Source of the DNA: a virus
Taxonomy: Duplodnaviria > Caudoviricetes
Length of the DNA stretch: 43,877 nucleotides
Direction: 5' to 3' (one strand)
IMG/VR virus record: IMGVR_UViG_3300005613_000124
Span: 1 to 43,877 of that record
Below, piece after piece: positions 1-43,877 of the stretch; the stretch's first letter is position 1; each line of letters begins with the position of its first letter. The notes under the pieces were generated by a model that was given only the letters and a program-made list of their open reading frames with translations, made no database searches and was not told the origin of the DNA. The position numbers and the translations under genes are program-made.

Positions 1-222
1 AACCCAAGCTCCCTGATAATAGACGTAGAGTTCCCCGGTGTCGGAATTCCACCACAAGTATCCCGCTTGGGGAGCTGTAGGCGGAAGAGAGTTGATGTAG
101 ACCGGAGGAGCGACTTCCGCGGAAGCTACCGCCTCCCAGGAAGTTCCGTTCCACTTCCAGGACTGATCTCCAACTGTATAGATTTGATTCGGAGTTGGAG
201 AGGGAGGAAAAGAGAGTGCCAT
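1..222 (-). CDS. Tail fibre/virion structural protein, N-terminal part (runs off the window)
   Basis: Not in the ORF track. ATG at 222 reads MALSFPPSPTPNQIYTVGDQSWKWNGTSWEA...AGYLWWNSDTGELYVYYQGAWV, open to base 1; FP-SP...W-WNG-W and G-LWW motifs are typical of phage tail proteins. Confidence 0.7.
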   Translation of the reverse strand, partial: MALSFPPSPTPNQIYTVGDQSWKWNGTSWEAVASAEVAPPVYINSLPPTAPQAGYLWWNSDTGELYVYYQGAWV

Positions 223-224
223 TG

Positions 225-1265
225 TCAGGAGCTAGAAGAGTTGCCGGATGTGATAACCGCGCCGTCGTCGGCAGGCTGTTGAGGAAGATAAGCTTCGTCT
301 CCGAAGTCTCCCCAGTTCGGATCGTCGTTGTTGTTCTCCGCGTTGAAGAAATCCCAACGATAGTCCGGCACGCGATCTCCGCCGGTATCGTTCCACCATC
401 CGCTGAGTCCCTTTCCGCTGACTCCGTTGTAGTACTGAGGAATGCGCCAAGAACGGAGAAGTCCCGCTCTCGAATTGATCGCCATCTCTCCGTCCGGGCG
501 GACAGCGGGATTGTAAGTGGTGGCGGCTTCAAGTTCCTTGATCGCTCTCTCGTAGTCCTTTAAGATATCCTCTCTGCGTCTCACCGTGTCGAGGTAATAC
601 CTCGCGATGATCAGAGAGGTTCGGCGGCGGTTGGAGCTGACGAGCAGCTTCCCCGCTTTGGTGGACTGGTTGATGTAGGAGTCGATCAGCGCACAGGCGT
701 CCTGGATCGCCATCTCCAGACGTACGACGTTGGGCTGAGCTGCATCCGCATCGTCGATGTTCGTGATTTGGATCGCCTCCTTCAGACCGTAAGCCATGAT
801 GAAGTCGTCCGAAGTCGCTGATCTGGGATCCGCGGGACGATCTCGGCGGGAGTAAGGATTACCGTCTGCATAAACCCCAAGGTTGGACATCTCGTTCCAA
901 CCTAGTTGCTCCTCAGCCGGTTTCTGAAGATTCTTAGCTTGAACCTTAAAGAACGCGCGAACCGCATTACGACGCATCGTAGCGACAGAGGCGCCGGATT
1001 TAATCGGCGCTCTCAGAGCTCGGTTGATGTCTGTGGGGGGAGTGTAATTGACGAAAACCTTGTCACCCGGCTTGACATTCTTCCCGAACGTCAGGGTGAT
1101 CTCGTTGGTCTCGGAATAGGCCCTGTCCGTGACTGGGATCTTCCCGTAGTTGATCGTGAAAGATGTGACGGGCACATCGATTGTATCATCGAGAGTTTGG
1201 TCAAAGACGAGAACTCCCTTGGATTGCTCCTTGATGGTAAACTCGAGTAGCTGCGGTGCCGCCAT
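225..1265 (-). CDS. Head-tail connector (Mu gp36/DUF1320-like) with an N-terminal beta-rich domain
   Basis: AIQDACALIDSYI...IIARYYL...DYERAIKELE resembles DUF1320; first ~80 aa resemble an SwmB-type beta-sandwich repeat. Confidence 0.65.
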   Translation of the reverse strand: MAAPQLLEFTIKEQSKGVLVFDQTLDDTIDVPVTSFTINYGKIPVTDRAYSETNEITLTFGKNVKPGDKVFVNYTPPTDINRALRAPIKSGASVATMRRNAVRAFFKVQAKNLQKPAEEQLGWNEMSNLGVYADGNPYSRRDRPADPRSATSDDFIMAYGLKEAIQITNIDDADAAQPNVVRLEMAIQDACALIDSYINQSTKAGKLLVSSNRRRTSLIIARYYLDTVRRREDILKDYERAIKELEAATTYNPAVRPDGEMAINSRAGLLRSWRIPQYYNGVSGKGLSGWWNDTGGDRVPDYRWDFFNAENNNDDPNWGDFGDEAYLPQQPADDGAVITSGNSSSS

Positions 1266-1268
1266 ATC

Positions 1269-1841
1269 TTACAGGTGGATGTGCAGGTAAGGATCTCCCT
1301 TGTAGTCGGGATCAAAGCCAAGGGAAGTCCAAAAGGCGTGAGGAGAATCAAGAATTCTTACCTCAGTGATGCCATCCGGAACTTGACTAAGTAAGGTTTT
1401 TACTCCCATGAGAACGGGAGCATTATCCCCCCAATTAAGGTGTTCCCAGTCTGTGATCGTAAGGACACCGTTGAAAGTCTCGTAGGAGACGGATCCTAGG
1501 AGGACACCCGGAGGAACATCATCGTTCTCAGTAGTGACCCGAGTGAATTCAATGAAGTCTTCGTCAGGATCCGTGACGGCATCAGACGCAACCGGGTCGG
1601 TCCCAAGGAAACCTATAGGTTGAAGAATGGATCCGAGCACTCCAGGAAAAGAGTCTAAAGAGTCGTAAACTTGAAGGGAGACGAGTCTCCTTTCTAAAGT
1701 TTCAATTCCAACTGTCTCTGACAGAATCTCTTCTGATAGTGTGTAGGTCCAAGACTTCGGGTTGTAGGGCTTAGGACCGTCCTCGTCCACCGTGTTCCAC
1801 CACTCCTCAGGCCTAGTTGTAGTGTCGTCCGGGTCAATCAT
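1269..1841 (-). CDS. Hypothetical protein, 190 aa
   Basis: Tightly packed ORF in the structural operon; acidic; no confident family. Confidence 0.6.
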   Translation of the reverse strand: MIDPDDTTTRPEEWWNTVDEDGPKPYNPKSWTYTLSEEILSETVGIETLERRLVSLQVYDSLDSFPGVLGSILQPIGFLGTDPVASDAVTDPDEDFIEFTRVTTENDDVPPGVLLGSVSYETFNGVLTITDWEHLNWGDNAPVLMGVKTLLSQVPDGITEVRILDSPHAFWTSLGFDPDYKGDPYLHIHL

Positions 1842-1891
1842 TTTGAAATGCTCAAAATAATCGAAATATGCTTTCTAATTAAACTTTACCC

Positions 1892-2161
1892 TCAATAGAC
1901 CGCGAGAACGAGATGGGGTCCAGAAATTGTTTGTATGACCGTTGGAACAAAAGTTTGTCCCCCAACATCAATGGCGGCGGGAATGATCTCACATGAAGTT
2001 TTTACTGTGAGAGATCCATTGATGGTTACGTCTTTACAGAAAATTGTCGATCTAGCTTGTTCTTTTACTGTTGGAGCACCAGGCACCGAACTTCCGCATC
2101 CTAATTCATCATTGGCGTTAAATTGCGGTGTATTGAACTTGTTTCCATTAATTGAAGACAT
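1892..2161 (-). CDS. Small virion protein, possibly spike-associated
   Basis: KDVTINGSLTV beta-helix-like segment; directly follows the spike gene. Confidence 0.5.
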   Translation of the reverse strand: MSSINGNKFNTPQFNANDELGCGSSVPGAPTVKEQARSTIFCKDVTINGSLTVKTSCEIIPAAIDVGGQTFVPTVIQTISGPHLVLAVY

Positions 2162-2163
2162 AG

Positions 2164-2901
2164 TTAGGCTCCTCCAAACCAGTCTGAGTCAAGTGGGTTA
2201 TAGCTTTGATATGAGTAGGCTTCATCAGTTGTAGGAGCAACTTTATCCCAAATCGTTCCTTCATCCACGGGTTGCTCTCCGTCTCCGTCTGAGTCGGGTG
2301 GCTGTCGCCCGTCGTCTTGATCCTGATGAATGTGGTTAAGATCAATGTGTCTCACCCAAAAGTAAGTCCCCCTTCTTTTAAGACAAACACACAACCAATC
2401 GCTGCCGCATGGTCCTCCCTCCTCAATACACATGCACCCGATATTTTCCTCCGTTGGAGGCGGAAGTTCTCCGGAGGGATACACCGACAAACGAGTCATA
2501 GCCGAGTTCATGGGCTGCTCGGCTTTCTCGAACTCGTTAGGGTCGAAGATCGGGTCGCCAAAGTTAAGGCGGTTGGGATCTCCGTTGCGAGGGACAATAG
2601 GAACCCGTGCCTTCTTGTCTACGAGAGCTTGAGGCTGCTTTCCTTTGAGAGGAACGATCGGATAGATCCAGTCCGTCTCGGTCGCTTGTCCCGCCTGATC
2701 GAAGTCTTTCCCCTGAAGAAACTCGGGATTGACTTCATCGAGCACGACACGCACTCTGCCGAGTTCCTCTGGATCTTCCACGTCAATGACTGTCCCGTAG
2801 GTGTTCATCATCTGACCGCTAAGATTAGCGGCCTGCTGAGCTCCACGGAATGATCTGAGGAGGACTCCGGCGAGTTGGTCTACGTTGTGATTTGTTGACA
2901 T
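2164..2901 (-). CDS. Baseplate central spike (gpV/gp5 OB-fold family)
   Basis: GTVIDVEDPEELGRVRV...ETDW OB-fold signature; HIH motif resembling the metal-binding HxH of spike tips. Confidence 0.75.
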   Translation of the reverse strand: MSTNHNVDQLAGVLLRSFRGAQQAANLSGQMMNTYGTVIDVEDPEELGRVRVVLDEVNPEFLQGKDFDQAGQATETDWIYPIVPLKGKQPQALVDKKARVPIVPRNGDPNRLNFGDPIFDPNEFEKAEQPMNSAMTRLSVYPSGELPPPTEENIGCMCIEEGGPCGSDWLCVCLKRRGTYFWVRHIDLNHIHQDQDDGRQPPDSDGDGEQPVDEGTIWDKVAPTTDEAYSYQSYNPLDSDWFGGA

Positions 2902-2922
2902 GTTTTCTCTAGTTATGTCCTA

Positions 2923-3147
2923 TCAGCGATGCTTCTTCGCGCGTAGCGGGCGCTGAGAGATCTCATACTTAGGAGCGGGTGTTACGGGTTTCTCGGGCTC
3001 AGGTGCGGGTGCGGGGATCTCGAGTGTAAACTCTTGAGTATCTTCGTCGGAAGGTGCCTCCTTCATTTCTTGTGTCCGAGGCACTTCCTTAGATTCCTCG
3101 TCGGCGTAAGACCCAAAGCCGAAGCCACTTCCGTATGATTCTGTCAT
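2923..3147 (-). CDS. Hypothetical protein, 74 aa, low complexity
   Basis: ORF fills the gap; GGTAAAAT motif just upstream. Confidence 0.55.
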   Translation of the reverse strand: MTESYGSGFGFGSYADEESKEVPRTQEMKEAPSDEDTQEFTLEIPAPAPEPEKPVTPAPKYEISQRPLRAKKHR

Positions 3148-3177
3148 GGTGCTTGTGATGTGTAGCTAGATTTTACC

Positions 3178-6100
3178 TTAGGCTTGTCCGTACAGCATTG
3201 GCTCCTGGCATAAGGGAATTTCGTCGCTATGAAATAGATAACGAGACCTCGTGATGAACGGGACCTCTACGAGCTTGGCGGGAGACGGCGTGACAATTCC
3301 TTCGAAGTCTTGTGTCAAGATCTCAAAGCCGCCCTCCGTGGTGATAGACTCATTAGAGATCTCGGGCTTGCAAATGACCTTCTCGCGGTGACAGAAGAAT
3401 TTCGCCGGGTCGAACACCGGGTCGTCCGCCGCCGAAAGATCGGCGACAAAGTAAGCGTAGGAGACTGTGTAGTTTGTGAACGAGGCTTCGTCCGGATCGT
3501 CTGGAAATTCGATATTCGGGATGATTAGAGACGGAGCGTCATTGACTTGGGATTCCGTGGAGTCGTTAGGACGGAGTCGGAACGTCTCAATGTCAGTCTC
3601 GAGGAAACCGGTGAGTCTCTCTCCGCGATCACTAAACTTAAAATAAGAACCCGGTCGAGTGCCGTCAGGATTGAGCTTTCTTTCTCCATAAGCATCGTAA
3701 TCCAACACGGCGGACAGAGTGAGAGGAGAGGAGGAATCGGGCGCCTCGAACGATAACGCGGCATCCTCAAACCCGTCCTGTAAGAACGTGTCAGACTTTT
3801 CCGTTGTGGAGATGAGGAAGTCTTCCACATAGAAAGTCGCGTAGTCGTCAAAGTCTTGCGGAGGTTCATCGTACACCTCATCGTAGAGGAGTGGGAGGAC
3901 GTCCGTAATTGGGAGATTAGTGTAAGAAGGTGGAAGCAGGCGTGAAAAGTAGGCTTGATTAGCCATGACGCTTTCAGCACGGTTCCAAAACTTCCCATTT
4001 CGCTGATAGTCCACCGGCAGGCGAACGTGCTGGCGATATGATGCTACATCATCCGGGCCGGTGTTCTCGTCCGCGATGAGCGGATTAACGAATGCATTAT
4101 CCAGCTCAGGATCGGAGACGTTGAGAACTCGGTTTTTCCAAATCCTGAGCGGATGCAGAGAGTGAGTCACCGACGGGCGCATGCGCCAAGCCGGAGCGGA
4201 GAAGATGAGCTGGTCGAGACGAACTCTGATCGGCTCCACCGGGCACGGAAAGACTTCCGGATTGCCTGGGTCAAAGCATGGTTCGCAGAAGGGATCTATT
4301 TCCTTATCATAATAGCCACTGTCCTTGTCTTCGGTGGAGAGCGGTGTGGTTTCGATGCGGCCATTGTCGAGAGTGCAAGCAACCTCGATGGGATCCGGGC
4401 TGTCGCCAGAGACACACGGGATGCAGTTTAGCGGCTCTGTGATCGGAATGAGAATGGCTGGGTCTACCGCAATGCTATCATCACCCTCAGTCGTTATCTC
4501 TAGCAAAGACTCCGTAGTAAGCTCAATGAGCACGGTGACCGTGCCCGTGGAGAAGGTTCCGTCGTCTACAGGAGGTTCGGAGTACGGTGCGCTGGGGACG
4601 AAGGTATCATTGTCCTGGACAGCGCAGTCGATCGGCGGGAGCGAACCCCCGGCGTAGGATCCGTTATTGTACGCGATGCAAGTGAGATCCGGAGGTTGGA
4701 CTAAGTCGTACTCTGAATTGTCATAAAGAGTGCAAGTGTCAATTATGCCTCCATCGATAAGGACGGCGTCTTTTCCTGGGTCTGCGCCGTACACGTACTT
4801 CCCACCGTCAAGAGTTCCGCACTCCGCTCCGCACACGGTATTACTTTGCGGTGGCTTAAGAGGATTGATCCCGGGTTGGTAGATCCAGCCGTCCACGAAC
4901 TCGCAATTAGGTGGAACATCGCTTTCATAGTCACAGTTGGGCTGAACAATTTCGTCGAAGACGCCGTCATCAAAGGAGAGAAAACCGTTCGCGACTTCGC
5001 CACTAACGCAATCCTGGTCTATCTGCCCAGCGAGTGGCTTATATCCTACAAGCCTGTCATACTCCCCATCATCCGTTCCCATCCAAGCTGATTCATCCGG
5101 GACCGGAAAGTAAACAGAGTTGTCGAGAGACGGATCGAAGATCCACTCCACGCACGGAAAGCGAGTCTCGCCGTAAGTCGTCTTAGCTTCGTACTCAAAG
5201 GACAATTCTGACAGTTCGAGTCCGTCAAAGGCAATCGTATCTCCGTCGTAACCATCGGCGTCGGTCCCGGATGCCAAAATAAGAATTTCGTTTCCGACGC
5301 CGGCATCAGTGACAAGAGTCGCTCCCGCTTCTCCCGCAACGTCCACAACTAGGTCATCAAATTCTATGATTCTCTCGTAGTCTTCGGGAAGACCATCACA
5401 AACGGAGAAAGGATCTCTATCGTACAGACCATCTCCGACCGAATTAGTATAGATGATCGGAAAGTCGTAATCTCCGCCATCCAAGTAAAATTGCCCGAGA
5501 ATTGCGGGATATTCCTTGTTGTCTATGAAACAAGTCGGCGGAAATAGGAATTGAACACCGTTACACCCTATCGGAGTGCTCGTCTCTGGGCCCGGATCGG
5601 TTGCGATCTCATTTGGGTCAGAATCAAAATACTGTCTCAGAGTGAGAACATAATTTGGTGTCTCGCATACTCCGAACTCGGCATCGGGCGGCTCGTAACA
5701 TTCGCTAAGATCTAACGAGCTATCATCGATCGCGATTTCATCGTCTTTTTCGGTGAAGAGATCCGCTCTTCCTTGATTGAACACCCCGACATCCTCAATC
5801 GTCGATGTAGCCGTGCTCGGATAGTCTCCGTTGTCGAGGAAATCTACGGGAGGGTTAGTGATTAGCGCCTCGAAAGTCCCGTTGTCAGTGATCGTCGTAG
5901 ATTCTTCGGGTCCGTCAGTCTCGAGTCCAAGGCCTACAAAGACTTCCGTGGTGCACGGACCGTCGTCGATGGACAGCTCCTGCCCGTTCTCTAAGAGAAG
6001 CTGCTCAAGATTCTGAGTCTCCAGGCGAATGATCTTCGTTTCCAGAGAGACTGTGGGTTGATATAACTCGTCGCAGTCCTCAACTTTGAAATTGTAGTGA

Positions 6101-6957
6101 TTGGTGAGGTAGGGAGTAGCGGGTCCGGGTTTCAGACCGACCATGTTGAGAAGGTCGGAGATTGTTAGTTGAGAGAGGATATCGTCGAGGCTGAGACCTT
6201 CTTCCTCGCTGAAGCCGTGAACATCGAGAGCGTCAAGGAGAAAGTGCGCGGAGATATGATTGCCTTTGTTGCCCCAGACCCCGAAGAACTGTGACAGAAG
6301 CTGCTGGGAAGTCCAGTCGGAAACGTCACTCCACTCTTCAACAAAGAAGAGGAACGGTTTAGCGTCCGAGCCGTCCAAGAAGACTTGAATACCTGACGGT
6401 GCCGCATCGAGTAGGCGAACAGAAGTGATCCCCTGAGCAAGGTCTTGAGTGACAAATAGAGAGGAGTCGGTCTCGTTTGTGGTCCTCGCGTCCACGAGGC
6501 CATCAAAGATATACTCACCTCCGGAGACCAACACCGGGGTCTCGGAGTACAGCAGCTCCTCGGGTTGACCTAACGGTACTAAGCCGACTCTTTCGTCTTT
6601 TTCGAAGACATGAAAGAGAAAGTCGGCCGAGGCTCTTACCTCATCCCGGCGAAACGGTGCCGGTCTATCTTCGTACGGCTTATCCTTATCGTATACACCA
6701 AACGTACCGACCTGAACGGCTCTTTTCTCGGATACCGTCTGAGGGAGTCCTTTCCACTTATACGAACCGTCGGTCGTAGGGATACGCTTGCCCCAGTACC
6801 CATCCCCATTAAAGCCGAGGAGTTGGGCATTCCAATCCAGCTGCCCGTTGACTCGGGAGAGAACTTTGTTGAGAGTTTCCTTCTGCTTATCTGTAAAGAC
6901 CTCTGGCAGATGGCCTCTCAGCTCATACTGCTCCTTGTCAAATATGGGACGTGGCAT
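3178..6957 (-). CDS. Large acidic Cys-rich virion/baseplate-associated protein, 1259 aa
   Basis: Long ORF in the baseplate cluster with many D-x-G-x-[YF] motifs. Confidence 0.7.
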   Translation of the reverse strand: MPRPIFDKEQYELRGHLPEVFTDKQKETLNKVLSRVNGQLDWNAQLLGFNGDGYWGKRIPTTDGSYKWKGLPQTVSEKRAVQVGTFGVYDKDKPYEDRPAPFRRDEVRASADFLFHVFEKDERVGLVPLGQPEELLYSETPVLVSGGEYIFDGLVDARTTNETDSSLFVTQDLAQGITSVRLLDAAPSGIQVFLDGSDAKPFLFFVEEWSDVSDWTSQQLLSQFFGVWGNKGNHISAHFLLDALDVHGFSEEEGLSLDDILSQLTISDLLNMVGLKPGPATPYLTNHYNFKVEDCDELYQPTVSLETKIIRLETQNLEQLLLENGQELSIDDGPCTTEVFVGLGLETDGPEESTTITDNGTFEALITNPPVDFLDNGDYPSTATSTIEDVGVFNQGRADLFTEKDDEIAIDDSSLDLSECYEPPDAEFGVCETPNYVLTLRQYFDSDPNEIATDPGPETSTPIGCNGVQFLFPPTCFIDNKEYPAILGQFYLDGGDYDFPIIYTNSVGDGLYDRDPFSVCDGLPEDYERIIEFDDLVVDVAGEAGATLVTDAGVGNEILILASGTDADGYDGDTIAFDGLELSELSFEYEAKTTYGETRFPCVEWIFDPSLDNSVYFPVPDESAWMGTDDGEYDRLVGYKPLAGQIDQDCVSGEVANGFLSFDDGVFDEIVQPNCDYESDVPPNCEFVDGWIYQPGINPLKPPQSNTVCGAECGTLDGGKYVYGADPGKDAVLIDGGIIDTCTLYDNSEYDLVQPPDLTCIAYNNGSYAGGSLPPIDCAVQDNDTFVPSAPYSEPPVDDGTFSTGTVTVLIELTTESLLEITTEGDDSIAVDPAILIPITEPLNCIPCVSGDSPDPIEVACTLDNGRIETTPLSTEDKDSGYYDKEIDPFCEPCFDPGNPEVFPCPVEPIRVRLDQLIFSAPAWRMRPSVTHSLHPLRIWKNRVLNVSDPELDNAFVNPLIADENTGPDDVASYRQHVRLPVDYQRNGKFWNRAESVMANQAYFSRLLPPSYTNLPITDVLPLLYDEVYDEPPQDFDDYATFYVEDFLISTTEKSDTFLQDGFEDAALSFEAPDSSSPLTLSAVLDYDAYGERKLNPDGTRPGSYFKFSDRGERLTGFLETDIETFRLRPNDSTESQVNDAPSLIIPNIEFPDDPDEASFTNYTVSYAYFVADLSAADDPVFDPAKFFCHREKVICKPEISNESITTEGGFEILTQDFEGIVTPSPAKLVEVPFITRSRYLFHSDEIPLCQEPMLYGQA

Positions 6958-6962
6958 AACTC

Positions 6963-7172
6963 TCAGTAGGTGCCGTTGTTAGCAAGAGCGGGAAGCGCCG
7001 ATTCTATCAACTGCCTTTGATAGTCCACATAGGCTTTAGTAGCTCCGTCATCATCCGCGTTGGGATAGACGTTGACATCAGGCTCGAGCCCGGTGACGCG
7101 ATTCCCTCTCATATCGAGAGTGCCGGTAATCTGTACTTGGGCTCCTGAGACTCTAGTATCTGCCATTGTCAA
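6963..7172 (-). CDS. Small tail-fibre-like protein with a neck motif
   Basis: LDMRGNRVTGL...DGATKAYVD resembles the trimeric fibre neck motif; ends ANNGTY. Confidence 0.65.
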   Translation of the reverse strand: MTMADTRVSGAQVQITGTLDMRGNRVTGLEPDVNVYPNADDDGATKAYVDYQRQLIESALPALANNGTY

Positions 7173-8649
7173 GTGATGGAATCAGCTTAAAGTCCACGTA
7201 AAACTTCGTGGCAAGGTCTTCGTCCTCCGTGGGCTCGGAGAGGAAGATAATCTCTGACGGCTTAACCGAAGAGTTGGAGCGGAAGAAAGTTAGAGCGTCC
7301 GCGAAAATGTCCACACCACCCGGATCGGACCTAACTGTGCGGGCGAGGGGATCATCTTGAAGTTCGGCGTCTAAGATAACTTCCCAACCGGGCTCAAGCT
7401 CAACATAATCCGGGAAGATGATCTCAGCCCTCTGAACCTCTGACTCAAGCAGAAAGGTCTCCGAAGAGAGCTCGAGATACATATCTTCCGCCGCTGTCGG
7501 CGGAGCCATGTATTTAGTCGCGTACTCCGCTATATCAGTAACGAGAGAACGAAGGCTCGTATCCTGAAAGTCCGTAAGCCACTTCGCTACGGGTTCGTAC
7601 TTCGTAGAGGTCTGACGGCGGAGGTCGTTGACTGTGACTACCTGTTGATCTTTTACCTCAATCTGAGCGAGGAGGATGTAAGGACGGTTTATCTCGGCAA
7701 ATTGATCATCCTCCAGAAAGGGTTCCACAGACGACACAGGCCCGCTAGGACGCTGGTTGGGATAGAGCGCCTCGCCTGTATAGCGAATGTCGGTGACGTC
7801 CGCGATCCCATCCCAGAAGAAGAATCTCCAGTAACGAGCCGGAGTATTGCGTGAAACGTTAAATCTCCAGCTTCCGTCAAAGTATCTCTGATCGTCGAGA
7901 GTCCAGACAATCGCGTCGTTAGACGAGTATAGAGCGCATCGCCCTGTCGAGATTGAAGATCCGTCGAGAAAGAACTCTTCAGCCGTGACAGGGAGAGTGA
8001 AGTCCACTGTGACAGAAGACCCCGTGAAGTAATTTCCCGTCGCTCCATCCGGGTCGGGTCTCCAACTACCGTCATCAACTTCCGAGAATGCGTACTCCAC
8101 CGGAAAGTAGTTGGCTTCCGTGGATGCTTCGTATAGGGATGGAGTGTCGCTAAGAGAGTAGTTTTCTACGCGGTAAAGGACGTAGGAAGGATTCTCAGGT
8201 TGAGTGTAGTTAAGGTAGTATCCTACTTGATAAACACCATCTTGGGCTCCGCCGTCTACGATGGAACGAAGATCGATGGCCAAGCCCGTGGTTAGGATTT
8301 GCCCGTAGGACCAAGTGATGGTGCCGCTTTGAATGACAAGTATAGATCCGTCATCCGGCAATCGACCTACTTCCAAAGATCCGGGACCGGAAAGCTTTCC
8401 GAATTGCGGATCGATGTAAACTAAGCCGGTCTTAGCATCGCCGAAGTAGTCTAGACGATATCCTTCGGAAATTCCGGGAAGACGATCGTAAATTGGTCGA
8501 CCACTCGGATGCCCCCAGACCGTAGGTTCCGGCTGTAGTCTCTTGACTTCCCGAGACTCATCGGAAATGATGTCAAATCGGGATAGTCCCGTAGACGCAG
8601 GAGCTACTTGTATCGGACCCAGCAAAGATTCAGGGAAAACTTCCGTCAT
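7153..8649 (-). CDS. Tail/baseplate protein with a discoidin-like domain
   Basis: LYSSND..W...PARYWRF is F5/8-like; C-terminal DLATKFYVD...LDNGRY. Confidence 0.6.
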   Translation of the reverse strand: MTEVFPESLLGPIQVAPASTGLSRFDIISDESREVKRLQPEPTVWGHPSGRPIYDRLPGISEGYRLDYFGDAKTGLVYIDPQFGKLSGPGSLEVGRLPDDGSILVIQSGTITWSYGQILTTGLAIDLRSIVDGGAQDGVYQVGYYLNYTQPENPSYVLYRVENYSLSDTPSLYEASTEANYFPVEYAFSEVDDGSWRPDPDGATGNYFTGSSVTVDFTLPVTAEEFFLDGSSISTGRCALYSSNDAIVWTLDDQRYFDGSWRFNVSRNTPARYWRFFFWDGIADVTDIRYTGEALYPNQRPSGPVSSVEPFLEDDQFAEINRPYILLAQIEVKDQQVVTVNDLRRQTSTKYEPVAKWLTDFQDTSLRSLVTDIAEYATKYMAPPTAAEDMYLELSSETFLLESEVQRAEIIFPDYVELEPGWEVILDAELQDDPLARTVRSDPGGVDIFADALTFFRSNSSVKPSEIIFLSEPTEDEDLATKFYVDFKLIPSLDNGRY

Positions 8650-11600
8650 AAGGCGAGCGTACCTTCACCGTAGTTCACGGGCTTAAACTCAGTTTTGTCC
8701 GGAGAGAAAGAAAGCTCTAGAGGAGACGTGGATGTGAGTGTGCTTTCCCAGACGTAGTTGTAACTTGCTTTCTCGTTAGCTTTCGAGATGACGCGGACGT
8801 TGGTGATTCCTAATTTAGACGTGGAAATTGACGGGCCTAAGCGAGAGATGACCCTCTCGGTTCCTTCCGCTTTCACGGTAAACTTCAGGAGATTACCGAA
8901 AACCTCCTGAATACGCGGAGAGTTTGGTTGGACTCCGGCCCATGAAGTGGTTGTGTCGGGAGGAGTGAAAGATCTTGTGACACGATAGAACTTCTGTGAG
9001 TAAGTCGTCGTGTCGAGGATGACATCCTCGTAGCGGTACGATGGATCGTAGTATCGAACATTCTCCGCTCTATCGGACCTCACAAAGACTCCGTTGTCAA
9101 AGTACGTCTCGAGGTTCATAAGAGGAGTCACGTGCTCTGTGGCCTCATACACGCGAACAGAAGAACCGTTGCGAAAAGCGGCGGCGTCACCCGGAGCGAA
9201 GCGGAACATCTCCCTGAAAGTCGGAATCCCACCTCTTTCTTCGACCCACCTTTGAGAATTCCAAAAGTAAGTACCGTAGTCCTCTCCTGCGGGTCCTAAG
9301 ACTCTCAGAGTCTCTCCCGTAATAAGATCTCCTTTCGTCTCGATTTGTTCCTCGTCGATGAGAATTGATGTCAGAAGATCGGCGTTGATGATACGATTAG
9401 AGGAACCTACAAAGATCGTATAATCGTAACGGAACACGCTAGGTTCCACCTCAACGATGAGTCCTTGTTCAACCATCTCATCCACGTCTATGGTGGTTGG
9501 GGTGAAATCTACCAGAGCCTGAAAGTATCGGGGCAATGGAAGATTGCTCTGCAGGAGTCTCTTACAGCTTGGCGTGACATTATCACACTCAGATGCCTGG
9601 AGAAAGCAGTCCTCGAGAGTTGAGGAATCAAACCCTCCGCGAGAACGGAAGCGGACATACTCACCCAGAGCAAACCGAGACTTATATCTAAACTGCTTAT
9701 TGGCAAACAGGGGGCGGGCGGCGCAATCCAAGTACTCGACGACTTGGATCACTTTCACCAGTCCCGCCTCTACAAGGAGATCCACAGATTCTTTGAAAGT
9801 CTGCTCTTCCTTCTTAGCGAAAGTGAAGTCTGTTAGTACTTCCAGGTAAACTTTTCTGAAGCCGGTAAGACGGTCGGCGTAACATACGTCCTCAGAAATG
9901 ATACCAGTCAGGATCTGCTCTGGATCAGGAGTGGAGAGGAACTCTCCTGAGGAGTAGGATTCTCCTTGGGTGAGAAGTTCAATTTGGATCCTACGAGTTC
10001 CGATATACCCTTCGTTCTGAGCGGTACTCAAATCTGTCAAGTTTGAGAGAGGAGCGAAGTTTCGCTTAGCCACCCAAATAGGATAGCCCGGACGACGGTT
10101 GAGAGGAACGGAAGCGGGAGTGCGGGGTTCAAACACTTCTGTGTTAAGATCCTCTCTTTCGAAAGCGATGATCTGAGGGTCGTATGCTCCGGCGCCATTA
10201 AGTGCCGTGATTTCCTCTCCGACGACATAATCTGAGAATGTCTTAGCCTCGGATAGCAGACCGTCCAAGATGAGAGTGCTGGGAGTTCTTCTTCCGCTGA
10301 AGGTGAAGTCAGCTAGGACAACATGAAGAGTCGTGTCCTGATCGTTGAGGTTAGCGACAACATCTCCGGCTCTGTACTCTCCAACTTGGAGATCCCGAAT
10401 GATGCGGAAGTCCAAATCCCCGATGTTGGAGTGATAGGACTTAGTGCCAGTGACAGGTGTGAAATCTTGCTCGACGTTGTAATAGACCGGGAGAGTGCCT
10501 GTGGAGTTTACCACGAGGTCTCCGACCTTCAGGACTGCGCCAGTCTCGAAAGGCTGCGGCTCTGTAACCTCAAACTCTGACACAGCGATTGTGCGCGGAG
10601 AGTGATATGCCGCGAGAGAGGAAATATCCGGATCGATGTACCGTGTATTGGTACCAAGAGTTAGAGAGAAAGATGTGGCGAGAGCTCCCTCAACATCCGA
10701 GATGTTAGGTTCGTAGCTGACCGGAAAGACTGAGTTTGGAGTGAGGATACCGAAAAGATTATTTCGTATCGTACGAGTAAACTCCCTGAGATCCGCGGCG
10801 TAGGGCTTGTTCGGGTCGTAGTCGAGTGTTAGAGAGACGTCGACATCATCCACTTCCATCGAATAGACTGTGCCCGTAAACTCCGTTGGAAGGGAGAAAC
10901 GCAGAAGATTCTGAAGCGCTCCGCGTTGACCACTTGTAAGCGGAGTGCCATCCGGATTGAGAAGAAAGAAAGCGACGGAAGGCGTACCACTTATGAAGTC
11001 TTCCGTGTAGCGGAAAGCGTCTTTTTCGGAGCGACGAGGGAGCACATTGACGGAAGCTCCGGCTCCGAGAGCATCCGAGAAGAAGTCGACCCAATCCTCA
11101 GCGGACACCGGGTTACGGCGACGGATGAGAGTAAAGAATCTCTCTTTAACTTCCGAAAGAAGCTCTACGTTCTGTCCACCTACGGCCGCTTCCTCGTTCG
11201 TGACACCGAGAACTCCGGTGAGAGATGTGACAGGTCTGACGATCGAGTTTTTAGGTGCGTTTCCTCTTACGCCTTTGAGAAGCGCCACCGCTTGGACTCT
11301 GCCCGTCGTCTCGTTCGGAGGGATACGTAAAATCTCTGTCGTGACAAAAGAGATGGATTCACCGCCCGTTAGATTGGGATCCGTGGCAACTTCGAATCCC
11401 GCGAAGATTACAAAATCTTGATTACGAGGAGCGATCTCAAATGTGAGATCAACCACACTTCCGGCACCCGTGCGTCGTTGAGCACCAAGAAATGGACCGA
11501 TCCACTCGACAAGAACGGATTCCGGAAAAGAATTAGCGAATGAGAGAAGCTCGGCTTGAGCGAATGCCTGACCCTCCAACAGGGCCATGATCGGGGATCC

Positions 11601-11723
11601 GCTCGAGAAGTCGTTGATAGTCGCCCCGGATGCATCATACACACGTTGGGCAGCGGCCGCGACTAGCTCGGACTCGTTCCTCGGGTCGAGCTCGATTGGA
11701 GGAAGAGGAGCGTAGTTCGGCAT
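8646..11723 (-). CDS. Baseplate J-like wedge protein with a long C-terminal repeat extension
   Basis: N-terminal ~350 aa baseplate J pattern (DFSSGSP..ALLE, VTNEEAAVGG..E, R.PVSAEDW). Confidence 0.8.
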   Translation of the reverse strand: MPNYAPLPPIELDPRNESELVAAAAQRVYDASGATINDFSSGSPIMALLEGQAFAQAELLSFANSFPESVLVEWIGPFLGAQRRTGAGSVVDLTFEIAPRNQDFVIFAGFEVATDPNLTGGESISFVTTEILRIPPNETTGRVQAVALLKGVRGNAPKNSIVRPVTSLTGVLGVTNEEAAVGGQNVELLSEVKERFFTLIRRRNPVSAEDWVDFFSDALGAGASVNVLPRRSEKDAFRYTEDFISGTPSVAFFLLNPDGTPLTSGQRGALQNLLRFSLPTEFTGTVYSMEVDDVDVSLTLDYDPNKPYAADLREFTRTIRNNLFGILTPNSVFPVSYEPNISDVEGALATSFSLTLGTNTRYIDPDISSLAAYHSPRTIAVSEFEVTEPQPFETGAVLKVGDLVVNSTGTLPVYYNVEQDFTPVTGTKSYHSNIGDLDFRIIRDLQVGEYRAGDVVANLNDQDTTLHVVLADFTFSGRRTPSTLILDGLLSEAKTFSDYVVGEEITALNGAGAYDPQIIAFEREDLNTEVFEPRTPASVPLNRRPGYPIWVAKRNFAPLSNLTDLSTAQNEGYIGTRRIQIELLTQGESYSSGEFLSTPDPEQILTGIISEDVCYADRLTGFRKVYLEVLTDFTFAKKEEQTFKESVDLLVEAGLVKVIQVVEYLDCAARPLFANKQFRYKSRFALGEYVRFRSRGGFDSSTLEDCFLQASECDNVTPSCKRLLQSNLPLPRYFQALVDFTPTTIDVDEMVEQGLIVEVEPSVFRYDYTIFVGSSNRIINADLLTSILIDEEQIETKGDLITGETLRVLGPAGEDYGTYFWNSQRWVEERGGIPTFREMFRFAPGDAAAFRNGSSVRVYEATEHVTPLMNLETYFDNGVFVRSDRAENVRYYDPSYRYEDVILDTTTYSQKFYRVTRSFTPPDTTTSWAGVQPNSPRIQEVFGNLLKFTVKAEGTERVISRLGPSISTSKLGITNVRVISKANEKASYNYVWESTLTSTSPLELSFSPDKTEFKPVNYGEGTLAL

Positions 11724-12154
11724 TAGAAGAAGCCTTCGTCGATGACCGGGAAGTTATTGATTCTTTCGTTGAGGATTTGTTTTGTGATTGTGTCTTGTTG
11801 ATCTAATTGGGCGTATTTCACAAGAAAGCTCTGACCGGAACCTCCCTGGTTGTACTTAGCGTTAGTGCTCCAGAAGAGGGGAGCGCTCGCCGGATTGGTA
11901 TTGACTTGGTCCCCGAACTGCACGAGGCCCATGAAGCTTTTACGTCCGATGATCGGCGTAGACCCGTAACTCTGGTCGGTCTCCAGAGTCATGAACACGC
12001 GGTCCAGGCCGGTATCACCGCCGCGCTGGACATCGTTGGCGTTGATCGGGGCGAAGTGCCAGTCCGTATCAGCGCCGTCAAACTTGAGTTCCCGGGCCCC
12101 ATTCAGCCACTGGGACGTGACTACGACGCCCGGCCCGAACAAAGTTTTGCTCAC
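11723..12154 (-). CDS. Hypothetical virion protein, 143 aa
   Basis: KTLFGPGVVVTSQWLN start typical of tail proteins; stop/start overlap with the baseplate J gene; ends IDEGFF. Confidence 0.65.
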   Translation of the reverse strand: MSKTLFGPGVVVTSQWLNGARELKFDGADTDWHFAPINANDVQRGGDTGLDRVFMTLETDQSYGSTPIIGRKSFMGLVQFGDQVNTNPASAPLFWSTNAKYNQGGSGQSFLVKYAQLDQQDTITKQILNERINNFPVIDEGFF

Positions 12155-12198
12155 AGTTTACTTCTGATGGGGTTCTCTACGAGTTTTACCCTCACATT

Positions 12199-12221
12199 AA
12201 AAAGCCCCGCCGAAGCGAGGC
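12199..12221 (-). terminator. Rho-independent terminator after the tail tube gene
   Basis: GCCTCGC-TTCG-GCGGGGC followed by TTTTT. Confidence 0.8.
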
Positions 12222-12264
12222 CGAAGGGATAAGTTTAAGCGGACCAACTATGAGGCTAAGTACC

Positions 12265-12687
12265 TCACGAATATGTCCAGTCATTGACTGTGAACACCAG
12301 TTCGATGGTGCCCACGTCGCCGGACTCCCGGTCCATCTCGGCCACGGTCAGCTGTTGAAGCTGACAGCCGCTGAGAACGTAGGGGGTGCTGTTGCTGTCA
12401 TCACCGTTGCACGTCGTTGGCTGGACCGTGATGGTGATAAACTCGCAGTTGTAATCTGCCCAAACTTGCTCGATCGCGTGAGCGAGAGCGGGATCGTAAG
12501 GTGCGGTGAGAGTGACGTCGTCCACGGAGCGGGGACCGACAACCTTATAGATGCGGTTTCCTGTTCCGTTAGCGTATTGTCCACTCTCTGCCGTATCGAC
12601 GATCCCAGAAAACTGAGTCCAAATCGTCTCCAATCCGGAGATGGTGACGATGAACGCTGACTTTGGGATTGGTGTGATAACTGGCAT
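12265..12687 (-). CDS. Tail tube protein (contractile tail)
   Basis: 140 aa; W-QFSGI, VVGP..VDDVTL, Y-L-GC...MDRESGDVGTIELVFTV match the gp19-like tube pattern; SD AAGGAG. Confidence 0.75.
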   Translation of the reverse strand: MPVITPIPKSAFIVTISGLETIWTQFSGIVDTAESGQYANGTGNRIYKVVGPRSVDDVTLTAPYDPALAHAIEQVWADYNCEFITITVQPTTCNGDDSNSTPYVLSGCQLQQLTVAEMDRESGDVGTIELVFTVNDWTYS

Positions 12688-12725
12688 CGGAGATTCTCCT
12701 TATGAGTATAAACGTAAAGGAGAGA

Positions 12726-14735
12726 TCAAGCGAACACGTCGTTGATATAGAAGCCAGAACCGAAGGCGCCAGTGGAGCCCAGGCCGGTGATATTTACGGT
12801 ACGCTCGACGGTGATCTCAGCGCGGACAACACGACGCTCACGGATGTAGTACTCAGGACGAACGGCGGGAGTGCCGGTCAGCTGGTAGGTGTAAGCGAAT
12901 GCGGGAGTCGCGGCGTTGGCACCACCTGCGGGCATCACGGAATCGGAAGCGCTCAGCGGGCTGTAGAACAGCAACACGGCGTTTTCGGGGAACACCGGAG
13001 TCAGAGTGTCATCATCGGCGAGACGACGACCTTCAGCCACGCGGATACCGCGCTCAAGACCGAAGTAACGTGCGAGCACGTCCACGTCGATCGAGTCGGC
13101 GGTCGTGAACTGAATGCGATCCAGAATCGCGGCGTTGGTCAACAGGCTGTCGAACACAGCGGTGCCGATTACGGCGCCGTTGGGACGAATACCAATCTGA
13201 TTGGATACGGCACGCTTCCAGTTGAGAACGTCGGCGATGGGGTTATTACCAGCCGCGCCCCAGTTTGCACCACCGGAAGAGATGCCGATCACGGTAGCGT
13301 TGGCATCGTAGGTGGTCCAGTCGGCGTAACCGAGAGCCAGGGTACCACCGGCGACGATGTTACCGGCTTCGTAGTTACCCGTGGTGCTCACCGCGTTAGA
13401 CACGGTCACCTCGTAGCTGTTCATCAGACGGCTCATGGCGTTGCGCGTCTCAATGGCGCGCAGGTCGACCTGAGCGGGACCTTCACCGGCGTTTTCGATC
13501 ACTTCCTCGGGAAGTTCCCAAGCGATCACTTCTTGCTCGAGAGCGTAAGCGTCGGTGTCGAAGCGGCTCTGAACGGCAGGGATGTTGGTGCCGTAAGCGC
13601 GACGGTAGTCGGAGATAGCGAAGGCTTCCTTGCCGAAACGCAGGATTTTACCGGCGCGGGTAGGTGTATCGACGACGGGCGCAATGAAATTAGCGATCGA
13701 CGTCTCTGGAAGCATAAAACCCTGAGCCAGGGTTGTGAGAATAGGCAGTATGTTATCGTAAAAGAGTTTAGCTTTTACTTCTTACGGTTTTCATTCCCGT
13801 AAGTTCAGACTATATCATCATCCCTTGAATACACCTTTAATCCATCCATCTCCAGGACATTCTTTACTCCTGGTCTTCTCTATGATACCGCCTTCTGCTA
13901 TTCGGTACCAGTGAGTTTTTCCTTTAGACATCTTGCCACCTTTAGCGGCAAACTCTTTTCCTCGGGGCCCTCTACCTCTTTCCCAGCCGTCACCCGGACA
14001 GGAATGAGATCTTGTAACTTGATCCTCTTTATGCCACCATAGCATCTTGCCAGCAGCTAGTCCGCCCTTTCGAGAGTTTTCTCGGGCGGTCGGATCATTC
14101 TCCATCAGAGCCTTCATAAACTTAGAATTAAGTTTCTTATGCTCTTCAGAAATAGTTTTGTTCTTGTGGGCTTTCCCTATGTTTCTTCTCCATTCTTCAG
14201 AGAAGTTTCTCCCTAGGTTTGTTTTTAGACCGTCTAAACATTTCGTTCGTAAGTCTAAGTATTCTTGAGGAGAAAGTTCTCGTCCGTCTAGATGAGACAT
14301 AAACCAGTAGGCTTGCTTAAGTTTGACTTCTTTTGGGAAAGCGTCTATAAGCAGCTTATGCGCTTGTAGGTGCTCTATTGGAGTAAGCCAAACTAAGTTT
14401 GAAGTATCATCAGAACCACCAAGACATCTTGGAATGATGTGATGAAGTTCGTGATACCCTTCTGGTTTTTCTTTGCGATAAAGGAAAGATGAAATGAATT
14501 TTGCGTACTCAGGGGAGCTGGGCGCTCGTGGGAAGGTTATAGTTGGGTCACTCACTTCCTAGTCGTTGAACCTTTTTATCTCAATCTATTTTACAAATAG
14601 ACACCCGAGATAAACTTGGCTGCTGATTCCCATTTCAGGGTTCCAGCAATTCACCCAGTTCTCGCATCCTTCTTACGAAAGAGCGGGACCGTTTTCACAA
14701 TCGACACCACCGTAGGTGTCACGAAGATTCATCAT
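12726..14735 (-). CDS. Major capsid protein; exons 14735-14700 and 13745-12726; spliced product 351 aa
   Basis: Exon 1 (after SD AAGGAG) MMNLRDTYGGVD joins in frame to PILTTLAQGFMLPET..., restoring a VDP-LT-LA-G[FY] capsid N-terminal motif; follows protease and cement genes. Confidence 0.85.
13746..14699 (-). mobile_element. Group I intron (954 nt) in the major capsid gene
   Basis: P AATTGCTGGAAC 14651-14640, Q AATCAGCAGCC 14628-14618, R GTTCAACGACTAG 14571-14559, S ATGATATAGTCT 13818-13807; P3 CTGGGTG/CGCCCAG; P1 GAU|UGU-GAAA-ACGGUC with U.G at the splice site; terminal G at 13746. Confidence 0.93.
13818..14555 (-). CDS. Intron-encoded HNH homing endonuclease
   Basis: ELHHIIPRCLGGSDDTSNLVWLTPIEHLQAH HNH motif; NUMOD3-like repeats; two CPGDGW..G repeats; more AT-rich than flanks. 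Confidence 0.9.
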   Translation of the reverse strand: MSDPTITFPRAPSSPEYAKFISSFLYRKEKPEGYHELHHIIPRCLGGSDDTSNLVWLTPIEHLQAHKLLIDAFPKEVKLKQAYWFMSHLDGRELSPQEYLDLRTKCLDGLKTNLGRNFSEEWRRNIGKAHKNKTISEEHKKLNSKFMKALMENDPTARENSRKGGLAAGKMLWWHKEDQVTRSHSCPGDGWERGRGPRGKEFAAKGGKMSKGKTHWYRIAEGGIIEKTRSKECPGDGWIKGVFKG

Positions 14736-14815
14736 TGACTTTAAGTCTCCTTCTGCAGAAGGGCGTTGGATCCTGGTCTTACACCAACCTCAAGAGGTTA
14801 GATGCCAGGGTGAAA

Positions 14816-15262
14816 TTAGCTGAAGCTTACGAGCACGTAATCCACACCGCCTTGGGTGAGAATTTCGCGGATGATTGGGGTCGTGCCGTTGACGGTCACG
14901 GCAGCGCCGGCGCCAGTGGTCACAGCCTGACCGGCGGCATTCACCTCGAGGGCACCACCAATGTCTCCAGCCACGGGCACGTTAGCGCCAGCCTCTCCGG
15001 AGATGAGCAGCAGACCGGAAGTAGCCACGGTCAGCATGCGAGTCTCGTCGGTTGCGAAACCGGTCGCGGGAACATTGTCGTTCATCGTGAACTGTGCCAC
15101 GCCCACGGACTCGCCGCCGTTGGACTGTTGAACGAGCAGGGGCACGGTGCCGGGAGCCGCGGTCAGTTCGACCACACGGAATTCATTAACGGCGGTGCCT
15201 TGAGCGACTTGGAAAGTCTCGGCGAATCTGATGTACTGACGTCCGAAACACGGAGCAGCCAT
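14816..15262 (-). CDS. Capsid cement/decoration protein
   Basis: 148 aa, Ala/Gly/Val-rich (VGVAQ, TVATSG, NAAGQAV), directly upstream of the capsid gene; SD AGGAG. Confidence 0.65.
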   Translation of the reverse strand: MAAPCFGRQYIRFAETFQVAQGTAVNEFRVVELTAAPGTVPLLVQQSNGGESVGVAQFTMNDNVPATGFATDETRMLTVATSGLLLISGEAGANVPVAGDIGGALEVNAAGQAVTTGAGAAVTVNGTTPIIREILTQGGVDYVLVSFS

Positions 15263-15359
15263 GTGTTTTCTCCTAAATGTACGATTTCAAACCGTTCTCT
15301 TCGGAACGGGTTTTCTCAGTGTTGTTTTACCCACTCATAAATTGAGAGGGTTTCAATCG

Positions 15360-16247
15360 CTACCGATACGCGATACCGCATCTACAGCGGTCGTGGCAGC
15401 GGCATCTTACTCCCGGCATCGGAAGAGACCCGATTGGTGCCCATCCGAGAGAGTCGTAATAAGCGCAGTCCTGACAAACTCTCTTGTCATGCTTAGAGAT
15501 TCTTCTCATCTCTCGCATTCCAACTTTTTTCTTTTTGTCAAACTCCCCGGTAGTTTTCCACCGATAGAGCGGAGTGACAAGGAATCTTTTCAATCGAGAT
15601 TCCACGCCATTCCATGTGGCTGGACCTCTTCGGGTTTTACGAGGCTTCACCTTTTCGACTTGTTTTTCGGAGTCTACCTTTACTCCTTTTTCTTTCTTTT
15701 CGTTCTCTTCTTCGGTGGTCTTTACCGCCGTAATCGCGGCGTTTGTCATATTTGACCCGACCGGAATGACGAGAGAATTTGGAACGGAAACGGTGGGAAT
15801 TGAGATATCATCTCGTTCTTCCGTTATTGGTAACGGTTCATCCCGACCAGGAACGGGATAATACCAATCGTCATCGTCTTCGGCGAAGTTTTCCTCTTCG
15901 CTTATTCGATTTTTATCGAGAGAAAGTTTTATGTCATCGAAGAAGTTCCAAAGAAACTTCATCTGACCCATTGTTTCGGAATATAGATTCGAAGGAACTT
16001 CGGTTTCATTCAAACCGAGCATAAGCGCGGCAAGAGAGGAGACAAGAGTGTCCTCGGCGGACACCCTTTGAAACTCCGAGAAAGTTATTTTTTCGTTTTT
16101 TAATTTTCTCGTCAGTGCCGCGGCACGATTCTCCATCTCTTCCTCTAACTCGTCAAGCGAAGGAAAAGATTCGGCTAAACGTTGAGCACGATCGATAAAA
16201 TCGCTTTGACGCTTAGCCGATGACCCGATAAAGGTCAGGAGTTCCAT
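15360..16247 (-). CDS. Minor head morphogenesis protein (Mu gpF/SPP1 gp7-like)
   Basis: C-terminal DKRVCQDC...PGVRCRCHDRCRC motif. Confidence 0.6.
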   Translation of the reverse strand: MELLTFIGSSAKRQSDFIDRAQRLAESFPSLDELEEEMENRAAALTRKLKNEKITFSEFQRVSAEDTLVSSLAALMLGLNETEVPSNLYSETMGQMKFLWNFFDDIKLSLDKNRISEEENFAEDDDDWYYPVPGRDEPLPITEERDDISIPTVSVPNSLVIPVGSNMTNAAITAVKTTEEENEKKEKGVKVDSEKQVEKVKPRKTRRGPATWNGVESRLKRFLVTPLYRWKTTGEFDKKKKVGMREMRRISKHDKRVCQDCAYYDSLGWAPIGSLPMPGVRCRCHDRCRCGIAYR

Positions 16248-16248
16248 A

Positions 16249-18345
16249 TCACTCAGCCGAGAAAAGAACGCGCTTGAGAGCTTCCGCGTAATCGATCTCC
16301 TCTTCGCGGGAGATCTTCATCGCCTTTTCGTGAGGATCAAGATCTTCCTCTCTCACAACGGACTCTCCGCCCGCGACCTCTTCGAAACAAACTTGCGATG
16401 GAAGATTTTCAAGAATCTTCATCAGAGGCGTGGCGGCATTCTCGCCCTCAGCGAATTCGAGAGTTCCGTACTCGAGTCCCTCCATGTAGTCGACCAGTAC
16501 GTCTTGAGAGACCACAGCTTCGGTGAGTTTTCCGGTTTCGTACAAACCCTCGGCAAATTGTTCGAGTTGCATACGATGAGCTTTGCGCTCGGAGAACTCA
16601 GCTTCTTCTTTCAGACGAGCATTGGCGGCTTCCAGTTCTTCGAGGCGGGCCATCATCTCCTCGATCTTGGAGACTTGAGCCTCTTCAGAGTGGTTCACGT
16701 ACATTACGCGAACACCTTTGCCCTTGACCTGTTTGCCTTTTCCGCCGCCATTCGCGAGGTCCATGTACTTGTCGGGATAACCCTTCATCTCTGGGCTCTT
16801 ACCGGTCTTCTTACGATCCTCTTCCATTTTGGAAGATTTTCCGGTTTCACCGTCGTAACCGCTAATTTCGTCATCGGTGCCTTTTTCGTCACCTTCGAAA
16901 CCTTTGATCTCGGGGGCGGTTCCCTTCTTGCCACGGCCGGTTTCGCCTTCGGCACCGGCTTTTCCGACTTCACCGCGACCGCTCTGATCGTTGTTGGGAT
17001 CGAGAGTCTTACGGCCCTTCATACCATCCTTACCGCGCTTAGGCTCGGAGGTCTTATCGATGTACTTGTTATCGTCAGTTTCAGCGTGTTGTTCTTCGTC
17101 CTCATTCTCCTCGGTGTATCCGAGATTGATACCCTTGGAGGAAGACTTCGTACGTTTCAGACCGCCGGGACCGCCCTCTTCGGGAGTCACACCGGTGTCG
17201 GACGAGTCCATGCTGTCCATGCCACGCTTCTTCTTACTTGACTCGAAGGTGGGATCCATGTACATCTCCTCATCCTCTTCCTCCATAGCCTCACCATTTT
17301 TAGGCTGTTTTTTCACTTTGGAGGCGACAGGACCCTCTCCGTCAACTTCTTCGGGAGTCATCCCTGACATGCCCTTCGCGGCGGGAGCTTTGAGACCCTT
17401 TGTTTTGCCGTCGTGCATGGCTTCGGATTCACCATGCTCCTCGGAATCGGATTCCTCGTAACTCATTTTCTTCTTTTTCTTGGAGTCGCATGAGCCGTAT
17501 TCCGAGTCCTTCTCTCCCATGGCTTCATCCATAGATTTGCCAGTGGCTTCGGCTTTCTTTTTGGCGGCTTGCTTCTTAAGAGCGTCGGGTAGATCCTTAC
17601 CCTCCATCTCCTTGGACATCACGGAGTCATCGTCCTCCTCTTCCTCGGAGTCGCCCTCCTCGCCCATCTTTTCACCTTTGATTTTCTTGGGCTTTTTCAT
17701 GCCCATCATCTCACCTTCGGCGAATTCGCCTTCGATGGTTTCTTCTTCAATTTCGGCGGGAGCTTCGAGTTGTTGCTCCATCACCTCTTCCTGAGTGTTC
17801 ATCTCAGCGCGAGCCTCATCGAGTTTTTCTTTAAGAAGTTCAAGAGGTCCAATGTCTCTCTTGAGTGTGGGTCCGAGTTCGGGATCAAAAATAGTTTCGG
17901 GTGTGATAGCGGTCGCGAAATCCAAAATTCCGTCGTCACTCTCTTCGTAAGCGAAACCTTTAAGTCCCTTCACCGCGGGTGGTTGTGCCCCCAACAGCGC
18001 AACATGTCGAAGTGACCATTTGCCCGGTTCGGGATTGATTTTGGACTCGGGAGAGTAGAATGAAGCACTCACTTTTTTGTAGAGTCCATTTTTAATGTAA
18101 CTCTCCGCCATCGGAGAGAAATCTATTTCGGCGAACAGTTCATCGCCTTTTATTTTGACCCCTTTAACCCAGCCCCACGCCGGAACCTTATCGTTATCCT
18201 CGTGACCAATTCGAATCGGTGCCTCGTGAATTTTGGGGTCGTAAGATGAAGCGATTTCGGAGAGATCTTTTTTGGTGAATTCTCTCGTCACTCCTTGGGC
18301 CGAGGTCTGCGTCCCGGCCTTAAAAATGTGAACTTCTTTGATCAT
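16249..18345 (-). CDS. Prohead protease (Mu gpI-like) fused to a long charged scaffold region
   Basis: HIFKAG, APIRIGH, PAWGWV, YKKVSASF, LRHVALLGAQPPAVKGL; then E/K/D/G-rich linker and coiled-coil C-terminus. Confidence 0.85.
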   Translation of the reverse strand: MIKEVHIFKAGTQTSAQGVTREFTKKDLSEIASSYDPKIHEAPIRIGHEDNDKVPAWGWVKGVKIKGDELFAEIDFSPMAESYIKNGLYKKVSASFYSPESKINPEPGKWSLRHVALLGAQPPAVKGLKGFAYEESDDGILDFATAITPETIFDPELGPTLKRDIGPLELLKEKLDEARAEMNTQEEVMEQQLEAPAEIEEETIEGEFAEGEMMGMKKPKKIKGEKMGEEGDSEEEEDDDSVMSKEMEGKDLPDALKKQAAKKKAEATGKSMDEAMGEKDSEYGSCDSKKKKKMSYEESDSEEHGESEAMHDGKTKGLKAPAAKGMSGMTPEEVDGEGPVASKVKKQPKNGEAMEEEDEEMYMDPTFESSKKKRGMDSMDSSDTGVTPEEGGPGGLKRTKSSSKGINLGYTEENEDEEQHAETDDNKYIDKTSEPKRGKDGMKGRKTLDPNNDQSGRGEVGKAGAEGETGRGKKGTAPEIKGFEGDEKGTDDEISGYDGETGKSSKMEEDRKKTGKSPEMKGYPDKYMDLANGGGKGKQVKGKGVRVMYVNHSEEAQVSKIEEMMARLEELEAANARLKEEAEFSERKAHRMQLEQFAEGLYETGKLTEAVVSQDVLVDYMEGLEYGTLEFAEGENAATPLMKILENLPSQVCFEEVAGGESVVREEDLDPHEKAMKISREEEIDYAEALKRVLFSAE

Positions 18346-18374
18346 AATTGAAGACTGGGACAGCCCTTTGAATT

Positions 18375-19844
18375 TTACCCCTCGATAAGTTCGTCGAGAA
18401 GCTTATTCAGCTCTTTATCCGCCGACATATCCGGAGGTTCAAAAAGTTCATCGAGAAGTTTATTCATCTCTTCGTCATCATCCTCTTCTTTGGTCTCAGG
18501 AGTTTGAGTCTCCTCGGCCGGCGCCATTTCTTCTTCAACTTTCGAAGTCTTAGCCTCCTCCTCGTCAGGTTCCTCCGTGATTTCCTCGATCTTCTCCTGT
18601 TCCTGATCAAGAGTGGACTCTCCCTCCTCAAGGTCGACCTTAAATGTCTCCTCAATCCATTCCTTCGTCGGGCGGTATCCGACTTTTTCGATCAAAGTTC
18701 CGACATCATTCATCGTAAGCGAAGACTTATCCTCCGTGACAAAGTTTCTTCGAACCGTCGGAGAAACTACGCTCGAGCCAAAGTTAAGGTCGACGATCCA
18801 ACGTACAATAGTCTCGTTTAAGGTTGCGCAGAGAAGCTCCGAAAGCTCCTGCGCACGAATTTGTCTAACATTTTGAGCGACTTCCGACGAAGCCCGAGAT
18901 CCAGCTTCGGCATTTCCTGTTTCGTCTTCGCCCGAGATCAGCATATTGATCTCTTTGATCAACGAATCTCGAAGTTGTGAAAAAGTTTCCGGAGACCCTT
19001 GAGGATTGATAAATTCGAGTGAGTATCCTTCGGGAAGAATGAGGGCGGTCTCTTGAGAGAGATTCGTAAGATGATCGTAAAGGGTATCTATTTCCGATGT
19101 AGTGGCGGAAAGTGGCGCGGTTGCCACAGCCGTTGGATTCGCGAATCGATCACTGTACAGAAGCTGAGACTCGAGCGCTCGGCGCTTGAACTTGACGATC
19201 GGATAGAGAATTCGACCGAGACCGCAACCGTATGGATCTCCGTTCGCCTGAGCCCAATAGCGAAAAACGATGAATTTACGAGCGGGAAGATCTTCCCCTT
19301 CAAAAGTATTTGCGCGGGTCACGAGCTTCATCGTAAAGCCCATGTCGGCATCTTCGCTCTCTTGAAAGAGAAAACGGCGTACGTCTCTCGGTCTCACATC
19401 GTACGCTTTTACACCGCTCTTCGTACGACGCCACATTATTTCCCCGACCGAGAACCCTACGACGTAGGCTTCAAGCATCGCTTTGAAAATTTCGTCTATC
19501 GGAAGTTCGTTTAGTTGACCTTCGACGAACTCTTTTACCGCTATATCTCCTGCGGAATCCGAAGCCGCTTCAATAATTAGATCTCTCGACGTAATTTCCT
19601 GAACAACTTTCTCCCAAGCCGCCTGAACATTCGCGTCAAAGAGAAGCCTTTGATAGATGATGAGAGCGGCGATTCCTCCCTTCTGAAGAAGAAGTTCATC
19701 GTTTGGACGAACGATAACATCACCAGTTCCGGTGTGCATAACACCCGGAAAGTATCCATAAACCGTCTGACGATTATACGGATTTGCGCTGTACTGGGCG
19801 ACTTCTCCCTTGGGAATTGGTGGAATAGAGAACCTTTTTGCCAC
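18375..19844 (-). CDS. Portal protein (Mu gp29/DUF935 family)
   Basis: GFSVGEIMW, KFIVF, PYGCGL, EFI...INMLISGE, GSRASSEV, NE-IV-WIVDLNFG. Confidence 0.85.
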   Translation of the reverse strand: MAKRFSIPPIPKGEVAQYSANPYNRQTVYGYFPGVMHTGTGDVIVRPNDELLLQKGGIAALIIYQRLLFDANVQAAWEKVVQEITSRDLIIEAASDSAGDIAVKEFVEGQLNELPIDEIFKAMLEAYVVGFSVGEIMWRRTKSGVKAYDVRPRDVRRFLFQESEDADMGFTMKLVTRANTFEGEDLPARKFIVFRYWAQANGDPYGCGLGRILYPIVKFKRRALESQLLYSDRFANPTAVATAPLSATTSEIDTLYDHLTNLSQETALILPEGYSLEFINPQGSPETFSQLRDSLIKEINMLISGEDETGNAEAGSRASSEVAQNVRQIRAQELSELLCATLNETIVRWIVDLNFGSSVVSPTVRRNFVTEDKSSLTMNDVGTLIEKVGYRPTKEWIEETFKVDLEEGESTLDQEQEKIEEITEEPDEEEAKTSKVEEEMAPAEETQTPETKEEDDDEEMNKLLDELFEPPDMSADKELNKLLDELIEG

Positions 19845-19845
19845 G

Positions 19846-20199
19846 TCAGACTACCAAAGAAAGTGTAAGCGGTGGTTGGGGATTTCCGGAGATACTGTAT
19901 GAAATAATTACGGAGTAAATTCCTTGCTCCCCCTGAGTCCAACTACCTCTCACGGAAAGATCTTGTATCGAACCCACCTGTTCCGCGATCGCGTTAGAGA
20001 TCTTCGCATCGATCGCCGCGGGTTGTAGTGTCTCAAAGGTCTCATCCGGAAGACCGTAATCCGCTCTCATAATCCTTTCGAAAGGACGAGTCTCTAGCAC
20101 GGAGACGATTCTCTCTTCCACCAATTGAGCGTCGGTAGAAAGATTCAAACCACCCTTTGAAATTTGTAATGGATACGTGAGACCGCGGATTTCTGTCAT
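19846..20199 (-). CDS. Baseplate wedge/sheath initiator (gp25/GPW family)
   Basis: GL-YPL, VL-TRPFERIMRADYG signature. Confidence 0.85.
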   Translation of the reverse strand: MTEIRGLTYPLQISKGGLNLSTDAQLVEERIVSVLETRPFERIMRADYGLPDETFETLQPAAIDAKISNAIAEQVGSIQDLSVRGSWTQGEQGIYSVIISYSISGNPQPPLTLSLVV

Positions 20200-20495
20200 G
20201 AAATTCTATATCGTCTGACGATCTCGGCGTTGATCTTTCTTACGTAGGTATCCCACTCTTTAGGCTTCTCCTTGCCGAGTCTGAGAGCCTCCTCTCGCAA
20301 TTCATTGAGAGCGATGTTGGAATACATTGAAGGGTCCAACAGACCTTTCTCTTTAATTTCGACGTCGTTCTCCATCCCGACAACGAGAAGGGAGGAACAC
20401 AAAGCCCCGAGTGAGATTTTGCGTTCCGCCGCTTTCGCTTTGATTTCGGAATGGAGAGACTCCTCGACGTCAAACGTTAGGCGTTTCTTTGCCAC
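20196..20495 (-). CDS. Ribbon-helix-helix DNA-binding protein
   Basis: KKRLTFDVEESLHSEIKAKAAERKISL RHH pattern. Confidence 0.65.
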   Translation of the reverse strand: MAKKRLTFDVEESLHSEIKAKAAERKISLGALCSSLLVVGMENDVEIKEKGLLDPSMYSNIALNELREEALRLGKEKPKEWDTYVRKINAEIVRRYRIS

Positions 20496-20516
20496 GGAAG
20501 TCTCTCCTTGTGATTA

Positions 20517-23500
20517 TCAGTTTAGACCCTGCTGAGAAAGAGCGTCGGGAATGCCGCCGATACCGACGCGGACAAGATCCACTTCGATACGCTCCAGTGT
20601 GGGTGCGGGAACCACAAACACCTTCACGTTGACGTAACCGTTCTCCAGAGCACCGCCGAGGTTGTTCCGCTCGTCGCAGACGACCTCGAAGGCTTGCGCG
20701 GGAGTGGAGCCGAACAGAGCACCAGGTACGTAGAAGTTCTCGTACAGGGTGTTGTGGGCGATCGCGCGGATCTGGTTGAAGGTGACGGCCCGACCGTCGA
20801 TGATGCTGAAGATCTGACCGTCGAATGCGGAGAGCAGGCTTCCGTAGATGACGTTCAGGATCACGCGGGTGTTCACGAAGGCGTACAGGGCCTGGGTGGC
20901 GTTTCCGCGGTTCACACGAGTGCGGGAACCCCAGACGAACACAGGTCCGAACACCTCTCCGGTGTCCGCGTCGACGGTGCTGTAGCCGGGCAGCTGACGC
21001 AGAGCGTTGAGACCCTGCGGGTTGCTGACCTCTTGCTGAGCGGTCGTGATCTGGATCTCCACGCCGCGAGCACCTGCCAAGCTGTACTTGGCGCCGGCGG
21101 GAGGCAGCTTGAATCCAGAAGCCTCGTCGCGGTAACGGCGGAGGGCAAGACCGGTGACGTAGGAAGTCGGTTGGATGAAGATACCAACGTCGTTCTTGAC
21201 GTACGGGGCGTAGTAGGCCAGGAAACCCTGCGTGGTCGAGTAGGACAGGGCCTCCTCAAACAGGCGGTTGTGGCTGTCCATGCCCTTCTCGATGAAGCGC
21301 ACCTGGGGAACGCCGCCGTTGTTGACACCGCGGAGAGCCTCGTTGATAAGATCGCCAGCGGTGACAGCCAGGAAGTTCCACAGGTTGTTAGGAACGTCGG
21401 CCTCGGGCTCGAGCAGCTCAGCGGTTACGAACGCGCCGTAGAGCGTGTCGTAGTTCTGGCCAGTCTGCAGCACGTAGTGGATGAAGATGTCATCGATCGA
21501 CGTGTTGGCTTGCTCGCCGGTGCTCAGGGGCACGCAGACGAAGTTGTTCTCGCCAGCGAAGTCGGCAGCGGCGTTCAGGGGAACGGCGATGTCGTCCTCG
21601 GTGTACTGGAAGGTGTAGGGGTTGGAGATGGAGGTCACGAAGAACTCCACGCCAGCTCCGTTGTCCACACCAGCGTTGGCGATGGGAACTGCAGTACCGG
21701 CGACGGCGTCAGCGGCGGTGAGAGCAAACGAGATGGTGTTGGGGTCAACCACGATCACGTAGTAGACTGCACCGTCCTCGAGTCCGCTGGCCAGCGTAGC
21801 GCCGGTGGCAGCGTTCACCGACACCTGGTCACCAGTAAGGTAGCCGTGGGAGGAGATAGTAAACTCGTCGGCGGCGAAGGTCACATCAGCGGCAGCAACC
21901 TCGAACACGGGCACGCCCACTGGGGTGTCACCGTAGGAGAGGCGGATGTCGGTGCTGATGTCGGCGGTGTAGGCGACACCATAGGGGTCGTTCACGCCGG
22001 TTTGGATGGCCACGTTAGCTTCGTCGCGCACACCGGCAACTGCCAGGGTCACGTCGAGCTGGTACTTACGGCCGCGGATGTAGCGCAGGATGCCTGCATC
22101 GCTGAACTCACCGCCGTCGAGAGCTACGCTCAGGCGCTTGTAGTAGCGAACCGGAGTAGCTGTGGTGATGACGCTGGTCGGGTAATCCGCGAAGGCCTCG
22201 GAGGCGAGGTCGGACGAGGAGCGAGCCAGACGGAACAGGTTGCGGTCGACCTTCTCGGCGAAGTAGATGTCCGAAGAGGTTGCCGTGGTTCCCTCGAAGA
22301 TGGTCTCGGTGGCGGTGGCGATGTCGCCGTCGAAGTACAGGCGGTCAGCGGTCTGAACGATGTGCTCGGCGGAGAAGATCATCGCGTCGCGGCCAGTCAT
22401 GATCACCGACTGGGCAAAGGCTCCAGCGGGATTCCGAACGGTGGTCGAGTCGGTACCTGCGCCAGGCAGGAGGATCTCAGTGCCGGACAGAGCGTTGGAA
22501 AGCGAGAGCGCGAGTTGGATGGTATTGTCATCCACCTTGATCACGAAGTACGAGGTACCCGTGGTCAGGTTGGTCGGGCTAGCCGCGCCGTCGGAAGGCA
22601 GCAGGTAGTAGTTGATCTCGTCACCGGTCGCATAGCCGTGACCGATCAGCGTGATCTCGTTGCTGACGATGTCCACATCAGCGGAGCTGAAGTAGCGCAG
22701 GGTCAGACCACCACTGAAGATGGCGCTCGAGGGGTCGGTGATCTGGCGAACCACACCCTTGAAGTCGTGCTGGGCGGTAGGCTTCTGGAGCGTACCAGGC
22801 AGGTGCAGGGTGTTGAACGATACGTCGTCGGGGCCGCCGTTGGCCTCGACCAGGCTGCTGGTCTTGCCCTTGATCTCCACCGTGAACTCCCACGCGGGGT
22901 CAGAGTAGGTGAAGAGCAGGAGGCCGCCACCCTGAGGAGTACCAGCCGTGGTCAGGTCGATTGGCTGATCGGCAGAAGCACGAGCCTTTGACGTGGCCAG
23001 CTTGATCTCGTTAGTATCAAGCGTGTTGTCGATGTCGCGGGCAATGACGTAGAACGAACCGGAGTCCAGAGGCTCGTTGGTGATCCCGGACGGTACGTCG
23101 GTGTACAGAGGTGGAGTCGGGAGCGGAGTGTTCTGGAACAGCGAAACGGTCACCAGAGTACCGGATGGCAGCGCATCCACGTCCCACTCGTCGGCCAGGG
23201 TGATCACGTCGGTCGCGGTGGTCACAGCGACGTCGGCGCGAACCTTCTGGTCATCCTTCATCGCGTAGCGGATGCCGTCTGCGATCACGGAGTTAGCGCT
23301 AGCAGCGGCACTCGCGGGGTCGTAGTTGGCTTGCGTGAAGTTCAGAGGAGTGGTGTCGGTCCACTCGTAGATGACGTTGTCGACGAGGTAGAGCTCGCCG
23401 GGCTCGAAGCCGTTGGAGGGGTTGTGATCCTCGAAGTCCTTGTAGGTCTGGATGTCGGTCACGAAGAACGGACCGCAGTCAACCAGGGCCATCCACTTGT

Positions 23501-24416
23501 GGTTGGCGTCGGAGCAGACTTCCTCCATGGTCTGACCCAGATTCACCCGGTCGGACTTACCGAACTTACGGAAAGCCGGAGGGGCGATCATGTAGCCCTG
23601 GGGCAGGTTGGTGCCGTCGAACGCGGTGCGGACAGTCTGCACGTAGTCGGCGACGGTCTCCTCGCTCTCCTCCACGTTGGCGATGGCGTAGCCAGCAGCG
23701 GAGAGGATGAACTGGGCTCCGGTGATGGAGTTCGAGTTCACGACCTCCACGGGGGAGTTGAACACGCGGCCGGTCAGGTGCAGGAAGGCTTGAGCTCCGC
23801 TCTCGCCGGTCTTGCGGATGTAGGCACCGGCGCTGATGTCGCGGTTGGCCTCGATCGCGTCAACCACCGCGTCGCGCATGGCCTCGGAGATCTTGAGGTT
23901 GTTGCCGTCATCGCCAGCAACGTAGTCCACGGGGGACGTCACCTTCACACCGAGCCAAGCACCGGCGGAGTTCACGGAGCCGAGCTGGATGCCGTTGATC
24001 TCCAGCTTCACGTAGAACTCATCGCCCTTCTGGATCTTAGCGGGGGCGACCACACCGTTGTCGATGTTGGCGGTACCGTCAAAGGCCACGCCAACGATGA
24101 GGGAGGGAACGCCAACGCGGGTCACGCGAAGGTCGCCAACTCCACACTGCTGGAAGAAAGCCTTCACAGCGTAGTACGAATCGAGCTCTGCACCGCTGGT
24201 GGGCAGTTCGCCGATCAGGTTCTCGTACTCGTTCAGGCTCGAGCAGAAGATCGGGCGGTTGAACGGGAAGGTCGCCACAGACGCAGTCTGAGGAGCCTCA
24301 ACCAACATGTAGACAGTGTTGAAGCTAGCGACCGAAGCACGAGAGGCAATAGCCGACTCGTAGATGAATGTACCCGGAGCGCCGCCGCGGGCGCCTCCAA
24401 GCGAAATAGTTCCCAT
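20517..24416 (-). CDS. Tail sheath protein, 1299 aa, with inserted domains
   Basis: N-terminal APGTFIYE; C-terminal YYAPYV, PPAG, GLNALR, VWGSRT, FVNTR, AFEVVCDERNN, LERI; SD AAGGAG. Confidence 0.9.
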   Translation of the reverse strand: MGTISLGGARGGAPGTFIYESAIASRASVASFNTVYMLVEAPQTASVATFPFNRPIFCSSLNEYENLIGELPTSGAELDSYYAVKAFFQQCGVGDLRVTRVGVPSLIVGVAFDGTANIDNGVVAPAKIQKGDEFYVKLEINGIQLGSVNSAGAWLGVKVTSPVDYVAGDDGNNLKISEAMRDAVVDAIEANRDISAGAYIRKTGESGAQAFLHLTGRVFNSPVEVVNSNSITGAQFILSAAGYAIANVEESEETVADYVQTVRTAFDGTNLPQGYMIAPPAFRKFGKSDRVNLGQTMEEVCSDANHKWMALVDCGPFFVTDIQTYKDFEDHNPSNGFEPGELYLVDNVIYEWTDTTPLNFTQANYDPASAAASANSVIADGIRYAMKDDQKVRADVAVTTATDVITLADEWDVDALPSGTLVTVSLFQNTPLPTPPLYTDVPSGITNEPLDSGSFYVIARDIDNTLDTNEIKLATSKARASADQPIDLTTAGTPQGGGLLLFTYSDPAWEFTVEIKGKTSSLVEANGGPDDVSFNTLHLPGTLQKPTAQHDFKGVVRQITDPSSAIFSGGLTLRYFSSADVDIVSNEITLIGHGYATGDEINYYLLPSDGAASPTNLTTGTSYFVIKVDDNTIQLALSLSNALSGTEILLPGAGTDSTTVRNPAGAFAQSVIMTGRDAMIFSAEHIVQTADRLYFDGDIATATETIFEGTTATSSDIYFAEKVDRNLFRLARSSSDLASEAFADYPTSVITTATPVRYYKRLSVALDGGEFSDAGILRYIRGRKYQLDVTLAVAGVRDEANVAIQTGVNDPYGVAYTADISTDIRLSYGDTPVGVPVFEVAAADVTFAADEFTISSHGYLTGDQVSVNAATGATLASGLEDGAVYYVIVVDPNTISFALTAADAVAGTAVPIANAGVDNGAGVEFFVTSISNPYTFQYTEDDIAVPLNAAADFAGENNFVCVPLSTGEQANTSIDDIFIHYVLQTGQNYDTLYGAFVTAELLEPEADVPNNLWNFLAVTAGDLINEALRGVNNGGVPQVRFIEKGMDSHNRLFEEALSYSTTQGFLAYYAPYVKNDVGIFIQPTSYVTGLALRRYRDEASGFKLPPAGAKYSLAGARGVEIQITTAQQEVSNPQGLNALRQLPGYSTVDADTGEVFGPVFVWGSRTRVNRGNATQALYAFVNTRVILNVIYGSLLSAFDGQIFSIIDGRAVTFNQIRAIAHNTLYENFYVPGALFGSTPAQAFEVVCDERNNLGGALENGYVNVKVFVVPAPTLERIEVDLVRVGIGGIPDALSQQGLN

Positions 24417-24493
24417 TAGAGTTTAACTCCTTCTTTGATGTTGAGAGAGCTGAGGGCTTCGGACAGTCCCACCGTGGTCCCCGCAGGGGTCTC

Positions 24494-24931
24494 TCAACCA
24501 CGCTGGGTATCGGAGGATGCTTGGGGAGAATCCAGACCGTACCCGTTGATTCTATCCCGCTTGAGAATGGCGTAAGCCGTGTACTCCGACAGTCTTTCTG
24601 TGAAGTTGTCGAGAGTATCCCAAGGGAAGATGGCGCTCGCGATGTCCACTTTTTCCGGGTTCGCGTCGGCGGTCGGGTTGAAGTTGATCGCCGTATCGAG
24701 TTGATTTAGAGTTCCGGGGGACCCGGACGGAGCGCTCAGTGAAGAATTTACCCTCTCTTCTCCGTTCGGTCCGGTGGTGAAGATAGGTACGCCTATCGCA
24801 GGTTTTGAACGAATGTCAAAACTTTCGTTGAAACTTAAGATATCTCGAAAGTTTCGGGAATCTCCAGTGTAGGCGTAAGCTAATTTGTTCCAAGAGTCTC
24901 CTTGACTCCAAGTGCGAGTTTTTCCGGGCAT
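24494..24931 (-). CDS. LysM/tail X-like baseplate protein
   Basis: Start moved to ATG 24931 (TAATG overlap); QGDSWNKLAYAYTGD...ILSFN LysM/gpX pattern. Confidence 0.65.
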   Translation of the reverse strand: MPGKTRTWSQGDSWNKLAYAYTGDSRNFRDILSFNESFDIRSKPAIGVPIFTTGPNGEERVNSSLSAPSGSPGTLNQLDTAINFNPTADANPEKVDIASAIFPWDTLDNFTERLSEYTAYAILKRDRINGYGLDSPQASSDTQRG

Positions 24932-25353
24932 TAGACTCGAATGTAACGACTTTTGGAAATAGCTTTGGCTACGATCGAACTCATCTCCAAAGTAGAAGAT
25001 GCGGGAACACCCAACCACGGCCGGGCTGGCATTCTTCCTTTTCCGGTCATGTGATCAATGCCGTAATCCGCTTTTGTAGTCGCGGAAAATAGACCTACTC
25101 CGGAGCCTGGTCGAATTCTTGCGCTATTCAACATCGTTCCCGATAATCTGAGAATCGGTAGTCCGGGCTGAATACTTTCTTTCCAACTCTTATATCTCGG
25201 AGAAAGAGGAGCCCACTTTTCACCGGTTTGCGGATCCTGTTCTTTTAGCCAAGACAGCTGATTATCTTCTTGAAGTGTTTTAGCGAGTTGACCTTTTGAA
25301 TCGTCCCACCATTTCTCATTGAACTGTGGAACGGAAGCCTTGATTTTAATCAT
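24931..25353 (-). CDS. Virion morphogenesis/tail completion protein (Mu gpG, P2 gpS-like)
   Basis: DPQTGEKWAPLSPRY, LRLSGTM, MPARPWLG. Confidence 0.8.
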   Translation of the reverse strand: MIKIKASVPQFNEKWWDDSKGQLAKTLQEDNQLSWLKEQDPQTGEKWAPLSPRYKSWKESIQPGLPILRLSGTMLNSARIRPGSGVGLFSATTKADYGIDHMTGKGRMPARPWLGVPASSTLEMSSIVAKAISKSRYIRV

Positions 25354-25760
25354 TTACGCTTTCTCGCGGCTCGCTTAGACTCCTCATTTTGTTTGCTGAT
25401 AAAATCGGATTGGATTTTTGCCATCAACAAAATTTTCGAGACAGGCTGATTTTCAAGCCATTCGATTGATGAATCCCAACGTTGTTTACAAAGGCAGAAT
25501 GCCAACTCTAGCCACTGGTCAACTTTCATCACTTTGTCGTTTAACAACTCCGGGCCCATCCAATCGGAGATTGGTTTGACGTAACGGGCCGGTAGATGAT
25601 TTAGATCTTCGTCGTTTAACCCAGCGAGTCTTTGAATAAGAAGAATTGAAAGAAGATTTTGTGTGATGTCGGGATAATCGTTATTGATAAGACTAAAGAA
25701 ATAGTAGTCTTTCGGCATTAACTCCCTGAACCACAAAATGAGATGACCCGCGAGAGTCAC
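25350..25760 (-). CDS. Tail assembly chaperone, frameshift-extension (T) segment
   Basis: Reached in frame from the upstream ORF by a -1 shift at C CCA AAC. Confidence 0.65.
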   Translation of the reverse strand: MTLAGHLILWFRELMPKDYYFFSLINNDYPDITQNLLSILLIQRLAGLNDEDLNHLPARYVKPISDWMGPELLNDKVMKVDQWLELAFCLCKQRWDSSIEWLENQPVSKILLMAKIQSDFISKQNEESKRAARKRK

Positions 25761-25792
25761 ATCATATGTGAAATCCTCGTTAGACGTGGCTT

Positions 25793-26167
25793 TTAGAAGT
25801 TTGGGTCTTCTTCTACCTCTTCCTCGTCGGTTCCACCGGCTTTCGCCAGCAATTCTGTGACTTTCTTCAGATCTTTCATTTTTAGTTTTGAAAGCTCGTC
25901 GAAAGTAATCTGACCGTTATTTGTGGAAAGTCTCGATACGAGACGAAGAGACCTTTCCATATCACCGACTTTCGATAGAGACTTCTCCATGTAGAGAAGA
26001 TCGGCGGCGGTCATCTCTCGAAGTACAACTTCGCGTCCGTCGGATAATTCCGTAAAGTATGTTTCTTCGGCTGTGGAGATCGAATCGGCCGTTTGCTTAG
26101 CCCCATAAGCGAGTTCCTCAGGACTCTTTCGCACAACACGAACGCCTGGCTTTTTTCCTTCTTCCAT
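25793..26167 (-). CDS. Tail assembly chaperone (G segment)
   Basis: LSDGREVVLREMTAADLL...LKMKDL chaperone pattern; slippery heptamer just before the stop. Confidence 0.7.
   Translation of the reverse strand: MEEGKKPGVRVVRKSPEELAYGAKQTADSISTAEETYFTELSDGREVVLREMTAADLLYMEKSLSKVGDMERSLRLVSRLSTNNGQITFDELSKLKMKDLKKVTELLAKAGGTDEEEVEEDPNF
25799..25805 (-). other. -1 programmed frameshift site C CCA AAC
   Basis: X XXY YYZ heptamer in the correct frame; -1 frame is open into 25760-25350. Confidence 0.7.
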
Positions 26168-26213
26168 TGGTTAGAATTTGTAGCCTTATGGTAATTTTTT
26201 ACCCATCGACGAA

Positions 26214-27104
26214 TCAGTTTACGTTGATTCTAATAGCCGGGTGAGGATTATAGTTTTCGAGAACGAAAGAGTTCTCGGAGAGATTAGCCAACGTTTTATT
26301 CTTGAGCCAATCATCCGACATTGTCATTCTGCACTCATCCTCCCAAGATCGTTGGAGCATCTGTGCAACTAGATGATAGCAATTTTCGTAGATATGCGAA
26401 TTCGCGCTGGGCATGTAAACAAATCGGGCTTTTCGTTGTGTTAGTTGAGCCACGACTTCGAGCATTATCGAGTAGCGCGCGATATCGAGAGGAAAGCCAA
26501 CGACCATATCATTCGACCGAGCGGGAACCATCAGGTCGAGCATTCCGTCGCGTGCTGGCATAAATTGCATTGCCAAATGGCACGGAGGACACCCTGGATC
26601 GATCGCTGTGGGATTGTGAGTGATTATCGTCGCCTGACGAGTGTTTGGTTGAAGATTGAGATTTGTGATTACATTGCCGAGTTGATCGACCGCTTTTTCG
26701 GTCTGCAATGTCTCGTTGGGCACCTCGACACCGGCGGCGGATTGAGGCCACTGACGCCACTGTCGACAGTACGCGGAAGCTCCGAGCTCTCCATTCTCAT
26801 CGGCGAGAAAATCCCAAAAGTGTTTGGCGGGACCGAGGGCACTCACATTCGTATCGAACCCGATGTCGAACAGAAATTCCCGACAGATATTCTTCCAAGG
26901 AAGTTTACGAAGTCGGGTGAGAGGAAAGCCGGAGCGTAAATCGACTCGAACAGAACAACCGAAAGCCGCGCGAGTCTCACCATTTCGACCTTCGAAAATA
27001 TCTCCCGCTTCCATCAAAGCACGAAGATAATTGGCGTAGATCCTGTCCCAATTTTCGGAGATGATCGATTTGCCGTTGAAAGAAAGAGAGTGACCGATGT
27101 TCAT
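26214..27104 (-). CDS. Thymidylate-synthase-family enzyme, probable dCMP methylase or hydroxymethylase
   Basis: PPCH (C175), RSND (196-199), SHIY; Asp207 occupies the position of E. coli ThyA Asn177. Confidence 0.8.
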   Translation of the reverse strand: MNIGHSLSFNGKSIISENWDRIYANYLRALMEAGDIFEGRNGETRAAFGCSVRVDLRSGFPLTRLRKLPWKNICREFLFDIGFDTNVSALGPAKHFWDFLADENGELGASAYCRQWRQWPQSAAGVEVPNETLQTEKAVDQLGNVITNLNLQPNTRQATIITHNPTAIDPGCPPCHLAMQFMPARDGMLDLMVPARSNDMVVGFPLDIARYSIMLEVVAQLTQRKARFVYMPSANSHIYENCYHLVAQMLQRSWEDECRMTMSDDWLKNKTLANLSENSFVLENYNPHPAIRINVN

Positions 27105-27313
27105 GAGAAGATTCGTTTGGAGGTTTCCTGATAGTATTGTTCGAAATCCGGATCGGAGTATCCTGGTGGAAGTTTTATGTACATCGACGCCGCCGTACGA
27201 AGACTTTCCTGTGCCATCGCTCGCATTCCCATGTCGTAACGATCATTGGCGTCATCGACCCAATCGCGGGCATAAATTAAGAGGGCTTCCGCGTCTTGAC
27301 GATGTGGAATCAT
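27101..27313 (-). CDS. Hypothetical protein, 70 aa, coupled between kinase and synthase
   Basis: TGATG overlap at its start and ATGA overlap at its end. Confidence 0.65.
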   Translation of the reverse strand: MIPHRQDAEALLIYARDWVDDANDRYDMGMRAMAQESLRTAASMYIKLPPGYSDPDFEQYYQETSKRIFS

Positions 27314-27885
27314 CAGCAACTTACCAGAGCTTTTTTGCAATTTGTGAAGACACTCGCGGGATTCGGATCTTCCACATTGTGGAGTTGAGTGTTCGGAAAC
27401 ATCGTGATGTTCTCGTAAAAATTGAGAAGTTGTTCCGTGTAGATTTGATGTTCCTGCATCCGAGAAATATACTCATCACGAATTCTCCATAGAGCGGCTC
27501 CGGGCATCTCCTTTTTCACTTCCTCAATGTGAAGCGGAGCGGACCAGGACCACGGACGAAATACACCGAGATGAACAACCGCGGGAACGCTTTCAGCGAT
27601 CTCGATTTCGAGGTCAATAACATCCTCGAAGTGGCCGGCGTTATGACGACGATGTTGTTCTAAAATGTAGGAGCAAGGATATGCCCTGTCGAAGATAGCG
27701 TACTGTTTACCACTGGCTTTCCAATCGGTGATATCCTCCCGATAAAAGTCAAAGATATTTTCCTGATCGGAAGGTGGCGGACCGTGGTGTGCGACGTAAG
27801 TGTTGTTCTCACCCAAATACTTTTCAAGCGAAGAGATAAGAGTGGACTTACCGACCCTATCGGGCCCGGAGACGATGATCAGCAT
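27313..27885 (-). CDS. Deoxynucleoside monophosphate (thymidylate-like) kinase
   Basis: P-loop GPDRVGKST, IFDR motif; start moved to the second ATG because the first abuts the -10 box. Confidence 0.75.
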   Translation of the reverse strand: MLIIVSGPDRVGKSTLISSLEKYLGENNTYVAHHGPPPSDQENIFDFYREDITDWKASGKQYAIFDRAYPCSYILEQHRRHNAGHFEDVIDLEIEIAESVPAVVHLGVFRPWSWSAPLHIEEVKKEMPGAALWRIRDEYISRMQEHQIYTEQLLNFYENITMFPNTQLHNVEDPNPASVFTNCKKALVSC

Positions 27886-27906
27886 AGTTGATTGATTTGT
27901 ATTCAT

Positions 27907-27935
27907 ATTATACGAAGGACGGACTATCGTGTAAA
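27907..27935 (-). promoter_or_regulatory. Sigma70-type promoter for the kinase-synthase operon
   Basis: TTTACA-N17-TATAAT. Confidence 0.7.
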
Positions 27936-28100
27936 GACGAACAGGTCAATTTGGCGACTGTCATGATATTCGAGATTGAGAATGATATCCACCGAACTTC
28001 TCATTTTGCGTTCTTTTCGATCGTAGAACTCCATCGTCGCGTAAGGACGATTTTTAGAGAGTGGAACAAGTGTGTAAAAACAGGCTTTCTTTTTGCTCAT
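27924..28100 (-). CDS. Hypothetical protein, 58 aa (below track cutoff)
   Basis: MSKKKACFYTLVPL...DLFVFTR; ATGA overlap with upstream ORF. Confidence 0.5.
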   Translation of the reverse strand: MSKKKACFYTLVPLSKNRPYATMEFYDRKERKMRSSVDIILNLEYHDSRQIDLFVFTR

Positions 28101-28270
28101 GAGTAAGTGAAAGTAATTGAGAGTTGAATTGGACTCGCGGAGGATCTTTTGATTTTATCGAGTAAGAGATCTTTCATCTTGTTTTGATCCACTCCGCCGA
28201 ATTTGCAAGCTTCTATCAGGTTACATCTTCCTCGGTAGAGAGCATCAACAGATTTTTCTAAATCATTCAA
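28097..28270 (-). CDS. Hypothetical protein, 57 aa, possibly HTH-like (below track cutoff)
   Basis: TTG start overlaps the polymerase stop; MNDLEKSVDALYRGRCNLIEACKFGGVDQNKMKDLL... Confidence 0.5.
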   Translation of the reverse strand: MNDLEKSVDALYRGRCNLIEACKFGGVDQNKMKDLLLDKIKRSSASPIQLSITFTYS

Positions 28271-31176
28271 AGCAGCCCCCTCTCAATCATTTCACCTCGG
28301 GTTTTGAGTTTCTTGACCCATCCGTTTTCCGCCATTTGCGCCATCGAGTACTCGGATCCGTCTGGCTCGTCAGCACCATCCTTGTTGGATGGAGTCACCG
28401 TACATTCGTTCGGAGATTTACGAAGACGGTCGTCGATCGCCACCGCCGAGAAGAAAGCACGGCTAAGGGGAACGTCACACATTTTTACGCTCGATTGAAA
28501 ACGTGCCCACGAGTACAAATGTCCCATTTGAAACACCACACAAAAAGTTTCGGCGTATTTCTCAGGAACCATCCACCAGAGTTCGTCATGAATACTCAAA
28601 ATGAATTGTGCCGGAATTTTGAACTTTCGAGCCAACCAGTGCGTCGCGGTGAGAATCACAGCGAGCATCTCAGCTCCCGACGATTGAATCGTCCAATTGA
28701 TTCGACCGGTGTGAAAGTCATTTCCGACCGCGGATGGACGAAGCGCTGTGGAGATTTTCGTTCCAAGACAAGGAAGCGTCGGGACTTTCGTTCGAAGGGC
28801 GACACCTTCCATGTAGTTGTAGCAGCCACTATCACTTCCACCTTCGTAGAAGCCCTCGGGAGTTTTTCGGCCTTTCTTGAAGGCAAGAGCCTGATTTCCG
28901 AACTGCTTGAGCTGAACGGCGCTTCGATCCTTGTAGGTCTTCTTGATCGTATTCGCGATCGTACGAACACCCGCACCGTAAAGCATTGCGAAACCGACCC
29001 CCTTCGCGACATCTCGGCTTGTATTGATCGTCTTGGCGAGTTTCGTATGGGCGTCCGTTCCCTTCTCCTTGGAGCCTGAGAGCACTGTGTGAGCCATCGG
29101 GGAGGCTCCGATGAACCCTCCCTCCCAGGCATCCGCGTAGATACTGGCGATCTGAAGTTCCTGACCGTCGAAGTCAGCTCCGACGATTTTCCAACCCGGT
29201 GGGCACTGAATTCTGGTTTTGAGTTCGGTGCCGATTCGATGACCTTTGGTCGAACACATGGTGACCATGAGAGACTCCACAGTTCGGCGTGTCACCGTCC
29301 CGTGAGCGATGATCTCCGGCATCATCATGTACCAGCTCTCACCGTGCGGATTGTCGACTTCGAGGAAGATGCGGTCGTGAACCCGTTTACGAACGGAAGT
29401 CCAGTATGAGGTGGCGTTCGCGATATCGAGAGCACGTTTCGCCTCGGGAAGATCACTGCCCAGACGACCGTTCTCCATATCGACGAGAAAATCCTTGGAG
29501 AGAAGTACTCCGACGTTCGCGTTAGTGCCTTTCGGGTGCGGAATTCTCTCGAGTTTGTTCTCGTCCGATAGAAAGCACCAGCCTTTGCTTTTCGTGAGAA
29601 TGATGGGAGAATCCTCCCACTTTAGCTTCAGGAGCAGGTGGGAAACGTTCGCCTTGGTCGTGATACGCTCTTTGGAATCTATCAGATACTTACTCGCCCA
29701 TTTCGGCATATACGCGTATTTCCCCACGTAGCCACGGGGAATCCAGTCGAGTTGTCTCATCCACGCGTCTTTCTTTATCCACGCGTCGGCATTGGTTCTC
29801 CAATCGTAGCCCTGTTTATCAAAGCCTCGAAGAAGATCGACAAATTTGACCGTCTTTTTGTTTTCCAAGCCGGCGATTTTTATTAGCTCGTCCGGATCAT
29901 TCTTAAACGATTCTTGAACCGAAAGAATGTCTTTATCGAGCTCCTTTCTCCACATATCAACATTCTTTTCAATCAGTGAATGGCAGAGTTCTGACATCTC
30001 CCGATTGTATTTGACGAAGACCTTTTCTACATTCTCGATCCACTTTGGCCAATTCTTTGGTGTGGGAATGCGGGAACCATTGAGAAACATGTGTCCGGCG
30101 AGAGCCACCTTCGAAGGTGTCGAAGCGAGATACTTGCTCCAGAGAGCCTGAAAAAGTTCCGAGGTATAGAAGGCGTCAAGCATCGCGTATTCGAGAAGAT
30201 CACGTCGATTCGCGAGTTGATCCATCTCCGTGGCTTTCACGAAGACATCTCGAATGTCCTTATCGGCATCTTCCATACGATGGACTTCCTCGCCGAAATA
30301 CTCTCTCACGGCGGCAACGTGGAAGTTGTAAACGTTCACCAGGGCATTCGTGGAACCTTCATTAGCCCATCGAGGACGGAACTGAAGCTTTCTTTTCTCC
30401 TCTTCCGTGAGGTCTTCCGGGTCTTTTCCGGCGAGAACGTAGAGCCAACGTTGTCCCGACGCGAGACCCGAGACCGCGATATGCGCCGATAGCGTGTCGA
30501 AATAAAAGTTTTCCGGTTCCGTTCTCGTAAGAGAATAACCGTCACGAGCGCGGACGCGATCGTAAGAAATGTTATGTCCAACAACGAATTTTCCATCACC
30601 GAGCGGAATAAGATCATGTTGAGTCCATTCTTCCACCGGAATGGTCGGGTCGCACATCTCGGCGGCGAGCCAAATGTACGAAGCTTTCTCCGATAGAGCG
30701 GTACCGATCACGGGAAAGGCACCGCCAGTAACGAAGGTTTCGGTATCGAAGGTGAAAGCCTGTTCGAGAGGATGAGGTACTTGAGTAATACTCCATTCAT
30801 CCCGGTCTGTCACCCACTCATAGCGAGTCCAACCAGGCTGAAATACGAAATCATCGTATCCCGGAACTTTCGGAAGTTTCGCTGTGGAAAACTCGTCGGC
30901 GAATTTCTTATAGTCATCGACAAACTCTCCCGCCATTCTCTCGAAGTGTTCTTCGATCGTGCCGCCCATGAGGTCCGGAAAGGGAAGATCGCCATCGTAC
31001 AATCCTTCGGGATAGTCGACGGGAACCGGAATGTCAAACCTACTTAAAAGCCGCCTTGACCTTTCGAGCATCATGCTCTTAGGCGCAGGGCGGCTGGCGG
31101 AACCAAAGAGCTTTCGATGAAGACTGTCGTTGAGAACGGGATAGCCTTGCTCGTTTAGTTTCATAGATGGGATCAT
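28267..31176 (-). CDS. Family A DNA polymerase, mitochondrial Pol-gamma-like
   Basis: Exo FDTET, VGHNISYDR, DTLSAHIAVSG; IPHPKG..NVG...SKDF; GTVTRR; GADFDGQE; RINWTIQSS; SIHDE; AFFSAV-ID...TPSN. Confidence 0.93.
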   Translation of the reverse strand: MIPSMKLNEQGYPVLNDSLHRKLFGSASRPAPKSMMLERSRRLLSRFDIPVPVDYPEGLYDGDLPFPDLMGGTIEEHFERMAGEFVDDYKKFADEFSTAKLPKVPGYDDFVFQPGWTRYEWVTDRDEWSITQVPHPLEQAFTFDTETFVTGGAFPVIGTALSEKASYIWLAAEMCDPTIPVEEWTQHDLIPLGDGKFVVGHNISYDRVRARDGYSLTRTEPENFYFDTLSAHIAVSGLASGQRWLYVLAGKDPEDLTEEEKRKLQFRPRWANEGSTNALVNVYNFHVAAVREYFGEEVHRMEDADKDIRDVFVKATEMDQLANRRDLLEYAMLDAFYTSELFQALWSKYLASTPSKVALAGHMFLNGSRIPTPKNWPKWIENVEKVFVKYNREMSELCHSLIEKNVDMWRKELDKDILSVQESFKNDPDELIKIAGLENKKTVKFVDLLRGFDKQGYDWRTNADAWIKKDAWMRQLDWIPRGYVGKYAYMPKWASKYLIDSKERITTKANVSHLLLKLKWEDSPIILTKSKGWCFLSDENKLERIPHPKGTNANVGVLLSKDFLVDMENGRLGSDLPEAKRALDIANATSYWTSVRKRVHDRIFLEVDNPHGESWYMMMPEIIAHGTVTRRTVESLMVTMCSTKGHRIGTELKTRIQCPPGWKIVGADFDGQELQIASIYADAWEGGFIGASPMAHTVLSGSKEKGTDAHTKLAKTINTSRDVAKGVGFAMLYGAGVRTIANTIKKTYKDRSAVQLKQFGNQALAFKKGRKTPEGFYEGGSDSGCYNYMEGVALRTKVPTLPCLGTKISTALRPSAVGNDFHTGRINWTIQSSGAEMLAVILTATHWLARKFKIPAQFILSIHDELWWMVPEKYAETFCVVFQMGHLYSWARFQSSVKMCDVPLSRAFFSAVAIDDRLRKSPNECTVTPSNKDGADEPDGSEYSMAQMAENGWVKKLKTRGEMIERGLL

Positions 31177-31202
31177 CTGATAGATTGTTTGTTGATATTA
31201 TG

Positions 31203-31364
31203 TCAGGCGGCGACGGGTTGTGAAATTTCACGGAGATCCTCCGCGATCTCAGCCGCCTGTTGCATCATCAACTCGGCTTCGTATTCCATACCAATGCGGT
31301 CAAGCTCATTCGCCCTATCGGCGAGAAAGTGAATGCGGTCGATTGCGAGATCACAGAAGTCCAT
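31203..31364 (-). CDS. Hypothetical protein, 53 aa, ending QPVAA (below track cutoff)
   Basis: MDFCDLAIDRIHFLADRANELDRIGMEYEAELMMQQAAEIAEDLREISQPVAA; follows a palindrome promoter. Confidence 0.6.
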   Translation of the reverse strand: MDFCDLAIDRIHFLADRANELDRIGMEYEAELMMQQAAEIAEDLREISQPVAA

Positions 31365-31387
31365 TTCTTTCGGCGTTGTACTTGATT

Positions 31388-31443
31388 ATTATACACCATC
31401 CGGAGCTCAATGGGAGCTCGAGTGAACAGTTCTTAAACTGTCC
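31388..31443 (-). promoter_or_regulatory. Palindrome-type promoter, copy 1
   Basis: GGACAGTT-TAAG-AACTGTTC, 30 nt, TATAAT. Confidence 0.75.
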
Positions 31444-31657
31444 TTGAGACGTGAAGTTTTTGACAGATTTCGATATCCTTCAAAGCTTGCTCAAAGGACT
31501 TCGCATTGCCATTGTAGACTTCGGAGTCTTTATATCCAAATGTGAGAACCCATCGATATTGATCGACGTGCTCACTCTTCCAAATCTGAAGAACCGGTTT
31601 TGTTTCGAGATCCGCCGCGAAGGGCGTAGCCCGAGTCTCTTCTCCAGTTATATCCAT
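31433..31657 (-). CDS. Hypothetical protein, about 74 aa
   Basis: Start uncertain; placed at MDITGEE to reduce overlap with the upstream ORF. Confidence 0.45.
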   Translation of the reverse strand: MDITGEETRATPFAADLETKPVLQIWKSEHVDQYRWVLTFGYKDSEVYNGNAKSFEQALKDIEICQKLHVSRTV

Positions 31658-31973
31658 TTGAGAGAATAACGGCATCCTCAGCTGGAATGTGCCATAAGGT
31701 CTTACCAATAGTTTCATCAAGCAGACCGATGTCGAAGTTTTCCTCAAGCTCGATTAGAAAGTCCCGATCGTCATTCCACTTTCGGTGAAGACGTACGCGC
31801 CATTTCATGTACTCGGTTTGAACCTTTTTCGTTCTCTTTGTCTGCCATTGCGCGTACAAATTTTCGAGAGCATCGACCAGGCCCGCGCCCGCTCTCATCT
31901 TGAGCGCGCCGAGCTTACGATTCTCGGCGACCGTGTCCTCCTTCCAATTTTCGAGATTTCGAATGTCACTCAT
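31572..31973 (-). CDS. Hypothetical protein, 133 aa
   Basis: Start overlaps the stop of the upstream ORF. Confidence 0.55.
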   Translation of the reverse strand: MSDIRNLENWKEDTVAENRKLGALKMRAGAGLVDALENLYAQWQTKRTKKVQTEYMKWRVRLHRKWNDDRDFLIELEENFDIGLLDETIGKTLWHIPAEDAVILSNGYNWRRDSGYALRGGSRNKTGSSDLEE

Positions 31974-32805
31974 TCGGTTCGAGCCTCGTCTTCAAAGCCT
32001 GTTTATCTAATTCTGGAATTTTTGAAGTTTCGCGAATCTCATCTTGATATCGACGCACGGATTCCATACCGTCGAAGATTCGTGGAAATGAGAGCGCTCG
32101 ATTGGCCGGAAAGTCCCTCCAGGCGATCATCTCCTGTTGAGCGAAAGGTTCGATGTCATCCCACTCCTCGTTTCTCTCTCCGTAAATCATGGGAAGAGCA
32201 TCGTTCAACCACCATTCGGCGACGGTCGGTTGTTTGATACGCCACATCTCGGAATCTATCAGAGATTTTTCGCATGTGGCACGTAAATGCTTGACCCACT
32301 GTCGACCGCGGTAGATCACATCCAAAGCGCCGATGGGCACCTCGTCGAGAAGATATTCCTCGTCGCCTTCCATGATTTTTTCGTATACGACCGGAAAGAG
32401 AATCGATTGTGATACGAGTTCAAAATCCGGAGCGGTATCTCCCGCGTTCGACCAGTTCGAGATATTGAAGAGTATGGCGTCGAAAATCGCGAGTGTTTTC
32501 GCTCGAGAGACCGCGAGAATGTCGATATCATCCCCTGATAAGTTTCCTCCTCCCTTTTCGAGTTTCTTCTCGAGTTCTTTGATCTTTCGCTCCGCACGAC
32601 GCAATTCTCCCCGTGCCGATCGTTCCACGCTTTTCTTATACGCCTCAACCGCGAGAAGAATACGATTCTCACTCTCATCGAGTTTCGCCACCACATCCTC
32701 GAGTTTGGCGAATTTGGTTTGAAGCTCGTTTTTGAAAGAATTGAGTTGGCTTTCGACCGCCGATTTCTTTGAGAGAAATCTCCTCAATTCATACTCAATT
32801 GCCAT
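31966..32805 (-). CDS. Hypothetical protein with N-terminal coiled coil, 279 aa
   Basis: Heptad-rich first ~85 aa. Confidence 0.65.
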   Translation of the reverse strand: MAIEYELRRFLSKKSAVESQLNSFKNELQTKFAKLEDVVAKLDESENRILLAVEAYKKSVERSARGELRRAERKIKELEKKLEKGGGNLSGDDIDILAVSRAKTLAIFDAILFNISNWSNAGDTAPDFELVSQSILFPVVYEKIMEGDEEYLLDEVPIGALDVIYRGRQWVKHLRATCEKSLIDSEMWRIKQPTVAEWWLNDALPMIYGERNEEWDDIEPFAQQEMIAWRDFPANRALSFPRIFDGMESVRRYQDEIRETSKIPELDKQALKTRLEPNE

Positions 32806-32863
32806 AGTCGTTTAGTGATTTCCAGGTAAATTAAGGTCAGCGGCGGCGATTAGTATACATTCC

Positions 32864-33400
32864 CTACGAGACCAACATCTCTGCCGATACTTGAGATAGA
32901 GAGTTTCGAATTTTGTTTCGAGATTTTTCCTTCGGGCCGATTCTAAAAACTGAAGGTAGAGGTTGTCCAATTCGCCATCCCGCATGATACCTTTCGAGAA
33001 ACTTTACAAGAGCTTTGTCGTTGATTTCGTGAGGTTTCGGGCGATCTCCTTTGACGAAAACTCGCCACGAATCGTGCGCGTACTGACCGCAACCGTAGAG
33101 GTCGCGAGCATCCTTTCGGTCCCAAACCAAGTACTGTTCCGACATCTTTCGAAGTCGCTTCGCTTTAGTTCGAGAGAGACCGTGGGGCGCGAGCAACTCT
33201 TCCAACGAAGAATCGGACGTCGATAGACTTTCGGCGTCGGGCCAACTATCAAAAAGCGCCCAGAGCGTGTCGTCCCAATCATCCGTGCGTTTGCTTTGAT
33301 TGAGAAGAATCGCCGCGACAAGTATGTGCCACTCGGTCGGAAGTTGTTCCTGAATGAGCCAGCCGTCCCGTGTGTAAGGTGATCGTGGTTTCGAAATCAT
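32864..33400 (-). CDS. MBD4-like HhH DNA glycosylase
   Basis: PRSP..LIQE..W-ILVA-ILLN, WP-AE, LLAP-GL, L-G-GQYAHDSWRVF, D-AL-K follow the human MBD4 catalytic domain motif by motif. Confidence 0.85.
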   Translation of the reverse strand: MISKPRSPYTRDGWLIQEQLPTEWHILVAAILLNQSKRTDDWDDTLWALFDSWPDAESLSTSDSSLEELLAPHGLSRTKAKRLRKMSEQYLVWDRKDARDLYGCGQYAHDSWRVFVKGDRPKPHEINDKALVKFLERYHAGWRIGQPLPSVFRIGPKEKSRNKIRNSLSQVSAEMLVS

Positions 33401-33422
33401 TTGGGTGCGGGACCTTCTTCTC

Positions 33423-34001
33423 CTATTGTATCGGCTTGATCGAGGCTTTCAACTGGTCGGTGGACAGATCGAGAATCTCCACATGGAAGTCAAACATCTT
33501 TTCCGGATCCGACATTAGGTGAAATTTTCCACGGAAACAATCGTTCGTGGAATCACGAAGAAATTCATTCGCCGGAGTAGGAGGTTCGCAGAGAGCCACA
33601 TCGCCCGCGATTTCGGGAGCGGCTTCCTCGATCGCTCGGATCAGTCTGGCGTTGATAGTTGACGTGATCACAAACTCTTCCTCAGTACGAATCGCGGAGT
33701 AATACTCCTCTCCGTCGTCCGATGAGCTGGCTGTGGGATGAAGTTCGATAGCGTTACCGTTCGGAAGAACAATTTGTAACACTTGGGTGTTTTCCGGTTT
33801 CTCACGAAAGCAAACTTCCGGAGACTCGAAAGCGACCTCCTCAGGATCCTCGATCTCAAGAATATCGTGTTCGAGAAGATCGTAAAATGCCGAGGCGATC
33901 AACTCCCAATCCGGACCGTCAAACTCATTGGCGATCGCCATGAATACACGTGGATTCGCAAGAAGTCTTGAAACCGGATAAATAATCTGTTTAGTCTCCA
34001 T
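33423..34001 (-). CDS. Hypothetical protein, 192 aa, acidic
   Basis: Full-length ORF in operon orientation. Confidence 0.6.
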   Translation of the reverse strand: METKQIIYPVSRLLANPRVFMAIANEFDGPDWELIASAFYDLLEHDILEIEDPEEVAFESPEVCFREKPENTQVLQIVLPNGNAIELHPTASSSDDGEEYYSAIRTEEEFVITSTINARLIRAIEEAAPEIAGDVALCEPPTPANEFLRDSTNDCFRGKFHLMSDPEKMFDFHVEILDLSTDQLKASIKPIQ

Positions 34002-34043
34002 GAGCTTATTCCACTGTTGCTATTTCTATTTTACTCTCTTTGC

Positions 34044-34748
34044 TCAAAAGTAAGAGATGTGACCGGATTCGATTTCGTAAACCGGGAGCTTTCCGTCCTT
34101 ATTACCGCAGCAACCGTCAAGCACGATGGACGACTCGGAGAAGTGAACGACGTGATAATGTCCGGCGACTCGAACCCACTGTCGCTCGCTCTCGGATTCC
34201 CACCATTTAACGCGCTCTCGAGTCTCGTAATTGACTTTTCCGTAGAGCATCAGATCCTTAGCTTTGCGAGGAATATCGTCTCCAAGAATCTCCCGTCCGT
34301 GCCTCTCATCAACGGCACCTCCGACCCAAGTCGGAAAGTACGCGTGGGCGCAACGATACTCGCGCATCTCACTGTCCTTAAAGATGTATCCGTACGGACA
34401 GGATTCCAACCAACGTAAGAGATTCTCGCGGTCGACATCCGATTCCTCGAACTCCTTGATCGTCCGACCGAGTTCCGGAACTAAGTCGACGCGAACGCGA
34501 TTTCCTCGAAGATAGCGACGCAACTTATCCTGGTGATTCGAATTAAGAACCACCGCTCCAAATTCGAATTGGAATTGACGCACGAGATTGTACACCTCGA
34601 CACTATCCGATAGCTCGGAACGGGAATCGAAAAGATCTCCGAGAAAGATGACGAGAGTGTTGTCATCCGAGTATTTTACAATAGTGGACAGAGCTTCGTC
34701 CAATTTCGCGGACTGCGAGTGAACGTCACCGATAAGATAAGTTTTCAT
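34044..34748 (-). CDS. Calcineurin-like metallophosphoesterase
   Basis: GDVH, GDLFD, SNH, HA, GHYH; start at the ATGA overlap with the kinase stop. Confidence 0.85.
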   Translation of the reverse strand: MKTYLIGDVHSQSAKLDEALSTIVKYSDDNTLVIFLGDLFDSRSELSDSVEVYNLVRQFQFEFGAVVLNSNHQDKLRRYLRGNRVRVDLVPELGRTIKEFEESDVDRENLLRWLESCPYGYIFKDSEMREYRCAHAYFPTWVGGAVDERHGREILGDDIPRKAKDLMLYGKVNYETRERVKWWESESERQWVRVAGHYHVVHFSESSIVLDGCCGNKDGKLPVYEIESGHISYF

Positions 34749-35185
34749 GGAGTGTCGAATTCCGATAGAATTGAGATAAAGTTTTGATCGATGGAGTTCC
34801 ACATGCGGCGAATTACATCCTCGGGAACCTGACGGTCACGAGCCGCGTTTCGCTTCAGACAACAGTCGAGGGACGGATGAACGATCACCGGTTGAATCTC
34901 GTCGTAACCATTGATGCGTAATACGCTTAGCGTATACTTACGACTTTTGGCTCTCGCATGAGTCGCATCGACGATTATGGTACGACCGGACTCGGCGATC
35001 TCACTCACTCTAGCGACAAATCGCTGACGAAGTTCCTCCCAAGGTCCCTGCACGCTCTCGTCACCCCAAAGCTCCTTACGAAGAGTGTCAAGACAGACGA
35101 CTTCCGCATCTTCGATCCGGGAGATCTGATTGGCTTTGGTTGACTTCCCGGAGCCCGGAGCTCCGATCATGATATATGCTAACAT
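34745..35185 (-). CDS. Polynucleotide kinase-like P-loop protein
   Basis: GAPGSGKST, D-LR, DATH, R---R-R-VP lid. Confidence 0.8.
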   Translation of the reverse strand: MLAYIMIGAPGSGKSTKANQISRIEDAEVVCLDTLRKELWGDESVQGPWEELRQRFVARVSEIAESGRTIIVDATHARAKSRKYTLSVLRINGYDEIQPVIVHPSLDCCLKRNAARDRQVPEDVIRRMWNSIDQNFISILSEFDTP

Positions 35186-35376
35186 CAGACGCAGTGGAGA
35201 TTGAATTTACGAACGGCTTCGACGCGACGGTCACGGGCGAAGATCCAACGACGACGAAGAGTTTTATACTTGACGTCAGCGACGTTCGGTCGATAAGCTC
35301 GAAACTCATCGAACGCGATTCTCTCCGCGCGAACGTAATTGCGGATCTCGACTGGGAACTTGTTGATTTGTGTCAT
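35185..35376 (-). CDS. Hypothetical basic protein, 63 aa
   Basis: Start MTQINK 6 nt after a -10 box; TGATG coupling to the kinase. Confidence 0.55.
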   Translation of the reverse strand: MTQINKFPVEIRNYVRAERIAFDEFRAYRPNVADVKYKTLRRRWIFARDRRVEAVRKFNLHCV

Positions 35377-35382
35377 ATAGAC

Positions 35383-35439
35383 ACTATACAGGATGAGAGG
35401 AGGCTTTGGGGGATTTAGTGGACACTTTTCCAAGTGTCA
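35383..35439 (-). promoter_or_regulatory. Palindrome-type promoter, copy 2 (leaderless)
   Basis: TGACACTT-GGAA-AAGTGTCC, 31 nt, TATAGT, 6 nt, ATG. Confidence 0.75.
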
Positions 35440-36150
35440 CAATGCCTCCCGAAGGGCCAAGCCGGTCACGACTCCCGTGAAATAGGATCCGGTATCGATT
35501 CGAAGCACGGTGCCGGTCGGGGTTTCGAACTCGAGGGGCTCCCCACCTCGGCACACCGTGTGGCCGTTGACCGTGAGGTGCTCAGGGGAGTACCCCACCA
35601 CGTCCCTGTCCCAATACAAGGTCATAGGGTCCTGCTCCCTCAGGGGCGTCTGAGGAGCCACAGAGCCGTGGGTCACGAGGAGCTTAAGTTCCCGATCGTT
35701 CCATCTCACCGGATTCGGATGTTCGTACCAAAGTGGTAAACCGTACAGCCAAGCCCACAGTTTCTCGTCAGTGATAAACTGAAAGTCGTCGTACATTCCT
35801 CCGTTTTGGAGCCACAGAGAGATCAGACGGTGATCCGTGTCTCCGACCACTGTGCTGTGAGCGTCGAGGATCATTCGCTCGTGATTTCCCATCAGGCACA
35901 TCGCGGAAGACAACCCGAATTTCTCCGGGTTCGTACACATCGTGTGAACGGTCGAAATCACTTCGGCTCCTTCACTTCCTCGATCAAGAAGGTCACCCAC
36001 GAATACGACTTGGCAATTCGTGTCGGAAATATGCTCGATCAACTCTTTAAGAGCGGTGGCGCAACCGTGAATGTCCCCGACGACAACCACGGATTTTTCG
36101 TCGAGATCGTGATCGGTTAAGAGTACACCTTTTTGCTTTAGTTCTTTCAT
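35437..36150 (-). CDS. Ser/Thr protein phosphatase-like metallophosphoesterase
   Basis: GDIHG, GDLLDRG, GNHE, W--NGG, HG, GHT, IDTG; start moved to MKELKQ. Confidence 0.85.
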   Translation of the reverse strand: MKELKQKGVLLTDHDLDEKSVVVVGDIHGCATALKELIEHISDTNCQVVFVGDLLDRGSEGAEVISTVHTMCTNPEKFGLSSAMCLMGNHERMILDAHSTVVGDTDHRLISLWLQNGGMYDDFQFITDEKLWAWLYGLPLWYEHPNPVRWNDRELKLLVTHGSVAPQTPLREQDPMTLYWDRDVVGYSPEHLTVNGHTVCRGGEPLEFETPTGTVLRIDTGSYFTGVVTGLALREAL

Positions 36151-36156
36151 ACTATC

Positions 36157-36212
36157 ATTATACAGCATCTGGTGGCTTGTGCCAAAGAAAAAGGACACTT
36201 TTTCAAGTGTCC
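36157..36212 (-). promoter_or_regulatory. Palindrome-type promoter, copy 3 (leaderless)
   Basis: Perfect GGACACTT-GAAA-AAGTGTCC, 30 nt, TATAAT, 6 nt, ATG. Confidence 0.8.
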
Positions 36213-36403
36213 ATACCCGTGGAGAGTCTCCACCTCCAATTGTCCTTTCGTCTAAGCACACTCGCCGCGCGAAGGGTGGATTCCTCGGACGTACTTTTGA
36301 CCTCTCCGATCAACGCTCCGTAGGGATCGATAACCTTCGCGTGATACATCACCTTATGCGGGGATGTGTGATCCTCCCAGACCTCATACTTGTATCCGGT
36401 CAT
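36203..36403 (-). CDS. Hypothetical protein, 66 aa
   Basis: ATGA overlap with the upstream gene. Confidence 0.55.
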   Translation of the reverse strand: MTGYKYEVWEDHTSPHKVMYHAKVIDPYGALIGEVKSTSEESTLRAASVLRRKDNWRWRLSTGMDT

Positions 36404-36801
36404 TTGTCCACGTTGAAGACGGGAGCGGGGATGTTGCCCTGAGAAGGAATCATATAGACCGTCTTATTACCATTTTTGTTCCCCTCTTCCAGTCCGGTGA
36501 TCCAGAGATAAGACAGGTAGTCGTTGTTGCCTTTGAGACTATCTCCGATGATCTGGTTAGCTTGAGCGACACCTTTCGCGCGTTCGATCTCGGCGAGCGC
36601 GAGTTCCTTCGCCGAATCAAGCTTCGCCTTCGCCTCGAGAACCGCGACCTGACGAGTGAACTCAGCCTCCTGCAATTGCGCTTTACCATTGAGAGTTTTT
36701 GTGTAAACGCCGTACTGTGGCAAACCGAACGCCAATCCGCCTACGACAATCGCGCCAAGAAGGCCGACGATGATAAAGTTTTGAGTAGTGTTGTTTCGCA
36801 T
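36400..36801 (-). CDS. Membrane-anchored coiled-coil protein (SPFH/band-7-like fragment)
   Basis: N-terminal TM helix; AE-ERAKG-A-AN-II--SL...YL-YLWI pattern. Confidence 0.65.
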   Translation of the reverse strand: MRNNTTQNFIIVGLLGAIVVGGLAFGLPQYGVYTKTLNGKAQLQEAEFTRQVAVLEAKAKLDSAKELALAEIERAKGVAQANQIIGDSLKGNNDYLSYLWITGLEEGNKNGNKTVYMIPSQGNIPAPVFNVDK

Positions 36802-36806
36802 GTGGG

Positions 36807-37010
36807 TTAAAGAAAAAGATCCCAGAATTGGTCGCCGAGAGCGAGAGATGTCTGTATTGTAGCGAATTCACCGGTGGATGTGAAACCGGACTCCTTCCAC
36901 CGAAGATAGGCGCATCGAAAGACTCCCGCCCAGATTCTCTGTTTAGAAGAGTCGAAAAATGATCTCCGGGTCGCCGCGAATTGTGCTCTTTCGAGATCGT
37001 TTGAAAACAT
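36807..37010 (-). CDS. Hypothetical protein, 67 aa
   Basis: Fills the gap exactly between neighbours. Confidence 0.5.
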   Translation of the reverse strand: MFSNDLERAQFAATRRSFFDSSKQRIWAGVFRCAYLRWKESGFTSTGEFATIQTSLALGDQFWDLFL

Positions 37011-37012
37011 GG

Positions 37013-37642
37013 TTACACTTCAAGATCAAGGTACGAAAGTTCTCCGAGGCCAATAAATTCGACTCCATCGAATACGGTGTGATGATCAAAATGCCAGTGA
37101 CCGTGAACCCAGAGATCGGGTTTGTGAATGTGAAGAAGATTGTCGAAAAATTGTCTCGTGATACTCGAAATGTCGTACTTCACCTTATTCTTTTGACGAA
37201 GAACGTGATTTACGACCTCATCCGGGCACTCGTGAGTCACAACTACCGAGGGTTTTACCATATCATAGACTTCGGTCAAGATGAGAAATTCCGAATACGT
37301 AAGTTCTTCCCTCTCCCACCAATCGAAACCCTCCGTACGAAGATGCTTATCGATAGACAGAGCCCCGCCAACACAGAATATGCTGTCGTCAATGACTTCA
37401 CCGTCCGAGATCCAAAATGGATGAGTACGGCAGTGCGTGGGGTTATCATGATTGCCTCTGATGAATCTGTGATCTCCTTTCGCCATCGCGTCGTGAGGTG
37501 GACGCGAGTACGACTCGGTACGAGGATTGTAAAATCCGATGCCGAAATCCCCGACCTGAATTGATCGGGGACAACCCTGTATGATTTTCTTGTACCGATT
37601 CCACTTTCCGTGAACGTCACCGATAAATCTAATTTTTGTCAT
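37013..37642 (-). CDS. Metallophosphoesterase
   Basis: GDVHG, QVGDFG, GNHD, VGGA-SID, THECP, W-HGHWH. Confidence 0.85.
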   Translation of the reverse strand: MTKIRFIGDVHGKWNRYKKIIQGCPRSIQVGDFGIGFYNPRTESYSRPPHDAMAKGDHRFIRGNHDNPTHCRTHPFWISDGEVIDDSIFCVGGALSIDKHLRTEGFDWWEREELTYSEFLILTEVYDMVKPSVVVTHECPDEVVNHVLRQKNKVKYDISSITRQFFDNLLHIHKPDLWVHGHWHFDHHTVFDGVEFIGLGELSYLDLEV

Positions 37643-37857
37643 GTGTCAATCCAAACCCATCCTAATAGCAACTTCGTCATCTTACGATGGAACCAATTGG
37701 GTTTCTCGGTAACGTGAACGTGGAAGTTTCCGTTCATGCGCCAACACCCCACAGTGTTAGGGGCCTCCACCTTGAACCCAGAGAGGGTCGGGGTGTTAGC
37801 GTCATATCCGCCGGAGAAACTTTCTCCACCGCCATCGTCGATGTTTAAGTCACCCAT
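37639..37857 (-). CDS. Hypothetical protein, about 72 aa
   Basis: Overlaps the ligase stop and the phosphoesterase start. Confidence 0.5.
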   Translation of the reverse strand: MGDLNIDDGGGESFSGGYDANTPTLSGFKVEAPNTVGCWRMNGNFHVHVTEKPNWFHRKMTKLLLGWVWIDT

Positions 37858-38932
37858 TGAAGATCTCATTGAACTTTTTCTCATTTTGATTCATGAGCCA
37901 CTCGGTGAATCCCCGGGTCTTTCCCGATCGAATGGAGAACATCGCCCCACTCACTTTCGGGTGATGATGTAAGACTTGCGCGGCGAATTCCTTTTGGTTC
38001 ATGTGAGAGTATTCACGAACGAATCCTTCGACGAAGAAAGCGGCATCTTCAAGCACGGCGAGCCGCTGTTGGAAATCGACCTTAAACTCCGGAAAGTAAG
38101 TCCAAAATTCCACGAGATCATCGTTTCGCCAGAGCTCAAAAAAGCTCGGGTCACCGTTGCCTTTGACACGGTGCATTTGAACGTAAGACTCACCTTTGAC
38201 CTTGATTCGATTCCAGTTTTTGTCGATCACGACAAATCCCTCGTGTTGCGAACCTTCGCGCTCATTGGCCCATTCGATCAACTTTCCGATATCGGACCAG
38301 TGACCGTATTCGGTCGCGATCGCGAAGAGTCCCGAGAAGGACTCGACATAGATCTCATCCATGGATCGAGCGTCCCGCGCTCCCAAAAGAGGCAAATAGT
38401 CGAACTTATGATCGACAACAACCTTATTGTCGGGAGTGCACAGCTCAAAGATATAGATGACATCTTCATCGAGTTTTTCGCGAGAGTAATTCGCGTCGTA
38501 AGCACGCCAGAACAGATCCTCGAAAGTCATATCCATCTCGCCGAAACGAATGTTGGCTCCGACAGTTCCGGAGGTGGATACGATCCAACCGTACTCATCG
38601 TGGTGAAAGAGCTTGATCAGGCTTCCGTCGTGCTTCTCGAAAACGCGAGCGGACTTCCAGTCGATTTCCGGCGCCTGAAATTCTCCGGCGTTGAAAAATC
38701 GATCGAAGGCGTAAGCCACCACATCGTAACGATCGCCGTCCGAGCGCTCGACCACGGCGCCTCGACACACGCGAACGATGTCGGAGGACTTATCGGCGGT
38801 CGGGCCGTACTTCAAGCAGAACAGTTCGGGATATCGAGCGTCGTTGGTCACACGGATTCCGTGATCCACCAACGAGTCGATACCGTGGGTGTTTAACCAG
38901 TTTTCGAGAAATTGAACGGAAGTATTTTCCAT
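37850..38932 (-). CDS. RNA ligase (T4 Rnl1-like)
   Basis: CRG, FDRFFN, motif I EKHDGS, FEL...N-VV, EGFVV, R-K-K; start moved to MENTSV. Confidence 0.88.
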   Translation of the reverse strand: MENTSVQFLENWLNTHGIDSLVDHGIRVTNDARYPELFCLKYGPTADKSSDIVRVCRGAVVERSDGDRYDVVAYAFDRFFNAGEFQAPEIDWKSARVFEKHDGSLIKLFHHDEYGWIVSTSGTVGANIRFGEMDMTFEDLFWRAYDANYSREKLDEDVIYIFELCTPDNKVVVDHKFDYLPLLGARDARSMDEIYVESFSGLFAIATEYGHWSDIGKLIEWANEREGSQHEGFVVIDKNWNRIKVKGESYVQMHRVKGNGDPSFFELWRNDDLVEFWTYFPEFKVDFQQRLAVLEDAAFFVEGFVREYSHMNQKEFAAQVLHHHPKVSGAMFSIRSGKTRGFTEWLMNQNEKKFNEIFNG

Positions 38933-38980
38933 GATTCTAGTATACTGTGCCTTGAGGGGCTTTGGGGGCTCGAGTGGACA
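38926..38980. repeat. 55-bp exact direct repeat, copy A (part of palindrome promoter copy 4)
   Basis: Identical to 39154-39208; contains TATACT, 6 nt, ATG of the ligase on the minus strand. Confidence 0.95.
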
Positions 38981-39007
38981 GTTCCTCAACTGGCTCCTCA
39001 GGCTAGC

Positions 39008-39160
39008 TCAGCAACCATTGAGAATATTCCAGAATTGCTTAGAATTGGCTCCAGGAATGTGCGGAAGTTTCTTCTCCCAATATCCTGTAACGTGACGATA
39101 CCATGCTTTCAGAACAGTGATGTCGTTTAAGTTTTTGGTCATAATCGTGTTCGTTTCCAT
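39008..39160 (-). CDS. Hypothetical protein, 50 aa, between the direct repeats (below track cutoff)
   Basis: METNTIMTKNLNDITVLKAWYRHVTGYWEKKLPHIPGANSKQFWNILNGC. Confidence 0.6.
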   Translation of the reverse strand: METNTIMTKNLNDITVLKAWYRHVTGYWEKKLPHIPGANSKQFWNILNGC

Positions 39161-39208
39161 GATTCTAGTATACTGTGCCTTGAGGGGCTTTGGGGGCTCG
39201 AGTGGACA
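39154..39208. repeat. 55-bp exact direct repeat, copy B (part of palindrome promoter copy 5)
   Basis: Identical to 38926-38980; palindrome GAGTGGACA...TGTCCACTC spans 39200-39227. Confidence 0.95.
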
Positions 39209-39402
39209 CTTTCTCGACTGTCCACTCCTCTCGGATTTTCCCTTTCGGCGGTCCCTTCCTCAAGTGGTACGACTGTACTATCCCCCGGCCCTTGCGCCGC
39301 AAGGGGTTTGGCGCTGTCAAAAATCGTTTTTTCCGCGACGAGACCCCTCAACGATAGATACTACGTCGGTCCCGCCCTCGAAATCGAAAAAAGCTAAACT
39401 GT

Positions 39403-39504
39403 CTACTCGTTCAGAGCTTCCACGAAAATAGCCACAACAACTCCCGTCGCGAAGATTACGCACATCAAAACGAGAAGATCGACGCTCCACACTGTCTCGT
39501 TCAT
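39403..39504 (-). CDS. Small single-pass membrane protein, 33 aa
   Basis: MNETVWSVDLLVLMCVIFATGVVVAIFVEALNE; starts 3 nt after the upstream stop. Confidence 0.5.
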   Translation of the reverse strand: MNETVWSVDLLVLMCVIFATGVVVAIFVEALNE

Positions 39505-39507
39505 GAC

Positions 39508-39819
39508 TCAATCCGGTCTTCCCTCATTCGGACGTCGATGAAACCACTCGGCGAGCACGTCCGGATCCTGCGGTCCGAGAAGATGATTGGAAGGGTCAGG
39601 ATCCCCGAGATCGAGACCGTTTAACAATTCATCGAGAGACCCTGGCTCCGCCTTTCCCTGAATCGCCTCTCTTCTCGCCTGATTGAGAATGCGCGCCGCG
39701 GATCGATTATTGTCCGCCCACTTTTGCGCCCAATTCATTTCCTCGAACGAGACGTGAATCCCGCCTGCGATACGGGCGGCGATATCCTCGAGACGAAGTC
39801 TTGTTTTGGTCGAAAGCAT
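39508..39819 (-). CDS. Conserved cyanophage/cyanobacterial-type hypothetical protein
   Basis: MLST--RLRLE-I...WA-K-A...LGDPDPSNH pattern recalled from cyanophage proteins. Confidence 0.65.
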   Translation of the reverse strand: MLSTKTRLRLEDIAARIAGGIHVSFEEMNWAQKWADNNRSAARILNQARREAIQGKAEPGSLDELLNGLDLGDPDPSNHLLGPQDPDVLAEWFHRRPNEGRPD

Positions 39820-39852
39820 TTTGGTCTCTCTGCTGGGTTTGTTTTACCTCAG

Positions 39853-39925
39853 TGCTGGTCGCGAGGATCGAACTCGCCTCCCTCGAATTATGAGTTCGAT
39901 GCATTCACCAGATTGCTAGACCAGC
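39853..39925 (-). tRNA. tRNA with CAT anticodon (Ile2 or elongator Met)
   Basis: Cloverleaf; TCGAA-CTCATAA-TTCGA. Confidence 0.85.
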
Positions 39926-39928
39926 AAG

Positions 39929-39949
39929 AAAAAGAGGGCCGAAGCCCTC
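39929..39949 (-). terminator. Terminator after peroxiredoxin
   Basis: GAGGGC-TTCG-GCCCTC-TTTTT. Confidence 0.7.
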
Positions 39950-39964
39950 AGATATGTCTATACG

Positions 39965-40504
39965 TCAAGCGGCGACGGCTTCCACGGTTTCCGCAGGAGC
40001 GGCATCAGCGTCGCGCTTAGCTTCGAGATACTGAATAACCCGTTCGGGAGTGGACGCTTCGTAGGGATCGTCGGAGGCGTTATCACGCTTGCCCTCCTCG
40101 ACGCCGGACCACTCCAGCTCACCGTCATTTACGACGATCGCGTAACGCCAGCTGCGAATCGCGAAACCGACGTTGGTCTTCTGCACAGCCATACCGGCCG
40201 CGGCGGTAAACGCTCCGTTGCCGTCGGGAAGGGCTTTGACTTTCTTGACGCCGAGAGAGTCGAACCAGGCGTTCATCACGAAAGCGTCGTTCACGGACAG
40301 GCAGTACACATCGTCGGCATCGAGCGCGCGGATCTCGTCGTAGGCGGCTTCGAACCCGGGAAGCTGTTGCTCCGTGCAGGTGGGAGTGAAGGCGCCGGGC
40401 AGTGCGAATACGACCACACGTTTGCCGGAGAAAATTTCTTTCGAGGTGCGAGTCACGAACTCGCCGCTCTCACGAAAGATGAAATCTACGATGGGAAGAT
40501 TCAT
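39965..40504 (-). CDS. Peroxiredoxin (Prx5/type II)
   Basis: PGAFTPTC, SVNDAFVMNAW, PDGNG, RSWRY. Confidence 0.92.
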   Translation of the reverse strand: MNLPIVDFIFRESGEFVTRTSKEIFSGKRVVVFALPGAFTPTCTEQQLPGFEAAYDEIRALDADDVYCLSVNDAFVMNAWFDSLGVKKVKALPDGNGAFTAAAGMAVQKTNVGFAIRSWRYAIVVNDGELEWSGVEEGKRDNASDDPYEASTPERVIQYLEAKRDADAAPAETVEAVAA

Positions 40505-40560
40505 TTTGTCTTGATTGCTTGTTTGCTTGTTTGCTCATGAGCGGGAGGATCATCCTCCCA

Positions 40561-40633
40561 AGCCCCCAGCAGGACTTGAACCCGCGACATCGGCTTTACA
40601 AAAGCCGCGCTCTACCAGCTGAGCTATAAGGGC
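40561..40633 (-). tRNA. tRNA-Thr(TGT)
   Basis: CGGCT-TTTGTAA-AGCCG. Confidence 0.92.
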
Positions 40634-40634
40634 G

Positions 40635-40655
40635 AGAAAGGGAGCCGAAGCTCCC
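40635..40655 (-). terminator. Hairpin/terminator after the RlpA-like gene
   Basis: GGGAGC-TTCG-GCTCCC-TTTCT. Confidence 0.6.
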
Positions 40656-40672
40656 GGAATCTATTATACGAT

Positions 40673-41038
40673 TTACACGAGTTGGTAACACACGTTGATG
40701 TGACCTTTATCGGGTGATGCCAATGTTTTGAAAGCTGCGTATGATAGATCCAATTCGCGTCCCCAAACGTACGGACCGCGATCGTTGATTCGCACAACGA
40801 CCGAACGATTATTGTGAGTCACGCGAAGACGAGTTCCGAGAGGAAGTGTACGGTGCGCGGCGGTAAGAGCGTAGGTGTTGAACCTCTCACCGCTCGCCGT
40901 GATCCGACCGTGATAGCCATCGCCGATGCCATAATGACTGGCTCCTCCGCAACTCGCGGCTTGTGCCGAAAGAGGAAGAAACGACGTCATCGCGAGAGCG
41001 GTCAGACCACAAAGGGACTTGAGTTTCAAAGAAAGCAC
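40673..41038 (-). CDS. rlpA: RlpA-like lytic transglycosylase (DPBB) with signal peptide
   Basis: [30 protein letters not shown]. Confidence 0.9.
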
Positions 41039-41148
41039 AGAATCAAACAGAATTCAACATCCGTATAGAGGACGGTCACTCGCCCGTTTTAGGACGCATT
41101 CCTCCACGGCACACTGGTCTTGTCATACAAGACTGAGTAATTATACAC

Positions 41149-41179
41149 AAAAAGAGGAAGAGATGAATCTCTCTTCCTC
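41149..41179 (-). terminator. Terminator ending the tRNA/tmRNA transcript
   Basis: GAGGAAGAGA-GATTCA-TCTCTTCCTC-TTTTT. Confidence 0.8.
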
Positions 41180-41336
41180 GGGATTCGTCACGGGTGGGTC
41201 GCTCAGGCGGCGACGGCCACGCGCTCGAAAGCTACGATGTTGTTGGCGTTTATACCAGAACCCTCCAGCCCGTCGAAAGCCTTTCATCCCCATGAGTGGA
41301 GATGCGGGTAATCGAAACCCGGTCCGAACTGGATTG
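41180..41336 (-). ncRNA. ssrA: Two-piece (circularly permuted) tmRNA; tag ANNIVAFERVAVAA
   Basis: T-arm and 3' acceptor strand CATCTCC-A (41321-41297) precede 5' strand GGGGATG (41291-41285); G3.U70 pair; tag frame 41247-41203. Outer ends approximate. Confidence 0.88.
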
Positions 41337-41352
41337 TTGCCCCGAAGGGCAA

Positions 41353-41424
41353 TGGGTCATGTTGGGATCGAACCAACGGCCAACCGGTTAAAAGCCGGAT
41401 GCTCTACCTCTGAGCTAATGACCC
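41353..41424 (-). tRNA. tRNA-Lys(TTT)
   Basis: CCGG-CTTTTAA-CCGG. Confidence 0.92.
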
Positions 41425-41426
41425 AA

Positions 41427-41498
41427 TGGACTGTACTGGGCTCGAACCAGTGACCTCCACCGTGTCAAGGTGGCGCTCTACCGCTGAGCTAACCGTCC
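41427..41498 (-). tRNA. tRNA-Val(GAC)
   Basis: CCACC-TTGACAC-GGTGG; one acceptor-stem mismatch. Confidence 0.9.
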
Positions 41499-41573
41499 TG
41501 GCGGAAGATACTGGATTCGAACCAGTGACTGCTTGCTTGTAAGGCAAGAACTCTACCGCTGAGTTAATCTCCC
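41499..41573 (-). tRNA. tRNA-Val(TAC), CCA encoded
   Basis: CTTGC-CTTACAA-GCAAG. Confidence 0.9.
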
Positions 41574-41583
41574 TCAAAAAGAA

Positions 41584-41733
41584 TCAAACTTTTGATTCTT
41601 GAATTTTAATCCAATTCAACAAAGCATGACAATGAACTAGTTCTTCAGCATCTTTTTCAGAATCCAAAGAGTTCATATAAAACTCAATTGCTTTGATTAC
41701 TAAGTTGTGATCCTGTTTTGATAGTAATGACAT
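41584..41733 (-). CDS. AT-rich 49-aa hypothetical protein inside the tRNA array
   Basis: MSLLSKQDHNLVIKAIEFY...ALLNWIKIQESKV; CTAAATA upstream. Confidence 0.6.
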   Translation of the reverse strand: MSLLSKQDHNLVIKAIEFYMNSLDSEKDAEELVHCHALLNWIKIQESKV

Positions 41734-41769
41734 AGTTTTTTTTTTCTCTGTATTTAGGATAAAATCCTA

Positions 41770-41843
41770 TGGAGAATATCGGACTCGAACCGATGACATC
41801 TTGCTTGCAAAGCAAGTGCTACTACCAACTGAGCTAATTCCCC
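41770..41843 (-). tRNA. tRNA-Ala(TGC)
   Basis: CTTGC-TTTGCAA-GCAAG; G3.U70. Confidence 0.92.
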
Positions 41844-41938
41844 AAAAGGTCGCAGAGAGTGCCCTCTGCGAACCAGGCACTTGGTTTGTTTCGGATATGA
41901 TGATCCCGAAACTTATGATAGAGTATTAACCCTATCAA

Positions 41939-42010
41939 CTCCAGAGGCAGGATTTGAACCTGCGACCGAGGAGTTAACAGCTCCCAGCTCTGCCACTGAG
42001 CTACTCTGGA
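41939..42010 (-). tRNA. tRNA-Asn(GTT)
   Basis: GGAG-CTGTTAA-CTCC. Confidence 0.92.
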
Positions 42011-42033
42011 ATATTTGGAGAATAAATCTCCAA

Positions 42034-42106
42034 AGCCATTCACAGGACTCGAACCTGCGACCTGAGCTTTACAAAAGCCCTGCTCTACCAGCTGAGCTAG
42101 AATGGC
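42034..42106 (-). tRNA. tRNA-Thr(TGT)
   Basis: GGGCT-TTTGTAA-AGCTC. Confidence 0.92.
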
Positions 42107-42109
42107 AAA

Positions 42110-42186
42110 TGGGGGCGGGAGCAGGATTTGAACCTGCGACCTGCGGCTTATGAGACCGCTGAACTACCAGACTGTTCCATCCCGCG
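42110..42186 (-). tRNA. Initiator-type tRNA-Met(CAT)
   Basis: CGCGGG 5' end with unpaired C1; GCGGT-CTCATAA-GCCGC. Confidence 0.88.
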
Positions 42187-42202
42187 ATGTGTTTATATTT
42201 AG

Positions 42203-42231
42203 ATTATGACAGATTCTTTTAAATCTGTCAA
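42203..42231 (-). promoter_or_regulatory. Sigma70-type promoter inside the tRNA array
   Basis: TTGACA-N17-CATAAT overlapped by inverted repeat TGACAGATT/AATCTGTCA; followed by CTAAATA. Confidence 0.7.
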
Positions 42232-42305
42232 CACCCTCTGTAGGATTTGAACCTACGACACATCGGTTCGTAGCCGATTGCTCTAGTCCACTGAGCTAAG
42301 AGGGT
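42232..42305 (-). tRNA. tRNA-Arg(ACG)
   Basis: ATCGG-CTACGAA-CCGAT. Confidence 0.92.
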
Positions 42306-42308
42306 AGG

Positions 42309-42380
42309 CGAAGGGTCAGAGACTTGAACTCTGATCTTTGGTTTTGGAGACCAAGATGCTACCAATTGCACCAACCCAAC
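42309..42380 (-). tRNA. tRNA-Trp(CCA)
   Basis: TTGGT-CTCCAAA-ACCAA; two U-U mismatches in the acceptor stem. Confidence 0.82.
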
Positions 42381-42384
42381 AAGG

Positions 42385-42457
42385 TGTCCGTGAGAGGATT
42401 CGAACCTCCAACAAATAGATCCTTAGTCTATTGACTCTTCCATTGGTCTACACGGAC
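42385..42457 (-). tRNA. tRNA with AAG (Leu) anticodon and short variable loop
   Basis: ATAGA-CTAAGGA-TCTAT; 5-nt variable region. Confidence 0.8.
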
Positions 42458-42460
42458 AAG

Positions 42461-42532
42461 TTCCAGAACTAGGATTCGAACCTAGACAAACACAGTCAAA
42501 GTGTGTTGACCTGCCAATTAGTCGATTCTGGA
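42461..42532 (-). tRNA. tRNA-Gln(TTG)
   Basis: ACACA-CTTTGAC-TGTGT. Confidence 0.88.
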
Positions 42533-42537
42533 ATAGG

Positions 42538-42611
42538 AGTTCAGGGTGGGATTCGAACCCACGAAAAAGAGTTTTGCAGACTCTCGCATTAGACCGCTCT
42601 GCCACCTGAAC
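42538..42611 (-). tRNA. tRNA-Cys(GCA)
   Basis: AGAGT-CTGCAAA-ACTCT; U73. Confidence 0.9.
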
Positions 42612-42613
42612 GG

Positions 42614-42687
42614 GGTGACCGGTGAGATTCGAACTCACGTAAACCAGATCCACAATCTGGCGCATTGACCGACTATGCTACGGCCAC
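42614..42687 (-). tRNA. tRNA-His(GTG)
   Basis: CCAGA-TTGTGGA-TCTGG; C73; no encoded G-1. Confidence 0.9.
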
Positions 42688-42689
42688 AG

Positions 42690-42772
42690 CGGAGGGAACA
42701 GGAATCGAACCCGTGAGGCTTTCACACCCGAGCGTTTTCAAGACGCTTTCCTCGACCAACCGGACTCCCTCC
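42690..42772 (-). tRNA. tRNA-Ser(TGA)
   Basis: AGCGT-CTTGAAA-ACGCT; long variable arm. Confidence 0.88.
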
Positions 42773-42775
42773 AAG

Positions 42776-42850
42776 TGGAGCGGATGAAGGGATTCGAACC
42801 CTCGACTTTCTCCTTGGCAAGGAGATGCTCTACCACTGAGCTACATCCGC
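42776..42850 (-). tRNA. tRNA-Gly(GCC), CCA encoded
   Basis: TCTCC-TTGCCAA-GGAGA. Confidence 0.93.
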
Positions 42851-42870
42851 GAACGTTCCGTGAGGAACGA

Positions 42871-42943
42871 TGGAGAATAGGAGACTCGAACTCCTGGCAT
42901 CCTGCTTGCAAAACAGGCGCTCTACCAGCTGAGCTAATTCCCC
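42871..42943 (-). tRNA. tRNA-Ala(TGC)
   Basis: CCTGT-TTTGCAA-GCAGG. Confidence 0.92.
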
Positions 42944-43024
42944 AGGCGAGATCTGATAGGACTGAACCTACGGCTACAGATCTCCCTCGATCGCCTTCCA
43001 TGCTATCTGCATGACGCGCATCGA

Positions 43025-43096
43025 TGGTCGCTGCTGGGATCGAACCAGCGACATTCTGCTTGTAAGGCAGACGCTCTACCGCTGAGCTAAGCGACC
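43025..43096 (-). tRNA. tRNA-Val(TAC)
   Basis: TCTGC-CTTACAA-GCAGA. Confidence 0.92.
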
Positions 43097-43171
43097 TGGA
43101 GCCACCGATGAGACTTGAACTCATGACCTTTCCCTTACCAAGAGAATGCTCTGCCACTGAGCTACGGTGGC
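43097..43171 (-). tRNA. tRNA-Thr(GGT), CCA encoded
   Basis: TTCTC-TTGGTAA-GGGAA. Confidence 0.92.
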
Positions 43172-43266
43172 GAATGCCCCGTGTTAGAGGACGGGGCAGG
43201 TCATTAGTACGTCCCCTGGCCGACCAGACCCCAGAGTAACGCCCTGACCGCGAATGTGTCAGGGAA

Positions 43267-43348
43267 TGGGAAGAGCCGGATTCGAACCAGCGAAGGCAGA
43301 GCCGCCTGATTTACAGTCAGGTTCCTTTAACCACTCGGAAATCTTCCC
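43267..43348 (-). tRNA. tRNA-Tyr(GTA)
   Basis: CCTGA-CTGTAAA-TCAGG; long variable arm. Confidence 0.92.
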
Positions 43349-43369
43349 CAGGCCGACTCGCGTCGGCGA

Positions 43370-43443
43370 TCGGAGATGCAGGATTCGAACCTGCGACCCT
43401 CTGTTCCCAAAACAGATGCGCTACCAAGCTGCGCTAATCCCCG
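43370..43443 (-). tRNA. tRNA-Pro(TGG)
   Basis: TCTGT-TTTGGGA-ACAGA. Confidence 0.92.
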
Positions 43444-43580
43444 TGATGGACCAAGCGTGAGACGCCTCAAGAACGCACAGAGGCTTGGCCTCGTGCTCCG
43501 GTAGTGACCCCGGAGCCGCTCGTCACTAGGCAAAAAGCCCGATGCTTTCGCAGAGCGGGAACGATTGCTTTCGCAATCGA

Positions 43581-43652
43581 CTGGCGTGGCAGGATTCGAA
43601 CCTGCGACAACTCGATTAACAGTCGAGGGTTCTGCCGCTGAACTACACGCCA
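43581..43652 (-). tRNA. tRNA-Asn(GTT)
   Basis: CTCGA-CTGTTAA-TCGAG. Confidence 0.9.
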
Positions 43653-43676
43653 TTGGTGAGAATCGAAGATTCTCAA

Positions 43677-43749
43677 TGGAAACAACTGGACTCGAACCAG
43701 TGCTCTTTCGATTATCAGTCGAATGCTTTACCAACTAAGCTATGTTTCC
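43677..43749 (-). tRNA. tRNA-Ile(GAT)
   Basis: TTCGA-CTGATAA-TCGAA. Confidence 0.92.
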
Positions 43750-43753
43750 AAGG

Positions 43754-43827
43754 GGGGAACAATCGGATTTGAACCGATAACACCTTGATCTTCAATCAAG
43801 TGCTCTACCAATTGGAGCTATGTTCCC
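43754..43827 (-). tRNA. tRNA-Phe(GAA)
   Basis: CTTGA-TTGAAGA-TCAAG. Confidence 0.9.
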
Positions 43828-43830
43828 AAG

Positions 43831-43877
43831 TCCAGATGAAAGGATTCGAACCTCCGACAACTCCGCCCCAAACGGAG
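43831..43877 (-). tRNA. tRNA-Pro(TGG), 3' part only (window edge)
   Basis: CTCCG-TTTGGGG-CGGAG plus T-arm. Confidence 0.8.

Follow-up and report, generated by a model that had tools for sequence, protein, structure and literature searches.

Phages in which cytosine is replaced by a C5-modified base are already known, but the papers searched held no description of how such phages cope with faster or unrepairable deamination. Could the locus described here both write a modified cytosine and repair its decay? So it was originally predicted, as a system of dCMP-specific synthase, kinase, Pol-gamma polymerase and MBD4-like glycosylase, and this interpretation is partly supported by our analysis. 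The window, the whole stretch of 43,877 nucleotides that was analysed, is a 20%-complete genome fragment from a cyanomyovirus with Pol-gamma and has the following features:

26214..27104, minus strand: TS homolog, 296 aa (PF00303, E 1.3e-51)
26484..26486, minus strand: codon GAT for Asp207, which aligns with E. coli ThyA Asn177 at the position that sets pyrimidine specificity
27101..27313, minus strand: 70-aa ORF with conserved homologs, in stop/start overlap with kinase and TS
27313..27906, minus strand: P-loop dNMP-kinase-like protein, start probably 27885 (phrog_761, E 4e-8)
27924..28270, minus strand: a pair of small conserved ORFs of 58 aa (27924-28100) and 57 aa (28097-28270)
28267..31176, minus strand: mitochondrial-type (Pol-gamma) DNA polymerase (PF18136, E 1e-58)
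32812..32985, minus strand: 57-aa ORF conserved in 6 relatives, in a different frame over the end of the MBD4-like ORF
32972..33400, minus strand: MBD4-like HhH-GPD glycosylase domain, ~140 aa of the 178-aa ORF 32864-33400

Contigs from each of three other DNA runs cover 30/30 bins of the region 25500-34500, with no listed indel. The kinase stop codon TGA (27315-27313) shares bases with the ATG of the 70-aa ORF (TGATG) and the stop of the latter overlaps the TS start codon (ATGA), in keeping with the translational coupling of the three genes that had been proposed. The operon lies downstream of the polymerase as claimed, but not directly, a gap of 360 bp filled by the conserved 57-aa and 58-aa ORFs separating the two. 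The MBD4-like ORF is found 1687 bp from the polymerase start, where it had been placed (1.7 kb upstream), and 5.8 kb from the TS gene. Pol-gamma has matches in 11 cultured records, the closest being S-CBWM1 (49% identical), in which no match to the TS, the kinase, the MBD4-like protein or a pyrophosphohydrolase known from relatives of the window was found. Because S-CBWM1 carries Pol-gamma without this module, the polymerase is a lineage marker and not modification-specific.

Which nucleotide does the TS homolog act on? The protein has the attributes of the TS superfamily (PF00303), that is the fold, also seen in an AF2 model, the catalytic Cys and the phosphate-binding Arg, Ser, His and Tyr. 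At the position where canonical ThyA, a dUMP methylase, has Asn177, codon 26486-26484 reads GAT and encodes Asp207, inside RSND-x7-D, as stated in the original prediction; since the same Asp is present in 35/35 displayed loci (of 36 related loci), it is not a chance feature. According to the available part of PMC13326640, N177D is the determinant for dCMP, D169N the mark of the hydroxylases and an acidic residue 143 (Asp/Glu) that of the hydroxymethylases. By the first of these rules the window TS is a dCMP-directed homolog, and from its residues it is predicted to be a dCMP C5-modifying enzyme. Its clade is characterized by F62D, L143C, N177D, S180R and D205N (ThyA numbering) with C146, H147 and D169 retained. 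Position 143 is Cys172 and not the Asp/Glu of T4 gp42-type hydroxymethylases, and position 169 is Asp199 and not the Asn of the RB69 gp48-type 5-hydroxy-dCMP synthase, so that the 5-hydroxy-dCMP synthases of RB69, DLP3 and RL38JI share Asp177 with the window TS but differ by their diagnostic D169N; a non-acidic 143 together with D169 and D177 is the combination of Xp12-type methylases. The window TS is 28% identical to ThyA, 23% to T4 gp42, 23% to Xp12 TS and 37% to S-TIM5, and in a tree with weak deep nodes the Asp-TS clade (support 0.985) takes in S-TIM5 and leaves out Xp12 TS and T4 gp42. The retention of PPCH (C175, H176) and of Trp97 (ThyA W80) had been read as favouring methylation, an argument that fails because the Trp is also found in T4 gp42 and the His is missing from the Xp12 methylase, whose motif is PCP.

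The kinase has a P-loop and a DR motif (GxDRVGKST and DR invariant in 13/13 sequences), matches the phrog_761 thymidylate kinase profile (E 4e-8), is placed near the thymidylate-kinase/dNK families in Atlas and is predicted to act on modified dCMP. It is found in 28/29 TS-clade records, the one exception being a fragment that ends at the TS start, and among 50,697 cultured records its family has no matches outside the TIM5 group and XG4, in which it adjoins a T4 gp42-like gene. The pyrophosphohydrolase, which accompanies TS and kinase, matches only the TIM5 group among the same records. The 70-aa ORF gave no match in family/profile searches; its homologs (31-77% identical) adjoin TS or a kinase paralog, and it is retained in the window's own lineage and not detected in TIM5-like loci. 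ThyX is encoded by S-TIM5, G016 and G020 as well as by the near-complete relative G001. A C5-modified dCMP pathway is likely in this phage lineage, because 1) the Asp TS forms a distinct clade; 2) the kinase is found in nearly all clade records; 3) ThyX could provide dTMP in a relative. The proposal of a TS homolog directed at dCMP and accompanied by a dedicated kinase is thereby supported, and such a writing half is of an already known kind, as far as the accessible text of 10.1101/2024.12.05.627091 goes.

How does the module relate to characterized systems? The 5-methyl-dCMP cassette of Xp12 and PaMx74 (pyrophosphohydrolase, Asp-type TS, dCMP deaminase, DHFR) resembles it in an Asp177-type TS with D169, in pyrophosphohydrolase and deaminase (present in the window's relatives) and in an MBD4-like gene (Xp12 QNN97216.1). 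However, the window TS sits on another branch and reads PCH instead of PCP, its lineage has ThyX, a different kinase family and no DHFR, the phage is a Pol-gamma myovirus instead of a Pol-A siphovirus, and the glycosylase gene is kilobases away instead of inside the cassette. The Xp12-type TS-deaminase-DHFR block is absent in the window clade, DHFR being found in 0/7 records searched and the G001 deaminase being encoded ~78 kb from TS. The T4 pathway (gp42, gp1 kinase, gp56 dCTPase, glucosyltransferases) shares Asp177, the logic of synthase, kinase and pyrophosphohydrolase, and alpha-glucosyltransferase homologs in sister lineages of the window. Unlike gp42, the window TS has Cys instead of Asp at 143, keeps His147 and a full-length ThyA-like C-terminus and belongs to a separate clade, and neither the window nor G001 has a glucosyltransferase. 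Closest is the S-TIM5 group (Aurunvirus), which shares TS clade and signature, kinase and pyrophosphohydrolase families, ThyX and Pol-gamma, but in this group the genes are dispersed, a Dcm-like gene lies beside TS, an alpha-glucosyltransferase is present, and among cultured members only S-TIM54 has an MBD4-like gene. The S-TIM5 enzyme is annotated as plain ThyA in GenBank, and literature searches found no assay of it; since the clade includes this cultured phage, in which the enzyme bears that name despite the presence of ThyX, the TS product is measurable.

What is the product, and what becomes of it? We tentatively favor, at somewhat less than an even chance, a conversion of dCMP to 5-hydroxymethyl-dCMP that is incorporated in place of C, with the MBD4-like glycosylase as an optional repair add-on. 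The TS, with catalytic Cys, D169 and phosphate-binding Arg residues intact and coupled to a dNMP-kinase-like gene, would use dCMP as substrate, and the adjacent kinase would phosphorylate 5-hydroxymethyl-dCMP. ThyX and dCMP deaminase could supply dTMP and the TS-clade-restricted pyrophosphohydrolase could destroy dCTP (genes seen in relatives only), whereupon Pol-gamma would insert the modified nucleotide, presumably for evasion of host nucleases. The weakest step is that the product would be hydroxymethyl rather than methyl and decorated differently by lineage (glucosyl, furanosyl, phosphate). Deamination would yield hmU:G, a mismatch that the uracil-DNA glycosylase of the host would leave in place, and the MBD4-like enzyme may remove the base opposite G and start base-excision repair. 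That modified dCMP reaches DNA appears quite probable; given this, a hydroxymethyl product has slightly better than an even chance; and the glycosylase rather probably serves the modified DNA.

The lean towards hydroxymethylcytosine is founded on the missing DHFR and on partners that need or accompany a base hydroxyl. DHFR is found in 0/7 TS-clade records searched and in 12/12 Xp12-type cassettes, and the search control S. elongatus, a cyanobacterium, was positive; as some cyanobacteria thus have DHFR, a phage DHFR may be unnecessary. A T-even alpha-glucosyltransferase homolog is present in 4/31 records, none of them the window, a 5-hmdU DNA kinase-family gene in the close relatives G001 and G004, and, in L012 and L089, a UDP-galactopyranose mutase gene that precedes kinase and TS together with a glycosyltransferase-like gene, a likeness to RL38JI (available part of PMC13326640). 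The recurrence of the Dcm-like gene in the modification clusters of XG4 and phage G, in XG4 with the same kinase family, was also counted for hydroxymethylcytosine. Alternatively, as originally proposed, the TS could be a dCMP methylase, C would be replaced by 5-methylcytosine, the situation in Xp12, and the glycosylase would take T from T:G, a possible but rather doubtful reading. Cys at 143 predicts methylation by the published rule, D177, non-acidic 143 and D169 being the methylase signature (PMC13326640, available part), and 5/7 assayed Asp-type phage TS produced 5mdCMP (10.1101/2024.12.05.627091, accessible text). Moreover, the window TS is nearer to ThyA than to T4 gp42, an independent MBD4-like insertion sits in a proven 5mC phage, and the G001 deaminase is 43-45% identical to that of Xp12, but this deaminase is nearer (56%) to that of TS-less S-CBWM1 and the PPCH/Trp argument does not discriminate. 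A methylase would also leave the absence of DHFR and the glucosyltransferase, glycosyltransferase-mutase and 5-hmdU-kinase-family partners, which require a hydroxyl, to be explained, no TET match having been found in 5 records (a search without positive control), and the C5-methyltransferase-like gene of 15 TS-clade records would lack a substrate in fully methylated DNA. Counted against the favored explanation are the absence of hydroxyl-using partners from the window itself, a 20%-complete fragment, and of any glycosyltransferase match among 147 ORFs scanned in G001, as well as codon-position composition, which showed no modification signature and is uninformative as a test of modified C. His147 hinders dCMP use in engineered TS; its retention in the window TS, when T4 gp42, Xp12 and RB69 lack it, was likewise counted against. 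In S-TIM5 only purine-preceded cytosines are reportedly methylated, a further point against since full pool-level substitution would not give such a pattern.

Does the glycosylase belong to the module? All PDB matches of the ORF (15/15, best E 6e-15) are MBD4, in line with the MBD4-like identity originally assigned. It spans all of the catalytic domain of mammalian MBD4 and retains the Gln, the Tyr and the catalytic Asp as Q17, Y107 and D128, which we take to be MBD4 Q449, Y540 and catalytic D560 and which are invariant in 20/20 sequences from three phage lineages. Unlike mammalian MBD4 it is a stand-alone member of a large phage family, no methyl-CpG-binding or other domain was found in the 178-aa ORF, and Gln35 replaces the Arg finger of animal MBD4, presumably R468. 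The ~39 last codons are overprinted by the 57-aa gene at 32812-32985, which is 51-72% identical across 6 relatives when the overlapped tail is only 37-49%, and the domain is for this reason taken as ~140 aa. In 6 close relatives the gene is inserted between orf192 and orf279, a slot that is empty in 5 more distant ones, and it is present in 8/28 TS-clade records and missing from 20/28, including complete S-TIM5 and G016. The glycosylase is an optional part of the module, and its occurrence in a minority of clade records, the Pol-gamma of S-CBWM1 without the module and the lack of TS in 61 incomplete marine fragments speak against the fixed four-part system originally envisaged.

A different role for the MBD4-like gene, compatible with either chemistry, seems somewhat unlikely: it could have come into the replication region as an all-purpose phage repair gene, acting on U:G, T:G or oxidised pyrimidines, without any tie to the TS module. 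The family occurs in an estimated ~1500 stored IMG/VR stretches and the window copy groups with phage copies, sister to a marine viral clade (0.964), so that 'eukaryote-type', as it had been called, is not supported. In marine fragments with an MBD4-like gene, TS is found in 0/36 and 0/25 (0/61) and a C5-methyltransferase in 0/31 and 0/25, although all are incomplete (at most 61%), and the genes around the MBD4-like one usually include FolE, QueE, a 5'-3' exonuclease and a phosphoribosyltransferase. The distance from TS also suits a general repair role, and the six relatives with the same arrangement belong to one lineage, so that their insertion counts as one event. However, a separate branch of the family (11 records) lies within Xp12-type cassettes, immediately upstream of pyrophosphohydrolase-TS-deaminase-DHFR in Xp12, where QNN97216.1 is labelled 'hypothetical', in Donnerlittchen and in 9/14 IMG/VR loci; the corresponding slot in PaMx74 holds no MBD4-like gene, which was counted against a link. 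Co-occurrence with Asp-type TS, proposed as a check, is seen in part of the clade and in Xp12 cassettes, but the majority of MBD4-like genes in phages came without a TS. A link of this gene family to modified-cytosine cassettes is supported by the Xp12 branch. Furthermore, P0202 is a kinase-MBD4 fusion, a possible MBD4-pyrophosphohydrolase fusion was seen, and the cultured phages with matches found are S-TIM54 and the Xp12 group, besides one weak archaeal-virus match. Counted for the link between glycosylase and modified DNA are, next to these cassettes and P0202, the invariant active-site residues and a kinase-UDG fusion adjoining the modifying TS of phage G. Phage MBD4-like genes were not described in any of the literature searched; the gene is a candidate answer to modified-C deamination, and the unannotated homolog in cultured Xp12 makes the idea testable.

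That modified dCMP is mostly kept out of DNA (deaminated to feed dTTP, or partly used) and protection left to a sequence-specific C5-methyltransferase is improbable, since, despite the 5mdCTP-to-dTTP route proposed for Xp12 (10.1101/2024.12.05.627091, accessible text), the C5-methyltransferase-like gene with catalytic PC motif in TIM5-like phages and G003 and the suitability of the purine-C pattern reported for S-TIM5 to a polymer-level enzyme, dTMP is already supplied by ThyX, dedicated kinase and pyrophosphohydrolase track TS, G001 carries the module without a Dcm-like gene, and the Dcm-like family also occurs in clusters of canonical hydroxymethylase signature, so that it does not imply unmodified C: in XG4 a member of the kinase family and a divergent Dcm-like gene border a T4 gp42 homolog (50% identical) and two glycosyltransferase-like genes, and phage G has a Dcm-like gene in the vicinity of two alpha-glucosyltransferases and a D143/D177 TS.

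A hydroxymethyl product, if true, would break the residue-143 rule for predicting phage base chemistry (PMC13326640, available part) and extend cytosine modification to Pol-gamma cyanophages. A bolder form of the hydroxymethyl explanation, which we consider unlikely, is that the D62/C143/H147/D177/R180/N205 clade is a separately evolved hydroxymethylase without acidic 143, whose product enters lineage-specific tailoring, one of the enzymes being a Dcm-like protein with modified C as its substrate, and that the MBD4-like family was recruited repeatedly. Phage MBD4-like glycosylases would then be a large undescribed family, taken into modified-C cassettes more than once (this lineage, Xp12) and proofreading the modified base, and the purine-C-only pattern said to occur in S-TIM5 could be reread as the trace of a Dcm-like enzyme whose substrate is modified cytosine and which does not methylate C.

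The thymidylate synthase homolog of the window (TS) is predicted to act on dCMP. It and the glycosylase gene discussed with it lie at the following positions.

26214-27104, minus strand: Asp177-type TS homolog
32864-33400, minus strand: MBD4-like ORF, the putative glycosylase
32812-32985: 57-aa gene, better conserved than the tail of the MBD4-like ORF that it overprints

Compared to E. coli ThyA, whose numbering is used here, the TS keeps R21, E58, W80, Y94, R126, C146, H147, R166, S167, D169, H207 and Y209 and carries the changes F62D, L143C, N177D, S180R and D205N, the Asp codon being present as originally predicted. Asp is found at position 177 in all 35 IMG/VR loci with the site displayed (36 loci in the set) and in both of the two sequences aligned from the best cultured matches, four TIM5-like cyanophages with 38% identity. 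In a tree calculated from 61 of 161 aligned homologs, in which 35 of 116 Asn-type representatives were retained and deeper nodes are weak, the TS clade has a support of 0.985 (FastTree) and includes S-TIM5; the Xp12 TS, T4 gp42 and RB69 gp48 fall outside. Lee and colleagues link N177D to dCMP selection and Asp or Glu at 143 to hydroxymethylation, and treat D169N as a marker of hydroxylases (Lee et al., 2026; PMC13326640). By these markers, the window TS should therefore be dCMP-directed and no hydroxylase, and would be classed as a methylase. Since the Xp12 TS has Asn at 143, the residue-143 rule is firmly defined on its acidic side only. The further argument that retention of PPCH and the ThyA Trp favors methylation does not discriminate, as W80 is also found in T4 gp42 and the Xp12 methylase has PCP. 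No pocket geometry was taken from the AF2 model (mean pLDDT 72.7) because its active-site loops are below 50.

How is the TS embedded among its neighbors? Both stop/start overlaps in the kinase/70-aa ORF/TS operon and the 1687-bp gap between MBD4-like gene and polymerase are as the original prediction had them, and its placement of the operon directly behind the polymerase has to be corrected, as 360 bp and two small conserved ORFs intervene. The 70-aa ORF had no match at 0.9 or above in an Atlas search. Pol-gamma itself is ruled out as a component of the system, as S-CBWM1 has Pol-gamma without the module. The kinase family occurs in 28 of 29 records of the TS clade, and in neither S-CBWM1 nor Xp12. 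The near-complete relative G001, locus L089 and most of the TIM5-like loci carry a pyrophosphohydrolase-like gene (phrog_12184; its similarity to PRA-PH is weak), which S-CBWM1 lacks. In a set of 50,697 cultured records, matches to the pyrophosphohydrolase are confined to the TIM5 group and matches to the kinase to the TIM5 group and phage XG4. ThyX was found in G001, S-TIM5 and the TIM5-like genomes G016 and G020, and the ThyA homolog should therefore be dispensable for dTMP synthesis. In the proposed scheme dCMP would be modified by the TS, the product phosphorylated and dCTP destroyed, the same logic as in T4 and Xp12. A recent preprint describes this logic for Asp-type phage TS, five of seven such enzymes assayed yielding 5mdCMP (10.1101/2024.12.05.627091). 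The module is thus real and conserved and of a kind already known, and the TS clade is uncharacterised. The kinase is present as a pair of paralogs in G009 and in G010 (L114:14981-15448, L115:4104-4571), and one of the pair still lies behind the polymerase with the small ORF, the TS having relocated. In a sister lineage a glycosyltransferase-like gene and a UDP-galactopyranose mutase are grouped with kinase and TS (L089:2653-10876, L012:3-4769), and the L089 group also holds the pyrophosphohydrolase and a ParB-FkbM fusion.

Does the module produce methyl- or hydroxymethylcytosine? TS-type methylation oxidises the folate and DHFR is consequently needed. DHFR is present in 12 of 12 Xp12-type cassettes examined and in none of seven TS-clade records searched; some hosts have their own DHFR. 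Among relatives, an alpha-glucosyltransferase homolog occurs in 4 of 31 records, and at L012 and L089 the glycosyltransferase-like gene and the mutase are located upstream of kinase and TS. A stand-alone gene of the 5-hmdU DNA kinase family (PF18723) is found in two close relatives, G001 (L022:288-1202) and G004 (L134:11301-12215), and no partner transferase for it was seen in G001. All these partners would require a hydroxyl on the base. A 340-aa glycosyltransferase-like protein had no PDB match. Partner associations and DHFR absence tilt the balance towards hydroxymethylcytosine, contrary to the residue-143 rule. Within the window itself there is neither a hydroxyl-using partner nor a C5-methyltransferase-like gene, and a search of five records for TET, run without positive control, found none. 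Sabehi and colleagues reportedly observed in 2012 that the methylated cytosines of S-TIM5 are only those following purines. Such a purine-preceded pattern is predicted by neither simple model, and no statement on it was found in the literature searched. No usable sign of a modification footprint came from context tests on dinucleotides, 4-mers and third codon positions, S-TIM5 (+0.70) and the TIM5-like G016 (-0.15) having opposite signs and controls spanning the same range. CTAG and GGCC are strongly under-represented in the window (0.53 and 0.56 of expectation), and avoidance of restriction sites therefore persists despite the predicted modification.

The MBD4-like ORF matches only MBD4 in the PDB (15 of 15 matches), and Gln17, Tyr107 and Asp128, which we take to correspond to MBD4 Q449, Y540 and the catalytic D560, are the same in all 20 phage sequences compared. 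Because of the overprinting 57-aa gene, the glycosylase is probably about 140 aa long. In six close relatives its gene lies between orf192 and orf279; five contigs that carry the TS but are more distant have nothing in this slot. Altogether 8 of 28 TS-clade records have the gene; it is missing from the complete S-TIM5 and from G016, and the window-type copy in G020 may reflect transfer or a chimeric assembly. Transfer from eukaryotes is not supported, the deep nodes of the tree being unresolved. On balance, the glycosylase probably serves DNA with modified cytosine as an optional accessory.

Support for this link from outside the window lineage is independent but incomplete. Xp12 DNA is fully 5mC (10.1101/2024.12.05.627091; PMC8256090), and directly upstream of its pyrophosphohydrolase-TS-deaminase-DHFR block lies an unannotated MBD4-like gene (QNN97216.1, L126:26974-27456, minus strand; PDB MBD4, E 5e-14). 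The same placement is found in Donnerlittchen and in 9 of the 14 IMG/VR loci found with it; an MBD4-like gene is missing from that slot in PaMx74. The Xp12 branch is distinct from that of the window. Either, then, the association originated twice or more, or its one origin was in Xp12 and the neighbor in the window is there by chance. The family as a whole is large, its 599 matching stretches in 27 of the 64 parts of IMG/VR pointing to some 1500 overall. Most of its genes belong to large marine phages and lie near the genes for FolE and QueE (50 and 55 of 138 loci, respectively; e.g. L049, L055, L061, L080), hinting at 7-deazaguanine or pterin pathways. Among marine MBD4-bearing viral fragments, all incomplete, TS was found in 0 of 36 and 0 of 25 and C5-methyltransferase in 0 of 31 and 0 of 25. 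The proposed pairing of glycosylase and modified cytosine is supported by the 5mC cassette of Xp12; the sparse occurrence in the TS clade and the incomplete marine fragments in which no TS was found speak against it. Putative cellular copies are found at eight loci in GTDB genomes, all on MAG contigs. A search for longer MBD4-like proteins, from 290 aa upward, yielded a kinase-MBD4 fusion (P0202); P0200 (MBD4-pyrophosphohydrolase) is given little weight, as it may be a frameshifted join. No description of a phage MBD4-like gene was found in the literature searched (titles, abstract openings, few subscription papers), and the route described by Burke et al. (2021; PMC8256090) is a methyltransferase-TET route, different from the TS-based one.

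A divergent C5-methyltransferase-like gene is present in 14 of 14 TIM5-like records searched and in the close relative G003; beyond these, homologs in cultured phages are limited to XG4 and phage G. The XG4 copy shares an operon with a member of the kinase family, with a T4 gp42 homolog (50% identical) and with two glycosyltransferase-like genes. The phage G copy has a D143/D177 TS in its vicinity, along with two alpha-glucosyltransferases. The family thus sits where unmodified cytosine should be scarce, and these associations add to the tilt towards hydroxymethylcytosine.

L002:6409-7626, L133:7203-8420, L244:5363-6580, L246:11304-12584: C5-methyltransferase-like family; motif I reads IPLVGG/IPLIGG in all but one of these four
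L245:26597-28221 and L244:100-7552: XG4 cluster spanning the record ends, unannotated record

The XG4 cluster, a candidate for an undescribed cytosine hypermodification, comprises PAPS-reductase-like, kinase, T4 gp42-like, nucleotidyltransferase, two glycosyltransferase-like and Dcm-like genes. Phage G additionally encodes a fusion of a dNMP kinase with a glycosylase of the UDG family (L246:22928-23923, L249:1468-2514), about 1.5 kb from its D143/D177 TS homolog.

As to the virus itself, every long gene of the window is on the minus strand, and its left half is taken up by genes for capsid, portal, baseplate and tail. The polymerase, a mitochondrial-type Pol-gamma, shares 49% identity with its counterpart in Synechococcus phage S-CBWM1 and 81% with that of G001, a 150-kb genome with direct terminal repeats (CheckV 69%) and genes for two photosystem II reaction-centre proteins. 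Polymerase type, kinship with G001 and the photosystem genes of G001 therefore identify the window as a fragment of a Pol-gamma cyanomyovirus; its genome record consists of the window alone (CheckV completeness 20%). The stretch, whole or partial, occurs in 20 public runs from 11 studies. Three DNA runs compared with it cover 30 of 30 bins, and RNA contigs cover 19 of 30, which does not demonstrate transcription. Among the variants listed relative to other runs, to which 431 further differences add, transitions prevail in a comparison without control. A block at 34044-38989, with three metallophosphoesterases, a polynucleotide-kinase-like gene and a T4-type RNA ligase, suggests an RNA or DNA end-healing kit, and upstream of the RNA ligase ORF positions 39143-39214 are 79% identical to part of that ORF.
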